From IMG/VR virus record IMGVR_UViG_3300042482_000702, positions 186,001 to 250,000 of that record: 64,000 nt of DNA, one strand, 5' to 3'. The position numbers were made by a program, and so were the translations under genes. The notes beneath the pieces were generated by a model. It did no database searches and was not told the DNA's origin. It saw only the letters and a program-made list of their open reading frames with translations. Positions within the stretch are counted from its first letter, which is position 1; the number at the start of each line of letters is the position of its first letter. This document shows, piece after piece, positions 1 through 64,000 of this stretch.

Positions 1-2659
1 CAACGACTTCTAATTTAACAGAATTATATGTTGGTATTGCAGAATTTGTTAATTTATTTACACCAGAAATATAAAATCCTCTTTCAGTTAATGTATCACA
101 ATTTTCAGAAATATTTAACATTATATCAACCTGTTTTTTATATAAAAATGGGTCATGTCTAATCCAATCAATTAATGGTTGGTAATACCCGTCTGGTGCG
201 GGAACATAAGTACCACCTGATAATATTAAAAAATCCGTAACACCTGAATAATTGGTTGTTGATGTTTTTTTAATTAAACCCTGATAACATTTTGGGTTAT
301 TTTCTAATGTTAATGGGTTAAAAACTCTAGAATTATCCATATCTTTACGTAATATATCTAAAGGTATAGGGGAATTAATGTCAAATAAAAACCAATTACT
401 AATATATGATGGGTAAGGTGATTTAGTTTTAACCTCATTACTTATAGATTTAATTTTTCCGGATTCTATTTGATATGTTTTAATTGGTTGGTTAATCAAT
501 TTTGATGGGGTTTCTTCATCAAAACCACCGGTCGGAGCTCCCGTATAGTATCCTTTTAAGACTTTTTTACACCCAGAAACATCAAAATAAACAGTTTTAC
601 CAATAGTTAAACCTAAACTATCTGTATTATTAAAATATAGGGTAGTACTTTCAGATTTAGCAGGAAAAGTAGATGTACCTTCTTCATTCCACGAAAAATT
701 TGTGTAAATTGACTCTAAAATCCCTATATTTACATCTGGTATAGATACTGAATAATTTCCGACCGTTGTTGCGTATTCGTAAGATGCGTTAAGTAAAAGT
801 GTTGCCTTATTATCGGCATCTAATTGACTAACGCAACTAAATTCTTGTTTAGCGGGTATACTAATTTTCGTTTGAGTAGGTATTTCTAATTCACAACACT
901 TATTTGGAACGGCTTTTTCCATTAATGTGCTATAATATATTTGACCTAAACATGTTGGTTCTGGTTTACCGGATGTATATATTAAGATGATTAATCTTAA
1001 AAAATCAGTTATTAATATTGGGTTATCAGGTTGTATCCCTGTTTGTTGGATGTAATTTGAATTTTCAAACGACTCATCAATATAATCGTAAAATACTCCT
1101 GAACATAGTGTTTTAGAGGATATTAAACCATTACTTACTTGGTAGTAATAAATTCCTTCAGAATAAAACCCATTGGGTACTTTTGAGTATTCATTTTTTA
1201 ATAACGATTGGTTTATTTCCATATATGGTGTTGGAACATATCTATGAAGGAACATTTTACAATCTTCAATTAAAGGAGTTACAGTTTTTTTAAAAAAGGC
1301 TTTCAATATCAGGTATACGGCGATTGCCCCAGCAAGAATAGCTAATAGAGGTCCGAGACCTAAACCGAATAAAAGTTTTGCCCCTAAATCTATTGACAAG
1401 GCTTGTCCTGTTATTATTCGGGTGACCCAACCAACACCTTTGTCAAATATCTGAGTTGCAATAAAATTCACCACTTGGGAGTTCTCAAATGCGATAAGTA
1501 GAGCACCTATTAAGGCTACCGTAGCAACATAATTATTTCCGTTTTTCCATGTAAATATCCCTGATAATCCTGCGTTACCCATGATTAACCGCCAATTAGT
1601 TAAGGTCGGGTCGTAACCGTTTACAATAGCCGAACCCATTTTAATTAATGCGTGGAGAGAACCAATAATTTTATAATGTTCTAATTTAGCAAAGTTGAAT
1701 ACTGTAAAAACATTTTTACTTGAATCATCTCTAATGTTATCGTCATACCCAAGGTAATAACGATAACGAGAAGGTTTGGCTAAATTTGTTTTAAAATATA
1801 TTTCTTTAATTTTACCCACATCACGCAATTTTGGTGTAACACAAGCAGGCGATTCATCTTTAATTGGGTCATAAAATGATTTGGGCCCATCAGTTAATAT
1901 TGTTTGTTCTGTTTTGTTAAATACTCCACCCCATGTCACAATTCTTCGAGAAGTTACTCTATAATTAGTTGTGGTACCAAAGGCTCTATCAATTGGACCA
2001 CCTACTTTATATACTTTATCCGCATAACCATAATAATAAGGTAATGCGGGGTTATTTAAAAAAGGTGAACAGTAAACTAAAGTATTTAATGTCCATTGAG
2101 ATATTGGGATAAATGAATATAAATTAGTTCTTAATTTGGGTGTGTATATTGAATCATATGGTGAATAAACGTGAAGACCTACAGTATATTTATAAATTTC
2201 ACTTGGACAATTATAACCTATCCATACAGAAGCTATATTTGATTCTTGATTAATAGTTTGACCAACACCTATATTAACTAAAAGTATGTCGGACACTTTA
2301 GATTGGTCTAAGTTTACAATAACATAATATCTTTGACCTTTTTTTACCCCATTATCACTAAACACCCATGTGATTGTTGTTAGGGTCTGATTTGGTTGAA
2401 ATAATTTCGATAAATCGTCGGATGATGAAATATCAATACTATTGGGTTGTGAGAACGATATACAACCGTGGTCAACATCACCTTCATAATAAATATCGAT
2501 AGTTACAACACCGTGTTTGGTATTGTCTAACCTTATCGGGATAATTTTAGTTGCAAATTTTAAATTTTTTGGACCATCTGATGACCCCATAAATTTTGGA
2601 ACTGATGAATCAAAATCTGGTTCTACGAAAACATATTTTGGTGATTGAATTTGTGACAT
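1..2659 (-). CDS. Large putative virion protein, runs off the left edge (>885 aa); central hydrophobic hairpin and a DUF5977-like motif; not in the ORF track
   Basis: ATG at 2659 (MSQIQSPKYVFVEPDF...). Frame is open in the segments I translated (hydrophobic stretch ~1290-1530; IYYS...C...IPAKQEFSCVSQLDADNKA at ~800-940). Absence from the track fits having no stop inside the window. Confidence 0.8.
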   Translation of the reverse strand, partial: MSQIQSPKYVFVEPDFDSSVPKFMGSSDGPKNLKFATKIIPIRLDNTKHGVVTIDIYYEGDVDHGCISFSQPNSIDISSSDDLSKLFQPNQTLTTITWVFSDNGVKKGQRYYVIVNLDQSKVSDILLVNIGVGQTINQESNIASVWIGYNCPSEIYKYTVGLHVYSPYDSIYTPKLRTNLYSFIPISQWTLNTLVYCSPFLNNPALPYYYGYADKVYKVGGPIDRAFGTTTNYRVTSRRIVTWGGVFNKTEQTILTDGPKSFYDPIKDESPACVTPKLRDVGKIKEIYFKTNLAKPSRYRYYLGYDDNIRDDSSKNVFTVFNFAKLEHYKIIGSLHALIKMGSAIVNGYDPTLTNWRLIMGNAGLSGIFTWKNGNNYVATVALIGALLIAFENSQVVNFIATQIFDKGVGWVTRIITGQALSIDLGAKLLFGLGLGPLLAILAGAIAVYLILKAFFKKTVTPLIEDCKMFLHRYVPTPYMEINQSLLKNEYSKVPNGFYSEGIYYYQVSNGLISSKTLCSGVFYDYIDESFENSNYIQQTGIQPDNPILITDFLRLIILIYTSGKPEPTCLGQIYYSTLMEKAVPNKCCELEIPTQTKISIPAKQEFSCVSQLDADNKATLLLNASYEYATTVGNYSVSIPDVNIGILESIYTNFSWNEEGTSTFPAKSESTTLYFNNTDSLGLTIGKTVYFDVSGCKKVLKGYYTGAPTGGFDEETPSKLINQPIKTYQIESGKIKSISNEVKTKSPYPSYISNWFLFDINSPIPLDILRKDMDNSRVFNPLTLENNPKCYQGLIKKTSTTNYSGVTDFLILSGGTYVPAPDGYYQPLIDWIRHDPFLYKKQVDIMLNISENCDTLTERGFYISGVNKLTNSAIPTYNSVKLEVV

Positions 2660-2698
2660 GAATATTATATTATTTTTTTATTAATTTTATTAATTTTA

Positions 2699-5600
2699 TT
2701 AACCATTACAATCTAGAATATCTGAACGACAATCTAAAACCTGTATTACCTGTCCTTCATAAACACGATAAATAATGTTATAATTAGAATATTCACCGTT
2801 AATTAGTTGGGTGTAATACCCATCTGTAGTGTATGAACCGGCATTATTTTGTGACCGCATATAAACACCCGATGAATAGGAATTATCTCCACCACCAAAA
2901 CAATCGCTAAAATGAAATGAAGATTGCATGGTTGCAAAAAATTTGATTGTCATAGCACTATTGACCAAATATGTCATTTTGTATGTGTTGTTATATTGGT
3001 TTGGATTTGAATCGTAATATATAACAGATATATAAGAATCTCCGGTTCTTACAAAAGTATTGGTTTTAACACCGTTTGTATATAAAAAAATAGTGTAGGA
3101 TATATTTTTATTTGATGGCTCACAACTAAGAGATAATTTTTTCCAACTAATATTATTTCTACAACAATCACAGATTCCTGTCCAAAAACTACCTAAAGAC
3201 ACGTCTGTAAAAGTACCGGCACCGGCAACCCCCGCAGATGAAAAATTAAATTTAAATGGTTGTCGGATATTGTTGCTAACCATCTCATAAGTTATTAGAC
3301 TTTCGAAGTTTGCAGAGCTAAACCAAATAGTTGGAGCGTTTATATTACTACCATTATTAATGAATTGGTTGTTAATATTGTTAAAATAAACAGTTTTTTG
3401 TTCATTACACGATAAACATAAATTATCTTTATTGGTGCTAAAACAGAATGGAATATCAATATAAGAACAATCTTTAACAAATATGGCAAACCAAGTGGTG
3501 TTATCACTTATCATAAAATTAACAGATAATTGTGTGGAAGCTATAACATATCTTTTCGTAATAAGTCCGGTTGTCTGTTTATTTTGATTCCATCCTTTGA
3601 ATATTGACCCTTTACTAGGTATTGCGGTAATTAAATATTTGTCAACACCATTTTTACCTACTTTAGTTATTGTCGTTCCTGTGGTAGGTCCGTCCGATAC
3701 TGCACCTCCAGCACATGTGCTTTCATATAATACTGTAAAAGTTGTTGTCCCCGAATTTGGGAATACTTCGGTACCACCAGCAATTATTTCACAATCAGGG
3801 GTTGTGGGTTTATAGTTTTGTTGTACTTCTTCTGAGGTGAGTGCCTTACAGTGTATTCTAAAATCGTAAACTCTCATACTAGACGCAAACCCGGAAATAT
3901 TTTGAATCCTATAGGGTCCAGGTGTTGAACCATTTAACGGTTTAGTCATCGCTTTTGATTTTAATAACACACCATTCTTATAAAGAGAACCAATTCCATC
4001 ACTAAAAGTAAATGTCATGTGATATATATTGTTAACTAAAAAAGTACCAGGTCCACATCCCGTATCTGAAGGTGTAAGTCTAGTTGCTATATCTGTACCA
4101 CAATATATTGCACCTGTGGCGGTAGTATGTAGAACAAAATCTCCCCAACTCCCAGAACCATTATTTAAACCTACGGTAAATACTGGCGAATAATCACCCA
4201 TAGTTATGGGCATAAAAATAACTTCTACTGTAAATGATGGTGATAAAATAACAGTACCTGAAACACTTTGGTTACTAGTATTACTGAATGTTATGCTTCC
4301 ATTATTTGCTGAATCAAACGTTGGTCCATTTATAAGTGTTCCGTTATTACCGTTTCCAGATAAATCTGCCCAAACTGTTCCCGTACCTGGATATGAACTT
4401 GTATTTCCAGCGTCTAAATTTAATATAAGACAACTTTGTGCTATTGTATCGTTATAGTTTTGTAATATTTCTTGTGATGAAAGAGCTCGGTTGTAGTATC
4501 TATAAATACTAATATTACCGGAGAATCTTCCATAGACACTTGTGTTAACTGTTACTCCACGTGCGGATAGTTCTACTTTTGTCTTAGGAGAAGCTAAACC
4601 ATTTTTTATAAAAACACCGTTTATATATAATGAAGGTTGTTTATTTACTACTGTTATAACTATATGTACAGTACTAGAAATATTTACAGTGTACGATAAT
4701 AAACAAGGCATATATCCATCTCCATGGTCAAAAACCTGTATTACATTAGTCCCAACAGATATTACAAAGTTTCCATTATTTTGACCGTCTGTAGATTTAT
4801 TAGCATTTGTAATATATCTCTGACCGCTAGTTCCTGGGGTTCCTGTTGTGGATTGTCCTACTATAGTTGCCTCACTAGTAGGTTTACATACAAATTCGTA
4901 TGCAAAATTATCATAAACGGGATACCAAGGGGCAACATCAAATGTTGGTGTTGTAATTGCTTGAGACAAGTTAGGGTTAGGTGTGGTAAAAAATTTTGGT
5001 CCTGATAGAGAAACATAATCATCCACCCCATCAAATACAATACTCCCACCATTCTCAGAATTAAAAGTTGGTCCATTTGTTATCAACCCAATACTTGTAT
5101 AACTACTTAAATCTGTCCATATTATTCCTGTTCTTGGATATGAGTTTATATTCCTTGCGTCTAAATTTAATATAAGACTACCTTGTACTGTTGTTGGGTA
5201 TCTTCCTTTTGTGGTGTTATAGTTTTGAAGTACTTCTGTTGCTGTTAGATTTCTATTATACGATAATAGATTGGATAATTTAAAATTACCATAGATATAT
5301 CCATTCGCATAATTGGCTAATCTAAAATTATTACCACTTGGTAGTGGATTAATGTGAGTTCCTGATGTTTGTGTTATATCATTTCCATTAAGATATATTC
5401 TTACAGAACTGCCATTTCTAGAATAAGCAATATTATACCAATTACCGGGAGCTATTACTCCACTATTAGTTGATGTACCTTGATTAACGCCTGATTGGTT
5501 GGTGACAAATATTATATTCCCTGTAGTACTTATTTGGTCATAATAACCATTTGTACGATAGTTACCTTTAAAAATAACTATAGGTCCTTGCCCTCCTTGA

Positions 5601-5866
5601 TTAGTTGCTAGACTATTAAAATTAACCCAATATGAAAATGAAAAGTTTCCTGATGTGTAATCAAGAATATTTCCTAAGTCTACATATTTATTAACACCGT
5701 CAAAAACAATGCTTCCATTATTTGCTGAATCAAACGTTGGTCCATTTATAAGTGTTCCGTTATTACCGTTTCCTGATAAATCTGTCCAAATTGTTCCCGT
5801 GCCTGGATATGAACTTGTATTTCCAGCGTCTAAATTTAATATGAGTCCACTCTGTATTATTGACAT
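2699..5866 (-). CDS. Tail fibre/adhesin-like protein with three tandem LamG (concanavalin A-like) domains
   Basis: Three repeats starting LILNLDA.N..SYP.TG..W.DLS and ending (Y/H)(N/C)(R/K).L(T/S)..E(V/I).QNY; typical phage LamG lectin module. Confidence 0.8.
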   Translation of the reverse strand: MSIIQSGLILNLDAGNTSSYPGTGTIWTDLSGNGNNGTLINGPTFDSANNGSIVFDGVNKYVDLGNILDYTSGNFSFSYWVNFNSLATNQGGQGPIVIFKGNYRTNGYYDQISTTGNIIFVTNQSGVNQGTSTNSGVIAPGNWYNIAYSRNGSSVRIYLNGNDITQTSGTHINPLPSGNNFRLANYANGYIYGNFKLSNLLSYNRNLTATEVLQNYNTTKGRYPTTVQGSLILNLDARNINSYPRTGIIWTDLSSYTSIGLITNGPTFNSENGGSIVFDGVDDYVSLSGPKFFTTPNPNLSQAITTPTFDVAPWYPVYDNFAYEFVCKPTSEATIVGQSTTGTPGTSGQRYITNANKSTDGQNNGNFVISVGTNVIQVFDHGDGYMPCLLSYTVNISSTVHIVITVVNKQPSLYINGVFIKNGLASPKTKVELSARGVTVNTSVYGRFSGNISIYRYYNRALSSQEILQNYNDTIAQSCLILNLDAGNTSSYPGTGTVWADLSGNGNNGTLINGPTFDSANNGSITFSNTSNQSVSGTVILSPSFTVEVIFMPITMGDYSPVFTVGLNNGSGSWGDFVLHTTATGAIYCGTDIATRLTPSDTGCGPGTFLVNNIYHMTFTFSDGIGSLYKNGVLLKSKAMTKPLNGSTPGPYRIQNISGFASSMRVYDFRIHCKALTSEEVQQNYKPTTPDCEIIAGGTEVFPNSGTTTFTVLYESTCAGGAVSDGPTTGTTITKVGKNGVDKYLITAIPSKGSIFKGWNQNKQTTGLITKRYVIASTQLSVNFMISDNTTWFAIFVKDCSYIDIPFCFSTNKDNLCLSCNEQKTVYFNNINNQFINNGSNINAPTIWFSSANFESLITYEMVSNNIRQPFKFNFSSAGVAGAGTFTDVSLGSFWTGICDCCRNNISWKKLSLSCEPSNKNISYTIFLYTNGVKTNTFVRTGDSYISVIYYDSNPNQYNNTYKMTYLVNSAMTIKFFATMQSSFHFSDCFGGGDNSYSSGVYMRSQNNAGSYTTDGYYTQLINGEYSNYNIIYRVYEGQVIQVLDCRSDILDCNG
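4293..4426. repeat. ~134-bp near-identical repeat, copy in LamG domain 3 (partner 5709-5842)
   Basis: atgcttccattatttgctgaatcaaacg...ccagcgtctaaatttaatat occurs twice with about 4 mismatches. Confidence 0.9.
5709..5842. repeat. ~134-bp near-identical repeat, copy in LamG domain 1 (partner 4293-4426)
   Basis: Direct comparison of the two copies. Confidence 0.9.
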
Positions 5867-5989
5867 TTTATTTTTTTTATTAATTTCTTATTTATTAAGT
5901 TTTTGACTTTTTCAAACAATTATTGTTCGTTATTTTATAAATATAAAAAAATTAAGAAATGTTAATGATTTACAATTATATTTTATGAT

Positions 5990-8329
5990 TTATGGATATG
6001 ATAAAAATGATATAGATGCAACCTCTGTAATTGTATTATAAGATATTGAAGCCACTCTTCTCTTTATATTAACTCCTTCTCCACATAATCCTGTAATAAC
6101 ATTTATAGGGGTCGAAATGGAATTAGCCACAACCGTACCAGTACTTACAAATCTATTTGTTTCAATTCCATCAACAACCTCTTTTGAAATAACTCCACCT
6201 ATAAATGTTTCATATTTTACAGTGATTGGCTCTGTGCCAGAGGGTCCAGAATGCCAGCCAGCAAAACACTCCGCTATTATATCATTTTGAGTTAGAATTC
6301 CGCTATTTTCAAGATTTTTAAAGTTTATAACAACTGATTCCCCAAAAGTCCCAGCAACTGATTGACCAGCGTCATCACCTCCAAAGTAAAGGTAAGAAGT
6401 GTTTATATCAGATGTGACAGGTATAGGGTCTAAATCATCATTTGCACCACAACCAACAACACCTGTTCCAGGAATAAATCCAGTTGTATTACTTGATGAA
6501 GTACCTGACAATGCGCTAGTTGGATACCTAAAAGTAGTAAGTGTATCTAAATCATAATTCTGTCCATATTGATACGTTACAATGATATAGTCAAAAGGAT
6601 TAAGTACTACTGTTTGCGCTGTTATAAAACTTAATGGAGAACCATATCCTGTTCCAACTTGATTAGTAGCAAAAGCTCTAACCCAATATGTATTATTAGG
6701 TGTAAGAGATGTAAGGTTACTACTAAAATCACCTGTACCCGTTCCATCAGATGTACTACCTAATATAATCGCAAAATCTTGGGTAGCACTCCACTGAATT
6801 CCCTTAGCAGATATAGTACCATTGTTTGCGTTTATTGATACTCCTCCACTAGTTGCGGATGTGGTAGTAATATTTACAATAGTTGCGGTGACTAATGTCG
6901 GAACATCTACACTATTTAGATTAACTGTTAGACAACTAGGTATTTGAGACGCTCCGGCAATATTATTTACAACATTATCAACTAATGTTAAACCGTATGG
7001 GGAAGATGTGTTAATTAAATATATATTAGTCGAAGTCGTACTAACAGTATCAGTTATGTAAATATTTCCATTATTCTCAAAAATACCATAAGTACTACAA
7101 GTAATTGGTGATAATAAAGGTACATCAACTTCTATCACACCAGTTGAATAGTCCCATTGTGTTAAATAACAATATCTTATAGTATCAAAATCAACAGTAA
7201 CATCTACATAATTAAGTGCTAAAAATTTATCAGTTGTTGTTCTGAAAAAATCTCCAGTTATTCCCGAAGATTCAATGTTTGATATTCCCCTATTAATGAC
7301 TATTGGAAATTTAGTCGTCATAACCCCCGTCGTAACCCCTGAAATATTAATTTCGACCACCTCAAGTGGTGATGTCGACTTATTTACCGCCAAAATAACA
7401 TCATCTGAAATTGCTGCCAATCCTGCGGAACAACTAAAACCGGAAGGGTAAAATATTTCACGATTAAAAGTTGCGGTAAATGGTGATAATGTTATATTAT
7501 ATTCATAAAAACTTGTTCCGCCAGGCTCCCAAAGTTTATTGGCTGTATGAGCAATATCAAGCCCACCACTATACTGACTTGGCATTGTTAACTCTGTTGA
7601 ATCACCAGTATCAGCATTATAAACCCAAACTTTATCATTACTATCATTATATAATACAGCACAAGTTGATACAACAGGATTACTAGTTGGAGTTGGTGTT
7701 AATGTAGGTGTTGGTGTTAATGTAGGTGTTGGTGTCATTGTTGGCGTTTGTGTTTTTGTTGGTGTCATTGTTGGCGTTTGTGTTTTTGTTGGAGTCATTG
7801 TTGGCGTTTGTGTTTTTGTTGGAGTTATTGTTGGCGTTTGTGTATTTGTCGGAGTCGGAGTTGGTAGACAACTATTGTTAACACAAATATCATAAACTGA
7901 TATATTCACATTTTCATCCGCAAATGGTAACTTACCACAAAAATAAAAAGTCACTGATTGAGGAATTACACCGGTAAATATAGTTCCATTACATTGAGTA
8001 TAACCAAAATTTAAATTACCAGTCCCAACATTAATAAAGGCGATACAATTACACGAGATATTTGTTGGGGTTAATGTTGGTGTCGGAGTTAATGTTGGTG
8101 TAGGTGTAGGTGTAAAACAATTGATGTAATTCATTGTTTTACATCCTTTACTATCGGTTATAACCACCAATAATTTGTTAACCCCATTTAGTTGTGTTGG
8201 TGGTGTTATTGTTATAGGTGCAGATGTCACACCACTAATTACAAAATAACAATAAGTGTATGTTATATCACATACTGTGATACTAAAGGGTGAATTACCT
8301 ACTAAACTAGTGATTTCTATTGACTGCAT
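5990..8329 (-). CDS. Virion surface/fibre protein with Thr-Pro repeat linkers and an FN3-like domain
   Basis: TPTPTPTLTP and (TPTMTPTKTQ)n linkers; FN3-like segment F.S.LT.LTPN.TY.VRAFATN..GTGYG..SF.T of the type seen in Bacteroidota surface proteins. Confidence 0.65.
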   Translation of the reverse strand: MQSIEITSLVGNSPFSITVCDITYTYCYFVISGVTSAPITITPPTQLNGVNKLLVVITDSKGCKTMNYINCFTPTPTPTLTPTPTLTPTNISCNCIAFINVGTGNLNFGYTQCNGTIFTGVIPQSVTFYFCGKLPFADENVNISVYDICVNNSCLPTPTPTNTQTPTITPTKTQTPTMTPTKTQTPTMTPTKTQTPTMTPTPTLTPTPTLTPTPTSNPVVSTCAVLYNDSNDKVWVYNADTGDSTELTMPSQYSGGLDIAHTANKLWEPGGTSFYEYNITLSPFTATFNREIFYPSGFSCSAGLAAISDDVILAVNKSTSPLEVVEINISGVTTGVMTTKFPIVINRGISNIESSGITGDFFRTTTDKFLALNYVDVTVDFDTIRYCYLTQWDYSTGVIEVDVPLLSPITCSTYGIFENNGNIYITDTVSTTSTNIYLINTSSPYGLTLVDNVVNNIAGASQIPSCLTVNLNSVDVPTLVTATIVNITTTSATSGGVSINANNGTISAKGIQWSATQDFAIILGSTSDGTGTGDFSSNLTSLTPNNTYWVRAFATNQVGTGYGSPLSFITAQTVVLNPFDYIIVTYQYGQNYDLDTLTTFRYPTSALSGTSSSNTTGFIPGTGVVGCGANDDLDPIPVTSDINTSYLYFGGDDAGQSVAGTFGESVVINFKNLENSGILTQNDIIAECFAGWHSGPSGTEPITVKYETFIGGVISKEVVDGIETNRFVSTGTVVANSISTPINVITGLCGEGVNIKRRVASISYNTITEVASISFLSYP
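7686..7866. repeat. Coding tandem repeats (30-bp and 18-bp units) encoding a Thr-Pro mucin-like linker
   Basis: ttggtgtcattgttggcgtttgtgtttttg-like unit x3-4, plus ggtgttaatgtaggtgtt x2. Confidence 0.9.
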
Positions 8330-8333
8330 ATTG

Positions 8334-8340
8334 ATAAATA
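8334..8340 (-). promoter_or_regulatory. TATTTAT putative late-promoter motif upstream of the 779-aa gene
   Basis: ataaata on + strand, 4 nt before the ATG; same motif precedes most structural genes. Confidence 0.55.
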
Positions 8341-8373
8341 TAATTATAACTTTTTTTAATTAAATTGTTTTTA

Positions 8374-8401
8374 TTGACAAACATATTCGTTTTGTTATTT
8401 T
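8374..8401 (+). promoter_or_regulatory. sigma70-like promoter (TTGACA-16-TATTTT) for the glycosyltransferase pair
   Basis: ttgaca at 8374-8379 and tatttt at 8396-8401, directly before the ORF at 8403/8409. Confidence 0.45.
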
Positions 8402-8402
8402 T

Positions 8403-11141
8403 ATGGATATGAAAAAAATCTTAATTATAACCCCCCATTTAAGTACAGGTGGAGCTCCACAAGTAACTCTTAACAAAATAAAGTTGTTAAAAGACGATTG
8501 TATTATTAAATGCGTGGAATATTCCTTTATCGCTTGGAACTACGTCATTCAACGAAATCCACTTGAAAATATGTTATTAGATAATTTTCACTCATTAGGC
8601 GATAATAAATCTGAACTTATTAATATTCTAAAAGATTTTAACCCTGATGTTGTTAGTATGGAAGAATTCCCTGAATTCTTTATGGATGATAATATCACAA
8701 AAGAAATATATAAAGAAGACCGTAGATATACTATTTTTGAAACCACTCACGATTCTAGTTTTCCTGTTACATCAAAAAGATATTTTCCGGATAAATTTAT
8801 ATTTGTAAGTGCTTTTAACGCTTTCAGATATTCTATCTTTGATATTCCATATGAGATAATTGAATATCCTGTAGATGTTAAAATAAAAAATCAAAAAGAG
8901 AATCAAGAGAAATTAGATTTAAGTTCTGATTGGAAACATGTTGTTAATGTTGGTTTATTTACGGCAAGAAAAAATCAAAAATATCTTTTTGAGATTGCCG
9001 AATACTTAAAGAATTATAAAATTAAATTTCATTTTATTGGGAATCAAGCTGATAACTTTAAAGATTATTGGGAACCTTTAATTACTAACAAACCTAAGAA
9101 CGCCATTATTTGGGGTGAGAGAAATGATGTGGATAGTTTTATTCAGGCATCTGATGTGTTTTTCTTTTCATCGAAAGGTGACCGAAATAATAAGGAATTA
9201 AACCCTATCGCAATTAAAGAAGCTTTAGAGTATAAGATACCAATGATGATGTATAATTTGGAGGTTTATTGTGGTAAATACAATGATGAAAAATCAATCA
9301 CTTTTTTAACCGGCGATTTAAAACAAGATTCGGAAAACTTATTAAATATTTTGGGGGTTGAGGTTGATGATTCATTAACTTCCCATATAAATGATGATGA
9401 AGTTATTATTATTAGCACTTATCCTGACACTATTAAACGCAAAAATCTAACAATTGAATGTATTGAGAGTTTTAAACAATTAGGTAGAAAAATTATATTA
9501 GTTTCTCATTATCCGGTACCAAATGAGATACACGAGATGGCGGATTATTATGTTTTTGATTCAAATAATTTGATGATACCTCATTCATATTATACACACT
9601 TCTACAATAATACGAATCAATATAATGCCCAAATAAACATCAATGGATTATCAAATTCAAATCAATCATTGGCGGCACACATGAATTTTATGAATGGTGC
9701 TAAATTAGCCAAAGATATTGGTGCAACCAAATTTATGATAATCACTTATGATGTTATTCTAAATGATTTGGACATACCATTAATTGAAAAATATTTTAAT
9801 AAATTAACAACTTGGAACTGTTGTTTATCTTATATGGACAATGGTATTGAAACAACATCTATGGTGTTTAAAACTAGTTATTTTCTAAATACTTTTTTAG
9901 ACATTACTGATGAAGTAACCTTTAATAATCATTGTTCTGAATTGAAATGTCACAATTTTTTGGAAAATTATTATATGAAAATATTAGAAGGTAAAGAAAA
10001 CCTTTGGATTGAACATAACAATCAAAAAACTATTTTACCGAATTCGGGGTTGGGTGTATCATCTAATTCAGAATATTATTCTATTTTACCAGTTAATGAA
10101 ACTAAAAATAAATGGGTATTCTATTTTTATACTTATAATATTGATAATCGTAGATTAGAATTATCTATTAATAAATCGGGGAAAAACATCTTTAAAGATT
10201 CTATAATTATTTCCGAACGTAAGTCAGATTTAGTTTCGGATAGAGCAAAATATTTTAAACATATTGATTATGACGGAGAACCTATTGAAATTGTCATATC
10301 ATTTTATGATGGAGATAATTTACATAAAACAGAAACTTATGAATTAAATGATATTACAATTCACGAATACTATAACAATGGGTTTTTTAAAGAAAATAAT
10401 CAATCTTTAATATCTAATATTGAATCTCCGAAATATAACATTAAAATATTACATTTACAAACAACTATAAACGATGTTAGAGAACAGTTATCAAGAGAAT
10501 CTCTTCAGAAATTAAATGATTTTGGTTTTAATTATGTTTTACATAAAAATGTTCCGTACACATCATTACCACCGTCACATAATTGTTTAAGACCTCACAA
10601 TGTTAGGTTAGAGAAATACGATAATATTGATGACCCTGAGTACGGAAATGCTTTAACACCGGCTCATTATGGTTGTTTTGATTCATTTAAGTTAGGTATT
10701 TTATCAGAATTTGATAAAGAGTTAGATTTTCTAATTGTTTGTGAAGGTGATTGTATTATTGAAGTCCCTACGGAAGAATTTGTTAATAAAGTTAATATGG
10801 TTTGTGAAATAATTAACAATGAAGACATTTCTTACTTCTCATTTGGTGACACCAAAACATTAGATTTTGGGTGGCACCAATCCAATGAGATTAGAAAAAT
10901 CCCTAATCAAGATTTACTTTTTATCACCGATAAAATAATTGGATTACAATGTGTGATGTTCCCAATAAAAACTAGAGAATATCTTACCAATAAATTAAGA
11001 ACTGAAAAATGGGATTGTATGGATACATTTTTTAACATTATTTTTTCAAATAAAAATATGGGGATATTAAAGAATAGAATAACTACTCAGGCAGACGGAT
11101 TTTCTTTAATCGATAAAGAATTAAAAACATTTATAAAATAA
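8403..11141 (+). CDS. Multi-domain glycosyltransferase: N-terminal GT4 (GT-B), central GT-A-like domain, C-terminal GT25-like domain
   Basis: HLSTGGA...VGLFTARKNQ...SDVFFFSS...ELNPIAIKEAL (GT4); C-terminal HYGCFDS...LIVCEGDC resembles GT25 GC..SH...LILEDD. Confidence 0.7.
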   Translation: MDMKKILIITPHLSTGGAPQVTLNKIKLLKDDCIIKCVEYSFIAWNYVIQRNPLENMLLDNFHSLGDNKSELINILKDFNPDVVSMEEFPEFFMDDNITKEIYKEDRRYTIFETTHDSSFPVTSKRYFPDKFIFVSAFNAFRYSIFDIPYEIIEYPVDVKIKNQKENQEKLDLSSDWKHVVNVGLFTARKNQKYLFEIAEYLKNYKIKFHFIGNQADNFKDYWEPLITNKPKNAIIWGERNDVDSFIQASDVFFFSSKGDRNNKELNPIAIKEALEYKIPMMMYNLEVYCGKYNDEKSITFLTGDLKQDSENLLNILGVEVDDSLTSHINDDEVIIISTYPDTIKRKNLTIECIESFKQLGRKIILVSHYPVPNEIHEMADYYVFDSNNLMIPHSYYTHFYNNTNQYNAQININGLSNSNQSLAAHMNFMNGAKLAKDIGATKFMIITYDVILNDLDIPLIEKYFNKLTTWNCCLSYMDNGIETTSMVFKTSYFLNTFLDITDEVTFNNHCSELKCHNFLENYYMKILEGKENLWIEHNNQKTILPNSGLGVSSNSEYYSILPVNETKNKWVFYFYTYNIDNRRLELSINKSGKNIFKDSIIISERKSDLVSDRAKYFKHIDYDGEPIEIVISFYDGDNLHKTETYELNDITIHEYYNNGFFKENNQSLISNIESPKYNIKILHLQTTINDVREQLSRESLQKLNDFGFNYVLHKNVPYTSLPPSHNCLRPHNVRLEKYDNIDDPEYGNALTPAHYGCFDSFKLGILSEFDKELDFLIVCEGDCIIEVPTEEFVNKVNMVCEIINNEDISYFSFGDTKTLDFGWHQSNEIRKIPNQDLLFITDKIIGLQCVMFPIKTREYLTNKLRTEKWDCMDTFFNIIFSNKNMGILKNRITTQADGFSLIDKELKTFIK

Positions 11142-11152
11142 TAAATAACAAT

Positions 11153-13276
11153 ATGAGAATAACGCAAGTAACACCAGGAGTAATCCCTGTTCCACCTAAT
11201 GGATGGGGAGCCGTCGAAAAAATATTATGGTGCTATTATAAAGAATTTAATTCTTTAGGACACGAATGCACAATTAAATATTTAAACGAAGCGTCGACAG
11301 ATAATTCAGATATAATACATATCCATATCGCTAATTTGGCGTTAGACGCTGCGGAAAGAGGTATTCCTTATATTTTTTCCCTACACGACCATCATGTTGT
11401 TCATTACGGAAAAGATTCGTTTAATTATAAACAAAATTTAGAGGCAATACAAAAATCTGTAATATCATTTTGTCATGCGGAATATTTGGTTGATTACTTT
11501 GATGGGACTGATAAATTATTTTATTTATCTCACGGAGTTGAGGTTGATTATTTTAAAGTGGATAATTTATATAGGTCAGAGCATAAATTACTTTGTATTG
11601 CGAACAATGGTATCGGTGGTGATGTATCGTTTGATAGAAAAGGTTTTAGATACGCTATAGAGGCGGCAAAAAAACTAAATCTTCCAATAACAATTGCCGG
11701 ACCTGAAAATAATAAATCATTTTTTAAACATCATCCTGACTTATTAGAATATGAAAAATTAACGCTATTACTTACTAATTTAGGTGAAGATGAGATTTTA
11801 GAGTTATATAAATCACATTCAATATTTTTACACCCATCAATATTAGAAGCTGGTCACCCAAATTTAACATTATTGGAAGCGGTGTCTTGTGGACTTCCTG
11901 TTGTCGGAACATATGAGGGTTCTCAAAAAATAGATGGTATGGTTGTAACAGAGAGAAACTCTGATTCAGTAGCAAATTCTATTTCGGAAATAGTGGACCA
12001 ATACAAACATTATGTGGATTTAACTCAAAATAATAGAGATAAATTTGATTGGTCAATCATTTGCGAAAGAATGGTTAAAATGTATGAGGTAGTCACCTTA
12101 ATAAAAAAAGAATACACATCTGACGAAACTAAAAATTTATTTATAAAAAATTTTAACAATATAACGAAAACAATGGGATTAATAAACTCAAATAACCAAA
12201 ATGTAAAACCAAATGTAAAATATAATTTTCATTTTGTTAATCAACCTTTTTTTGAAATATTAGGAGATAGCGATAAAAAATTTAATGTTGGATTTTATGA
12301 TAGTGGTGGATTACATCATCACACGGAATTATCGTCAAATATGTGGACTAAAGTAAGTAGAGAATACTTTACAAATTGGTATATCAAAGTTTCTTGTGAT
12401 AATGACATTGTTTTTGAATATAACCTTGATTTAACAAATAGAAGAGTTTTCATTTCTTTTGAATCTAGTTCGTTGGGAGATAGTATTGCTTGGATACCAT
12501 ATGTTTTAGAATTTAAAAAACAACATAATTGTATTGTAATTGTCTCAACTTTTTGGAATAAATTATTTAAAAAATCCTACCCTGAATTAGAATTTGTTGA
12601 ACCAGGTTCAACTGTTAAAAATCTATTTGCGTTATATAGAATTGGATGGTTTGAAAATGAAACAAAGGAACCTTTTTACCCTAACACAATACCATTACAA
12701 AAAACAATCACAAATCTTTTAAAATTAGAACATACAGAAATTAAACCAATACTTGATTTTATACCTAAAGTAAAACCTATGGTTGAAAAATATATAACAA
12801 TAGCCGATGAGTCAACTGCCGGATTAAAACTATGGAATAACCCAAAAGGGTGGCAAGAACTTATTGATTATTTAACCGGATTAGGTTATAAAATTATTAA
12901 TATATCTAAACACGGTGGAAATTATAAAAATGTTACAAAATTAAAAGATACGTCAATAGAAAATACTATGAACTATATTCACCATAGTGAATTTTTTATA
13001 GGGTTATCAAGTGGGTTGTCTTGGCTTTCATGGGCGTTGGGTAAACATGTTGTAATGATTTCTAATTTTACTGAATCTGACCACGAATTTACATCAAATT
13101 GTACTAGGATAACAAATGATTCTGTGTGTAATGGATGTTGGAATAAATCAGAATTTAGGTTTGACCGTGGTGATTGGAACTGGTGTCCCGAACATAAGGG
13201 GACTCCTCGTCAATTTGAGTGTCATAAATCAATAACCTCTGAAATGGTGATAAAACAGATACAACATTTATTATAA
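11153..13276 (+). CDS. GT4 glycosyltransferase fused to a TibC/Aah-family (autotransporter) protein O-heptosyltransferase domain
   Basis: N-term PPNGWGAVE...RKGF...EAGHPNLTLLEAVSCGLPVV (GT4). C-term SLGDSIAW.PY...FFIGLSSGLSWLSWALGK.VVMISNFT...EF and CNGCWN-x-WCP.HK.T.RQFEC, the four-Cys iron site of the TibC/Aah family. Confidence 0.85.
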   Translation: MRITQVTPGVIPVPPNGWGAVEKILWCYYKEFNSLGHECTIKYLNEASTDNSDIIHIHIANLALDAAERGIPYIFSLHDHHVVHYGKDSFNYKQNLEAIQKSVISFCHAEYLVDYFDGTDKLFYLSHGVEVDYFKVDNLYRSEHKLLCIANNGIGGDVSFDRKGFRYAIEAAKKLNLPITIAGPENNKSFFKHHPDLLEYEKLTLLLTNLGEDEILELYKSHSIFLHPSILEAGHPNLTLLEAVSCGLPVVGTYEGSQKIDGMVVTERNSDSVANSISEIVDQYKHYVDLTQNNRDKFDWSIICERMVKMYEVVTLIKKEYTSDETKNLFIKNFNNITKTMGLINSNNQNVKPNVKYNFHFVNQPFFEILGDSDKKFNVGFYDSGGLHHHTELSSNMWTKVSREYFTNWYIKVSCDNDIVFEYNLDLTNRRVFISFESSSLGDSIAWIPYVLEFKKQHNCIVIVSTFWNKLFKKSYPELEFVEPGSTVKNLFALYRIGWFENETKEPFYPNTIPLQKTITNLLKLEHTEIKPILDFIPKVKPMVEKYITIADESTAGLKLWNNPKGWQELIDYLTGLGYKIINISKHGGNYKNVTKLKDTSIENTMNYIHHSEFFIGLSSGLSWLSWALGKHVVMISNFTESDHEFTSNCTRITNDSVCNGCWNKSEFRFDRGDWNWCPEHKGTPRQFECHKSITSEMVIKQIQHLL

Positions 13277-13277
13277 C

Positions 13278-13303
13278 AAAAAACCCCAATTAAGGGGTTT
13301 TTT
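13278..13303. terminator. Bidirectional intrinsic terminator between convergent genes
   Basis: aaaaaacccc-aattaa-ggggtttttt hairpin with A/T tails on both sides. Confidence 0.85.
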
Positions 13304-14178
13304 TATTGTTTTCTAATTGAATCTATAATTTGATTTACATCAAAAATTTCATTTAAGTCATTATACGGAATACTTGTCATATCTTGGAATAATAAATATT
13401 TAGAGTAATGACCATGGTCTAACATTAGTTCTTTTGTTGGTGTGTTAGCCATTATATTTGTATTGGTGTGGTATCCAAATACATTAGGGTTAGTTCCAAC
13501 CCAAGTAACAACAGATGGAAGATTTAATGATGCCGCAATGTGCATAACACTTGAATCTATTAATAATCGTTTTTTAGATAAACTCAATAAAATTGCAATA
13601 CTTCTAAAATCATCTAACGCTTGTAAAGTGTCTTCATAAACAAATTGGTCTTCTCTTTTAATGTGAAGAATTGCGTAATCATTTTTAAAATATCTAATCA
13701 CTTCCTCTATTGTTGGTTGAGGTATATCACGAGTCCAACTATATTTTAAAGGTTGTCCTACAGCACCACCATTTGGTTGTATAACCATAATTGGTTTATC
13801 CACTTTATAGAATTGTGTGAAGTATTGTTTTTCGGCTTCAGATATAAAAATTTCAGGTAATTCACCTCTATACTCAACACCAAACATTTCACACCAAATC
13901 TGAATTAAGTGTTTAGATTCCGTAATGTAATCTGATGTTTGATATGGTTCACCAACAAACACTTTGGCGTCTTGGTCCATAATGTACTTAGCGTACAGCC
14001 CTGATAATTGTCCGTGATTTAATACCTTGTTCATATTTGGATTGTTAATAAAAACATCCGGAAAACCAGTTACTACAATTATATAACCGTCAGGGTATTG
14101 TCTTCTAATGGCTTTTAATACGGCGGTTCCCATTACGGATTTCCCCAATCCACCTTCTATTGAAAATATTATATTCAT
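13303..14178 (-). CDS. GT9-like (ADP-heptose:LPS heptosyltransferase fold) glycosyltransferase
   Basis: GGLGKSVMGTAVLKAIRRQYPD at N-term; IDSSVMHIAASLNLPSVVTWVGTNP..FGY matches the GT9 DSG.MH.A.A...P motif. Confidence 0.75.
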   Translation of the reverse strand: MNIIFSIEGGLGKSVMGTAVLKAIRRQYPDGYIIVVTGFPDVFINNPNMNKVLNHGQLSGLYAKYIMDQDAKVFVGEPYQTSDYITESKHLIQIWCEMFGVEYRGELPEIFISEAEKQYFTQFYKVDKPIMVIQPNGGAVGQPLKYSWTRDIPQPTIEEVIRYFKNDYAILHIKREDQFVYEDTLQALDDFRSIAILLSLSKKRLLIDSSVMHIAASLNLPSVVTWVGTNPNVFGYHTNTNIMANTPTKELMLDHGHYSKYLLFQDMTSIPYNDLNEIFDVNQIIDSIRKQ

Positions 14179-14190
14179 ATTTGTTTTTTT

Positions 14191-14637
14191 TTAATTGTTT
14201 AATATTTTTTTTATACATTCATTAACACCAATACTTGTTGTGTCAATATCAATAAAGTTTTCTGTTGGAGGTTCATAGTCATCAACAAACAAATTCTCCC
14301 TACCTCTAATTTCGGATGTGTGAACATAAATCTCTGTGATTTTTCTACCCATCTTTTTTTTAAATTTATCTCTTTGGTCTTTATATGGTGATACTAATGA
14401 AACAACAATATTAACACTTTGAGAACTGAGATATTGGGACATTTGTTGAGCAAGTTGAATATTTTTTCTTCTACCATCTTCAGAATAATCTTTATTATCA
14501 AATAAATCTCTAATATCATCACCATCAATGTGGAAACATAATTCCCTTTTAATATCAATAAGTGATGAAGATAATTCTTTTCCCAATGTTGTTTTACCAG
14601 CGCCCGGCTGACCTGTTATCCAATATATGTTAGACAT
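14191..14637 (-). CDS. cysC: Adenylylsulfate (APS) kinase, compact form; likely start 14637 rather than 14718
   Basis: WITGQPGAGKTT P-loop, IDGDDIR, DYS..GR..NI, VSLVSPY...R, EIYV, YEPP; ATG overlaps the sulfotransferase stop. Confidence 0.85.
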   Translation of the reverse strand: MSNIYWITGQPGAGKTTLGKELSSSLIDIKRELCFHIDGDDIRDLFDNKDYSEDGRRKNIQLAQQMSQYLSSQSVNIVVSLVSPYKDQRDKFKKKMGRKITEIYVHTSEIRGRENLFVDDYEPPTENFIDIDTTSIGVNECIKKILNN

Positions 14638-15451
14638 ACCCAAAATAATCATAAAACCATTTATAATGATTCTTAATGTTGGTTGATAATTCATAACCCA
14701 ATATATCCAAATAATCATCCGGTAATTTTCTAAATTCTTTTCTCAATACATGGTCACCATATATACCGTGAACAACATCATTTTCGTTTGTCACCTGTTC
14801 GATATATTCAAAATTGTGTTCTTGATACATTGGTTGTCCAACATAGTCGTAAAATCGTTTTAATTCTCTTTCAGGGTTATCCATCAAATCCTCGTATCTA
14901 ATAAATAAAATTTTAGTATGAAGTCCTTGTTGGAAGATATCTTGTAGTCGGTCTAATGTCACACCAACCGGTGGACCACTAGCCCAAATATCTATTCGTT
15001 TGTTTACAGTTGTTCCAACCAATTCGTTTGGGTTCTGTATATGATTTTCTTTGTGGGGGTTTTTTCTGAAGTTTTTTTCCATTGAGGAATAGACACATCT
15101 AATGTCTCTAACCATACAAACAATCTTTGGGTCTTCTTTGAATAAACTCAATAGATTGTAATTAATACCCCACCCTCGACTCTTGTCTAACACATATGGT
15201 TTATCTGTTAATTCCTCAAAGAATCCTTGAATCCCTTTTCTACAAAAATTAATGAATGCTTTTTCCATTAATTTGGGGTCTTGTGCTCTAATTTCTTGAG
15301 AACCATTATAATGATTTTTAGCTCCCGATACCAACTCAATTAATCCTGAAGTTGGGGTTACGTAAAATTGGGGGTTTTGTCCGATTAAATTTTGAAATAG
15401 GGTTGACCCTGCTCTAGGTAGAGAAGAGTTAAAAAAGATTATCTTATCCAT
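14630..15451 (-). CDS. PAPS-dependent sulfotransferase
   Basis: 5'-PSB loop SLPRAGSTL, 3'-PB motif KIVCMVRD...VYSS, IRYEDL...P. Confidence 0.85.
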   Translation of the reverse strand: MDKIIFFNSSLPRAGSTLFQNLIGQNPQFYVTPTSGLIELVSGAKNHYNGSQEIRAQDPKLMEKAFINFCRKGIQGFFEELTDKPYVLDKSRGWGINYNLLSLFKEDPKIVCMVRDIRCVYSSMEKNFRKNPHKENHIQNPNELVGTTVNKRIDIWASGPPVGVTLDRLQDIFQQGLHTKILFIRYEDLMDNPERELKRFYDYVGQPMYQEHNFEYIEQVTNENDVVHGIYGDHVLRKEFRKLPDDYLDILGYELSTNIKNHYKWFYDYFGYV

Positions 15452-15500
15452 AAATTATAACATATATTTGTGTTAATAATAAATGGATGTTGAATTGTTG

Positions 15501-15534
15501 TAAACCCTATTGAAGTAATTTTTAATAGGGTTTA
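15501..15534. terminator. Inverted repeat (hairpin; terminator or operator) upstream of the sulfotransferase
   Basis: taaaccctattgaa...tttaatagggttta, 14-bp stem with one mismatch. Confidence 0.5.
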
Positions 15535-15592
15535 TTCGAAAAAATAAAGTGGTCTTGTCCTCTCCGACCAGCCAATTCCCGTAGCAACCACC

Positions 15593-15856
15593 TTATAGTA
15601 ATATTGTTCCGATGATAGCACCTAATGTTGTGAAGGCGATGTCATAGTAATCAAAAGGGGCTTCGTGATATTTTCCATGATACCATTCCCAAACAAACCC
15701 TATTACATATCCAAATAGACCTGCAACAAATGCCTGTCCAATCTTTCCGATGTCAAAGGAGGGGTCGTATTTTATTAATAACCAAATAAATGGTGTCACT
15801 ATTAAAGCACCACCAAGTATGTGTAGGTAATATCGCTGTTTAAAAAAATTATTCAT
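15593..15856 (-). CDS. Small integral membrane protein (87 aa)
   Basis: Three hydrophobic segments; LH..GG...WE......FD..D...T..G pattern. Confidence 0.7.
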   Translation of the reverse strand: MNNFFKQRYYLHILGGALIVTPFIWLLIKYDPSFDIGKIGQAFVAGLFGYVIGFVWEWYHGKYHEAPFDYYDIAFTTLGAIIGTILL

Positions 15857-15861
15857 AAATT

Positions 15862-16035
15862 TTAATTATTATTGTTTATATAAGGTTGTTCGTCATACCA
15901 AGTCCATCCATCGACGGGGTAAGTGTAAGTATCTTTTAATTCTTTTTCTAATGTATAGTTGGGTGCGTAAATAGCATTTGGCGCATATTGCCAATTCCCA
16001 TCTTCTAGTTTATAAAATCCTGATGTATTTTCCAT
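15862..16035 (-). CDS. 57-aa protein downstream of the LRR fibre gene (not in ORF track)
   Basis: MENTSGFYKLEDGNWQYAPNAIYAPNYTLEKELKDTYTYPVDGWTWYDEQPYINNNN*; fills the gap, ATG 4 nt after the upstream stop, stop 5 nt before the next ATG. Confidence 0.8.
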   Translation of the reverse strand: MENTSGFYKLEDGNWQYAPNAIYAPNYTLEKELKDTYTYPVDGWTWYDEQPYINNNN

Positions 16036-16039
16036 ATTT

Positions 16040-18220
16040 TTAAAATGTTACTGTCCAGCCTTTATTTGTTGCAATTGTTTTTGTGCAACCTGCTACTCCT
16101 GTGCAACCTGTTATATTAATTGTTTTTGTTGTTACTGTTGTTAAGTCTGTGAATAACTGATTCAACGCTGCTATATCTAAATCACAATAAGAAACATTTA
16201 TTTGTGGTGATGTTCCTGTCCATTGTCCTGCTCCTGTATTTAAAAGTCTTAGACTATTTAGTCTACTGAAGTTTGTTGCACTGGTACCGTTAATTGCTAA
16301 TAACGAGAATGGACAACTAAAACTTAGTGATGGTAGTCGGTTGGCTTGAGTAATAACACCAGCTGATACTAGAGGTGTAGCTGTTAAACTACCTAATTTA
16401 TTTAGATTATTTATTGTAGTTAGGTTACTGCATTGAGCAAATATAGAGGTTAATGTAGTTAGTGCTGATGTTTGAGTTGTTGGTAATGTTAATGTCTGTA
16501 AATTAACACATTGTACAAATGCTGATGCAAAGGTTGTTAAGGATGCAGAAACTGTTGCCGGCATTGTTATGGAAGTTAGTGACCAACAACCATTAAAGGT
16601 ATTAAGAAAAGTTGTACAACCATTCATACTAGTTGGCATTGTAACTGAGGATAGAGATTCACAAGTATTAAAACAGTTAGCTGCAGTAGTTACCAAATTC
16701 ATTGTTGATGGAAAAGCTACACTAGTAAGTAGTAAACAATTCTGGAATGTTGTTGATAATGATGTTGCTGCTGTCATGCTGGTAGGCATCGTTATAGATT
16801 CTAATTTGTTACATCCCAAACACATAGACGCCATTGAGGTAATACTGTTTTGAGTATTATTTGGAAGAGCTATTGTTTTTAAATTAATACAATTTTGAAA
16901 AGCAGTACTTAAACTGGTTATTGTCCATCCAGACGGTATTGTTATTGAAGGTAATACATAACAGCTATCAAACATTCCGGCCATTCCAATAGTTGCTCCA
17001 ACTGTTGTTGGTAGGGTAACAGATGTTAGTAGATAACATCCACTAAAACAACTAGTAGCGACAGTCAAATTCGCCATCCCTGATTGAAAAACAACTCTTG
17101 TTAGTGACTCGCATCCAAGAAAGCAACTAGATAATGCTGAAGCATTAAAGTTTGTTGGAAAAGTTATAGTCTTTAAATTAACAACACCATTAAATGTTGA
17201 GGTTAGGTTATATACGGCATTACTTGAGCAGGTTGATGGTAGATATACGTTCTGTAAACTAGTACATGACGGGTTAAATGCTGTGGTAAGGTTTACTGCT
17301 GTTGCGGGGCTGGCTGGTGATGGTAGTGATGTAAATTTAACCCACTGTAGTGAGCGACAAGAACCAAACGCACTCTCTAAACTTACTACTAAATTAATAC
17401 TAGGTAAGGTAATATTTTTTAAACTAGCACAGTTTTGAAATGCTGTTAGTAGGGTTGTACAACTATTTAATGTTGTTGGGAATAATACTGTTCTAAGATT
17501 TATACAACCATTAAATGTAAGAGTTAAGTTAGTTATGGTAGTAGCATTTGATGGCAGTACTATATCTCGTAGATTAGTACAACTATTACACATGCTTGTT
17601 AAATTAGTTAATGAATCGGCAGATGTTGGCATCACAATTTTATATAAACTACCACAGTTCATAAACATAGCTACCATTTGAGTTGTCCAAGCAACTGAAG
17701 AAGGTAGTTTTACATATTCCAATAATTCAAAAGTGGAAACTGAAGTTGTACCACCAGCAGAAGAAAAATAAGTACCGGTTAATTCTGTTGTATTACAAGT
17801 GTTATCCCCAAAATACGCCTCTAACAATCCAACATTATAATAAATAGCACCTCCGGTAACCGTAAAATTAGACAAATGTTTGGCGTTAGTTATGACACAG
17901 GTTGCGTCACCATATATTCTTATTTTAAATGTGTTATACCCTCTATAACAAGGAGTACCTCCTGTTGAATAGACGTGTTCAGTTGTTGTAGAGGTAATAG
18001 TTGATATTGTATCTACGGTACCATCTCCCCAATCAATATAAATATTTCCTGAAGTTCTTGTAAATGTGGTTTGAATTGCAAATGCCTTCGCACTTGTATC
18101 GGCAACTAAAAACTGAACCTCATTTGCGGTGTCAGTAATTGTTATCCAGTCAGAAGGTCTTACCCAATCAGATGGTGTTGCAATTGGCGCTATTGAATTT
18201 ATTGGTACATTAAAAGCCAT
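16040..18220 (-). CDS. BspA-like leucine-rich-repeat protein with PKD-like N-terminus (putative receptor-binding protein)
   Basis: Many F..C..L..(I/V).(L/M)P repeats; IDWGDG; C-terminal IATNKGWTV cap. Confidence 0.8.
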   Translation of the reverse strand: MAFNVPINSIAPIATPSDWVRPSDWITITDTANEVQFLVADTSAKAFAIQTTFTRTSGNIYIDWGDGTVDTISTITSTTTEHVYSTGGTPCYRGYNTFKIRIYGDATCVITNAKHLSNFTVTGGAIYYNVGLLEAYFGDNTCNTTELTGTYFSSAGGTTSVSTFELLEYVKLPSSVAWTTQMVAMFMNCGSLYKIVMPTSADSLTNLTSMCNSCTNLRDIVLPSNATTITNLTLTFNGCINLRTVLFPTTLNSCTTLLTAFQNCASLKNITLPSINLVVSLESAFGSCRSLQWVKFTSLPSPASPATAVNLTTAFNPSCTSLQNVYLPSTCSSNAVYNLTSTFNGVVNLKTITFPTNFNASALSSCFLGCESLTRVVFQSGMANLTVATSCFSGCYLLTSVTLPTTVGATIGMAGMFDSCYVLPSITIPSGWTITSLSTAFQNCINLKTIALPNNTQNSITSMASMCLGCNKLESITMPTSMTAATSLSTTFQNCLLLTSVAFPSTMNLVTTAANCFNTCESLSSVTMPTSMNGCTTFLNTFNGCWSLTSITMPATVSASLTTFASAFVQCVNLQTLTLPTTQTSALTTLTSIFAQCSNLTTINNLNKLGSLTATPLVSAGVITQANRLPSLSFSCPFSLLAINGTSATNFSRLNSLRLLNTGAGQWTGTSPQINVSYCDLDIAALNQLFTDLTTVTTKTINITGCTGVAGCTKTIATNKGWTVTF

Positions 18221-18224
18221 TTAA

Positions 18225-21200
18225 TTATGTTGTTTGTGTTATTATAATATCTACCGTCATATTTGCGTCAGGTGGAAATTGAGAGTAAAATGTTGCGACT
18301 CCTGAAGCAACACCTACATAAGGTAATACTTGTGCGTTATACGCTGTTAGATAACTTGCATTTTGTGGTGTGACAGATACATCACAATTTGCGGTAATAT
18401 TTACATTACTGAATGAGTATGTGTAATATCCTGACACTAATGTCCACGATGATGCGGTTAATGTTTGACCTGTAAGTTTAATTGGTGTTGAACCTCCACC
18501 ACCTGAACTTGTTCCACTAGTACCTGACATTCCTGATGTTCCCGCAATACCATTTTCTCCTGATGTCCCTGATGAACCACTAACCCCTATTCCACTTGTT
18601 CCACTAGAACCTGCGGCTCCTGATGTTCCTGAAGAACCGCTATTACCAGTACTACCAGATGTTGTTACTAATAAACCATTTGCTCCAACACAGATTGAAC
18701 ATCCCGATGAACCAGTGAAACTACAAACAGATAAGTCATTAACAAATGTTGTACACGCTCTATTCGCTGTTATATTACTACCTATGATGTTAGAATGAGG
18801 AAAGGAAGATGATATTGTGTTTAATTGACCACCAAGGATTGATGAATAAGAACTAGAAACAGAATTACAACAACCACCACCGACTGTTGACAAAGGGCTA
18901 AAAGTTTTATTACCTTTACCACCAGCAATTGTTGAACAATTTCCACAACTAGCGTTACCATAACCACCACCAATAAATGATGTTGTCCCCGATGCAATGT
19001 TACTTATACCACCAACAACAACAGACGCACATCCAAAAGCTGTGTTACCAATATAAGTCAAAGGGTCCCAAAATCCACCACCAACGAATGAATAGTAACC
19101 TAAAGCACAATTACCTTTACCACCACCAATTGTTGAGGAACGACCACAAGCCCTATTACTCCTACCACCCGCAATTGTTGAGTAGTAACCGTTGGCATGA
19201 TTAGCATCACCCCCTCCAACTGTTGATATATACTTAGCACAATTATTAGAACCACCAGCGATTGTTGCAGTTGAACACGTAGTATAATTACCCTGACCAC
19301 CACCAATGGTTGAGATACTACCGCTACAAATATTATTACTATAACCACCACCAATTGTTGTATAAGCACCTGAACCTGTCTTATTACGACAACCACCACC
19401 AATAGTTTGATTAAGATAAGAGGTAACATTATAGGCACCACCACCAATGGTTGAACAATGTCCCGTTGCAGAGTTTTTAAATCCACCACCAACTGTTGAG
19501 GTATTTCCTGAAGAAATATTAAAATGACCACCACCGATGGTTGTATGAACTCCACCGACAGTGTTACAACGACCTCCACCAATGGTTGTAAAACCAACAT
19601 AAGGAGTTGAGGTATTACAATAACCTCCTCCTATTGTATTACCACCAGTATTTAAACTAACCCCTCCATATACGTTTGTATTAATAGTATTTTTATTTCC
19701 ACCGTTAATAACATCACCTATTCTTGGAGATGTATTATTATAGTTTTGTGATGGAAATATTCTGTTACAACAACCACCACCGATAAATGATGTTGTTCCT
19801 GACGATACATTATTTTGACCTCCAACAACTGTCGAAAAATTACATGATGCAGTATTTCCACTACCCGCTAATGCGGCTGAAAAACACGATGATGCTGTAT
19901 TATTAACACCACATCTAATAGTCGAATTAACACCTGTTCCGGTAATGATTATACTATCACCACCTCCACCACCAGAAGCAACAGGAATTAATAAACCATT
20001 TGCTCCAACACAGATTGAACATCCAGATGACCCAGTAAAACTACAAACAGATAAGTCATTAACAAATGTTGTACAAGTTCTATTTGCGGTTATATTACTA
20101 CCTATGATGTTAGAATGAGGAAAGGAAGATGATATTGTGTTTAATTGACCACCAAGGATTGATGAAAAATTACCACAAACAACATTACGAAAACCACCAT
20201 TAATGGTATTACATCCATATTCAGGAAATATATTGTTACAATAACCACCATTAATGGTATTACCACCAACAATATTATATGCACCACTATTTGAGTGGAT
20301 AGTATTACAACCACCTCCTCCAATAATATTTGGTATAATACTATAAAGATTACCGTTAGTGGTAAAATTACAAATAGTGTTACAACATCCACCACCAATT
20401 GTTGAGTTATCAGCAATAGCTCTATTTAATACACCACCGCCAATTGTAATATTACATCCAACAACTGTTCCGGTACAAGATGTGTTTGTAAAAGTGAGTG
20501 TTTGTCCGGCAGTAAAATAAGTGTTTGTTGGGATTTTTGTAAGTCCCGATGAATAGTTTACACCATACGTACAAGATATAACCGCAACACAATTAACCCA
20601 TTTATTTGTTTGGTTGTAAACCATTAATGTTGTTGAGTAAGGGGTAAATTGACTAACAAGATTACCTGAAACATATATATATGCACCATTAACACAAACG
20701 GAGTTAAATCTTGGTGTGTTTGAAATAAAATTCATTACTCCACCACCAATAGTTGACACAGGACCTTTTGATATATTACCTTGACCACCACCAATAACTG
20801 AACAACCATTAAATATGATATTATCACCTCCTCCTCCAATTGTTGAGGTATTACCAGACGAGATATTACTAATACCTCCACCAACTGTTGAACAATTACC
20901 TGTTGCGCGGTTACTTATACCACCACCAATAAATGATGTTGTTCCTGATGCAACATTACCTAGTCCACCAACAACAGCAGACGCAAATCCGAAAGCTGTG
21001 TTACTAATATAAGTTGTACCCTCTCTACATCCACCACCAACGAATGAATAGTCACCTAAAGCACAGTTATACCACCCACCACCAATTGTTGAAGATTTCC
21101 CACATGCTTTATTACTTCTACCACCACCAATTGTTGAGTAGAAACCTTTGGCACAATTATTACCACCACCTCCAACTGTTGATATATATGTAGCGCAATT

Positions 21201-23795
21201 ACCCACACCACCACCAATTGTTGCTTGACTATAATTAACTCTATTACCTTGACCACCACCAATTGTTGGATAATTACCACTATAAATATTATTATCTGAA
21301 CCACCACCAATAGTTCCTCCAATACTCGCACCCATTTTATTTTGAACACCACCACCAATAGTTTGATTACAATAAGAGGTAACATTATAGGCACCACCAC
21401 CAATGGTTGAACACGCTCCCATTGCAGAGTTTCTAAATCCACCACCAATGGTTGATAATCTACCAGAGTTAAAACAATCAATTGTTTCGGTTAAATAACC
21501 TGTATACATATCAAATGTCCCACCTGATGAGTTATGTCCAATACCTCCTCCAATTGTTACACCTAATGAACTACATTCGTCAGTTGGTGATTGAATTGTA
21601 TTTCTTTGTCCACCACCTATTATTGAGAATCTAGCGTTTGTCGTGTTTCCACTACCACCTAATGCTGCTGAAAAATTTGCCGAAGCAATATTACCAACAC
21701 CACATCTCATAGTTGAATTAACTCCTGTTCCTGTAATGATTATACTATCACCACCTATTGGACTTGTTCCACTTGTTCCTGCTGAACCTGTTTCACCACT
21801 AGTTCCTGAAGAACCACTCTCACCACTTGTTCCTGATGTTCCGTTATCACCACTTGTTCCGCTAGAACCTGTTTCACCACTTGTTCCTGCTGAACCTGTT
21901 TCACCACTAGTTCCTGAAGAACCACTCTCACCACTTGTTCCTGATGTTCCGTTATCACCACTTGTTCCGCTAGAACCTGTTTCACCACTTGTTCCTGAAG
22001 AACCACTAGAACCTGATGTTCCGTTATCACCACTTGTTCCTGAAGAACCACTAGTCCCACTTTCACCTGATGTTCCCGAAGAACCACTTGTTCCGGATGT
22101 TCCATTAGCTCCACTTGTTCCACTAGAACCTGACGAGCCATAAACAGCTCCAAGAGTTGTTATTACATAAGAATAATTGGTTGTACCTTCCGTATACCAC
22201 GTAACATCACGATTCCCATTTGATTGGTCAACTACATAAATTTTAACAATCATTCTATCAGTTGGAAGAATAGTAAATGATGTTGGTATAACTAAATCAA
22301 CATATACTTCAACAGGTAAAATAGAACCAATCCAACCAATTTCTATTTGATTTGTTGAGAGGGGTGTTCCTGAATATGGTGTTCCAGTACTATCGGCTAG
22401 TTCTATTGTGCAGAATGTGTCTGTTAAAAATGATTGTCCACTTTTTAAGAAATGTAAATGGAATCTCTGTACTCCTGGTGGAATAACGGTAACACCTAAC
22501 CCTGATGAATCAGTTATAAAAGTGTCGACTAACACAGGTGTTAACCCTGTTGTTGTTCTCGTTACTGTTTGAGTAGTTGCTGTTGTTGCTGATGAACTAA
22601 TCTGTTTATACGATAACGGTGTTTGTGTTACGGATTCATTAAAATAAAATATTTGTCCTGATGAAATACCGTTTTCTCCTGATGAACCACTTGTCCCGCT
22701 AGAACCACTTGTCCCGCTAGAACCTGAAGAACCTGATGTTCCTGAAGAACCCGAAGTTCCGTCAATACCGCTAGTACCTGAAGTTCCGTCAATACCGCTA
22801 GTCCCTGAAGAACCAGAAGTTCCGTCAATACCGCTAGTGCCTGATGTTCCGTCAATACCGCTAGTTCCACTTGACCCTGAAGTTCCGTCAATACCGCTTG
22901 TCCCCGAAGTTCCTGAAGTTCCGTCAATACCGCTAGTCCCTGAAGAACCAGATGTTCCGTCAATACCGCTAGTTCCTGAAGAACCAGATGTTCCTGAAGA
23001 ACCTGAAGTTCCGTCAATACCGCTAGTTCCACTTGACCCTGAAGTTCCGTCAATACCGCTAGTTCCACTTGACCCTGAAGAGCCGCTAGAGCCTGACGAA
23101 CCTGATGTACCATCAATTCCGCTAGTACCCGATGTACCATCAATCCCGGTGGTATCAATAGATACGGTTGCACCGTCATTTCTATATAAATCTAAAGTAG
23201 ATGTTGCGGAAAAATAAGTTCCTCCCGTAACATATATATCTTGTATTGCTGTTGCAAATTTTCTCCATCTAGCATTAATTCGTGTGACACCATCAACATC
23301 TTCAATCGTTGACCCTGTCCAAGTATTAATAAATAATTGACCTTCTAAAGAATTATTTTTAACTGTTGTCCCAAAATCTGATATAACGACAGTATCACCC
23401 CCAGGTCCTGACGCGCCTAAAGCGTCAGACCATAATGTGTTATAATTATCTATTGAAAATTGATATACTTGGTCTGTTTCATATACATAAACCAACATAC
23501 CCAATCGTCTTCTACCTGATGAAATATTGTCAGAATTTAAAGTTATAGTGTCAAATGAGAATGAACTATTAATCCCTTTATAAAATTGGATAGGAATAGT
23601 ATTACCCGAAAATTCAATATCACCGGTATCTCCAAAAGGTATGGTATAAATTAAATCATTTAAGGTGTAAACCTCCATAAAACCCCCCGTATTTAAAACG
23701 CTAAATGTTGTTCCAAATGTGCTAGTTCTTAATGAAGATTGACTCCCTAAAGCGATTATAGGTGATAATGGGTTTTTATAATTTAAATTAGACAT
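18225..23795 (-). CDS. Giant fibre protein (1856 aa) with Pro-free Gly-X-Y (GTS/GSS) tracts and a duplicated Cys-rich STIGGG beta-helix region
   Basis: Long (GTSGSS/GID/GET)n tracts; dozens of S(T/F)(I/V)GGG..N repeats; two copies of GGDSIIITGTGVNST.RCGV...CSICVGANGLL. Confidence 0.8.
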   Translation of the reverse strand: MSNLNYKNPLSPIIALGSQSSLRTSTFGTTFSVLNTGGFMEVYTLNDLIYTIPFGDTGDIEFSGNTIPIQFYKGINSSFSFDTITLNSDNISSGRRRLGMLVYVYETDQVYQFSIDNYNTLWSDALGASGPGGDTVVISDFGTTVKNNSLEGQLFINTWTGSTIEDVDGVTRINARWRKFATAIQDIYVTGGTYFSATSTLDLYRNDGATVSIDTTGIDGTSGTSGIDGTSGSSGSSGSSGSSGTSGIDGTSGSSGTSGIDGTSGSSGTSGSSGTSGIDGTSGSSGTSGIDGTSGTSGTSGIDGTSGSSGTSGIDGTSGTSGIDGTSGSSGTSGIDGTSGTSGIDGTSGSSGTSGSSGSSGTSGSSGTSGSSGENGISSGQIFYFNESVTQTPLSYKQISSSATTATTQTVTRTTTGLTPVLVDTFITDSSGLGVTVIPPGVQRFHLHFLKSGQSFLTDTFCTIELADSTGTPYSGTPLSTNQIEIGWIGSILPVEVYVDLVIPTSFTILPTDRMIVKIYVVDQSNGNRDVTWYTEGTTNYSYVITTLGAVYGSSGSSGTSGANGTSGTSGSSGTSGESGTSGSSGTSGDNGTSGSSGSSGTSGETGSSGTSGDNGTSGTSGESGSSGTSGETGSAGTSGETGSSGTSGDNGTSGTSGESGSSGTSGETGSAGTSGTSPIGGDSIIITGTGVNSTMRCGVGNIASANFSAALGGSGNTTNARFSIIGGGQRNTIQSPTDECSSLGVTIGGGIGHNSSGGTFDMYTGYLTETIDCFNSGRLSTIGGGFRNSAMGACSTIGGGAYNVTSYCNQTIGGGVQNKMGASIGGTIGGGSDNNIYSGNYPTIGGGQGNRVNYSQATIGGGVGNCATYISTVGGGGNNCAKGFYSTIGGGRSNKACGKSSTIGGGWYNCALGDYSFVGGGCREGTTYISNTAFGFASAVVGGLGNVASGTTSFIGGGISNRATGNCSTVGGGISNISSGNTSTIGGGGDNIIFNGCSVIGGGQGNISKGPVSTIGGGVMNFISNTPRFNSVCVNGAYIYVSGNLVSQFTPYSTTLMVYNQTNKWVNCVAVISCTYGVNYSSGLTKIPTNTYFTAGQTLTFTNTSCTGTVVGCNITIGGGVLNRAIADNSTIGGGCCNTICNFTTNGNLYSIIPNIIGGGGCNTIHSNSGAYNIVGGNTINGGYCNNIFPEYGCNTINGGFRNVVCGNFSSILGGQLNTISSSFPHSNIIGSNITANRTCTTFVNDLSVCSFTGSSGCSICVGANGLLIPVASGGGGGDSIIITGTGVNSTIRCGVNNTASSCFSAALAGSGNTASCNFSTVVGGQNNVSSGTTSFIGGGCCNRIFPSQNYNNTSPRIGDVINGGNKNTINTNVYGGVSLNTGGNTIGGGYCNTSTPYVGFTTIGGGRCNTVGGVHTTIGGGHFNISSGNTSTVGGGFKNSATGHCSTIGGGAYNVTSYLNQTIGGGCRNKTGSGAYTTIGGGYSNNICSGSISTIGGGQGNYTTCSTATIAGGSNNCAKYISTVGGGDANHANGYYSTIAGGRSNRACGRSSTIGGGKGNCALGYYSFVGGGFWDPLTYIGNTAFGCASVVVGGISNIASGTTSFIGGGYGNASCGNCSTIAGGKGNKTFSPLSTVGGGCCNSVSSSYSSILGGQLNTISSSFPHSNIIGSNITANRACTTFVNDLSVCSFTGSSGCSICVGANGLLVTTSGSTGNSGSSGTSGAAGSSGTSGIGVSGSSGTSGENGIAGTSGMSGTSGTSSGGGGSTPIKLTGQTLTASSWTLVSGYYTYSFSNVNITANCDVSVTPQNASYLTAYNAQVLPYVGVASGVATFYSQFPPDANMTVDIIITQTT
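18669..20166. repeat. ~178-bp near-identical direct repeat (18669-18846 and 19989-20166) ending each duplicated beta-helix module
   Basis: taataaaccatttgctccaacacagattgaacatcc...ccaccaaggattgatgaa at a 1320-bp offset. Confidence 0.85.
21760..22140. repeat. Gly-X-Y Ser/Thr coding repeat tract with a higher-order duplication
   Basis: GTSGESGSSGTSGETGSAGTSG units repeated. Confidence 0.85.
22670..23145. repeat. Gly-X-Y Ser/Thr coding repeat tract (GIDGTSGSSGTS)n
   Basis: ttccgtcaataccgct(a/t)gt core repeated about 9 times. Confidence 0.9.
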
Positions 23796-23812
23796 ATTTT
23801 GATAATTATTTG

Positions 23813-24832
23813 TTACGAAGAAACAGTATTTCCTCTGAAATAAATACTTTGATTATTGTTTAATGCGAAAATTCTGTTTGGAAAAGTGGTGTAAACTCTA
23901 TAAGTAACCGGCGGTATTGTTCCTCCACTATAAGTGAAAGTATAAGTGCTAATTGCACTTTCTGTACTCACCGTAACTAATGAATTAGGGTCACCATCAC
24001 TGTTAACATCAATAGCTGTTTGTCGTTCATTATTGGTTAACGATATTGGTATTATCCAAGTATACCAAGCCGATACAGGAATTGTATGTTCAAAAATTTC
24101 TGTTGTTAAGAAATTGTATCTAACAATTGGATTACCGAAAGTATCGAATCCGCCGCTTTGTTGTGGAACTGATTGTCTAATAACTGACGGGAATAAACCG
24201 CTAGTCCAACCACTAAAATCAACATAACGATTCATATCAATGTTGAATTGTGTTTGGTCTTGGTTTGGCTGACTATTATTTGTGAATCCAAAGAAATTAG
24301 AACCACTATCATACATCCATTGACCAATTTCCGTTGCTCCCGATATTGGCTCAATAAATAAATGGGCATAATACATCGGTGTCGGAGTAGGTGTTGGTGT
24401 TTTAGTTGGAGTAGCACTCGGTGGATAACAAGGTGTTAACGATGGTGTTGGTGTTGGAGTATTTGTCGGAGTGTTTGTCGGAGTCTCTGTTGGTGTAGGT
24501 GTTTGAGATGGTCCCGGACAAGGGTCGTAAGTTGGTGTAACAGTTGGTGTTGCCGTAGGAGTCGGAGTTTGAGTTTTTGTGGTCGTAGGTGTTGGTGTAG
24601 GTGTAGGTGTTGGTCTTGGAACATTTAAAATGTTAGGGCAGTCACTATCCAATACTAATATAGTATAAGTTCCATATACATCTTTAGGGGGTGTTAATAA
24701 TCCAGGTGAGAATAAATACGGTAATTCTTGATTACCCAAATTAATGACTGTAAGTTCATTAAAAGGTTTAAATAAAATATTCGCAAATTCACCATCGTAA
24801 TTTATACTTTTTATAGTTATTGATTGTGACAT
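23813..24832 (-). CDS. Virion protein with Thr-Pro linker; N-terminal domain paralogous to 62311-62985
   Basis: I.S.NY.G...NI.F.P...I.LG...LPY...YG.Y.I domain followed by (TP)n. Confidence 0.6.
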
Positions 24833-24842
24833 TTATAGTGTT

Positions 24843-25421
24843 TTACGAAATAATGGTACATGTTATTGCAACTGATGGCGTTGTTGGTCTCTCATATGGA
24901 GACATTATTTCATCAACAAATTTTAAATACATAGTATCGTCTGATGATGCAAATACAAATTCAACATATTGACCAGCGGTTAAAACGAAGGAATAAGGTA
25001 TATAGGGTAATTGTTCATTATTATTATTTAATAATACAAGTTCACCTGTGGTTCCAGGAACATTAACACCATCTACTCTAGCCCAAAAATAAGCCGTTTG
25101 ATTTCCAGGTGTTAAGGTTGTTTTATCTAACTGAAAAGACACACCAAACAAGTATGTCCCATCCTGCGATACTGTAAATTTCGAACCATCGACCACAGTT
25201 ATACCGACTTCAATATCGGTATAATCAACTGTAACAACAGTTGGTGTATTTGACCCCGACACAATTTGATTAACATTGGATGTCCATGAACCATTTGACC
25301 TTGATAAAATTTGAGAGTAGTTAATATGGTAAGTTACACCACTTAATTCCACTGGAGCAACCATATTTGGGTTTAAAACCGATAATAATGGTAATTCGCT
25401 AATTGTTTTTCCTGTTAACAT
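24843..25421 (-). CDS. Putative fibre-tip/trimeric jelly-roll (C1q/BclA C-terminal-like) protein with ISELP N-terminus
   Basis: KTISELP start; FTV..DGTYLF.VSFQL...W.RV.G..VPG...L.AGQYVE pattern. Confidence 0.5.
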   Translation of the reverse strand: MLTGKTISELPLLSVLNPNMVAPVELSGVTYHINYSQILSRSNGSWTSNVNQIVSGSNTPTVVTVDYTDIEVGITVVDGSKFTVSQDGTYLFGVSFQLDKTTLTPGNQTAYFWARVDGVNVPGTTGELVLLNNNNEQLPYIPYSFVLTAGQYVEFVFASSDDTMYLKFVDEIMSPYERPTTPSVAITCTIIS

Positions 25422-25431
25422 AATTTTGTTT

Positions 25432-25443
25432 TATTTATAAATA
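25432..25443 (-). promoter_or_regulatory. TATTTATAAATA palindromic putative late promoter
   Basis: Palindrome 10 nt upstream of the ATG at 25421. Confidence 0.55.
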
Positions 25444-25559
25444 TTGTTTATTTTTAATTAAATTTTAAATACTTCATATTTCATACTGAAATATATTTAT
25501 ACACTGGTTGGTGTAGGTGTTGGAGTTGTTGTATTTGTTGGTGTCACTGTCGGTGTTGG

Positions 25560-28500
25560 TCACGGACAAGTACCCCATACCGGTTTTGGTAATATCCAAG
25601 ATGTTGCTCCTGTGTCAAAATTAACTGGTTGTGTTGGAATAAGAGTCACGCACCAACTACTTAAATCTTGATTAAATGACGTTGAACCTTCAAACATGCT
25701 ATCCATATTTGTAACATTTGAAACATTCCACCCACCAATATTTTGATTGAATGCTTGACAACTCGAAAACATAGAACTCATATTTGTAACCCCTGAAACA
25801 TTCCAACCACTAATATCACCATTAAATAATGTGTTATTTCTAAACATATTGGACATATTAATAACATTACTCACATTCCAACCTGTGAGAGGTTGATTAA
25901 ACGATGTTGTTCCGTAAAACATACCATTCATAGATGTAATATTACTTACATCCCAACTATTAATGCTATTAATTGTTGTTATTGAAGTACAATTAGTAAA
26001 TGTATTCTCCAAATTAGTTACATTAGTTAAGTTAAGAACATCTACAACACTCGTTAATACTAAATTACTACATCCATAGAATTGAGCTCCATTATTACCC
26101 ATATTAAAACAACCCCATTGTAAAATTTCAATTATATTATCTTTTGATGTTGGTGTGCCAGCAAACCTCCAAGAACGCATTACCCCATCAATTGTAATAG
26201 TATAATCACCAGCAACTGAATATGTATGAGTATAATTACCATTAGTGTTTGGTGAAATATTTCCATCACCCCAATTAATAGTTCCACTCGGGAAAACACC
26301 ACCGGCATACACTGGTAATGTAATACTTTCATTAGGTGTGGTTGTTCTCCAAATAGAGATAAATGCTGGTGGAGGAGTAGATGTAGGTGTTGGCGTTTGA
26401 GTTGGTGTTGGAGTTTCAGTAGGTGTTTGTGTAGGAGTTTCAGTATTTGTTGGTGTCGGTGTTTGAGTTGGGGTTTCAGTTGGTGTGTTTGTTGGAGTTT
26501 CTGTAGGGGTTATTGTTGGTGTTGGGGTTATTCCGATAAATTTTAAATAAAGTTTTTCCCCCACTGAAATATAATCACCATTTTCATCTAAAATAGCGTC
26601 ATCAATTATTTGTTCAGGAATTGTTGGGGTTACGGTTGGTGTTGGTGTTGGTGTTGGTGTTGGAACTATTCCGGAAAATCTCAAATATAGTTCATCCCCC
26701 ACCGACAAGTATTCATTATTATTGACTAAAATAGCGTCATATATAAACTCTTCCGGTTGTGTTGGAGTGATTGTCGGAGTAATTGTAGGTGTCGGAGTGA
26801 TTGTCGGAGTAATTGTAGGTGTTGGAGTTGGTGTAGGCGTAGGAGTAACATTAAATATAAATTGAGAGTTAAAATTAAACGACATTCCTGTACCAGTATA
26901 ACTAATATTGGTTATCGTTCCGGTTCCGTCTAAACTATTATAATCACCATCTGGCACATATGTTTGAGTAAAACCTGAAGTATCACCTAATGGAATTAAT
27001 ATAGTAACAGGTACTGGAATAGTACCTCCGGTTATTACACCCAATTCCGCAATAAATTGTAATGTAAAATCAGAAATTACGGGTACTTGAGTTTCTACTA
27101 AGAAACCAGCACCAATAGACCCTCGGAAAATATATCCGGTAATTGTGGCAATATTATCTATTAAAATTTCGTAAGTAAAATCATCAACTAAACAAACATT
27201 AGTATTACAATCCGGACAATCCGGATTAAACATTTTGAAAGTGTCTTTTAATAATTTAAAGTTATGTTTTATTTCAGGTGCTGATAATGGTGAAACATAC
27301 ATTCTAAATTGAGATATCCCCCCATCAAAAGTTCCAGCAAAATTCTGTTCTATTAATATATTAGTGTTTAGACCTGAAAATGTTGTTCCGCTTAAATCAT
27401 TAGTTGGTAAACATTCAGGGTCTTGGATGTACGGACCTAATGGAGATGTGGATGAAGAGAATGTTAAATTTTCTCTTAAACCTTGAGTACCCCCACCCCA
27501 CGAAACATTAAAGGGAACACCAACTTGTTTTTCTTTATCGGTATTTAATCCCCTTGGAATAATCTCTTCAAAATCCTCAATAGTGTAAAATAACTTACCA
27601 TTGATATATATTTTTAATCTACCTTTTCTATAGTCTTTATCTAATAACCATTTTTCATTTAAATTAACTAATTCTATTTGTTCTGGTGTACGACCATTTG
27701 TGTGTGTATAAGGTACTGTGATTAACGATGCCGTATTATTGGCTAATGATTCTAAATATTTTCTTTCTGTTATATCACCAAGTCCCCCACGATACCATAA
27801 ATCACAAGTGTCTAACCAAGTATATCTTTCCCAAACCGCATTTAACTGAAACCAATGTTCCTCTTCTAAATAAGCTGGATTAATTAATTCACAATCTGGG
27901 TATATTCCACCAGGTGAACAATATTCTGTAATGGTATATCCGGTTGTGTAAGTAATTCCTGTCGTTTCACAACTACCAGTTGTTTCACATCCTCCGGTGA
28001 ATCGTAATACTTTTACACCAATTTGGGGATTTTTTGGGTCACCACAAAGTTTAAATGATAATGCGTTGGACATTGAGTCATATAATGGGTCAACCTCACA
28101 AGTATTTTCTATTGATGTAAATCCGGTGGTATTACAAGTGTCACAAGTATCACAAGTGGTACAGGTATTGCAACTTGGTGTACAAACAGGTGTAATATCA
28201 CAATTAGATTGAGTTGATGTTGGTGTAGGTGTTGGAGTTGGTGTTATATTAATAATTGTCTCACAAATATGATTCTGACATTCCCAACCACAACTCGCAC
28301 AAGAAGTTTCATTACAACTACAACCACAATTAACTTTAGTTACGGGATTCCCCCCGCATAAATCACAACCATAATTGGCGTGAGTATCGTGTTGATTATT
28401 TATAGACCTAGGTGGATAAACATAAATGCAACGACTATTAGTTATTGTATTATTACAACAGGCACAAGTTGTAACACCGGTTAATTCAGATGTTATTCTT

Positions 28501-29318
28501 GTATATCCTGTAAAACAATTTGGAGTACCATTTGCGTGATGATAAAATTTATTTTCCGCCCTTGTACCTAAATAAAAGAATGTGTTCTTATTTTGGGGAT
28601 ATATCTCATTAAGAGTTGTCTCACCTGAACTTGGTGTGTATTCATCAATTAAACGAGGTTTTAAAACCATCTCAACGCTCCACCCTTTATTTACTCGTTC
28701 AGGAAAAATTTCATAATCATATCCAAATAATTTATAAAACCCTTGATAAAATCCACCATATAATTCGTGGTATTTACCTTCCGATAATCCTTCTTTACTT
28801 ACAACCTCATATAGTATGGTTTTATCAAACCCTGAAAATCTAACATTAGGTGATTGAGTATGTCCTGTTATTTGAAATAATTTTAATCTTCTATCAAATG
28901 ATAACCTATCAAATTTAATAAAATCTGAGTATAGTCCTTTAGTGAAATTAATAGTTTCACCGCTCATTTTATCAACTAAACCATTGTCAATTCCTGTTAA
29001 TCCAATATCACAAGATGTTGATGATGAAAAACAAGAAAAATCATCGTTATTTGGGTTATAATAATTTTGAGAAACAAAAATATTATTAACATTATAATTT
29101 TTATAAGTTAATGTTTGGTCTTGAACTGTGAGAGGATTATTTATATCAAAATAGAATGGTAATTTATTACCATATGTTTGAGCAATTAAATACGGTGAGA
29201 AAATTACTTCCTCATTATAGTCTCTTTCATCGTTAGCTAACGACATATCTTGTGAGTCTAAACTCAACTTTAGAGACCAATTTGACTTATAATATTGATT
29301 TATATTTTGACTCGCCAT
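25560..29318 (-). CDS. Large virion protein: Cys-rich LamG-like N-terminal region, Thr-Pro linkers, PKD-like and BspA/DUF285 repeats
   Basis: RLKIYING...SWGGG...F.GGISQFRMY..PL...EI..NF (LamG-like); INWGDG; W(D/N)VSNV.NM..MF repeats (DUF285). Confidence 0.7.
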   Translation of the reverse strand: MASQNINQYYKSNWSLKLSLDSQDMSLANDERDYNEEVIFSPYLIAQTYGNKLPFYFDINNPLTVQDQTLTYKNYNVNNIFVSQNYYNPNNDDFSCFSSSTSCDIGLTGIDNGLVDKMSGETINFTKGLYSDFIKFDRLSFDRRLKLFQITGHTQSPNVRFSGFDKTILYEVVSKEGLSEGKYHELYGGFYQGFYKLFGYDYEIFPERVNKGWSVEMVLKPRLIDEYTPSSGETTLNEIYPQNKNTFFYLGTRAENKFYHHANGTPNCFTGYTRITSELTGVTTCACCNNTITNSRCIYVYPPRSINNQHDTHANYGCDLCGGNPVTKVNCGCSCNETSCASCGWECQNHICETIINITPTPTPTPTSTQSNCDITPVCTPSCNTCTTCDTCDTCNTTGFTSIENTCEVDPLYDSMSNALSFKLCGDPKNPQIGVKVLRFTGGCETTGSCETTGITYTTGYTITEYCSPGGIYPDCELINPAYLEEEHWFQLNAVWERYTWLDTCDLWYRGGLGDITERKYLESLANNTASLITVPYTHTNGRTPEQIELVNLNEKWLLDKDYRKGRLKIYINGKLFYTIEDFEEIIPRGLNTDKEKQVGVPFNVSWGGGTQGLRENLTFSSSTSPLGPYIQDPECLPTNDLSGTTFSGLNTNILIEQNFAGTFDGGISQFRMYVSPLSAPEIKHNFKLLKDTFKMFNPDCPDCNTNVCLVDDFTYEILIDNIATITGYIFRGSIGAGFLVETQVPVISDFTLQFIAELGVITGGTIPVPVTILIPLGDTSGFTQTYVPDGDYNSLDGTGTITNISYTGTGMSFNFNSQFIFNVTPTPTPTPTPTITPTITPTPTITPTITPTQPEEFIYDAILVNNNEYLSVGDELYLRFSGIVPTPTPTPTPTVTPTIPEQIIDDAILDENGDYISVGEKLYLKFIGITPTPTITPTETPTNTPTETPTQTPTPTNTETPTQTPTETPTPTQTPTPTSTPPPAFISIWRTTTPNESITLPVYAGGVFPSGTINWGDGNISPNTNGNYTHTYSVAGDYTITIDGVMRSWRFAGTPTSKDNIIEILQWGCFNMGNNGAQFYGCSNLVLTSVVDVLNLTNVTNLENTFTNCTSITTINSINSWDVSNITSMNGMFYGTTSFNQPLTGWNVSNVINMSNMFRNNTLFNGDISGWNVSGVTNMSSMFSSCQAFNQNIGGWNVSNVTNMDSMFEGSTSFNQDLSSWCVTLIPTQPVNFDTGATSWILPKPVWGTCP

Positions 29319-29328
29319 CTTTTTTATG

Positions 29329-29355
29329 ATAAATACTCTAAAACGAAGTATTTAT
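29329..29355. promoter_or_regulatory. Back-to-back TATTTAT motifs serving the divergent genes at 29318(-) and 29369(+)
   Basis: ataaata at 29329-29335 (minus strand) and tatttat at 29349-29355 (plus strand). Confidence 0.6.
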
Positions 29356-29368
29356 ATGAAAAAGTTAT

Positions 29369-30199
29369 ATGATAAATTTTAACACGGAGTACTTCAGTAA
29401 TAATTATTACTTCTTTTTAAAAGATAGGGGAGATAAAATATCCCTATATTATTCTGTTGCGGATACTTTAACCGAATCAAGAAAAAAAGATGAGAAGATT
29501 GACTTTGATAAAAAAGACACAAAAAAAATTAAAGATGTTATGTCTAAAGTTTTAAAGTCAAAGAAAAAAGTATCAAAAGACGATTTAACTAAAACTTTAA
29601 AAAATGTTAAATCCAAAACGGAAATAGAAGAATTTGTTGATGAAGATGGAACAATGTTAACATCTAGAATACCATATATTAATACAGCGCTATCTCCAAG
29701 AAAAACGATGGACCAGACTGTTCCTATGGCAAGAACAACTAACGACCCTGTTACTAGAGGTTATAGAGTTTATTATGGTGAGGGTGAAGAAAAGGGTGAT
29801 GAGATGATAAATGAGGTTGACTATTCAGAAGCATTTGGATATGTTGAAACTGAAAATATGGATTATGATAATACGGTTAAAACTCTCGCTAAAATGGGTG
29901 TTGAGAATCCTGAAGAAAGAGCTAAAGAATTTGGAAAACTTCCAAAACAAAAAAAACACGATGGTAAGTTAAAACAAAGATTATCAGAAAAAGATACAAT
30001 AGAAGAACAACAAAAACAACAAATGACTAAAATGGTTGAGGATATTTTAACCAAAAAATCAAAAAATGATTCTGAAGTTATTAAAAATAATGGTATCAGT
30101 AAAATATTAATGAAAAATATCCAATCTATTAAGAAAATCGCCGAAAAAGAAGGTATTAGTATTAATATGTTAATTAAATCACTAAAATCAAATGAATAA
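29369..30199 (+). CDS. Hypothetical protein (candidate head-internal protein)
   Basis: 276-aa charged ORF; LTES and INE motifs. Confidence 0.6.
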   Translation: MINFNTEYFSNNYYFFLKDRGDKISLYYSVADTLTESRKKDEKIDFDKKDTKKIKDVMSKVLKSKKKVSKDDLTKTLKNVKSKTEIEEFVDEDGTMLTSRIPYINTALSPRKTMDQTVPMARTTNDPVTRGYRVYYGEGEEKGDEMINEVDYSEAFGYVETENMDYDNTVKTLAKMGVENPEERAKEFGKLPKQKKHDGKLKQRLSEKDTIEEQQKQQMTKMVEDILTKKSKNDSEVIKNNGISKILMKNIQSIKKIAEKEGISINMLIKSLKSNE

Positions 30200-30662
30200 A
30201 GATTTATACGGAAAAACTTTTGTCATTCCTCAAGATGTTGTTGAGTATTTACATCAATGCAATCAAGCCGTTGGTGAAGTAGATGAAACAACCGAAGGAT
30301 TTAAAAGAAATAAAGATTTAAGAGACAAGAAAGAAGTTACATACCAACAATTAAAAAGAATGAAAAATTGGTTTGATAATTTTGATGGTCACGAAAATGA
30401 TACCACACATATTTTAAATGGTGGGCATTATGTAAAAAATTGGGTCAATGACACATTAAATTCAATGAGAGATAATGTTGAGAATACTAAACAAAACAAA
30501 TCTGAAGTATTACCAAATCAATTTATCCAACCTCACGAAAAAAATGATATGACCACAATGAATAGACCAAGTCAATCACATAAATCAGCGGTTAACAGAT
30601 ATGATTCAGCAATTGTTGAGAATTTACAAAGAATAAACGATTTAATAAAAAAAATAATTTAA
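30192..30662 (+). CDS. Hypothetical protein
   Basis: 156-aa ORF overlapping the previous stop; VTYQQLKRMKNWF...NGG..VKNWV. Confidence 0.6.
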   Translation: MNKDLYGKTFVIPQDVVEYLHQCNQAVGEVDETTEGFKRNKDLRDKKEVTYQQLKRMKNWFDNFDGHENDTTHILNGGHYVKNWVNDTLNSMRDNVENTKQNKSEVLPNQFIQPHEKNDMTTMNRPSQSHKSAVNRYDSAIVENLQRINDLIKKII

Positions 30663-30665
30663 GTT

Positions 30666-30959
30666 ATGGCAAATATAGACCCAACAGACTTAGCTCAACC
30701 AGACAATAAGTTGTCGTCAATTGCGACAGCTCAAAGAGCAATATTATTCCCAAAAAACGATTATAAAACAACCAACCAATATTCTTCGGTTAATCCTGAC
30801 GCATTGGCGGATGGTGATACTAAAGGTAAAGGAACCGGTGGAGATTTAGATGTTTATAATCAAGGAGCAGGAGCAATCCAAGACATTTTAGAAAGAAAAT
30901 CTGAAATAGTAGTGAATACCTTTAAACCAAACGCACCTTACACCACACCAAGCGCTTAA
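30666..30959 (+). CDS. Hypothetical protein
   Basis: 97-aa ORF, tightly packed in the operon. Confidence 0.6.
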   Translation: MANIDPTDLAQPDNKLSSIATAQRAILFPKNDYKTTNQYSSVNPDALADGDTKGKGTGGDLDVYNQGAGAIQDILERKSEIVVNTFKPNAPYTTPSA

Positions 30960-31375
30960 TGAAACTTTACAATACATTTAAGTCCCTTATTTTAGAAGTA
31001 GCGTCAGTTGACTCAATAGTCAGTGCTATAAAAAATAAAGACAAGATAATAATTTACTACGATGGTGATGAACCAGGTGGTCGTGGATTAAGGGAAATTG
31101 AACCTGTATGTTTCGGATACAGTAAAGCCGATAACCCTGTCCTACGAGCTTGGGATACTCAAGGAGCGTCTCACACCGGTTATAAAGGAGAACAACCCTT
31201 ACCAGGATGGAGACTTTTTAGAGCAGATAAAATTCTCTCTTTTAAACCATCCGGAGAAAAGTTTGACACACCAAAGCCCGGTTATAATACAGCCGGAGAT
31301 AAAAGTATGACAAGAGTTATCATAAATGCGGTTTTTAATGACCAACCAACTCAAACAGAACCAACACAATATTAA
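30959..31375 (+). CDS. WYL-domain protein
   Basis: I.YY.G......R.IEP...G......LRAW......WRLFR.DKI (WYL/SH3-like signature). Confidence 0.75.
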   Translation: MKLYNTFKSLILEVASVDSIVSAIKNKDKIIIYYDGDEPGGRGLREIEPVCFGYSKADNPVLRAWDTQGASHTGYKGEQPLPGWRLFRADKILSFKPSGEKFDTPKPGYNTAGDKSMTRVIINAVFNDQPTQTEPTQY

Positions 31376-31381
31376 AACATT

Positions 31382-31993
31382 ATGACAAACGAAAATAGTT
31401 TAATGGAAAAATTAATGATATCTAAAAAAATGATGGATATCCACAATCAAACACCAAGAGGGGGATTACCTTCTATGGATTCTTATAATTCACCAGAAGT
31501 TGCAACATACGACGCACCAAAAGCTAATTATGTTTTACCTCAAGAGTTTTTACAAGAAAACTCAACAACAAACGAACCTTATCTATCGTCAATCCCAAAA
31601 ACACCAACGACACAACAACCAATGACTCAAGATAGAGTTATGTCGTCTAAATTACCGGATGAGATAAAACGATTGATGATTGAACATCCAATTAATCAAC
31701 CAAATTCTATGGGGGGTGGTTCAGTATTGTCGGATGAATTAGTTGAGAAAGCATCTAAACTAATGAATTTAAAAGGCCCTCAACAACCAAAACAAATAGT
31801 TACAGAACAATCATCTCAACCAAATTTTAATAACAAACAATTAAAAGAAATGTTAAAAGAAGTTGTGGAAGAAGTATTATTAGAAAATGGTATATTAGCC
31901 GAGTCAACACAAAAATCAAACGAACTCTTTTCTTTTAAAGTTGGAAAGCATATATTTGAAGGTAAGGTCACAAAGATAAAAAAACTATCTTAA
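31382..31993 (+). CDS. Hypothetical protein (candidate head-internal protein)
   Basis: 203-aa low-complexity ORF with several (L/I/V)xE motifs. Confidence 0.6.
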   Translation: MTNENSLMEKLMISKKMMDIHNQTPRGGLPSMDSYNSPEVATYDAPKANYVLPQEFLQENSTTNEPYLSSIPKTPTTQQPMTQDRVMSSKLPDEIKRLMIEHPINQPNSMGGGSVLSDELVEKASKLMNLKGPQQPKQIVTEQSSQPNFNNKQLKEMLKEVVEEVLLENGILAESTQKSNELFSFKVGKHIFEGKVTKIKKLS

Positions 31994-32013
31994 CTTTATT
32001 TACTCTCAAGATT

Positions 32014-32044
32014 AACCCTCATCTACCAAGTTGGGGGTTTTTTT
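32014..32044 (+). terminator. Intrinsic terminator
   Basis: aaccctca...tgggggtt stem followed by a T run. Confidence 0.7.
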
Positions 32045-32056
32045 ATGGGACAATGG

Positions 32057-32085
32057 TTGATATTCTCATTAAGTATCGTTATATT
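32057..32085 (+). promoter_or_regulatory. sigma70-like promoter (TTGATA-17-TATATT)
   Basis: Follows the terminator, ~20 nt before the ATG at 32106. Confidence 0.45.
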
Positions 32086-32105
32086 TTCATTTATAATTTA
32101 ATAAT

Positions 32106-33323
32106 ATGAAAGAAAAAATTAATGTATTAGTTCTACCATCAGATACTTCAGGTGTTGGAAAATTTCGTTCGGTAGACCCTCATGTATTCTTACAAAACCA
32201 ATATCCTGATGATTTTCATGTGGATATAGATTATACCCCAAAGATAGATGATATTAATTATTGGAAAAAATATCAGATAATTCACGCTCATAGAACTATT
32301 GGTAATAACTACGAAGTGTCAGCACAAATAATTAAAGGATTAAAAGAATTAGGTATTATTGTCATTATTGATATCGATGATTATTGGTTACCAACAGTAG
32401 ACCATCCAATCCATAGTATTATCGTAAAACATAAAATTCACGAGAAAATTGTTGCAAACTTAAAAGAAGCCAGTTATGTTACAACGACAACTGATTTATT
32501 TGCAAACGAAATTCGTAAACTCAATAAAAATGTATTAGTTTTACCAAACGCTATAAATCCAAAAGAAGGTCAATTTAATCAACCAACACCACCGTCAGAA
32601 AAGATTAGAGTTGGATGGCTCGGAGGTAGTTCACACATTGAGGATTTAAATTTATTGGGGGATTTTGTTCAGAAAAATCAAGACATAAATGATAAATTAC
32701 AATATGTTATTTGTGGTTTTGATATTAGAGGTACCGTAACAGAACTTAACCCACAAACAGGTGAAGAAAGAAAAAGAGATATATTACCTCACGAAACTGT
32801 TTGGACTAAATATGAAGATATTTTCACTAACAAGTATAAAACCATAGATGAGAACTATAAAAAACATTTATTAGAGTTCAAAGAACGAGAATTCTTATCA
32901 ACAAGTGATTTGCCATATGTTAGAGTTTGGACAAAACCTGTTACAACTTATGCTATGAATTATTCAAAATTTGACATATCTTTGGCACCGATTAAAAATC
33001 ATATCTTCAATAGAATGAAATCTCAATTAAAAGTGATTGAGGCTGGGTTTTATAAGAAAGCGTTAATTGCGTCAGAAATTGGTCCTTACACGATTGATTT
33101 GAAACATTGTTTGAAAAATGGTAATTTCACAGATGGTAATGCAATTTTAATCCCTGAAAATAGAAATCATAGTGATTGGTCTAAATCAATTAAAAAGTTG
33201 GTTCAAAACCCTGAAATGATTACTGAATTGGGTGAACGATTATTTGAGACCGTTAAAGACAAATATGATTTAAAAAATGTTACAATTACAAGAGCAGAAT
33301 TTTACAAATCTTTAATTAAATAA
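32106..33323 (+). CDS. GT-B fold (GT4-like) glycosyltransferase
   Basis: SGVGKFRS..P, DIDDYW, LPNAI, VGWLGGSSH..DL, DISLAPI...FN.MKS.LK.IEAG. Confidence 0.8.
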   Translation: MKEKINVLVLPSDTSGVGKFRSVDPHVFLQNQYPDDFHVDIDYTPKIDDINYWKKYQIIHAHRTIGNNYEVSAQIIKGLKELGIIVIIDIDDYWLPTVDHPIHSIIVKHKIHEKIVANLKEASYVTTTTDLFANEIRKLNKNVLVLPNAINPKEGQFNQPTPPSEKIRVGWLGGSSHIEDLNLLGDFVQKNQDINDKLQYVICGFDIRGTVTELNPQTGEERKRDILPHETVWTKYEDIFTNKYKTIDENYKKHLLEFKEREFLSTSDLPYVRVWTKPVTTYAMNYSKFDISLAPIKNHIFNRMKSQLKVIEAGFYKKALIASEIGPYTIDLKHCLKNGNFTDGNAILIPENRNHSDWSKSIKKLVQNPEMITELGERLFETVKDKYDLKNVTITRAEFYKSLIK

Positions 33324-33327
33324 AAAA

Positions 33328-34029
33328 ATGATAAACATACCTTTAACCAAAATATTGTTTCTTGATATTGAGACAGTCGGTGGTTGCACAAACTATACAG
33401 AGTGTAAAGTTAATAATCCTAATGTTGCCAAACAATTTGAAAAGTATTTTGATTGGTTTCAAAAAAGATTTCCGGAAGATATTGGTCAGTCATTAGACTA
33501 TGTTTTTGAAAAACGAGCGGCTTTAGTTCCCGAGTTTTCAAAAATTGTTTGTGTTAGTGTAGCGTTTGTTATGGACAATGGGGATATTAAAAAACAATCA
33601 TTCTCCGGAGACGATGAAAAAAAATTACTAAAAGATTGTCAAACATTACTTAATCGTTGTGGTAAATTAGATTTTTATCTATGTGGACATAACTTAAAGA
33701 ATTTTGACATTCCGATGTTGGCAAAACGAATGATTATTAATGGTTTAAAACCATCATCAATTTTACCATCTTATAATACCAAACCTTGGGAGATTAAAGC
33801 GATTGACACCAAAGAAATTTGGCAATACGGAGCTTACACCGCAATTGGTTCCTTGGACTTAATGTGTTCTTGTATGGATGTTCCATCACCAAAGGAAGGT
33901 GATGTTACTGGAGATAAAGTTCACGACGCGTATTGGAATAAAAATATGTTACCAGAAATAACCGCTTATTGTGAACGAGATGTGTTGGTATTAATTGATG
34001 TAATAAAAAAATTAAAAGAGTTAGAATAA
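33328..34029 (+). CDS. DnaQ-like 3'-5' exonuclease (PolB-exonuclease-related family)
   Basis: LFLDIET (ExoI), GHNLKNFDIP (ExoII), YCERDV (ExoIII). Confidence 0.85.
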   Translation: MINIPLTKILFLDIETVGGCTNYTECKVNNPNVAKQFEKYFDWFQKRFPEDIGQSLDYVFEKRAALVPEFSKIVCVSVAFVMDNGDIKKQSFSGDDEKKLLKDCQTLLNRCGKLDFYLCGHNLKNFDIPMLAKRMIINGLKPSSILPSYNTKPWEIKAIDTKEIWQYGAYTAIGSLDLMCSCMDVPSPKEGDVTGDKVHDAYWNKNMLPEITAYCERDVLVLIDVIKKLKELE

Positions 34030-34625
34030 TGGAATATAATAATTTAGATTTTTTAGAGGAAAAGGCTAAAGAATTAAGACAAAGATTAGAGGGTGATTTC
34101 GAAGATTTAGATATGACCGAAATGATGAATGAATTGGGTGTTGATATTAAAGATTTAGAGGATAAAATGTTAAATCATAGAACTAAACTACCTTTACAAT
34201 TTAATAAATTACATCCCGACGCAACAACACCAAAATATAATTACGAAGGAGATTCAGGGTTTGATTTACATTCTATTGATGAGATAATCATACCCCCATT
34301 TGGAAGAGCATTAGTCCCTACTGGATTATCTTTTGATATTAAAGATGGGTATGAAATTCAAGTTAGAACCAAAAGTGGTTTAGCCATTAATCAGGGTCTT
34401 ATGATATTAAATTCTCCCGGAACAGTTGATTCGTCATACACTGGAGAAATAAAGGGGATTATTTTTAATACTAACCCTTTTGAATTTACAATACCTAAAG
34501 GTATGAAAATAGGTCAAGCTGTCTTATGTCCCGTTGTAAATGGGGGGTGGGTTGACTTGGTAGAAGTTAATAAAATAAACGAAAAAGATAGAGGTGAAAA
34601 TGGATTTGGAAGTACAGGGATATAA
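34029..34625 (+). CDS. dut: Trimeric dUTPase with N-terminal extension
   Basis: GDSGFDL, RTKSGLA, NSPGTVDSSYTGE, IGQAV, RGENGFGSTG (motifs I-V). Confidence 0.95.
   Translation: MEYNNLDFLEEKAKELRQRLEGDFEDLDMTEMMNELGVDIKDLEDKMLNHRTKLPLQFNKLHPDATTPKYNYEGDSGFDLHSIDEIIIPPFGRALVPTGLSFDIKDGYEIQVRTKSGLAINQGLMILNSPGTVDSSYTGEIKGIIFNTNPFEFTIPKGMKIGQAVLCPVVNGGWVDLVEVNKINEKDRGENGFGSTGI
34577..34607 (+). repeat. 31-bp exact direct repeat, copy 1
   Basis: aaacgaaaaagatagaggtgaaaatggattt. Confidence 0.95.
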
Positions 34626-35232
34626 CTCAATAGATTTAAAAGTGGTAATGAGACCTTATGAGTCAGAACATGAATTAAGATTGTTTTGTCAAGAATTAAA
34701 AAAAACATTAGGAGATTCTCCGACAATTGTTGAACTTGGTTCATATATGGGTGAAAGTAGTTTAATTTTTTCTCAAGAATTCCCTAATGGGAAAATTATA
34801 TGTATAGATTCGTGGGAAGGTGGGTTTGACGATTCCGATTCCGCTAGTCACGCCGATTATATTGATGTTGAAGAACAGTTTGATTTAAGATTATCATCTG
34901 TTAATAACATTACAAAATTAAAAGGATATTCGACAGATTTCACAATCGAATGTGATATGGTTTATATCGACGCTTGTCATAAATATGAGTGTGTTATGAA
35001 CGATATTAAACATTGGGGACCATTAACCACGAAAGTAATTTCCGGTCACGATTATAATACAGATGAATTTATTAGGATTCATCCACATATTGCAGGGGTT
35101 AAAGTTGCAATAAATGAATCTTTAGGGATTCCGGATAAAATATTTGGTGATGGGTCATGGTTTAAAATAATATTTAATAAAAACGAAAAAGATAGAGGTG
35201 AAAATGGATTTAGTTCAACAAAATTGTTTTAA
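34594..35232 (+). CDS. Class I SAM-dependent methyltransferase (Methyltransf_24-like); start probably ATG 34600 or 34648
   Basis: VELGSYMGES, CIDSW, DMVYIDACHKY, ISGHDY. Confidence 0.85.
   Translation: MKMDLEVQGYNSIDLKVVMRPYESEHELRLFCQELKKTLGDSPTIVELGSYMGESSLIFSQEFPNGKIICIDSWEGGFDDSDSASHADYIDVEEQFDLRLSSVNNITKLKGYSTDFTIECDMVYIDACHKYECVMNDIKHWGPLTTKVISGHDYNTDEFIRIHPHIAGVKVAINESLGIPDKIFGDGSWFKIIFNKNEKDRGENGFSSTKLF
35181..35211 (+). repeat. 31-bp exact direct repeat, copy 2
   Basis: aaacgaaaaagatagaggtgaaaatggattt. Confidence 0.95.
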
Positions 35233-36157
35233 TAAAAAAATATTAATAATTGGTGGTAGTGGTTATATTGGTAGTTTTTTGAGAAAAAAACTACCTTATG
35301 ATTTAAGTTCTGTCGATATCGAATGGTTTGATAATAATGAGTCAATATCGGTTGATTTTGGTACTTTATCGGAATCGTTTTTATCGGAACAAGATGTTAT
35401 TATTTTGTTGGCGGGACATTCAAGTGTTAAAATGTGTCAAGGGGATTATATGAACGCGTTTAATAATAATGTTGTTAATTTTTTAAAATTAACAAATAAA
35501 ATTAAATTAATTGAAAAACGAATTAAACTAATTTACGCTAGTAGTTCTAGTGTATATGGCATGACAGGGGATTTAATTGTTGATGAAAATTATAATAGTT
35601 TCATACCTTATAATAATTATGACATAACCAAACATATAATCGATGTTTATGCGGAATTTTCAGGAGTGGAATATTATGGGTTAAGATTTGGAACGGTTAA
35701 TGGATATTCCCCGATAATGAGGAGTGACGTGATGATAAACTCAATGACATCCTCAGCGTTAAATACTAAAAAAATTCAGTTATATGTTAAAGACACATTA
35801 AGACCTATTTTGGGAATTAATGATTTAACTTCAGCAATTATTAAAATTATTGAGGAGCCAAAAGATTTGAGAGGTCATTATAATTTAGCTTCGTTTAATA
35901 GTACTTCAGAAAAAATCGCGATGGGGGTTTCAAAAATTACAGGGGCCGATATTATTGAAATGGAATCCCCAAATAAAAACCCAACAAATAAACTTGAAAG
36001 TAAAAACTATAATTTTTCAATTAATTGTGATAAATTTATTGAAAATTTTGACTTTAAATTTGAAGAAACAATTGAAAGTATTACCAAAAGTATTGTTGAT
36101 AACTTTGAAAACATTAAATTAACTATAAGAGATAAAATAATTAACTATGAATTATAA
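35198..36157 (+). CDS. NAD-dependent nucleotide-sugar epimerase/dehydratase (extended SDR); start probably ATG 35204
   Basis: ILIIGGSGYIG, YASSSSVYG, YDITK (YxxxK), LRFGTVNG. Confidence 0.9.
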   Translation: MKMDLVQQNCFNKKILIIGGSGYIGSFLRKKLPYDLSSVDIEWFDNNESISVDFGTLSESFLSEQDVIILLAGHSSVKMCQGDYMNAFNNNVVNFLKLTNKIKLIEKRIKLIYASSSSVYGMTGDLIVDENYNSFIPYNNYDITKHIIDVYAEFSGVEYYGLRFGTVNGYSPIMRSDVMINSMTSSALNTKKIQLYVKDTLRPILGINDLTSAIIKIIEEPKDLRGHYNLASFNSTSEKIAMGVSKITGADIIEMESPNKNPTNKLESKNYNFSINCDKFIENFDFKFEETIESITKSIVDNFENIKLTIRDKIINYEL

Positions 36158-37346
36158 CAAAAAAAAAGAATGTATTTGTTGTGGTAGTAACGATTTAACT
36201 GAAATTTTAAATTTAGGTGAGCAACCATTGGCGAATTCGTACCATAATAATGACAATGAAATATTACCTAATTTCCCGTTAAATCTTAATTTATGTGGTA
36301 AATGTTATCATTTACAATTATCACATATTGTAAACCCGGATTTATTATTTAGAAATTATTTATATGTTAGCGGTACTTCAAATACGTTAAGAAAGTATTT
36401 TAATTGGTTTGTTGATTTTGTAAATGAGTATTGTGAATTAAAAACCGGGTCAGTATTAGATATTGCTTGTAATGATGGGACTCAATTAGATTATTTTAAA
36501 AATAAAGGTTGGGACACATATGGTATTGACCCGTCTAAAAATTTATATGATGTAAGTTCAAAAAATCATAATATTGTTTGTGATTATTTTGATAGTAAAA
36601 ATTTTGATAGAAAATTCGATGTGATTACGGCACAAAATGTTTTTGCTCATAATGAAAACGCTAAAGAATTTTTGGATAATTGTTATACATTAATGCACGA
36701 TGATTCTTTATTGTTTATCCAAACGTCGCAATCCGAAATGGTTAATAACAATGAATTCGATACAATTTACCACGAACATATTTCATTTTTTAATATTAAT
36801 TCATTTAATGAACTGACAAAACGAACTAATCTACATTTAATTGATGTTATTAAAACACCTGTACACGGTATTAGTTATTTATTTGTGTTAAGTAAAAAAG
36901 AAAAAAATAAATTTTTAATTGATAATTTAATTTCAGTTGAAGAAGAAAAAGGATTATTATCTTATGAGACATATATTAATTACAAAAAAAATGTCTCAGA
37001 AATAGTTAATGACTTTAAAAAGTCAATCCAAAAATATCGTGATAGAGGTTATAAAATTATTGGGTATGGTGCGGCAGCCAAAGGCATGACTTTTTTAAAT
37101 TTTGCTAATGAAAAGATGGATTTTATAATTGACGATAATGAATTAAAACAAGGGTTATTCACCCCTGGGACTAACACTGAAATTAAATCGATTAATTTTT
37201 TACATGACTATAACAATGATGATTATATAGTATTCGTTCCATTGGCGTGGAATTTTTTCACCGAAATTAAAGAAAAAATTAAAAAAGTGAGAAATAATGA
37301 GAATGATGTTTATATAAAATATTTTCCAAAATTTACTGATAAATGA
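36147..37346 (+). CDS. NDP-hexose C-methyltransferase (zinc-binding, TcaB9/EryBIII-like family)
   Basis: CICCGS...LGEQPLAN...C.KC.HLQL zinc site, DIACNDG, FDTIYHEH, GYGAAAKG, LAWNF..EI. Confidence 0.88.
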   Translation: MNYNKKKECICCGSNDLTEILNLGEQPLANSYHNNDNEILPNFPLNLNLCGKCYHLQLSHIVNPDLLFRNYLYVSGTSNTLRKYFNWFVDFVNEYCELKTGSVLDIACNDGTQLDYFKNKGWDTYGIDPSKNLYDVSSKNHNIVCDYFDSKNFDRKFDVITAQNVFAHNENAKEFLDNCYTLMHDDSLLFIQTSQSEMVNNNEFDTIYHEHISFFNINSFNELTKRTNLHLIDVIKTPVHGISYLFVLSKKEKNKFLIDNLISVEEEKGLLSYETYINYKKNVSEIVNDFKKSIQKYRDRGYKIIGYGAAAKGMTFLNFANEKMDFIIDDNELKQGLFTPGTNTEIKSINFLHDYNNDDYIVFVPLAWNFFTEIKEKIKKVRNNENDVYIKYFPKFTDK

Positions 37347-38077
37347 AAACAATTATATCACATTTTTACAATGAAGAGTATCTTCTCCCTTGGTGGCTTA
37401 AACATCACAAACAATTTTTTGACCACGGAATTATGATTGATTACCATTCTACGGATAATTCAGTTAATATTATTAAAGAAATTTGTCCGACTTGGGAGAT
37501 TGTTGAAAGTAAAAATAAAGAATTTGACGCCGCTGATGTAGATGTTGAAGTTATGGAGATTGAATCAAAATTAGATGGGTGGAGAATCGTTTTAAACACA
37601 ACGGAATTTTTAATTGGTGATTTTGAAAAGTTATCCCAAATTAATAAACCTGAAGATATTATAATATCTTCTTATGTTATGGTTGATAATGTTAATGAGG
37701 AGTTTACTTATCCTAACATAAATAAATCACTCATATCTCAACGTTTAAATGGGTTTAAAGATGTTGGATTCAGGAGGGGAAGAAAATTAAGTAATTTTTA
37801 TTCTACTTATCCTTTAGGTCGACATTACAACATTATTAATACTGACAATTTTATAATTTTATGGTACGGATTTTCACCAATGAACGATTCAATAATTAAA
37901 AGAAAATTACAGATTCAAAATAAAATGCCAGAAAGTGATAAACAAAATGGCCGGGGGTACCAACATATCACAAATGAGAATAAAATTAAGAATGAGTTTA
38001 AAGATTTACAAAATAAGTCGTATGACTTAACTATTAATATTAAAAAATATGATAACAATAATATACTCAACACATAA
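37343..38077 (+). CDS. GT2-like glycosyltransferase
   Basis: HFYNEEYLLPWWL.HH...FDH..MID..STD.S. Confidence 0.75.
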   Translation: MKTIISHFYNEEYLLPWWLKHHKQFFDHGIMIDYHSTDNSVNIIKEICPTWEIVESKNKEFDAADVDVEVMEIESKLDGWRIVLNTTEFLIGDFEKLSQINKPEDIIISSYVMVDNVNEEFTYPNINKSLISQRLNGFKDVGFRRGRKLSNFYSTYPLGRHYNIINTDNFIILWYGFSPMNDSIIKRKLQIQNKMPESDKQNGRGYQHITNENKIKNEFKDLQNKSYDLTINIKKYDNNNILNT

Positions 38078-39572
38078 AAATGAAAATTATAATAACAAAT
38101 TTAGACAACATTTGTTACAAAGTTCAGGTTTAAAAGATATTCAAATATTAGAATATATTAACCACAATCAATTTAGTTTATCTGAATTATATAATAAAGG
38201 GATTTCAGAATCAATTTATGATATAATAGTTTGTTGTCACAACGATATTAAACTTGAAAATGGGTGGGGTAAAAAATTACTTAATGATTTTGATGAAAAC
38301 CCTGATTATGGTATTATAGGTAAAGCTGGTTCTTGTTATTTCCCTGAATCAGGGATTTACTGGGAAAAAATGAATCAAACAATGGTTGGACAGGTTTATC
38401 ACCACCCTGAAGGTCAGAAAAAATGGTTAAGTAATTATTCATCAAAATTACCATATTTAATACCTGTTGTAACTATTGATGGGTTATTCATATCATTTAA
38501 TAAGTTAAAGATTAACCATCAATTTGATGAGACAATTGGTAAATTTCATTTTTATGACCATTTATTTTGCGTACCAAATTATTTAGATGGTGTTAAAATT
38601 GGTGTTACCTCATCTTTTGAAATCACTCACGAATCCGTTGGTAAACCTAATATGGAATTTTATAATTCAAAAGATATGTTCATTAAAAAATGGGGTAATA
38701 AATTACCTTTGGATTTAAAACCTTTGGAGGTTCATATACCGATTATAAAAGAAAAACAATTAAAAAATATTGGTAGAGTTGCGGTAATTATACCAACAAA
38801 AGGTAAGACAGACTTATTATTTTCCTGTGTAAACTCTTTTATAAAAAATTGTAATCCCCAATTATTTGATGTGTTTATCGCCGACACTGGGTCGTCAGAT
38901 TTTGAAAAAAAAGAAATTAGAGAATTTATATTAGAAAATCAAACCAATATTAAGATAAACTTAATTGAGTACGATTATTATAATTTTGGAAAAATTAATA
39001 ATGATGTGGTTAAAAATCGTATAACCGATGAATATGAATTTTTATTATTTTGTAATAACGATATTAAAATCCTTAACAATGTTATTTACGGGATGTTAAA
39101 AAATTTTAAAGAAAATTCAAAAATTGGGACTGTTGGGTGTAGATTACATTACGAAAATAACACAATACAACATAATGGTATTGTTGCCAATTTTGATTCT
39201 GTTGGTAATTTTGGAGTAGGACATATAGAATTAAATAAATACTATTCTAAAACATATAAAGTTAATGATGTTATCGGTTCAACGGGTGGACTACTGATGA
39301 TTAAAAAAATTATGTTTGAAAAATTAGGTTATTTTAACGAAAATTATATTTCTTGTTTTGAGGATGTTGAATTAAATTTAAAATCTATTTTATTAGGTTA
39401 TCGGAATATTTGCGACACTAGTTTAGTGGCGTATCATTTTGAAAGTCAAACTCGAAATGATGACCCTGAAAATTTAAAAAAATTACAACTTGATTTTAAG
39501 AATAATTTATTTCCATTTGTTTCTAATAATATAGAGAGACTACACAAACATATTTTAATGATTAAAACATAG
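38049..39572 (+). CDS. Two-domain GT2 glycosyltransferase
   Basis: YNKGI...CCHNDI...IDGLF...FHFYD (domain 1); VIIPT...ADTGS...FCNNDI...VG.RL.Y....QH.G...EDVEL (domain 2). Confidence 0.85.
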   Translation: MITIIYSTHKNENYNNKFRQHLLQSSGLKDIQILEYINHNQFSLSELYNKGISESIYDIIVCCHNDIKLENGWGKKLLNDFDENPDYGIIGKAGSCYFPESGIYWEKMNQTMVGQVYHHPEGQKKWLSNYSSKLPYLIPVVTIDGLFISFNKLKINHQFDETIGKFHFYDHLFCVPNYLDGVKIGVTSSFEITHESVGKPNMEFYNSKDMFIKKWGNKLPLDLKPLEVHIPIIKEKQLKNIGRVAVIIPTKGKTDLLFSCVNSFIKNCNPQLFDVFIADTGSSDFEKKEIREFILENQTNIKINLIEYDYYNFGKINNDVVKNRITDEYEFLLFCNNDIKILNNVIYGMLKNFKENSKIGTVGCRLHYENNTIQHNGIVANFDSVGNFGVGHIELNKYYSKTYKVNDVIGSTGGLLMIKKIMFEKLGYFNENYISCFEDVELNLKSILLGYRNICDTSLVAYHFESQTRNDDPENLKKLQLDFKNNLFPFVSNNIERLHKHILMIKT

Positions 39573-39620
39573 ACATTTAAATTAAAAGAAGTATTCTTAT
39601 AAAATAAAAACAATTATAAA

Positions 39621-40385
39621 ATGGCTGAACAACGAAAAAAGAAACCAACAACAACTACTTCTACCCCTGAACCAACAGGTAAACCGATAAATAAAAAAGA
39701 TTTAATTGGTCAAATCATTAAGAGAAAAACTAAAGAAAAGTTTTTAACTCTAAATCAAAAAAAGTATTACGACACTTTAATTGATAGTGAAATAACAATT
39801 TGTTCCGGACCGGCAGGTGTTGGTAAAAGTTATATAACAATGAAGGCAGCTATTGATTTACTTTCAGATTCAAAAACCCCTTATGAAAAAATAATCATTG
39901 TTAGACCAGCTGTCGAAGCCGAGGAAAAATTAGGTTCATTACCAGGAAATGTTGAGGAAAAACTTGACCCGTATATTTTTCCATCTTATTACTTATTAAA
40001 TAAAATTATAGGTAAAGAATCTAGAGAAAAATTAAAAGAGATTGAAGTTATTGAAGTATTTGCTTTGGCTTTTATGCGAGGTATGAACATTGATAATTCT
40101 ATTTTAATTTTTGAAGAAGGTCAAAATGCTTCTCCAAGTCAAATGAAACTACTTTTAACAAGGATTGGATATAATAGTAAGTTTTTTATTTCTGGTGATG
40201 TAGAACAGTCAGACAAATATAAAAATAAGACTCATAGTGGTTTATGGGATGCTATTGAAAAATTTAGAGATGATGATTACGTATCAACATTTGAATTTAA
40301 AGATAAGAGCGATATTGTGAGAAATCCTTTAATTAGTAAAATATTACGTAAATACGATAACGAATCAGATGAGAATAGCAATTGA
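39621..40385 (+). CDS. phoH: PhoH-family ATPase
   Basis: GPAGVGKS, IIVRPAVE..EKLGSLPG, AFMRG, EEGQN...QMK.LLTRIG, GD..QSD, DIVRNPLI. Confidence 0.95.
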   Translation: MAEQRKKKPTTTTSTPEPTGKPINKKDLIGQIIKRKTKEKFLTLNQKKYYDTLIDSEITICSGPAGVGKSYITMKAAIDLLSDSKTPYEKIIIVRPAVEAEEKLGSLPGNVEEKLDPYIFPSYYLLNKIIGKESREKLKEIEVIEVFALAFMRGMNIDNSILIFEEGQNASPSQMKLLLTRIGYNSKFFISGDVEQSDKYKNKTHSGLWDAIEKFRDDDYVSTFEFKDKSDIVRNPLISKILRKYDNESDENSN

Positions 40386-40968
40386 AATTAATGGTGTTTT
40401 AAGAAACACTATTAATAAAATAGAACAAACATATCAAAAATATTATATTGATAAAACTGATGGTATTGAAGATGAGATATTCAGTTATGGTATGTCTTTA
40501 CCCGTAACTTCACTAACATTACAAGACCATTTCAAATTTCAAGATGATGATGAATTGTTTTCATTTTTATATGAAGAATTTCCAATGGAAATATTTGGTC
40601 ACTCACAATCGTCGGAGTATTCAACATTCACTGATTTAAACGAATTATATGTAAATTTAAGAGATAATCACGAGTTATTAATTGTGTCTGATGAAATTGG
40701 TAGGTCTAAACCAGCTTCGTTATTTTTCTTATCAAAATTTGGTTGTTTATTAGAAAAAGTAAAATTTTATAGTAATTCTACAATAAATTCTATGTGGGAG
40801 GAAATTGATGTTTTACTTACATCAAATCCTACCTTATTATTAGAACATCCTTCAGATAAAATATTAATAAAATTTGAGACGGAGTACAATAAAGAGATTA
40901 ACACAATCCATTCTATTACATCAATTAAAGAATTGGAAGATAAATTAAAAAAAATAATAGAATGTTAA
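40369..40968 (+). CDS. HAD-fold 5'-nucleotidase-like protein with altered catalytic motif
   Basis: MRIAIEINGVLRN in place of IxIDxDGVL; C-terminal YN...I..I.EL. Confidence 0.55.
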   Translation: MRIAIEINGVLRNTINKIEQTYQKYYIDKTDGIEDEIFSYGMSLPVTSLTLQDHFKFQDDDELFSFLYEEFPMEIFGHSQSSEYSTFTDLNELYVNLRDNHELLIVSDEIGRSKPASLFFLSKFGCLLEKVKFYSNSTINSMWEEIDVLLTSNPTLLLEHPSDKILIKFETEYNKEINTIHSITSIKELEDKLKKIIEC

Positions 40969-41237
40969 AAGTATTAGGTGAAAATTATTATTTGGATTTA
41001 GATAAAATTGATTCTTATGTCCAAATAGAGGAAAAAGTGTCAACATCCGGAGAAACCGAGGGTACCGCGATTAGTATTATAAAATACGAAACAATTAAAT
41101 TAATGTTAGAAATCATTATGGATGAAACCGAAGATATTGATGATAAATTAGGAATTAAAGGTGTTAGCCAATTATCAATACCTTTTAAACTAGCGTTCAA
41201 CACTTTACTATATAAAAAATTATTAAATAAATTATAA
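40962..41237 (+). CDS. Hypothetical protein
   Basis: 91-aa ORF in operon. Confidence 0.65.
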   Translation: MLKVLGENYYLDLDKIDSYVQIEEKVSTSGETEGTAISIIKYETIKLMLEIIMDETEDIDDKLGIKGVSQLSIPFKLAFNTLLYKKLLNKL

Positions 41238-41241
41238 CACA

Positions 41242-42303
41242 ATGACACAAGAACAAATTTCAAAATTAGAGAAATCTATTCAGAACATGAAAGATAAGAA
41301 ATCTAGAATTTATCTTTTAGTTCAAGACACTAAAGGTAACGCAAAAGCCTCATTATCCTATATCTATAATTTAGGAATGGCATTATTAAATGAAGGATAT
41401 AATCCAATTATGTTACACGAAAAATCTGACTACACAGGAGTTCAAAGTTGGTTAGGTCAGGAGTACATGGATTTATTGTCTCATAAACCAATTGAAGGTG
41501 AAAATTTAGAGGTTTCACCTGAAGATTTTATTATTTTACCTGAACTTTATGGGTTTGTAATGAGTCAAATTTCTAAATTACCTTGTGGTAAAATAGTTTT
41601 ATGTCAAGCATATGACCATATATTAGAAACTTTACAACCAGGCCAAACTTGGTCTCAATTAGGGTTTTTCAAATGTATAACAACATCAGAGATTCAAAAA
41701 GAATATTTAGAAAATATAATGAGAAACATCTCATTTGATATATTAAAACCATTCATTTCTGATGATTTTGTACCAAACCCATTACCGGCTAAACCAATTA
41801 TAGCAATACACGCTAGAGACCAAAGAGAGTCAACTAATATTATAAAATCTTTTTATATTAAATTCCCACAATATAGATGGGTTACATTTAGAGATATGAG
41901 AGGATTATCTGAGACTGAATTTGCTAAAGCTCTAAAAGAGTGTTTTCTTTCTGTTTGGGTTGATGAAACAAGTTCATACGGTACCTTCCCATTAGAATCT
42001 ATGAAATGTAATGTTCCTGTTTTAGGATTAGCACCTAATTTAGTTCCGGAATGGATGAATGAAGATAACGGTATTTGGATTAATAATAAAATACAAATCG
42101 TAGATTATATTTCTGACTTTTTACAAAATTGGTTAGAGGATAGCATTAACGAAAATTTAGAAGGTGAAATGTTAAAAACTGTTGGGACATTGTCAACTAA
42201 AGAAACTTTCAACTCCGAAGTAATAAACCTTTTTGAAAGATACTTGTCTGTTAGATTAGAATCGTTTGAAGAGCAATTATCTAAACTAGAAACAATAGAA
42301 TAA
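41242..42303 (+). CDS. GT-B fold glycosyltransferase-like protein
   Basis: DFIILPE, WVD..SSYGTFPLESMKC.VPV.G (GT-B E-x7-E-like region). Confidence 0.65.
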   Translation: MTQEQISKLEKSIQNMKDKKSRIYLLVQDTKGNAKASLSYIYNLGMALLNEGYNPIMLHEKSDYTGVQSWLGQEYMDLLSHKPIEGENLEVSPEDFIILPELYGFVMSQISKLPCGKIVLCQAYDHILETLQPGQTWSQLGFFKCITTSEIQKEYLENIMRNISFDILKPFISDDFVPNPLPAKPIIAIHARDQRESTNIIKSFYIKFPQYRWVTFRDMRGLSETEFAKALKECFLSVWVDETSSYGTFPLESMKCNVPVLGLAPNLVPEWMNEDNGIWINNKIQIVDYISDFLQNWLEDSINENLEGEMLKTVGTLSTKETFNSEVINLFERYLSVRLESFEEQLSKLETIE

Positions 42304-42304
42304 T

Positions 42305-43117
42305 ATGGAAGAAACTAAAACATTTGACGTATCCGTAATATTACCAATAAAATCAGGTAAAACATTAGGATTTACAGAGTATTTTGAAAAATGTGTAAAA
42401 TCATTACAAAATCAAAAAGTGGAAATAAACGAACTAATAATTGTTCATACTAACGAAAGTTATTTGGTTGATTATTTAAACGAGTTTGACTTCGGAAGTT
42501 TAACTGTTAAGAAATACGAATGGACTAAAGACCCTAACTACGCTGACCAAATAAATTACGGGGTTAGAAATTCAAATTCAGAATGGGTTTCATTATTTGA
42601 ATTTGATGATGAATATTCAAGTATTTGGTTTAAAAATGTTGACTTATATAGTGGTGTGTATCCTGATGTAAACGCGTTTTTACCAATTGTTGTTGATACA
42701 GATGAATCAGGTAAATTTGCCGGATTCACTAATGAAGCGACTTTTGCTGCCAATTTTACTGAAGAAATGGGTGTATTAACTAATGAAACATTACTTGACT
42801 ATCAGAATTTTCAAACGTCAGGTATGGTTATTAAAAAATCGTCATTCCTTGATTTTGGATTAATTAAATCATCATTTAAATTAACCTTTGGTTACGAATT
42901 CTTTTTAAGAATGACACATAACTCGGTAAAAATTATATCAATTCCTAAAATAGGTTATAAGCATACAAATTTAAGACAAGGGTCCATTTTTTGGAATTAT
43001 AAAAATGGTGAAAATGTTTTAACTGACGATGAAGTTAAGTTTTGGATTGAATCGGCAAAAAAAGAATATTTGTTTATTAATGACAGAAACATAAAATACG
43101 AACCTCAAGAAGTTTAA
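42305..43117 (+). CDS. GT2 (GT-A) glycosyltransferase
   Basis: VSVILPI, QINYGV, WVSLFEFDDEY, EFFLRM. Confidence 0.75.
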   Translation: MEETKTFDVSVILPIKSGKTLGFTEYFEKCVKSLQNQKVEINELIIVHTNESYLVDYLNEFDFGSLTVKKYEWTKDPNYADQINYGVRNSNSEWVSLFEFDDEYSSIWFKNVDLYSGVYPDVNAFLPIVVDTDESGKFAGFTNEATFAANFTEEMGVLTNETLLDYQNFQTSGMVIKKSSFLDFGLIKSSFKLTFGYEFFLRMTHNSVKIISIPKIGYKHTNLRQGSIFWNYKNGENVLTDDEVKFWIESAKKEYLFINDRNIKYEPQEV

Positions 43118-43866
43118 TGAGTGAAATAGTTAATTTAACAGGAGATACCGTTGTTGAGTTAAAAAAGAAAGGTAGAAAACCAACTCAATTAAATTATTTT
43201 GATGTTCGGGAAGAATTAGCGGTTGTTAGGTTTCTAGCAACCGAAAATTATGAAGAAAGAAATAAAATTTATAATGAGTTTTTAAAACAACCTTTAGATA
43301 AGATGATATCTTCGATTATTCGTCGATATAAATTATATAGAAAAGACATGGATTTCACCGAAATTCACGTAGATACTCATTCATTTTTAATGACCAAGAT
43401 AGAAAAATTTAAACCTTCTAGAGAAAAGAAGGCATATTCTTATTTTGGTACCATATGTAAAAATTATTTAATGGGTCAAATCATTAAAGACCAAAAAGAA
43501 ACAAATAGAAAAATTTCATACGAGGATATTTCAACCAGCATCGAAAATAATGAAATGTTTTCATATAGTATAGAAAACGATGGATTAGACCCCGAAAGAG
43601 TTATTAGACATTTTTTATTAGAGTTAGAAAAATTTATTAAAGATGGTAATCTTTCAGAAAATGAAATTAAATTAGGTCATGCGTTATACGAAATATTCGA
43701 GAATTACGATAAAATTTTTGTAGGAAACGATAATAATAAATTTAATAAAAACATTATTTTATTATCGTTACGAGAGATGACAAACTTAACAACAAAAGAA
43801 ATTAGAGGGTCTATGAAAAAATTTAAAAATATGTATTTGGTGTTAATTCAAAATATGGTTAAATAA
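43117..43866 (+). CDS. Putative late-transcription sigma factor (T4 gp55-like, sigma region 2)
   Basis: KMISSIIRRY...KIEKFKP...KAYSYFGTICKNYL resembles the gp55-type F.P....(N/K)(P/A)(F/Y)(A/S)YF..I region. Confidence 0.6.
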   Translation: MSEIVNLTGDTVVELKKKGRKPTQLNYFDVREELAVVRFLATENYEERNKIYNEFLKQPLDKMISSIIRRYKLYRKDMDFTEIHVDTHSFLMTKIEKFKPSREKKAYSYFGTICKNYLMGQIIKDQKETNRKISYEDISTSIENNEMFSYSIENDGLDPERVIRHFLLELEKFIKDGNLSENEIKLGHALYEIFENYDKIFVGNDNNKFNKNIILLSLREMTNLTTKEIRGSMKKFKNMYLVLIQNMVK

Positions 43867-43880
43867 ATTACACACTTAAA

Positions 43881-43887
43881 TATTTAT
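43881..43887 (+). promoter_or_regulatory. TATTTAT putative late promoter
   Basis: 4 nt before the ATG at 43892. Confidence 0.55.
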
Positions 43888-43891
43888 CATT

Positions 43892-44272
43892 ATGGCAAGA
43901 CCGAAAAAAAACGAAATTAATTTATCTAAAGAATCAATGTTATCATTGATGCAAGAAATCTATAATGAACTAGTAGAACAGAGAAATACCGCAATCAGAA
44001 TTCAAAATAAAATGTTGACAATGATGAAGGAACCTGAAGATATGACTATCATAGGACCTGTGATTGAGAAACAACAAAAAATAATTAATGATTGTGTTGA
44101 GAAAAAATTGACTCTTTCTAAACTCCAAGCTGGTATGTGGGAAAAATCTAATAACAATAATAGTGGTGAAAGTTTTTCTATTACTGATTTAGGTGACGAC
44201 GATGATTTATTAAAAACCTTAATTGAAAAAGACATATCCAAAAGTTCTGATTCTTATAAAATGAAAAAATAA
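43892..44272 (+). CDS. Hypothetical coiled-coil protein
   Basis: 126-aa helical ORF. Confidence 0.65.
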   Translation: MARPKKNEINLSKESMLSLMQEIYNELVEQRNTAIRIQNKMLTMMKEPEDMTIIGPVIEKQQKIINDCVEKKLTLSKLQAGMWEKSNNNNSGESFSITDLGDDDDLLKTLIEKDISKSSDSYKMKK

Positions 44273-44278
44273 TTTAAA

Positions 44279-46201
44279 ATGGGATTAGATTTAAACTTTG
44301 ACTATAATTCTGTTCAAAATAAAATAAATGCGACAAAATCATATACCGATTTAAAAGGTCAGTATGATGATACTACTAAAAAAGCCGGAGAAGCATTTGA
44401 GAACGCAAAATCAGATATCACCGGTCAAATTCAAAATTTAAAAAATCAATCTAAAAGATATCAAAAAGAGATTAAAACTCAACTTGAGCAACTATTAGAT
44501 ATTAATAAAATCACTGGTGGTAAGGGGGGTAATTCAACTAAATATGTTAAAAGATTATTTTTAACCGCCCTTAAAAATATTGAACCTAAAATTGCTAAAA
44601 TTTTATCTGAAGAGGCATTAAACGCTGTTGGGTGTGACCAACAGCAATCTTTTAGTGCTCAAACCATATATATTAAAGTTAAATCAATCGATTTAATTAA
44701 TCTTTTAAAATTATCACCAACCGAAGACGATGGAAAACCATTGTACGAAAAACAACAAATTGATGTACAAAATTATCCATTTGCAATGAATAAAGAATTA
44801 TACGAATTAATTCAAACTGGTAATCCGTATTCTACGACTAATGGTCAATTATATAAAGGACAATCGGGACAAAATTTATTTGATATACAATATGTTGAAA
44901 AAGATAATTTTTTTGTTACCGGACCGTGGTATAAAGTGACATTACAAGACCGTATTGGGATTGGGGGAGGAACCATAAATAAAGTTGGTGAATTCATGGT
45001 GGATTATTTCAAAACAATTAAAGTTGTTGATACCACAAACATAATGGCAAATATTATGGAAGCCTTGTCAGGGGCTGCCTCAATTAAAGCTAACGCAGGT
45101 ATTGGTCAAATTGGTGACCAAACTAAATTTGGCGCGATTGTTCAAAGAATATTAGGATTATGTTTTGATAATAGAAAAGAAATTGATGTTAGTGGAATTG
45201 CCAAATTAGCCGATTTAGATGGTGTTGATGAATCATTTTTTGAATTTAACGAAATTGATTTAAGAAAAATAGAACAGACTATCACAAATATAAAAAATGG
45301 GGTTATCGAATTTGAAGGGTGTGATAATATTAAAGTTCCTGTGAATGCAAATGCAATTTTTGACGATTTAAACAATTTAAATTTTGTACCGGATAATGAT
45401 TTAGTTGATGCTATGGATAATTTAACCAACTCATTAATTAATGACCCAATATGGGGACTATCACCTCAAATAGATGTACAAGCGACTGTTGATTTTAATT
45501 TTATAAAATTAATGTGTCAAGGTATTGCGTCATCATTATTATCACCAAAAATATTATTACCAATTTACATTATGTTAAAATCTTTAGGTCAATCTGCTGT
45601 TGATTTAATTAATTCTTTTATGACTTTTATTAAAGAGTTTAAGAAATTTGCTATTAATGTTATCTCAAAAGTTGGTGCAATATTTATCGAAGAATTATTT
45701 GAACTAATTAAAAGGGATATAATGGCGTTAGTTCAGAAAGTAATTACTGATTTAATAAAAGAAAAAATTGATAAAAGATTAACGATGATTTTAAAATTAG
45801 TACAATTATTATTAATTGTATCAAGTTTTATTAGTGATTGGAGACGATGTAAAAGCGTTGTCGATGAAATATTATCAATGTTATCCTTAATAACATCATC
45901 AATACCTGGTCTTGGTGGGGGAATACCATTACCATTATTATTCGCATCACAACTATTAGACGGGTATTCAGCATCAAGAGCTTTTATTGGTTCTATTGAG
46001 GAGTTTCAAAAAATCGGGGTCCCAACAGGTGCATTACCAGATGGGAGCCCAAATTTAGACATATTATCAAAATTTGGGCAAATGAGAGCCATGGCAAAAG
46101 AAGAAGATTCAAATGGTAAATTAGAGATAGCTATAGGACCATTAACAATGACACCAGCGGGTTTAACTATCCCAATGAAATCTTTCGGAAAAAAAATATA
46201 A
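44279..46201 (+). CDS. Hypothetical protein, probably baseplate/tail-associated
   Basis: 640-aa ORF upstream of the gp5-like spike; amphipathic/hydrophobic helices in the C-terminal third. Confidence 0.5.
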   Translation: MGLDLNFDYNSVQNKINATKSYTDLKGQYDDTTKKAGEAFENAKSDITGQIQNLKNQSKRYQKEIKTQLEQLLDINKITGGKGGNSTKYVKRLFLTALKNIEPKIAKILSEEALNAVGCDQQQSFSAQTIYIKVKSIDLINLLKLSPTEDDGKPLYEKQQIDVQNYPFAMNKELYELIQTGNPYSTTNGQLYKGQSGQNLFDIQYVEKDNFFVTGPWYKVTLQDRIGIGGGTINKVGEFMVDYFKTIKVVDTTNIMANIMEALSGAASIKANAGIGQIGDQTKFGAIVQRILGLCFDNRKEIDVSGIAKLADLDGVDESFFEFNEIDLRKIEQTITNIKNGVIEFEGCDNIKVPVNANAIFDDLNNLNFVPDNDLVDAMDNLTNSLINDPIWGLSPQIDVQATVDFNFIKLMCQGIASSLLSPKILLPIYIMLKSLGQSAVDLINSFMTFIKEFKKFAINVISKVGAIFIEELFELIKRDIMALVQKVITDLIKEKIDKRLTMILKLVQLLLIVSSFISDWRRCKSVVDEILSMLSLITSSIPGLGGGIPLPLLFASQLLDGYSASRAFIGSIEEFQKIGVPTGALPDGSPNLDILSKFGQMRAMAKEEDSNGKLEIAIGPLTMTPAGLTIPMKSFGKKI

Positions 46202-46203
46202 TT

Positions 46204-46419
46204 ATGACAAAAATAGAAGAATCAGAAAAGGCGTTAGACATTATAAAAAATTATAAATCTTCATCAAACAAGGATTTAATTTTTGTTATGGATTTTATTC
46301 AAGAAGATTTTAAATTAACAAAAGAGACTATTATAAAATTAACAGAACATTTAGATAAGGTTGAGGTTACTTATAATACAATTTTAAAAGAATATCAAAA
46401 AAGAACAAACACTAAATAA
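46204..46419 (+). CDS. Hypothetical protein
   Basis: 71-aa helical ORF; stop overlaps the next start. Confidence 0.6.
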   Translation: MTKIEESEKALDIIKNYKSSSNKDLIFVMDFIQEDFKLTKETIIKLTEHLDKVEVTYNTILKEYQKRTNTK

Positions 46420-47990
46420 TGCAAATAGATAGTCAAAATAAGTATCAAATATTATTTGCTGGTAGAGTATATGACAACCAAGACCCCACTATGCTTGGTC
46501 GTTTACGTGTTTTACCTGAAAGTAAAGATTATTCCGCAATAATTGGTGCAGTACCTGATTGGTCTGAAGAGACAGATAAATGGACAAGTAAAGACCCAAT
46601 TGTCTTTATGCCATTATTACCTTTTTATCTTAGTCAAACACCTAAAATTGACGAATATGTTCATATAATTTATATGAACAAAAAATTTCCAAATCAAAAT
46701 CAATTTTATATTCAAGGGCCTTTTTCTTCACCAACAAAAACATCGTTTGAACAATTTAATGCTTCTCAAACTTTTTTAGCGTCAGGTGATAAAATAAAAG
46801 AGGGAATATCAATTAAAAATCAAAATGGTGAATATAGAAACCCAACTTTAAATAAGGGCATTTATCCTGAGCCAGGTGATAACGCTTTATTGGGTAGAGG
46901 TTCTGCAGATGTTCTTGTGAAAGAACAAGAAGTGATAATTAGAGCTGGAAAATCAAAACCTCTTACCGGAGCATTACCGGAAGTCAATACAAAAAGAGGG
47001 TTTTTACAATTATCTAATTTCTCAACACAAGAAATTCCTGGGACACCAACAATGGACACTAGATTTGAGGAAGTTGTTGATATGGTTAAAAAAATGATAA
47101 TATGGGATATTTCAAATTTAGAGAGTAATTTTAATTTTACCGGAACAGTTAGTTTACATAATGTAATACCAAGTATTTCAGTTAACACTAAAAATTTTAA
47201 ACCGGAAAGTATTACATCTTTAAGTGTTGGAACTAACTATACAAATGCGGTTGAGAGTTATTCTTTTGTTGGTGATGACTTTGACACTTGTGTTAATAAA
47301 ATTAATAAATTTATTTCTTCAGTTTTCAACGGTCAGATTGATATTCCGGGATATGCAGTTAAAAATCCTCAAAATTTTGTAAAAGGAGCCAATTTACCTT
47401 TAATTGTTACACCATCAAAATTATCTTATGAAATAGGTAATAATTCTAACCCAAATCCGACAAACATAACTGACGCAACAAATTACATTAAATTTTACTC
47501 TAAGATTAAATGTAATTCAACACAAACTAAAACCGGTTTTTTTCTAATATCAACAACAAATTCAAAAGGAGCCCCACTTATAGGCCCACAATTTGATAAA
47601 AAAGACGAAATTTCAATATTAAATGATTTTAATAATTCAGATATAACTTATGGGATATTGGGTAGTCAAAGAATTTATTTATTATCTCACGATTCAAGAG
47701 GACCAAAAGGTTTAATTGATTTATCCGAAACTCTTTATGGTATTCCCCAAGACAAGTTTGTTAGAGGTGAGGGAAGTATTCTCAATAAAACTTACCCTGT
47801 TGTTAGAGGAGACCAATTGATGATATTACTTAGAAAAATGTTCGCCTTTGTTACCGGTCACGTACACCCAATTGCAACAATGGCACCAGTTCCGGTAGCA
47901 TCAGGTAATGGACAAACTAGTTTTGAGATAGAAAGTATCTTAGCTAATGCGGAAAATGACATATTAAATCAAAATATTCGAATTAATTGA
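46419..47990 (+). CDS. Baseplate central spike protein (gp5/gpV-like OB-fold N-terminus, HxH tip)
   Basis: GRVYDNQDP..LGRLRV...P...P...E.V; PEPGD..L.GRG; C-terminal V.GD.L...L......HVHP. Confidence 0.7.
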   Translation: MQIDSQNKYQILFAGRVYDNQDPTMLGRLRVLPESKDYSAIIGAVPDWSEETDKWTSKDPIVFMPLLPFYLSQTPKIDEYVHIIYMNKKFPNQNQFYIQGPFSSPTKTSFEQFNASQTFLASGDKIKEGISIKNQNGEYRNPTLNKGIYPEPGDNALLGRGSADVLVKEQEVIIRAGKSKPLTGALPEVNTKRGFLQLSNFSTQEIPGTPTMDTRFEEVVDMVKKMIIWDISNLESNFNFTGTVSLHNVIPSISVNTKNFKPESITSLSVGTNYTNAVESYSFVGDDFDTCVNKINKFISSVFNGQIDIPGYAVKNPQNFVKGANLPLIVTPSKLSYEIGNNSNPNPTNITDATNYIKFYSKIKCNSTQTKTGFFLISTTNSKGAPLIGPQFDKKDEISILNDFNNSDITYGILGSQRIYLLSHDSRGPKGLIDLSETLYGIPQDKFVRGEGSILNKTYPVVRGDQLMILLRKMFAFVTGHVHPIATMAPVPVASGNGQTSFEIESILANAENDILNQNIRIN

Positions 47991-48002
47991 TATTTATAAA
48001 TA
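47991..48002 (+). promoter_or_regulatory. TATTTATAAATA putative late promoter
   Basis: Palindrome 10 nt before the ATG at 48013. Confidence 0.6.
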
Positions 48003-48012
48003 AAACACTTAA

Positions 48013-49488
48013 ATGTCAATTAATAACTCGTATTTCAGCAAGAACAATACAATTACTTCAAATAGTTTTGTAAATACAGGAAGAAATCCTGTCACAGAAC
48101 TATTTTTTGGTTCAGTTATTAGTTCTCAATACCCAAATGGATATAGTAGATTTATCTTTGATTTAGATTTTACCTTATTAAATCAAAAAGTCTCTGATGG
48201 TACCATAAATTTAAATTGTGGTGAACTTCCAACACATACTTTAAGAATGGTAAATACTTCATCATTTAATGACGAACTATTAAATACTACCACATCTCAA
48301 GGTAGAATGAGGGCAACTTCATTTGATTTAATTTTATTTAGAATACCTTATATAGATAATGACCCAGACCAACCTCAAGTTTGGGATGAAGGTGTTGGTT
48401 ATGATTTTGCGGATTTAATATATGATTATAGTCCTTCAGATAAAAACTTTTCTGATAGACCGTCCAACTGGTTTCAAACGACAACTATTGGTACTTGGGA
48501 ACAAGCAGGAATATATAATAATCAAAATATCGGTAATGTTCCTTATAGTGGTTTAACTATTGTTGATACCCAACATTTTGAATTTGGTAATGAAAATGTT
48601 AGTTTTAATATGTCAGACGAAATTAACGATATTTTAACCGGTCAATTAATAAATGTTTCAGGATGGGGGATTGCTTACAAGCCACAAGTTGAAAATATAA
48701 CAGGTATTACCGATAATTACGAAGTTCAATTTTTTACTCGTCATACTCAAACATTCTACGAACCATTTTTAGAAACATCTTATGATGATTTAATTGAGGA
48801 TGATAGAAATTCTTTTAGTTTGGGTAAAGTTAACAAACTATTCTTATATCTTTTTGATAATGGAAATCCTATTAATTTGGATTATAACCCATCCGTTGAT
48901 ATTTTAGATGCAACCGGTACGGAAATATCTGGTCTTATTGGTCTTAGCACTTGTCAAAAAACTAAAGGTGTTTATGAAGTAATTATTCCACCTCTTATAG
49001 GTTATAAAACACCTTGTACTTTTTCTGATAGATGGTATGATTTAAATTTAAACGGATTTGAATTACCTCAAATGACTAACGATTTTGTTATATACCCATT
49101 AAAAAATTCAATTCAAATGGGTGCTGTTTCATCTGAACCTAAATTATATGGTTTTGACTTTTATGGTTTAAAACAAGATGAGAAAATATATAATACCGAC
49201 ATGAGAAAAGTTGGTGTGGTTATTAAACAAGCTTACTCAACACAAAAATTATTACAAAATGTTAGCGCGTATTATAGAATTTATGTTAGAGAAGGTCAAA
49301 CGGAAGTTCAAGTCCAAGACTGGACAAAAATTAATCGAACACCAAACGAGTATTATTTTATGTTCGACACAAGAGATAAAATACCAAATGAATATTACAT
49401 AGATATAAAAGTCGAAAGTAGTGGGGAAATAAACACTTACAAAAAACAAATCAAATTTCAGATTGTTAATGTAAAATATTCAGAATAA
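48013..49488 (+). CDS. Putative virion structural protein
   Basis: 491-aa beta-rich ORF after the spike gene, with late-promoter motif. Confidence 0.55.
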   Translation: MSINNSYFSKNNTITSNSFVNTGRNPVTELFFGSVISSQYPNGYSRFIFDLDFTLLNQKVSDGTINLNCGELPTHTLRMVNTSSFNDELLNTTTSQGRMRATSFDLILFRIPYIDNDPDQPQVWDEGVGYDFADLIYDYSPSDKNFSDRPSNWFQTTTIGTWEQAGIYNNQNIGNVPYSGLTIVDTQHFEFGNENVSFNMSDEINDILTGQLINVSGWGIAYKPQVENITGITDNYEVQFFTRHTQTFYEPFLETSYDDLIEDDRNSFSLGKVNKLFLYLFDNGNPINLDYNPSVDILDATGTEISGLIGLSTCQKTKGVYEVIIPPLIGYKTPCTFSDRWYDLNLNGFELPQMTNDFVIYPLKNSIQMGAVSSEPKLYGFDFYGLKQDEKIYNTDMRKVGVVIKQAYSTQKLLQNVSAYYRIYVREGQTEVQVQDWTKINRTPNEYYFMFDTRDKIPNEYYIDIKVESSGEINTYKKQIKFQIVNVKYSE

Positions 49489-49493
49489 ATAGA

Positions 49494-49505
49494 TATTTAT
49501 AAATA
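49494..49505 (+). promoter_or_regulatory. TATTTATAAATA putative late promoter
   Basis: Palindrome 7 nt before the ATG at 49513. Confidence 0.6.
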
Positions 49506-49512
49506 AAAAATT

Positions 49513-49878
49513 ATGGCAAACATATATTACTCAGGGACATCTTGTATTGATGATTCACCAATTGAACTTATTTCGGTTGAAGGTCTTTTAACCGGAAAAA
49601 CATATCAAGATATTAATTTAAATTGTGTTTCATTGGATTTTAGCGCATCTACAACCGGAGAAACTAATACAACATTCGTATATGGTCCATTTGACGATTG
49701 TGCCGAGTGTAATGCTCCATTCTCAGCGGGAACTGAATATAATGTATGTGCATTAGATTGTAGTGGTAACACTATATCTATAATACCCCCTCATCCGACT
49801 TACACAAATGGATTAGGTAAAGCGGTAGTTCAATTAAATGCAATTGCATTAGGAGGAATAAACGGATTAAACAATTAA
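49513..49878 (+). CDS. Small Cys-containing putative virion protein
   Basis: 121 aa; DCAEC and PHP.YT...G..VVQLN...LGG motifs. Confidence 0.6.
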   Translation: MANIYYSGTSCIDDSPIELISVEGLLTGKTYQDINLNCVSLDFSASTTGETNTTFVYGPFDDCAECNAPFSAGTEYNVCALDCSGNTISIIPPHPTYTNGLGKAVVQLNAIALGGINGLNN

Positions 49879-49905
49879 AAATAAATAAATAAATAAATTA
49901 AAATT

Positions 49906-50247
49906 ATGTTATACGCACAAATTACACCAGCAGCTGAAAAAACAACACAAGTAACCCCTTTTTCAGCAATCACCGAATCAGCGGATTTAATGTACGCTGT
50001 GGCAAGACCATACACATTAGGAACAACAAAAGTTAACTTTCAAGTAACTTTTGGAAACGGAACTATTACTAACGGTAAAGTATCTAACTTCCAAGAATTA
50101 TTATCTTCAAATATTAATTTAAGTGGAGATGAACTTTCAAATTGGGGTACAGATGATTCAGTGGTATTATCAACAATCGCAACTAAATTAGGGACAACAT
50201 CAGTAGCGGTTTATACATCAGCATCACAAGAAGGAAATAATTTTTAA
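49906..50247 (+). CDS. Small putative virion/fibre-associated protein
   Basis: 113 aa; L...E...WGTDD.......A.KLG. Confidence 0.6.
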   Translation: MLYAQITPAAEKTTQVTPFSAITESADLMYAVARPYTLGTTKVNFQVTFGNGTITNGKVSNFQELLSSNINLSGDELSNWGTDDSVVLSTIATKLGTTSVAVYTSASQEGNNF

Positions 50248-50287
50248 TTAAAAATTAATTTTTCTTTTTTTACATCATTTTTATTAT

Positions 50288-50295
50288 TATCTTTG
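50288..50295 (+). promoter_or_regulatory. Bacteroidota-type -7 promoter element TAnnTTTG
   Basis: TATCTTTG 19 nt before the ATG at 50315. Confidence 0.5.
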
Positions 50296-50314
50296 TAGAA
50301 TAAAATAAATAGAA

Positions 50315-50725
50315 ATGATGAAAAGTGTAAAAAGATTATCGAGACAAACTAATTATAGAATTGTTAAATTTTTAAGACATCTTACGAGTAATGATATGCC
50401 GATACTTGAGGACACTGAAAAAAAATGCACTTCTGTGTGTAGAAAATTAATTAATCATCCGAAGTCTAAATTCTTGATTGCCCCTCTTTCTATGAAAAGA
50501 TATATTAAGAATGATGAATTAGAATTATTTGTTGTCCTCCAAGATAGACGAATTAGTATTACTAACCATGTGTATCATTATGATGTGGTTATTAGTAATA
50601 GAAATTGGGAAAGAGTTACAAACATGTACGATAATAAAACCGAGAAGATTAGACAAGAATTTGAAAATGAGATGAGTTCTCAAATAAAACATTCTTTATC
50701 AACAATACTAACTAAATTGTCGTAG
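50315..50725 (+). CDS. Hypothetical basic protein
   Basis: 136-aa ORF. Confidence 0.6.
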   Translation: MMKSVKRLSRQTNYRIVKFLRHLTSNDMPILEDTEKKCTSVCRKLINHPKSKFLIAPLSMKRYIKNDELELFVVLQDRRISITNHVYHYDVVISNRNWERVTNMYDNKTEKIRQEFENEMSSQIKHSLSTILTKLS

Positions 50726-51233
50726 TATTTTCAGATAAAACTTTTTTAATTAAATCCCTTAACGATTCGTTTTGGGATTTTTTATTTTGGTTAATATTAA
50801 GTGGTTTTCCGGACACAATTTTATTAAAACAATCCGAAGTATCATTTGAGGTTAAATCTTCGGATATGGTGTCCTGTGTTATCTCAATCCATTCGGTAAC
50901 GATGGGAACAATCTTTAATTTTTTACCAGGATTCTGATTAATGTTATTTCCTTCCTCATCACCCGCAGTTAGATTTGGGTGTTTTTCCATATACTTGGAA
51001 ATTTTTTTAGCTTTAGACTCAATCTTTTTGATTTGTTTTTTTGGCTCATCCATAGACCCGTCATAACTATCATACTCCAACATTGCATTATCATATTTAG
51101 AAACAGGGATGTTAAAAGGTTGTATATCAGATTTTTTAAATATTCTAATTCCCGGTTGCATAGGAGCAATATATGAACCTCTCCCCCCACCATCAGATGT
51201 TGATTCGTTAATATGTATTTTATTATTTTTCAT
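50712..51233 (-). CDS. Hypothetical protein (candidate head-internal protein)
   Basis: 173 aa; INES, VTE, ISE, VLSE motifs; TATTTAT at 51243-51249 upstream. Confidence 0.6.
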   Translation of the reverse strand: MKNNKIHINESTSDGGGRGSYIAPMQPGIRIFKKSDIQPFNIPVSKYDNAMLEYDSYDGSMDEPKKQIKKIESKAKKISKYMEKHPNLTAGDEEGNNINQNPGKKLKIVPIVTEWIEITQDTISEDLTSNDTSDCFNKIVSGKPLNINQNKKSQNESLRDLIKKVLSENTTTI

Positions 51234-51265
51234 AGTATAATTATAAATATCTTATATAATTAAAT

Positions 51266-51490
51266 ATGGAACAACAACCTGAAATATTCGGAAAACTATT
51301 TGAATCAATTCCCCTACACACTGAAGAACACTTAGATATTCTTTTAGATACTATGGATAACGATAGAGCTAACTACTTTTTAATACAAGCAGTTAAATAC
51401 GCCTTTCATTCCGGAATATACTCTCTCGGTGAAGCTGAGGTGATTTCTAAATCAATTAGAGTATTGTCTAAAAAAGAAAAAGAGGACTAA
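51266..51490 (+). CDS. Hypothetical protein
   Basis: 74-aa helical ORF. Confidence 0.6.
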   Translation: MEQQPEIFGKLFESIPLHTEEHLDILLDTMDNDRANYFLIQAVKYAFHSGIYSLGEAEVISKSIRVLSKKEKED

Positions 51491-52176
51491 TTGTCCTCTA
51501 ATATCTTATTGGATTTACGAATATTCTCTTCACCCCACATAGGTTGGAGATTGTCCAAACACCAACATCTCATAAATTCCTCGTCTCCCATCTCCTGTAT
51601 ATCAAATGATGTTATTGGTAGTTTGTGGTCAACATGCCAAATTCCATAGTTATCCCAACTCATCGTGTCCGTGAATTGTTTCTCTAAATGATTTATCAAT
51701 TCCTCCGGTGTGTATTGTAAGATGTCAAAGTAATGACCGTATTTGTCCACATTACTTTCTTTTAGTACTGTGTAAATTGCCGTTCTGAAATTAGAAATTA
51801 GTTTATAGAGGGGGTCTCTCGATTTACGATTTCTTTCGTAATCGCGTTTTATTTGACGAATTTTATCAACATTATTTTCTCGATACTCTTTAATATACTG
51901 TTTTAAATGTTCTTTATTTTGTTCCGCCCATTTTTTATGGTATTCTGATTTTTTTTCTTTATGCTTGTGATAAGTTCTTTTATCTGACGCCTTTTTACCA
52001 CCAATAAATCTTCTACCGGATGGACCCATAATAACTCCATTTTCTTTTAATATTCTTAAAATTATTGGTTTACTAATTCCTGTTTTTTCAGAAATGGTAT
52101 GTGACCCCAATAGGTCTTCATTATACATTTTAAGTATGTTCTTTAGTTCTTCTTCTGTTGGTATAAATTTTTTCAT
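51487..52176 (-). CDS. HNH endonuclease (putative homing endonuclease) with N-terminal HTH; likely start 52176
   Basis: MSWDNYG.WHVDH.LP...F...C....NLQP.W..EN..KSN; the longer track ORF starts next to the MCP terminator and spans the TATTTAT motif at 52182-52188. Confidence 0.8.
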   Translation of the reverse strand: MKKFIPTEEELKNILKMYNEDLLGSHTISEKTGISKPIILRILKENGVIMGPSGRRFIGGKKASDKRTYHKHKEKKSEYHKKWAEQNKEHLKQYIKEYRENNVDKIRQIKRDYERNRKSRDPLYKLISNFRTAIYTVLKESNVDKYGHYFDILQYTPEELINHLEKQFTDTMSWDNYGIWHVDHKLPITSFDIQEMGDEEFMRCWCLDNLQPMWGEENIRKSNKILEDN

Positions 52177-52232
52177 ATAATATAAATATACAACAATCAT
52201 ACCAAAAAACCTATTATTCAAAATAAAGATAT

Positions 52233-52259
52233 AAAAAAAGGGACATATAGTCCCTTTTT
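52233..52259 (-). terminator. Intrinsic terminator after the major capsid gene
   Basis: aaaaagggac-atata-gtccctttt(t) hairpin. Confidence 0.85.
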
Positions 52260-52281
52260 GTTAAATATTTTAAGATTTTGA

Positions 52282-54138
52282 TTATCTCAATTCTCTTAAA
52301 TCGAATGTTCTAACACCATCAACAGTAATTCTTCCGTAAAATCTGTTGTTGACCATTTTTTTCGCGTATCTCGTCATTATACCTTTGATAGGTGTAAAGT
52401 TGAACGGATTGTACATTGTTGGAGTTAATTGTAACGGTACGTATGGTGCGTAGATGTAACCTGTGTCTAACAATGATGTTCCTTTGTGCCCAATTAATAT
52501 TTGGTTAGCTGGGAAGTAAGGGTCACGGTAAACTTGGTAACGTCCTGCCAATGTTCCTACTCTTTCAATACCCATGTTATATTGGTCTTGTTCAGGAGAA
52601 GCATTAGATACGTGGAAGTACTCTAAATCATCAAAGATAGCAGAAACCTCAGAAGATACAACAATCCAGTTTGCTCCACCTCTTAAAGTAGATTTGTGGA
52701 TTTGTGCAGACAATTGGTTGATTGCTGTAATCAATGTTTGGTTCCAATCTTTTTGAGTATAAGAAGTTGTCAAAGATAAACGTTTCCAACCATTGTAATC
52801 CCATCTCAAGTTCCAAGCAGCACCTTTACGTAAATCTCTTAAGATTTCACGGTCAATTTCAGCAGCAACTTGTTCAGATAATAAAGCTGTTAATTCAGCT
52901 TCAGCATCGATGTTGTGGAAAGCTGCAACGTCTTGAGCTAACTCAGGAGACCATTGTGCTCTTAATTTTCTTTCTGTAACAGAAACAGTAACTGAATCTA
53001 ATTCGAAAGAAACCTCACCGATTTTATCTTCAAATTCTAATTCTTTATATCTTCTGAAAACAGCACTGAAGTCATTATTTGCTAATGTTCCAATTGTTGT
53101 TCCTGTGTAACCGTCTAAAGAGTCAGCTCCACATGAAATACATACCGGACAAGATAAATCAACTTCTAAATAGATGATACCATCAACACCACAGATGTTA
53201 TTATAGCTACCACCATTACCATTAGTTGCCCAAGTAGTTGATGATTGACCACCATACTGTACGATACCTTTACCATATTGTTGAGTAACAACTCTAAACA
53301 ATAAAGAATTAGCTGTACCAGCAGCGTTAAATACTACATCACAAGGAGAAGCTCCTGACCAAGTACTATCTGTTGCAGTACCGTTAGCGAAAATTTTCAA
53401 ATCAGATAAGAAAGTTTCAGAATCATATTCGTTACCATCAGGTCCGATTAATTTACCTGCTCCAGTATCTGCGAAACCTGACATTTTAACGATTACTTTT
53501 CTAATGTTTTGGTTATCATAAGCACCATCAGCATCATCTAATCCACCATCAACCCATGCTTGTACTGTTGTTGTAGCAGTAACCGCAGACCATTGTCCTT
53601 TAGAATAATCAAACAATCCTGGAGGGTCTAATTGACCTTCAGTTCCTTCATAGAATAAATCATAAAGATTTTTCTTGTAAGTTGGGTTGTATGTACCTGA
53701 AGAATCAGCCTCATTATAACCTGCACCTATTTGAGTTGGACCGTTTGGTGCTCCGTATGGAGAATAGTGTTCTCCTGATTCAGTTGCACTTCCACCGTCA
53801 TACCCTTGAATTTTAGGTACAAAGAAGAATAATTTACCGATTGGTAAATTCATTGCTTGTACAGATACGATTTCATTCGCTAATAATTTAGAGAATACTC
53901 TTCTTACGATAGGGAATACAACAGTTTCGAATGAACCTGAAGACCCGTCAGAAGTAGCTTCGTTGATTAGGAAAGACGCTTGGTTCTCATATAATTGAGC
54001 TACGTTTTCTTTTAAGTGACCTTTAAGTCCTTCTAGGAATCCTAATTTATCCCATTTGTTAATTGTGTCTTCTTTAATAACTTTAAGGTGTTTTAACCCG
54101 ATGTTACCAACTAGACCTGATTCTAATAATGCTCCCAT
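52282..54138 (-). CDS. Major capsid protein (T4 gp23-like, 618 aa with large insertion)
   Basis: FPIVRRVF..L.A.EIVSVQAM..P.G; RKLRAQWSPELAQD..AFH.IDAEAELT..LSE....EIDREI; GYIYAPYVPL; F.P..GIMTRY. Confidence 0.95.
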   Translation of the reverse strand: MGALLESGLVGNIGLKHLKVIKEDTINKWDKLGFLEGLKGHLKENVAQLYENQASFLINEATSDGSSGSFETVVFPIVRRVFSKLLANEIVSVQAMNLPIGKLFFFVPKIQGYDGGSATESGEHYSPYGAPNGPTQIGAGYNEADSSGTYNPTYKKNLYDLFYEGTEGQLDPPGLFDYSKGQWSAVTATTTVQAWVDGGLDDADGAYDNQNIRKVIVKMSGFADTGAGKLIGPDGNEYDSETFLSDLKIFANGTATDSTWSGASPCDVVFNAAGTANSLLFRVVTQQYGKGIVQYGGQSSTTWATNGNGGSYNNICGVDGIIYLEVDLSCPVCISCGADSLDGYTGTTIGTLANNDFSAVFRRYKELEFEDKIGEVSFELDSVTVSVTERKLRAQWSPELAQDVAAFHNIDAEAELTALLSEQVAAEIDREILRDLRKGAAWNLRWDYNGWKRLSLTTSYTQKDWNQTLITAINQLSAQIHKSTLRGGANWIVVSSEVSAIFDDLEYFHVSNASPEQDQYNMGIERVGTLAGRYQVYRDPYFPANQILIGHKGTSLLDTGYIYAPYVPLQLTPTMYNPFNFTPIKGIMTRYAKKMVNNRFYGRITVDGVRTFDLRELR

Positions 54139-54170
54139 TTTTTTGGTTTTTATTAATTTTTAGTTTATTT

Positions 54171-55625
54171 TTATTTTAATTTACCCATTAAATCTTTCAT
54201 TCTAAGGAACTGAGGATTTTCATAAGTTTTTGATTCAATTAAGTTAATTGCTGAACCTGACAATGGTGCTTTTTGAATTGCTCTTTCCATTGATTCGTTC
54301 ATTGGTTGTGTAGTCTTAACTGAAAGTTCTTCTTTAAGATTTTGATATAAATTTTTAGATTCTTTAATAGTTTCAACACCATCAAATCTTCTTAAGATAT
54401 TTATTTTTTCTTGTTTAGATGTTGAGTGTTCAGTAAACAAACGAGTAGCGTAAGCTAAGTTTGAATTAAATACTGCAACTTCATTCAATTTATTTCTAAA
54501 TACATTAAGAGCTTTTCTATACTCTTCATTCTTTTCTCTAAGAATTGTTAATTCATTTGATTCTGTATTTTCAAATGTTAGATTTCTGTTAGGAGTAATT
54601 CCTTTTCTTAATCCTCTACCTGATTTAGAACCATTTCCGTATGTGTGAGCAGCTTCTTTAGTTTCTACTTTTTTAACGGACGCTTTTTTAACCGGTGCTT
54701 TTTTGATGTCTTTAAATTCTCCATCAAGGTTTTCACCCTCTTTGTATTCAAATTTAGCTTTACCTGTTCCAACTGATTTTGGTGCTTCTTTTTTCTTCAC
54801 ATCAAATCCTTTTCCTTGGTTTGGTTTAGCATCGTATTTGAATTTAGGACTTCCGATTCCAGTACCTTTAGGTTTGATAGTAGATTTTGATTCAAAAATA
54901 GATTCCTCTAATTCTTCTTCTTCGTCTTCTTCTTCCTCTTCGTCGTCTTCATCGTCGTCTTCTTGTTCGTCCAGTTCAATTTCATAAACTAATTCTTCAG
55001 ACTCATCGAATCCTTCGTATTCGTCTTCTTCATCTTCAAAATCACCTTCTTCTTCGTCATCAAAAGAAAATTCCTTTTCTTCGTCGTCGTTTCCAAACAT
55101 TCTTTCAACAATATCTTCAATAGACTCGCCTGATTCATTAAATTCTTCTGATTGCTCAAATTCATTATATTCTTCTTCACCTTCTGTAACAACCATATAT
55201 TCAGCATCGGTTTCGTTGTCTTTAATATTAATGTTACCAGAATCATCTTTAGTAACAACAATATTATCGTCCGGACCCATCAATTTGAATACACGTAAGA
55301 TTTCTTCGTCATCTTTAATGTTAGTTAGGTCGATAACATCTTCATCTTCATCATCTGAATCGTCATCGTCCATATCAAGGTTATCCATATCCATTTCATC
55401 ACCTTCTTCATCGTCAGACTCTTCGTCCTCCATGTCAGGTAATTCCATGTCAATGTCAGTTTCAATCTCATCTTCATCTTGTTCAGTTAGAGATTCTTTT
55501 ACTAGTTCGTTGATTTCTTCCTTCATAGTAGAAGCAAGTATTCCTTTTGCATTTTCAGCTACCGCTTCTTCCAAATTTTTCATTTGGATGATAGCTTCTT
55601 CAACTAAAGATTTTTCTTTTGCCAT
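54171..55625 (-). CDS. Prohead core/scaffold protein (gp22-like position) with very acidic central region
   Basis: Between protease and MCP; helical N- and C-termini; long D/E tracts. Confidence 0.75.
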   Translation of the reverse strand: MAKEKSLVEEAIIQMKNLEEAVAENAKGILASTMKEEINELVKESLTEQDEDEIETDIDMELPDMEDEESDDEEGDEMDMDNLDMDDDDSDDEDEDVIDLTNIKDDEEILRVFKLMGPDDNIVVTKDDSGNINIKDNETDAEYMVVTEGEEEYNEFEQSEEFNESGESIEDIVERMFGNDDEEKEFSFDDEEEGDFEDEEDEYEGFDESEELVYEIELDEQEDDDEDDEEEEEDEEEELEESIFESKSTIKPKGTGIGSPKFKYDAKPNQGKGFDVKKKEAPKSVGTGKAKFEYKEGENLDGEFKDIKKAPVKKASVKKVETKEAAHTYGNGSKSGRGLRKGITPNRNLTFENTESNELTILREKNEEYRKALNVFRNKLNEVAVFNSNLAYATRLFTEHSTSKQEKINILRRFDGVETIKESKNLYQNLKEELSVKTTQPMNESMERAIQKAPLSGSAINLIESKTYENPQFLRMKDLMGKLK

Positions 55626-55647
55626 TTGTTTTATGTTATTTTAATAT

Positions 55648-55720
55648 ATAAATATATGATATTATGAAAAAAGCACATTTGTACTAATATTCACAACATC
55701 TTTTTATTTATTAATAAATA
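55648..55720 (-). promoter_or_regulatory. Two TATTTAT motifs upstream of the scaffold-MCP operon
   Basis: ataaata at 55648-55654; palindrome tatttattaataaata at 55705-55720. Confidence 0.55.
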
Positions 55721-55740
55721 TCACAAAAATGTAAAAAACA

Positions 55741-55767
55741 AAAAAAGGAGACAAAATGTCTCCTTTT
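55741..55767 (-). terminator. Intrinsic terminator
   Basis: aaaaggagaca-aaa-tgtctcctttt hairpin. Confidence 0.85.
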
Positions 55768-55789
55768 AGTTTAATTAATTAAAATTTTT

Positions 55790-55999
55790 TTATTCTATAA
55801 CTTCGTTAATTTTACTCTCAACGATAGCGGTTATTCTCCACTCCATAGAATAATTTTCAAATACTTTAGTGACTTTCGCCTCTACGTCGGTGGGATTGTA
55901 ACCACTAACCAATTTTTCTTCTCTTAACTTTTTAAGTTTTCCTGTTTCAGTATCTACTGAATCCAATGTAATTTTTGCGATGAAATACTTTTCGTCCAT
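55790..55999 (-). CDS. Small DUF4494-like protein
   Basis: YFIAKI...GK.KK..E..LV......VEAKV resembles the Bacteroidota DUF4494 N-terminal pattern. Confidence 0.55.
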   Translation of the reverse strand: MDEKYFIAKITLDSVDTETGKLKKLREEKLVSGYNPTDVEAKVTKVFENYSMEWRITAIVESKINEVIE

Positions 56000-56013
56000 A
56001 ATGTTTAATTTTT

Positions 56014-56739
56014 TTAGTATCCTAAATAATCGTTTAATTTTTTCATTAAGTCAAGCGATTTGTTTCCAGATTCGCCAACTTGTCTTTCTATTTTCATTTT
56101 TTTCTCTTCTTCCAAATTTTCATCAAAATTAAATCTATCGTCAGGATTTTGAAAAAGGTATGCTCCCGGTGTTGATGGTGATGAAACTAAATCAAAACAG
56201 ATTAATTCAAAATCGTCTTGAACTTCATTTTGTTCCCCCACTTTTTTAAGAGACCCTACACCTCTTGAAGATATCCCCAATGTAACACCTTGTCTAAGAT
56301 AATTTGCAGCTAAATCACCTTTGGTTGACACAATCCCTCTTTCGTGGAAACCAGGGGATGTTAATAGTTTTATTTTACCCATTAAAACGGGTCCTTCCCA
56401 CCATATCTCTGTAATTGCGTGAGACACTCTATCTAAATCAATTAACGATGATTCTGGATGATTTAATTCAGAAAGGGCAGTGCCTTTGTTAATCATTTTT
56501 TTATAGTTCTCAGCTTCTCTTTTTAATATTCTTTCAGGATACAATCTACCATTTCTATTTGGTGTGTTATATTTCTGTAGAACAGCATAAAATTCAAAAG
56601 GTTTTGAGTGGTCTAAATCTTCTTTAGACTCTTTAATCATTGCGGCATTTTTCTTATCTGTCGGTGAAATAAACCCAGCATCTTCTTCAATTAATATTCC
56701 CCTCCCTATTTCATTTGGTTTTAAAATTGTTAAATTCAT
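56014..56739 (-). CDS. Prohead protease (T4 gp21-like)
   Basis: NRNGRLYP, ELNHP, VSH.I, GISSRGVGS, FDLVSSPSTPGA. Confidence 0.95.
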   Translation of the reverse strand: MNLTILKPNEIGRGILIEEDAGFISPTDKKNAAMIKESKEDLDHSKPFEFYAVLQKYNTPNRNGRLYPERILKREAENYKKMINKGTALSELNHPESSLIDLDRVSHAITEIWWEGPVLMGKIKLLTSPGFHERGIVSTKGDLAANYLRQGVTLGISSRGVGSLKKVGEQNEVQDDFELICFDLVSSPSTPGAYLFQNPDDRFNFDENLEEEKKMKIERQVGESGNKSLDLMKKLNDYLGY

Positions 56740-56750
56740 TTTGAATGTTT

Positions 56751-56762
56751 TATTTATAAATA
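56751..56762 (-). promoter_or_regulatory. TATTTATAAATA putative late promoter
   Basis: Palindrome 11 nt before the ATG at 56739. Confidence 0.6.
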
Positions 56763-57233
56763 TTAAACATTCTCAATTTGTACTGGTTCTTCTGACGATT
56801 TGATTTTTTTTGTTAGATAAAATTTAAAATTTTCATTTTCTAAAAAGTTATCTAAAAAGATTTGGTTAATAATTTCTTTTAGTGAATTTTTAATTTCATC
56901 AGATTTAAAGTCCATACCAATTTGAATTATAAAAAAATTAATTTCTAAATTCATAAAAGATTTTTTTCCGGTTGATAAACCGCTTGACCTTAAATCTAAA
57001 TCAACAATAAAATTTGCATCAAAAATTGTTTTGTCTAATGATTCATAGACTGAATGTTTTATACCTCTACTCATATTAAGAACTGTCCTTGTCCAGTTAT
57101 TAGATTCGTAGATTGGTTCTACCCATGTTTGAATGTTTAGGTAGAGAGATTTTAAACTCATTGAGTCCACTGTTCCGTATATTATTTTGGCAGTTTTAAA
57201 CCCATGAATTTGTGAGGTTTTCCCCTTTTTCAT
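56763..57233 (-). CDS. Hypothetical protein in the head module
   Basis: 156-aa ORF between bS21 and the protease. Confidence 0.65.
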   Translation of the reverse strand: MKKGKTSQIHGFKTAKIIYGTVDSMSLKSLYLNIQTWVEPIYESNNWTRTVLNMSRGIKHSVYESLDKTIFDANFIVDLDLRSSGLSTGKKSFMNLEINFFIIQIGMDFKSDEIKNSLKEIINQIFLDNFLENENFKFYLTKKIKSSEEPVQIENV

Positions 57234-57265
57234 TAATTTCCATATTTTCTCGTTTATTTTTTAAA

Positions 57266-57294
57266 AAAATAGGTGAAATTACCACAATAGTCAA
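57266..57294 (-). promoter_or_regulatory. sigma70-like promoter (TTGACT-17-TATTTT)
   Basis: agtcaa at 57289-57294 and aaaata at 57266-57271 on + strand; upstream of the 57233 gene. Confidence 0.5.
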
Positions 57295-57327
57295 AACTTT
57301 TTGAAAAGATGGGGATATATGTATTAT

Positions 57328-57522
57328 ATGTTAATAGTTAAATTAGATAAAAACACTACGATTGAGCGAGCTTTAAAACTTTATAAAAGTAAGGTAATAA
57401 AAACTCGACAAAGTTCTGAACTTGTTAAAAGAAAAGAATTTGTTAAAGAGTCTGTTATTAAAAGAGCTGAACTTTCTAAGGCAAAGTATGTCCAAAAGAA
57501 ATTTAAGTCAAATAACGATTAA
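57328..57522 (+). CDS. rpsU: Phage-encoded 30S ribosomal protein bS21 (64 aa; start 57328)
   Basis: MLIVKL....IERALK.YK.K...T....EL..RKEF.K.SV.KR....KA.Y.Q; bS21 pattern, Bacteroidota type, Tyr at position 54. Confidence 0.9.
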   Translation: MLIVKLDKNTTIERALKLYKSKVIKTRQSSELVKRKEFVKESVIKRAELSKAKYVQKKFKSNND

Positions 57523-58238
57523 AGAGTTTCGTTTAAACTTTTAAGTTTAAAATAAGTTAGTTTGTCGTATTTCTCAGATATTACCTTGGATAAGGTATCA
57601 TTGATTCTGCTATTAACTGAACTATCATCGGAGGTAGATTTCATTTTAGTTAATTTACTAACAACACTTTCTTTAATCACATTAAAATCTTCGTTAAGAG
57701 TACTATCATCTTCAGATAGTAATTTAAACAATTCGTCTTTATCTGATTCGTTTAAAGATTCAATGTAATTACTAATTGTTTGATTTGCAATACTAACCAT
57801 CGCTTTTAAAGGTATGTTAACACTTTCAGTTTTAGTGATAGGTAATTTTCTTAAAGTTTCTGAAATAATTTTTTTACTTTTAATTCTTGATTCGATTGTT
57901 AGAACATCTCTTGAAAATAATTTATCAATATTATCGTATGAGTCATTTGATTTAGAATCTTTAACCCATTCGTTTAATTTTTTAATTTCTGATGTAGATA
58001 TTTTGTTTACAGTGTTTTCATATATAGTGATACATTCGTTAATGTAATCACTCACATATGATTCCGACAATGCTTTCGGTGAATTTAATTCATCGTACAT
58101 ATAGAAAATTTTACTGATGTTTTTATTCTCTAACACCAATTTTTTAAAATTTTTTATTTCTTGTTTAAATGTTCCGTTATTATATGATTCTAATAACACA
58201 TTTTCTATTTTCGATTTTAATATACCAAACTTTGTCAT
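57519..58238 (-). CDS. Hypothetical helical protein downstream of portal (likely start 58238, MTKFG)
   Basis: Helical ORF with LLES, LSES, LNES, IKES; TATTTAT at 58254-58260 upstream. Confidence 0.65.
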   Translation of the reverse strand: MTKFGILKSKIENVLLESYNNGTFKQEIKNFKKLVLENKNISKIFYMYDELNSPKALSESYVSDYINECITIYENTVNKISTSEIKKLNEWVKDSKSNDSYDNIDKLFSRDVLTIESRIKSKKIISETLRKLPITKTESVNIPLKAMVSIANQTISNYIESLNESDKDELFKLLSEDDSTLNEDFNVIKESVVSKLTKMKSTSDDSSVNSRINDTLSKVISEKYDKLTYFKLKSLNETL

Positions 58239-58260
58239 TTTTCTTTTTTTATTATAAATA

Positions 58261-60126
58261 TCAATCATTTAGAAGTTTATTCAATTCAGTCTCAATATCT
58301 CCTAAAGAATTTCTAGATTTAGATAAATCAATATAAGAATCGTCATCGGTCATATTACCACTTTCCAATAAAATATTCCAATTTTCTTTTCTTTTAAATG
58401 ATTCTGGTGTTAGTTCACCTTCACCACCTGCTTCTGGTGCTGGTGGGAGTTCTTCACCTCCTAATGCAGGTTCTCCACCCAATTCTGATTCACCTCCAAA
58501 ATCACCTCCACCAAAACTTCCTCCACCGCCCGGTGGTGGTGGTGCTGGAACTTCAGCTGATTGTGTTGTTCCTGATTTACTACCATATAACTTATCAATA
58601 TTATCAAATATACCTGTGTGAGAAATTATTGTTGCTGTGTTAGTTAATTCAGCCCCAACAGCTTTTTCTATTCTTTGTTGTTGTAAATCTAATTTAATTT
58701 CATCATCAGAGAATCCTAATACGTGTTTTTTAGCCCAAGTAACAGATACAGGTGCAATACCTTCTATCGCCGTTACGGCATCTTTATACAATAATATTTT
58801 TTCTTTCCAAACATCAATTTTTAATAAATCTGCTTGGGTTGATGGATTAGTTAAACTTAATCTAAAGTTGGATAATTCATCTTCAAACCCTAATAAAAAT
58901 AAATGAACAATTGCTATTTTATTTAATTCGGCAATCATACATTTTTGTATTCTATTGATAGTTCTTGCAAAACGAATATCTTGTAATGATAAGTTTTTAC
59001 CATCTCCAACAGTTTCTTCAAATCCTAAAAATGCTTTAGGAACTCTAAGAGCTGTTAGTAATTTCTTTTGGATATATTCTATATCGGCAATTTCCGCCAA
59101 ATTCTGTGCTCCTGGTAATGTTTCTATTGGAGATGTCGCTGCTGGGTCACGAACAGGTATAAAATAATCTTGGTCAACAGCCATTTGATTAAATCTCATA
59201 TCCACATTTCCAGTTTTAGAATCAACAACTTGGTCTCTTTTAAATTTATTAGCAACTCTTTGTACGTATGGTTCAACATCTTTATCATCCATATTACCAA
59301 CAAACACTTTAAAAACTCTTCTTTCAGGTGCTCGCGATGTTCTATAAATTAACATTGCATCTTCAGATAATAATAATTGCTTCCAAATACGACGAGCCTT
59401 TTCTAACATAGAAGTACCATAAGGAAGTTTTCTATCATCACCTAATAATCTAAAATGAGCGACTTCCCAAGAGTTAAACTCCATATCTTTAGCTTTCCAC
59501 TTAAATCGTAATCCTTTGTTTTCTGCAGGTTCATCAACATTTGCCGATTTTGCTGCCATACCTCTTTCTAATCTCTCAATTTCTATGTTTGGTAATTGCA
59601 TACAACCAACAATTCCTTTTTCGGCGTCAAGTTTTAAATACACAAAATTATCACCATATTTACAAGTATTTCTTGTCCACATTGGTAAATTGGTGTTAAG
59701 GTCTAAAACATTATTAAATAAATCTGAAATAATTCCTTTTATCCTTTTTGACTCTGAATAAATTTGTAACATATGACCATTTTGGTCAACTGTGGTAGAT
59801 TCTTCACCATAGATATCTAAAGCTGCCGAAATTTCCGGTGTATATTCCATACTCTCATAATCATAAAATGATGCTAAACGAGTTGGTTCATAATAAACCG
59901 CTTGAGTGTATAAATTACTTTCAATTTTTGTCCACTGATTGGCTAGATAATATGTTTGTTGTGCCTGAAGTTTTTCTCGTTCATATTCGGCTTGGGAAGT
60001 AGTTTTTAATAATTCTTTTTTATCTAACTTATATGTTGGATAATCTTGATTTAAAAGAGCATTTGGACCAAAAGCTCTGGATAATCTTTGCCAAACAGTT
60101 AAGTCGTTATTTTGATTGTTTTCCAT
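58261..60126 (-). CDS. Portal protein (T4 gp20-like)
   Basis: Y..ME..PEI..ALDI..EE, HFRL, YG.S.LE.AR..W.QL.L.EDAM.IYR..RAPERRVF...VGN, DYFIP.R, IETLPGA.NL.EI.DIEY..KKL..AL.VP. Confidence 0.95.
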   Translation of the reverse strand: MENNQNNDLTVWQRLSRAFGPNALLNQDYPTYKLDKKELLKTTSQAEYEREKLQAQQTYYLANQWTKIESNLYTQAVYYEPTRLASFYDYESMEYTPEISAALDIYGEESTTVDQNGHMLQIYSESKRIKGIISDLFNNVLDLNTNLPMWTRNTCKYGDNFVYLKLDAEKGIVGCMQLPNIEIERLERGMAAKSANVDEPAENKGLRFKWKAKDMEFNSWEVAHFRLLGDDRKLPYGTSMLEKARRIWKQLLLSEDAMLIYRTSRAPERRVFKVFVGNMDDKDVEPYVQRVANKFKRDQVVDSKTGNVDMRFNQMAVDQDYFIPVRDPAATSPIETLPGAQNLAEIADIEYIQKKLLTALRVPKAFLGFEETVGDGKNLSLQDIRFARTINRIQKCMIAELNKIAIVHLFLLGFEDELSNFRLSLTNPSTQADLLKIDVWKEKILLYKDAVTAIEGIAPVSVTWAKKHVLGFSDDEIKLDLQQQRIEKAVGAELTNTATIISHTGIFDNIDKLYGSKSGTTQSAEVPAPPPPGGGGSFGGGDFGGESELGGEPALGGEELPPAPEAGGEGELTPESFKRKENWNILLESGNMTDDDSYIDLSKSRNSLGDIETELNKLLND

Positions 60127-60241
60127 CTTAATAATTTAAATATTTTTTTTTATTAATAAATAGTTTATAAGTTGGATTAAACTTGGTGGTTATTATTGTT
60201 ATCTACCATATTAAAATAATTATAGTTAATCATATATATTA

Positions 60242-62308
60242 TTAATAAGTTTTATTTAGTATAAAGATATCACTATAGATGTTGTTTCCTGTAGATGCAG
60301 CACCCCATTCAGCTGTAACATTTAATGTATTACTGATTGTTGTATCGAATGTTGTGTTATTCAATACGTTAAATCCGAATCCTTGGACAGAAGCATTGTT
60401 AGTTTTTGTGTAATGGAAACTACCTAAAGAAACAATTGATGCTACAGTAGTAGTTCCAACTTGTCTAATTGTAAAATCAACATTTAAAGACCACACATCG
60501 TCTACAACACTGCTTCCAAGAGATTGTACACCACTATCTAAAAGAATTGTAGACCCTGTTCTCATTCTAATTATAATAGTTTGATTATTGTTTGCATTCA
60601 TAACACCACCAAAAACTGCTCTAAAACTATCTCCAACACTAAAACCATTAGCAGGTACACTTAATGTACCAACTCCTGTACCAATTAAAGTTGATTCAGT
60701 TATTGTATCGCTCACAATAGTACTGTTAGCTGTTTGTACATATAGTCCATATACTAATGGTGCTGGAAAAACTGGTGAAGTACCACTAGAACCTGAAGAA
60801 CCACTCGTTCCCGAAGAACCGCTAGTTCCTGATGAACCATCAATCCCCGCAATTGCCGGTGATAATGTTGTTGTTACTTGTCCGATACTTGCATCGTTAA
60901 AGTACATTGTAAGTACTTTAGTGTAAGGTGAATTAATAGCTATACCATATAATTCTATAAGAATTCTATCTGACGGTACAATATTAGATGCCGGAATAGG
61001 TATTGACCATAGTTTTAAAGTAGGGACAAGGTAATTATCTATCGGGACAGGAATAGGTGTAGTTGTAGATAACAATGTAGTTGTTCCACCAGTATGATAC
61101 GCATATACTCTTGCATATATTCCGTGGTCAGCGTTTACTGCCGTAGTATTAACGTATAATTCAAAATTCCAATTTCCACCCACAATATTACTAATATTGG
61201 GGTCATTATTAGGTGTTATAAATGTCCCAAATAATTGTGCTGTTGTTCCTGATAATGTTTGAGATAAAGATGTTTGTCCGCTAATACTAATTACCCGGTT
61301 TAAATCATAATATGATGCACTTCCATCACCTTGGTTAGGTGTATCTCTATTGAAGTAATAAACTAACCCTGTTGAAAATCCGTTAATACCGCTTGTTCCT
61401 GATGAACCGCTTGGTCCCATAGAACCTGAATTCCCATTTACCCCACTCGTTCCCGATGAACCACTTGTTCCGCTTGAACCATTGGCCCCTGATGTTCCCG
61501 ATGAACCACTTGTTCCGCTTGAACCATTTCCACCTGCAGCACCTCCTAAATTAACGAGCCAAGATGAATAATTCCCCGAACCTACTATATTACTAATATC
61601 AACAACCATATCACCATTTGACGGGTTATAACTAACAACCATACCAATCATATGGTTTGAGAGGTCATAGGCTATAATTACGTCTTGAGCAATACTATAC
61701 CCTAAGTTAGTCCCAACAACAAAAGTCCCTGTACTTCCTGTTTGGATTGTTAAAGGTGTCGAAGATGTTGTTCTATATAAATCACCTGAAAAACCACTAG
61801 AACCTGATGAACCACTTGTTCCTGATGAACCTGATGTTCCACTTGAGCCGCTAGTCCCTGAAGTACCGTTAGTACCAACACATATTCCATTATCTATAAT
61901 GGTTGCGCCACCATCCGCAAATATCTCACCTGACATATAACAATCTGTATATGTCATTCCAGCACTTACCGTACCAATTTGAATGATGTAATTACAAGTT
62001 GTTCCTGTATAATTTATGGTGGTAATACCACCACTATTATCAATCGTATAACTTTTACAAGTTTGACCATTTATTCCCGATGTTCCACTAGTTCCCGATG
62101 TTCCACTAGTTCCTGATTCACCACTAGTTCCTGATTCACCACTTGTTCCCGATGAACCGCTAGCTCCCGAAAATTGTTGAGTTAAGGCTGAAAAATAAAT
62201 TGAATTGGTTTCTCCTGACGGGATAACATCGTAGTTTACAATAACCATCAACGAGTCTGATTGACCGGATGATACTAATGGTAATTGTGATATAGGTAAA
62301 TTAGGCAT
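60242..62308 (-). CDS. Fibre-like protein with Gly-X-Y Ser/Thr tracts; shares a globular domain with the 1856-aa fibre
   Basis: MPNLPISQLP start; four GTSGSS tracts; G.S.G.(I/V).YFN...FIT...P.DR(M/I).(V/I)..Y domain. Confidence 0.7.
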   Translation of the reverse strand: MPNLPISQLPLVSSGQSDSLMVIVNYDVIPSGETNSIYFSALTQQFSGASGSSGTSGESGTSGESGTSGTSGTSGTSGINGQTCKSYTIDNSGGITTINYTGTTCNYIIQIGTVSAGMTYTDCYMSGEIFADGGATIIDNGICVGTNGTSGTSGSSGTSGSSGTSGSSGSSGFSGDLYRTTSSTPLTIQTGSTGTFVVGTNLGYSIAQDVIIAYDLSNHMIGMVVSYNPSNGDMVVDISNIVGSGNYSSWLVNLGGAAGGNGSSGTSGSSGTSGANGSSGTSGSSGTSGVNGNSGSMGPSGSSGTSGINGFSTGLVYYFNRDTPNQGDGSASYYDLNRVISISGQTSLSQTLSGTTAQLFGTFITPNNDPNISNIVGGNWNFELYVNTTAVNADHGIYARVYAYHTGGTTTLLSTTTPIPVPIDNYLVPTLKLWSIPIPASNIVPSDRILIELYGIAINSPYTKVLTMYFNDASIGQVTTTLSPAIAGIDGSSGTSGSSGTSGSSGSSGTSPVFPAPLVYGLYVQTANSTIVSDTITESTLIGTGVGTLSVPANGFSVGDSFRAVFGGVMNANNNQTIIIRMRTGSTILLDSGVQSLGSSVVDDVWSLNVDFTIRQVGTTTVASIVSLGSFHYTKTNNASVQGFGFNVLNNTTFDTTISNTLNVTAEWGAASTGNNIYSDIFILNKTY

Positions 62309-62310
62309 AG

Positions 62311-62985
62311 TTAATTGATTAGAATTTTATTATTATTTTCTTGGTCTAATGTAAAATAATTCTCTTGTAATAAATAGTTTGTATCTTCAATTTGTGTGGG
62401 TGTGGGTGTGGGTGTTGGTGTTGGTGTTGGTGTTTCAGTATTTGTCGGAGTAGGAGTATTAGTTGGTGTTTGGGTGTTTGTCGGAGTAGGAGTATTAGTT
62501 GGTGTTTGAGTGTTTGTTGGTGTTTGAGTAGGCGTATTAGTTGGTGTTGGCGTATTAGTAGGCGTTGGTGGTGGTGGTAAATAACTTAAAACACAAGTCT
62601 TATTTAATTCAGTGATACATATAACATATTGACCATAATAATATTCTGTATAATATACATAGGGTAATACTACAGAACCTAAATCTATTGTACCTCCTGT
62701 TAGAGGGTTATAGGTTATATTTCCGCAATATCCGCTGTAATTATTTGTCGATATTGTAAATTTAGGTGTAGGAATTAATTCAAAACTACCAGTAAAATCA
62801 CAATCAATTATAAATGCCGGTGTTGGTGTTACCGGAATTTTACGGTAAGAATCATTATCTTGTTTACTACTTAATTTATTAAAACCTGGTGGGATAACCT
62901 GAACATTAAAGATATTTTGTCCATCAACAACTAGTCGTGAACCCCCAATAATATTCCCTGATTTTTTTCTATTAACAAATCCCAT
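62311..62985 (-). CDS. Virion protein with Thr-Pro tract and C-terminal YLLQE..LDQE motif
   Basis: (TPTNTP/TQTP)n; domain paralogous to 23813-24832; TATTTAT at 62999-63005 upstream. Confidence 0.65.
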   Translation of the reverse strand: MGFVNRKKSGNIIGGSRLVVDGQNIFNVQVIPPGFNKLSSKQDNDSYRKIPVTPTPAFIIDCDFTGSFELIPTPKFTISTNNYSGYCGNITYNPLTGGTIDLGSVVLPYVYYTEYYYGQYVICITELNKTCVLSYLPPPPTPTNTPTPTNTPTQTPTNTQTPTNTPTPTNTQTPTNTPTPTNTETPTPTPTPTPTPTQIEDTNYLLQENYFTLDQENNNKILIN

Positions 62986-63005
62986 CTTCTTTTAATTAAT
63001 AAATA

Positions 63006-64000
63006 TTATCTTCCACCAAATAACCAACCATATTTCATATAATCGTCTTTAGAAACTTGACTGGAACTAAATTGGTTTATTCTTTCGGTTAAATTTGGCA
63101 TAACCGGATTAAAAGAAATGGATTGTCCTATGTTCTGATTATTACTAACCGACCAAGAATCAATCATCGCTTTGGTATGTTCTGTTACTTTGGTTAAATT
63201 ACTAAATGATGATTCAGCCACATATGTTGCCATAGCAATTGACATAATTAAATCATCGTGGTGTCCTTTCTGGTGGTCAGGTCTACCATTCATATAGATA
63301 AAAGTATTCATTTCCCCACATAAACGAGTACTATAAATTTTAAATCCGTGTCTTAATACTTCTTCAAAAGACGCAATAATTTGAACCCTTTTATTATTAA
63401 AATTTATTCCTGGTATTTTATCTAAAGCTTTTGGGTCGTATTTCCATTTATTTGATGAGTCAACCCCATCAATATATAAATTTCTATATCCCATCTCTTG
63501 CATTTTTCTCGCTGTTGATACGCCCATTCCTCCGGTAATATCAATAACAACAAAACACGAATACATTGTCGCCCATTTATAGGCGATTTCTGCCATAACA
63601 TCGGGTGGTATTTTCCCCACATATTCGGCAACTTGTTCATTAGTGTCAAAATCTACAATTTGGAATGAACTAAAATCTTCACTATCACCCCTAGATACAT
63701 CACAACCCATAATATATTTATGACCGATAACTGGTTCTTTCCAAATCCAAAGGGCGTTACCCATCATTTTACTAATAGGGTCTTTAACCATATTTTCATG
63801 GATTCCTTGCATCATTTTAGAATCAAATACATTATCACCTGACCCAAGGAAATTACATTCTAACTCCTGAGATACTTTACGTTTGTCGTATTTTAATTTT
63901 TTAACCATCGCTTCAAACCAAGAAGAACAAGGTTTGTATCCATCATCCATTAAAACTCTTAATTCTTTATAGTCTCTTTCATATGGTGATATGTTAGCCC
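63006..64000 (-). CDS. Terminase large subunit (T4 gp17-like), C-terminal nuclease part; start lies beyond the window
   Basis: QELEC.FLGS, YIMGCDVSRG..ED.S, EQVAEY, HHDDLIMS.A. Confidence 0.92.
   Translation of the reverse strand, partial: ANISPYERDYKELRVLMDDGYKPCSSWFEAMVKKLKYDKRKVSQELECNFLGSGDNVFDSKMMQGIHENMVKDPISKMMGNALWIWKEPVIGHKYIMGCDVSRGDSEDFSSFQIVDFDTNEQVAEYVGKIPPDVMAEIAYKWATMYSCFVVIDITGGMGVSTARKMQEMGYRNLYIDGVDSSNKWKYDPKALDKIPGINFNNKRVQIIASFEEVLRHGFKIYSTRLCGEMNTFIYMNGRPDHQKGHHDDLIMSIAMATYVAESSFSNLTKVTEHTKAMIDSWSVSNNQNIGQSISFNPVMPNLTERINQFSSSQVSKDDYMKYGWLFGGR

What the first reader, a model, noticed from the sequence alone, without database searches (positions are those of the whole stretch)
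34594..43117. Second glycan locus: branched/methylated sugar synthesis plus four more glycosyltransferase genes
An O-methyltransferase-like enzyme, an SDR epimerase/dehydratase, an NDP-hexose C-methyltransferase (the family that makes branched sugars in antibiotics and O-antigens) and GT2 enzymes overlap in one operon. Further GTs lie at 32106, 41242 and 42305. The window has eight GT genes with about twelve GT-like domains, far more than simple DNA glucosylation needs. Inference: the phage builds its own unusual oligosaccharide, as some giant viruses do for their fibrils. A DNA or host-surface target is not excluded, given the neighbouring dut, exonuclease and HAD genes.
Basis: partly seen in the sequence, partly recalled or inferred. 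Interest (0 to 1): 0.66.

Follow-up and report, generated by a model that had tools for sequence, protein, structure and literature searches.

The report
Swappable sugar-gene slot in lake phage
A 322-kb T4-like phage common in lakes has a hot-swappable gene slot that here holds enzymes for a rare methyl-branched sugar, and neighbouring genes suggest the phage sugar-coats its own serine-rich fibres, which would explain the puzzling "LPS genes" of aquatic phages.

Summary

The region is not one unit.
- In 40 related IMG/VR loci the dUTPase-to-PhoH interval is a hypervariable glycan slot of 2.3-9.4 kb, holding 86 protein clusters.
- GT41242 and GT42305 are core genes.
- SDR + C-MT + GT2_4 is a recombined cassette. 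It is absent from all 80 relatives, and a 37-nt relic of the dUTPase tail marks the junction.

The genome has no sugar nucleotidyltransferase, no 4,6-dehydratase and no flippase-like membrane protein, so it tailors host NDP-sugars rather than making them.

I found no route to hydroxylated DNA pyrimidines, which makes a DNA target unlikely.

A protein target is favoured. The first locus encodes a TibC/Aah-class protein O-glycosyltransferase, scoring above its curated cut-off. In 18 of 21 fully flanked relatives it lies near giant proline-free Gly-Ser/Thr collagen-like proteins. The closest solved relative of GT41242 belongs to a family whose characterised members extend protein-linked glucose.

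Verdict: a new variant of a known kind (glycan islands of aquatic T4-like phages). The acceptor is inferred, not shown.

The parts
32106..33323 (+). GT-B (GT4-like) glycosyltransferase; semi-core gene upstream of exo and dut
   Evidence: phrog_7162, E 2e-45. AF2 model has pTM 0.71, and Foldseek best hits are PglA, MshA and BshA. Found at 64-99% identity in relatives wherever the locus reaches that far.
34029..34625 (+). dUTPase; conserved left border of the variable slot
   Evidence: TIGR00576, 138.8 bits. Conserved in 40 related loci. Its 3' end is copy 1 of the 37-nt repeat.
34571..34607 (+). 37-nt direct repeat, copy 1. It encodes dUTPase motif V and holds the GAGGTG ribosome-binding site and the ATG of the methyltransferase.
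   Evidence: Two copies in the window against 0 expected by chance.
34600..35232 (+). Class-I SAM methyltransferase (PF13578), probably a sugar O-methyltransferase; accessory gene
   Evidence: Present in only 4 of 80 relatives (L012, L014, L075, L086). Its last ~17 codons are a relic of the dUTPase tail.
35175..35211 (+). 37-nt direct repeat, copy 2 (35 of 37 identical). This is the recombination scar at the left edge of the SDR cassette.
   Evidence: An independent lake contig (X9 record 27) spans both copies.
35204..36157 (+). Extended SDR (GGSGYIGS, SSSSVYG, YDITK): an NDP-sugar C4 oxidoreductase or epimerase type, not a 4,6-dehydratase
   Evidence: It is always the gene directly upstream of the C-MT in L006, L007, L092, L093 and the P0003 contig.
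36147..37346 (+). NDP-4-keto-hexose 3-C-methyltransferase (TylC3 / TcaB9 / KijD1 family)
   Evidence: At least 120 metagenome clusters at 62-100% identity. Best bacterial species representative is only 51% identical.
37343..38077 (+). GT-A glycosyltransferase (PF13704); candidate transferase for the branched sugar
   Evidence: It arrives and leaves together with SDR + C-MT. The closest relatives carry a different ~250-aa GT at this position.
38049..39572 (+). Double GT-A enzyme (PF13712 + PF00535); semi-core anchor of the slot
   Evidence: A member of its family is present in 39 of 40 loci.
39621..40385 (+). PhoH-like ATPase; conserved right border of the slot
   Evidence: PF02562, E 2e-59. 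80 related loci at 80-97% identity.
41242..42303 (+). Core GT-B glycosyltransferase of the Agt/AmGGT type
   Evidence: Profile against PDB 8xsg, E 1.2e-17. 59-97% identical in every relative that reaches it. No match in 50,697 GenBank phage records.
42305..43117 (+). Core GT-A (GT2) glycosyltransferase with an invariant D-D-E motif
   Evidence: 61-96% identical in relatives.
8403..11141 (+). 912-aa multidomain GT (GT4 plus a GT25-like part); conserved partner of the TibC fusion (first locus)
   Evidence: Paired with the next gene in 73 of 80 loci.
11153..13276 (+). GT4 domain fused to a TibC/Aah-class protein O-glycosyltransferase domain (residues 385-705)
   Evidence: TIGR04414, 280.6 bits against a cut-off of 200. 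PDB TibC 4rap, E 4e-48, with the Cys cluster kept. 80 IMG/VR loci at 35-95% identity.
14191..15451 (-). APS kinase plus sulfotransferase: PAPS supply and sulfation
   Evidence: Present in about 15 of 80 related loci.
18225..23795 (-). 1856-aa collagen-like protein with (Gly-Thr/Ser-Ser)n repeats; candidate glycan acceptor
   Evidence: Proteins of the same kind lie next to the TibC fusion in relatives.

Best explanation
The region is the variable slot of a glycan-tailoring system in a widespread, uncultivated freshwater T4-like jumbo phage.

Shown:
- Between the conserved dUTPase and PhoH genes, every relative carries a different set of sugar-modifying and glycosyltransferase genes.
- Two further GTs (41242, 42305) are core genes. 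GT32106 and the double GT-A enzyme are semi-core.
- In this genome the slot holds a recombined cassette of SDR + 3-C-methyltransferase + GT2_4, placed behind a PF13578 methyltransferase.

Inferred mechanism:
1. The host supplies an activated sugar, most simply dTDP- or GDP-4-keto-6-deoxyhexose.
2. The C-methyltransferase adds a methyl branch at C3 using SAM.
3. The SDR reduces C4. Alternatively it first oxidises and then re-reduces C4 of a plain NDP-hexose.
4. GT2_4 transfers the branched sugar onto a glycan started by the conserved GTs.
5. The PF13578 enzyme O-methylates it.

Inferred acceptor: phage proteins glycosylated in the cytoplasm before assembly. The leading candidates are the giant proline-free Gly-Ser/Thr collagen-like fibres. 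Priming would be by the conserved GT912 / GT4-TibC pair of the first locus.

My confidence by layer: island and cassette about 0.85, branched-sugar chemistry about 0.7, protein (fibre) acceptor about 0.45.
For: Island:
- 80 related loci were fetched through PhoH.
- The block downstream of PhoH, including GT41242 and GT42305, is present in all loci that reach it. SDR, C-MT and GT2_4 are in none.
- The dut-to-PhoH interval is 2,278-9,410 nt and holds 285 ORFs in 86 clusters.
- Those clusters are dominated by GT2, GT8, GT11, GT25, GT92, GT6, GDP-mannose dehydratase, epimerases, DegT, hexapeptide acyltransferases and FkbM / PF13578 methyltransferases.

Cassette:
- A 37-nt repeat flanks the methyltransferase gene.
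- At about 35163-35175 homology switches from the methyltransferase to the dut tail.
- A relative has exo-dut-SDR-C-MT directly.
- In another population, 843 other bases replace 35190-38043.
- Independent lake contigs span the junction and the cassette.
- The stretch is held by more than 20 lake, freshwater or estuary studies.

Chemistry:
- TylC3 match at E 2.7e-59, with the Zn-Cys and Y-H-E-H motifs invariant.
- The SDR has GxxGxxG and YxxxK but lacks the dehydratase motif.
- The SDR and C-MT genes are adjacent in all five other contexts examined.
- No nucleotidyltransferase is present.

Acceptor:
- TIGR04414 scores above its cut-off, and the TibC structure matches.
- Ser/Thr-rich collagen-like ORFs lie within 10 kb in 18 of 21 fully flanked distinct loci, and within 1.5 kb in 12. 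The control, 80 PhoH-region loci, has none.
- The window's own collagen-like proteins are 29% Ser+Thr.
- GT41242 matches the Agt/AmGGT family, whose ApAgt member extends protein-linked glucose (PMC12159676).
- No GT has a membrane helix, and no ORF in the genome has 8 or more.
Against: - No experiment exists. The sugar, its nucleotide carrier and the acceptor are all inferred.
- The link to protein glycosylation comes from the first locus and from a core GT, not from the slot genes themselves. The two loci could serve different targets.
- Characterised TibC/Aah enzymes act on autotransporter beta-helices, not on collagen-like repeats.
- AmGGT, the solved relative of GT41242, prefers free oligosaccharides.
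- Peripheral GTs that work on lipid-linked intermediates also lack membrane helices, and the phage could use the host's flippase.
- No T4-type late promoter motif (TATAAATA) lies on the + strand between 29369 and 47990, although neighbouring structural genes have one.
- Many of the 80 loci are near-duplicates, and contig ends limit the counts.
Confidence: 0.5

Rival explanations
1. Host-envelope remodelling. The phage enzymes alter the O-antigen, capsule or another surface glycan of the infected cell, for example to block superinfection or adsorption of progeny. They would use the host's lipid carrier, flippase and ligase. This is the classic reading of the 'LPS genes' of cyanomyophages and pelagimyophages.
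For: - The same kind of GT-rich hypervariable islands in aquatic T4-like phages has been read this way (PMC7029224; PMC12801897).
- The slot's families (GT8, GT25, GT11, DegT, GDP-mannose dehydratase) are typical of O-antigen loci.
- Strain-level turnover could track host O-antigen diversity.
- There is no late-promoter motif in the operon.
- 3-C-methyl sugars are known in LPS, for example virenose of Coxiella (PMC3539893).
Against: - The genome has no priming transferase, flippase or polymerase-like polytopic protein.
- A lytic jumbo phage has little time to rebuild an envelope.
- The one GT domain that reaches an equivalog-level assignment is a protein O-glycosyltransferase, and it is linked to fibre-like genes.
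- The phage C-MT clade is at most 51% identical to any bacterial species representative, so it is not a recent host pick-up.
Confidence: 0.25
2. DNA hypermodification. The GTs build oligosaccharides on hydroxylated pyrimidines of the phage DNA, and the slot varies under an arms race with restriction systems.
For: - Phage GTs related to LPS and teichoic-acid enzymes put mono- to trisaccharides on 5hmC (bioRxiv 10.1101/2023.12.21.572611).
- Poly-arabinosylated 5-hydroxycytosine occurs in T4-like RB69 (PMC13326640).
- The slot lies among nucleotide-metabolism genes (dut, exonuclease, PhoH).
- GT32106 has the same general fold as T4 alpha-glucosyltransferase (rank 47).
Against: - The only ThyA-family gene scores as a canonical thymidylate synthase: TIGR03284, 202 bits for its first half against a cut-off of 108.
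- No C5 DNA methyltransferase is present.
- No TET/JBP hit was found, but that search's control was silent, so it is uninformative.
- dut and PhoH are conserved borders of the slot in all relatives whatever its content.
- A TibC-class enzyme and Gly-Ser/Thr fibres are not explained by this reading.
Confidence: 0.08
3. Another target. The GTs might glycosylate a host protein such as a receptor or adhesin, or a small molecule. Alternatively the cassette is a recently acquired passenger with no selected role.
For: - TibC/Aah enzymes naturally modify bacterial adhesins.
- The cassette is a recent recombinant.
Against: - All ORFs are intact, tightly overlapped and recur in several independent lake samples with few differences.
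- The SDR + C-MT pair is kept across phages that share only 38-82% SDR identity.
Confidence: 0.07

Closest known systems
Glycan ('LPS' / cell-wall synthesis) gene islands and host-recognition clusters of aquatic T4-like myophages: P-SSM2, S-SCSM1, S-SCSM2R and pelagimyophages
   Same: T4-like structural core (gp23, gp20, prohead protease). Many GTs and NDP-sugar epimerases sit in non-syntenic islands between conserved modules, next to fibre genes. The function is unproven.
   Different: A precisely bounded slot (dut to PhoH) with 86 gene clusters. It contains a 3-C-methyltransferase cassette, which is found in only 9 of 50,697 GenBank phage records. A TibC-class protein GT is linked to Gly-Ser/Thr collagen-like proteins. 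The lineage lives in freshwater and has genomes of about 320 kb.
TylC3 / TcaB9 / KijD1 NDP-hexose 3-C-methyltransferases and the virenose pathway of Coxiella LPS
   Same: Three-domain architecture, Zn-Cys cluster and Y-H-E-H motif. The enzyme needs a 4-keto sugar and is followed by C4 reduction (PMC3539893).
   Different: Here it is encoded by a phage, without a nucleotidyltransferase, a 4,6-dehydratase or a 3,5-epimerase. It is paired with one SDR only. Identity to TylC3 is low (alignment).
Bacterial autotransporter heptosyltransferases (TibC, Aah)
   Same: Score above the equivalog cut-off and conserved Cys cluster. A cytoplasmic enzyme that O-glycosylates serines of repetitive proteins.
   Different: Fused to an N-terminal GT4 domain. 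No autotransporter is nearby; the neighbours are collagen-like Gly-Ser/Thr proteins. The donor sugar is unknown.
Virus- or spore-surface glycosylated fibrils: Mimivirus fibrils, chlorovirus capsid glycans, Bacillus BclA collagen-like glycoprotein, mycobacteriophage virion glycosylation (Freeman et al. 2023, as cited)
   Same: Virus-encoded multi-GT and methyltransferase machinery. Methylated or unusual sugars. A Gly-X-Thr type collagen repeat as acceptor (BclA). This comparison rests on my own knowledge of those systems.
   Different: No glycan has been measured here. The host is a bacterium and the virus is a T4-like phage. The glycan genes turn over between strains.
NGT / alpha-1,6-glucosyltransferase (Agt) cytoplasmic protein glycosylation of Actinobacillus
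   Same: A profile of core GT41242 matches the Agt-family structure AmGGT at E 1.2e-17 (PMC12159676).
   Different: No GT41-type NGT is present in the genome. AmGGT itself prefers oligosaccharide acceptors.

Membership tests
NDP-hexose 3-C-methyltransferase (TylC3 / TcaB9) | N-terminal four-Cys zinc domain (PF08421) | tested here: met
   PF08421, E 4.7e-16 at residues 9-68. C9, C12, C50 and C53 are invariant in 12 homologues.
NDP-hexose 3-C-methyltransferase (TylC3 / TcaB9) | SAM-binding Rossmann domain plus the C-terminal PF08484 domain | tested here: met
   PF13489, E 6.6e-19, and PF08484, E 1.1e-26. Aligned to 4rv9 over residues 8-376.
NDP-hexose 3-C-methyltransferase (TylC3 / TcaB9) | Active-site Tyr-His-Glu-His stretch | tested here: met
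   Y208, H209, E210 and H211 are invariant and aligned to the same residues of TylC3. That these residues are catalytic is from my own knowledge of the TcaB9 mutant studies.
NDP-hexose 3-C-methyltransferase (TylC3 / TcaB9) | C3 methylation of an NDP-4-keto sugar | not testable with these tools
   Needs an enzyme assay.
NDP-sugar 4,6-dehydratase (RmlB / Gmd) | Thr-Asp-Glu active-site motif before VYG | tested here: not met
   The SDR reads SSSSVYG where the 6bi4 dehydratase reads STDEVYG. GxxGxxG and YxxxK are present, so it is an intact extended SDR of another subtype.
Autotransporter O-heptosyltransferase (TibC / Aah, TIGR04414) | Score above the curated equivalog cut-off, and the Cys cluster | tested here: met
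   280.6 bits against 200 and 282 bits in the genome scan. The C-x-G-C-W, W-C-P and E-C motifs align to TibC 4rap.
Autotransporter O-heptosyltransferase (TibC / Aah, TIGR04414) | Acceptor is an autotransporter beta-helix; donor is ADP-heptose | tested here: inconclusive
   No autotransporter is nearby; the neighbours are Gly-Ser/Thr collagen-like proteins. No RfaE-type cytidylyltransferase-like domain is in the genome. The donor is unknown.
T4-type DNA glucosylation / glycan hypermodification | An enzyme that makes hydroxymethyl- or hydroxy-pyrimidine (ThyA homologue, or MT + TET) | tested here: not met
   The ThyA gene matches the thymidylate synthase equivalog above its cut-off. No PF00145. 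The TET search is uninformative because its control was silent.
Wzx/Wzy- or ABC-type O-antigen / capsule pathway encoded by the phage | Priming phosphoglycosyltransferase, flippase or polymerase (polytopic membrane proteins) | tested here: not met
   Of 323 ORFs of 80 aa or more, none has 8 or more hydrophobic segments; the maximum is 7, in a 201-aa ORF. No GT has a membrane segment. Use of host machinery is not excluded.
Hypervariable glycan islands of aquatic T4-like myophages | GT-rich non-syntenic region between conserved modules of a T4-like genome | tested here: met
   gp23, gp20 and the prohead protease are present. Conserved borders with variable content are shown. Compare PMC7029224.
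Phage virion glycosylation (mycobacteriophage type) | Glycans attached to virion proteins | not testable with these tools
   Needs mass spectrometry of virions. Only gene-neighbourhood evidence is available here.

The most novel reading that the evidence does not exclude
Freshwater, and probably other aquatic, T4-like jumbo phages run their own cytoplasmic protein O-glycosylation system. A conserved GT4-TibC fusion primes giant proline-free (Gly-Ser/Thr-Ser/Thr)n collagen-like fibrils. A hot-swappable dut-PhoH cassette slot then decorates them with strain-specific methylated, C-branched and sulfated glycans. This would be a 'virion serotype' locus, a phage counterpart of Mimivirus fibrils or the Bacillus BclA nap. 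It would also give the long-unexplained 'LPS genes' of cyanophages and pelagiphages a function.
Probability: 0.35. Interest if true: 0.8.

Novelty: new variant of a known kind. Interest (0 to 1): 0.62.

Why it matters
GT-rich islands in marine and freshwater T4-like phages have been catalogued for about twenty years without a demonstrated function. This locus offers three handles for testing.

1. A sharply bounded cassette slot with natural allelic variants in near-identical genomes.
2. A two-gene module (SDR + 3-C-methyltransferase) that can be assayed in vitro and would be the first branched-sugar pathway assigned to a phage.
3. A protein-type O-glycosyltransferase physically linked to giant Ser/Thr collagen-like proteins, which names a concrete acceptor.

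If virion fibres carry strain-variable glycans, that bears on phage adsorption, on grazing and aggregation of virus particles in lakes, and on how phage host range is read from genomes.

Tried and rejected
- Megablast of the locus against GenBank phages found nothing.
- The search for related loci with the single C-MT protein in IMG/VR gave no confirmed relative. PhoH and the TibC fusion worked as anchors instead.
- The TATAAATA late-promoter motif is not enriched in the window: 23 found against 18 expected. The sigma-70 and terminator scans were near background. Timing of expression is therefore undecided.
- The TET/JBP family search is uninformative because its control genomes were silent.
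- No GT41 NGT and no cytidylyltransferase-like domain are present.
- The AF2 model of the double GT-A enzyme was too poor to search (pLDDT 49).
- The model of GT32106 was moderate (pLDDT 66) and gave only generic GT4 hits. T4 alpha-glucosyltransferase appeared at rank 47, which does not discriminate.
- PDB sequence searches gave nothing useful for GT2_4 or for the PF13578 enzyme.
- The best PDB hit of the SDR (6vo6) is labelled only 'putative sugar-nucleotide epimerase/dehydratase'. I recall it as a heptose C4 dehydrogenase but could not confirm that in the library, so it stays a lead.
- Rfam found no group I intron in the split thyA region.
- A moraphage affiliation (PMC12619734) was considered and dropped, because this phage has a T4-type gp23, gp20 and protease.
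- The large representative-protein search and complex prediction were not used. Families were already assigned, and no binding claim is made.

Full report
**Setting**

The window is bases 186001-250000 of a 322,477-bp IMG/VR virus record judged complete by CheckV. Its G+C content is 31.5%. It encodes a T4-type major capsid protein, portal and prohead protease. The capsid is closest to those of Microcystis phage Mel-JY01, Flavobacterium 'immuto' phages and an uncultured huge phage, at 41-46% identity. The stretch 34594-43117 is held, largely intact, by lake-water, freshwater and estuary metagenomes of more than 20 studies. This is therefore a recurrent freshwater phage, and its host is unknown.

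**Observation**

- 34594-35232: PF13578 methyltransferase.
- 35198-36157: extended SDR.
- 36147-37346: a three-domain C-methyltransferase. It aligns to TylC3 (4rv9) at E 2.7e-59 and to TcaB9 and KijD1 at about 1e-34. The zinc cysteines and the Y-H-E-H stretch are invariant among homologues.
- 37343-38077: GT2_4.
- 38049-39572: a double GT-A protein.
- 42305-43117: GT2.
- 41242-42303: only sub-threshold in Pfam, but a profile of 15 homologues matches the GT-B glucosyltransferase AmGGT (8xsg) at E 1.2e-17.
- 32106-33323: a PHROG glycosyltransferase whose model has a GT4-like GT-B fold.

The genes from dut to the double GT overlap by 4-35 nt. The two GTG starts are probably artefacts of the ORF rule. 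Each is followed by GAGGTG and an ATG, at 34600 and 35204. No HAD family could be confirmed for 40369-40968.

**The region is composite**

Using PhoH as anchor I fetched 80 related IMG/VR loci, 80-97% identical in PhoH, from contigs up to 318 kb.
- Everything downstream of PhoH, including GT41242 (59-97%) and GT42305 (61-96%), is present and syntenic in every locus that reaches that far. These two GTs are core genes of the lineage.
- SDR, C-MT and GT2_4 occur in none of the 80, not even in the four relatives whose flanks are 90-99% identical.
- The PF13578 gene occurs in four.
- In the 40 loci that hold both dut and PhoH, the interval between them ranges from 2,278 to 9,410 nt. In the window it is about 5.0 kb.
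- That interval holds 285 ORFs falling into 86 clusters at 35% identity.
- The one near-constant member is the double GT-A family, present in 39 of 40 loci.

A Pfam scan of the 86 representatives found GT2, GT2_4, GT8, GT11, GT25, GT92 and GT6. It also found GDP-mannose 4,6-dehydratase, epimerases, DegT aminotransferases, hexapeptide acyltransferases, FkbM and PF13578 methyltransferases, and UDP-GlcNAc 2-epimerase. The closest relatives carry a minimal '~190-aa methyltransferase + ~250-aa GT + double GT' arrangement, with different GT families in each. The dut-PhoH interval is thus a hypervariable glycan-gene slot with conserved borders. It resembles a bacterial O-antigen locus and the islands described in pelagimyophages and cyanomyophages.

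**The cassette is a recombinant**

A 37-nt direct repeat (35 of 37 identical, spaced 604 nt apart) flanks the PF13578 gene. By chance none would be expected.
- Copy 1 is the end of dut, encoding motif V (Arg-Gly-Glu-Asn-Gly-Phe).
- Copy 2 forms the last codons of the methyltransferase ORF and carries the ribosome-binding site and ATG of the SDR.
- Aligned with the 92-96% identical methyltransferase genes of L012 and L014, the window loses their stop codon. At about 35163-35175 it switches to homology with the dut tail.
- The arrangement this predicts, with dut directly followed by SDR and C-MT, exists on a contig whose C-MT is 84% identical.

Laying Logan contigs on 33800-39700 showed the following.
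- Independent lake samples span the junction (X9 record 27) and the cassette (X2 record 7) with few differences.
- A related population (X24 record 11, about 94% identical) has 843 other bases in place of 35190-38043.
- Further contigs leave the window's sequence exactly at the dut stop and at the start of the 38049 gene.

The slot is therefore being exchanged in present-day populations. SDR + C-MT + GT2_4 moves as one unit, which is why I assign GT2_4 as the transferase of the branched sugar (inference).

**Chemistry**

The genome has no PF00483 and no PF01467 nucleotidyltransferase, although all 14 control genomes ring for both. It has a single extended SDR. That SDR has GGSGYIGS and YDITK, but it reads SSSSVYG where dehydratases read STDEVYG. 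It is therefore not a 4,6-dehydratase.

The SDR gene sits immediately upstream of the C-MT gene in every other context examined. This holds although SDR identity falls to 38% in the most distant case.

The family's established mechanism needs a 4-keto sugar. The simplest reading has three steps:
1. The host supplies an NDP-4-keto-6-deoxyhexose.
2. The C-MT methylates C3.
3. The SDR reduces C4.

A two-enzyme oxidise-methylate-reduce relay on a plain NDP-hexose is the alternative. Both give a 3-C-methyl-branched sugar of the evalose, virenose or mycarose kind (compare PMC3539893).

The PF13578 enzyme's look-alikes are viral clusters, some of which co-hit TylF and RMNT_CmcI sugar O-methyltransferases. 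O-methylation of the glycan is thus a reasonable inference, but it is unproven.

The C-MT belongs to a clade resident in phages. At least 120 metagenome clusters share 62-100% identity with it, and the long contigs examined are phage-like. The best of 185,579 bacterial and archaeal species representatives reaches only 51%. Only 9 of 50,697 GenBank phage records have any homologue.

**Acceptor**

Three targets were weighed.

*DNA.* The only ThyA-family gene is split by about 1 kb. Its first half matches the thymidylate synthase equivalog at 202 bits against a cut-off of 108. There is no C5 DNA methyltransferase. The TET search was uninformative. Glycan-modified DNA is real in other phages, but its prerequisite was not found here. 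The dut and PhoH genes are slot borders whatever the content.

*Host envelope.* This is the standard proposal in the literature, and the gene families fit it. However, the genome encodes no polytopic membrane protein of the flippase, polymerase or priming type, and no GT has a membrane helix.

*Phage proteins.* Four observations favour this target.
- In the first glycan locus, residues 385-705 of the 707-aa protein at 11153-13276 match TIGR04414. This model covers the Aah/TibC autotransporter O-heptosyltransferases. The score is 280.6 bits against a curated cut-off of 200. The same region matches the TibC structure at E 4e-48 with the cysteine cluster kept. This family glycosylates serines of proteins in the cytoplasm.
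- The fusion, together with the 912-aa GT before it, is conserved in 73 of 80 further IMG/VR loci at 35-95% identity. The fibre-like genes around it are not conserved.
- What recurs beside the fusion is a type of protein: giant collagen-like ORFs whose X and Y positions are 60-97% Ser/Thr and essentially free of Pro. One example has 3,117 aa with 2,556 aa of such repeats. Such ORFs are present in 33 of 56 distinct loci and in 18 of 21 loci with both flanks of 8 kb or more. In 12 loci they lie within 1.5 kb. The control, 80 PhoH-region loci, has none.
- The window has two such proteins, 18225-23795 and 60242-62308, each 29% Ser+Thr. An APS kinase and a sulfotransferase lie beside the first locus.

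With the Agt-family affinity of core GT41242 (PMC12159676), this makes cytoplasmic glycosylation of fibre proteins the best-supported target. It remains an inference from gene neighbourhood. The link between the second locus and that acceptor is indirect.

**Comparison and novelty**

As a kind, this is the GT-rich hypervariable island of aquatic T4-like myophages, which is known but functionally unresolved. Four things are new here:
- the exact slot and its scale of turnover;
- a branched-sugar (3-C-methyl) cassette with a visible recombination scar;
- the finding that two GTs are core genes without any GenBank phage homologue;
- a protein-type O-glycosyltransferase tied to Ser/Thr collagen-like proteins.

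A full-text search found no paper joining collagen-like phage fibres with O-glycosylation.

**Limits**

- There are no experimental data.
- Host, donor nucleotide, sugar stereochemistry and acceptor are unknown.
- Many related loci are near-duplicates or are cut by contig ends.
- Records very near this genome are withheld from the collection searches.
- Logan contigs show presence only.
- Expression timing is undecided.

Noticed in passing
window 34571-34607 and 35175-35211: A 37-nt direct repeat. The 3' end of dUTPase (motif V) is duplicated at the end of the methyltransferase ORF. Each copy carries a GAGGTG ribosome-binding site and an ATG. It marks where the SDR cassette was recombined in.
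   Followed up: yes
window 11153-13276 (+), with 8403-11141 (+): A GT4 domain fused to a TibC/Aah-class protein O-glycosyltransferase, scoring above the equivalog cut-off. It is paired with a 912-aa multi-GT in 73 of 80 related phage loci. Among cultured phages only Microcystis phage Mel-JY01 has it, where it is annotated 'methyltransferase FkbM'.
   Followed up: yes
window 18225-23795 (-) and 60242-62308 (-); also L180:12506-21859 (-): Collagen-like proteins made of Gly-Thr/Ser-Ser triplets with no proline. Relatives have versions up to 3,117 aa with 2,556 aa of such repeats, next to the TibC-fusion gene.
   Followed up: partly
window 14191-14718 (-) and 14630-15451 (-): An APS kinase overlapping a sulfotransferase. 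The phage can make PAPS from APS and sulfate something, presumably the glycan. The pair is present in about 15 of 80 related loci.
   Followed up: partly
window 52282-54138 (-): The major capsid protein is 618 aa. It matches the gp23 model in two stretches, and only about 56% of it aligns to other phage capsids. It probably carries a large insertion or extension domain.
   Followed up: no
genome C1:5332-7607 (-), outside the window (L008, L009): The thymidylate synthase gene is split into two pieces about 1 kb apart, with a 231-aa ORF between them. This resembles the intron plus homing endonuclease of T4 td, but Rfam found no group I intron at the gathering threshold.
   Followed up: partly
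window 43117-43866 (+): A core 249-aa protein with weak matches to sigma-70 region 2 and to T4 gp55 (7d7c_F, E 0.95). It is probably the late sigma factor and lies right after the two core GT genes.
   Followed up: partly
window 29349, 25432/25494, 47995, 49498, 56751: The T4 late-promoter motif TATAAATA sits directly upstream of the DUF285 giant protein, the 192-aa ORF, the genes at 48013 and 49513, and the prohead protease. None lies on the + strand between 29369 and 47990. Overall the motif is not enriched.
   Followed up: partly
window 16040-18220 (-), 25560-29318 (-), 2699-5866 (-): BspA-type LRR, DUF285 and LamG/concanavalin-like giant proteins surround the first glycan locus. They are not conserved in relatives, as expected for host-recognition fibres.
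   Followed up: partly
run X24, laid on window 33990-38120: A library labelled as a marine metatranscriptome holds a ~94% identical variant, with dut + methyltransferase joined through 843 other bases to the double GT gene. The lineage is therefore not strictly limnic. As these are contigs, transcription is not shown.
   Followed up: no
genome C1:284897-285502 (-), outside the window: This is the only strongly hydrophobic ORF of the genome, 201 aa with 7 predicted membrane segments. It is unidentified and too small for a flippase.
   Followed up: no
window 40369-40968 (+): A core 199-aa ORF with no family hit. Its N-terminus reads like HAD motif I with the two aspartates replaced (Glu-Ile-Asn-Gly-Val).
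   Followed up: no
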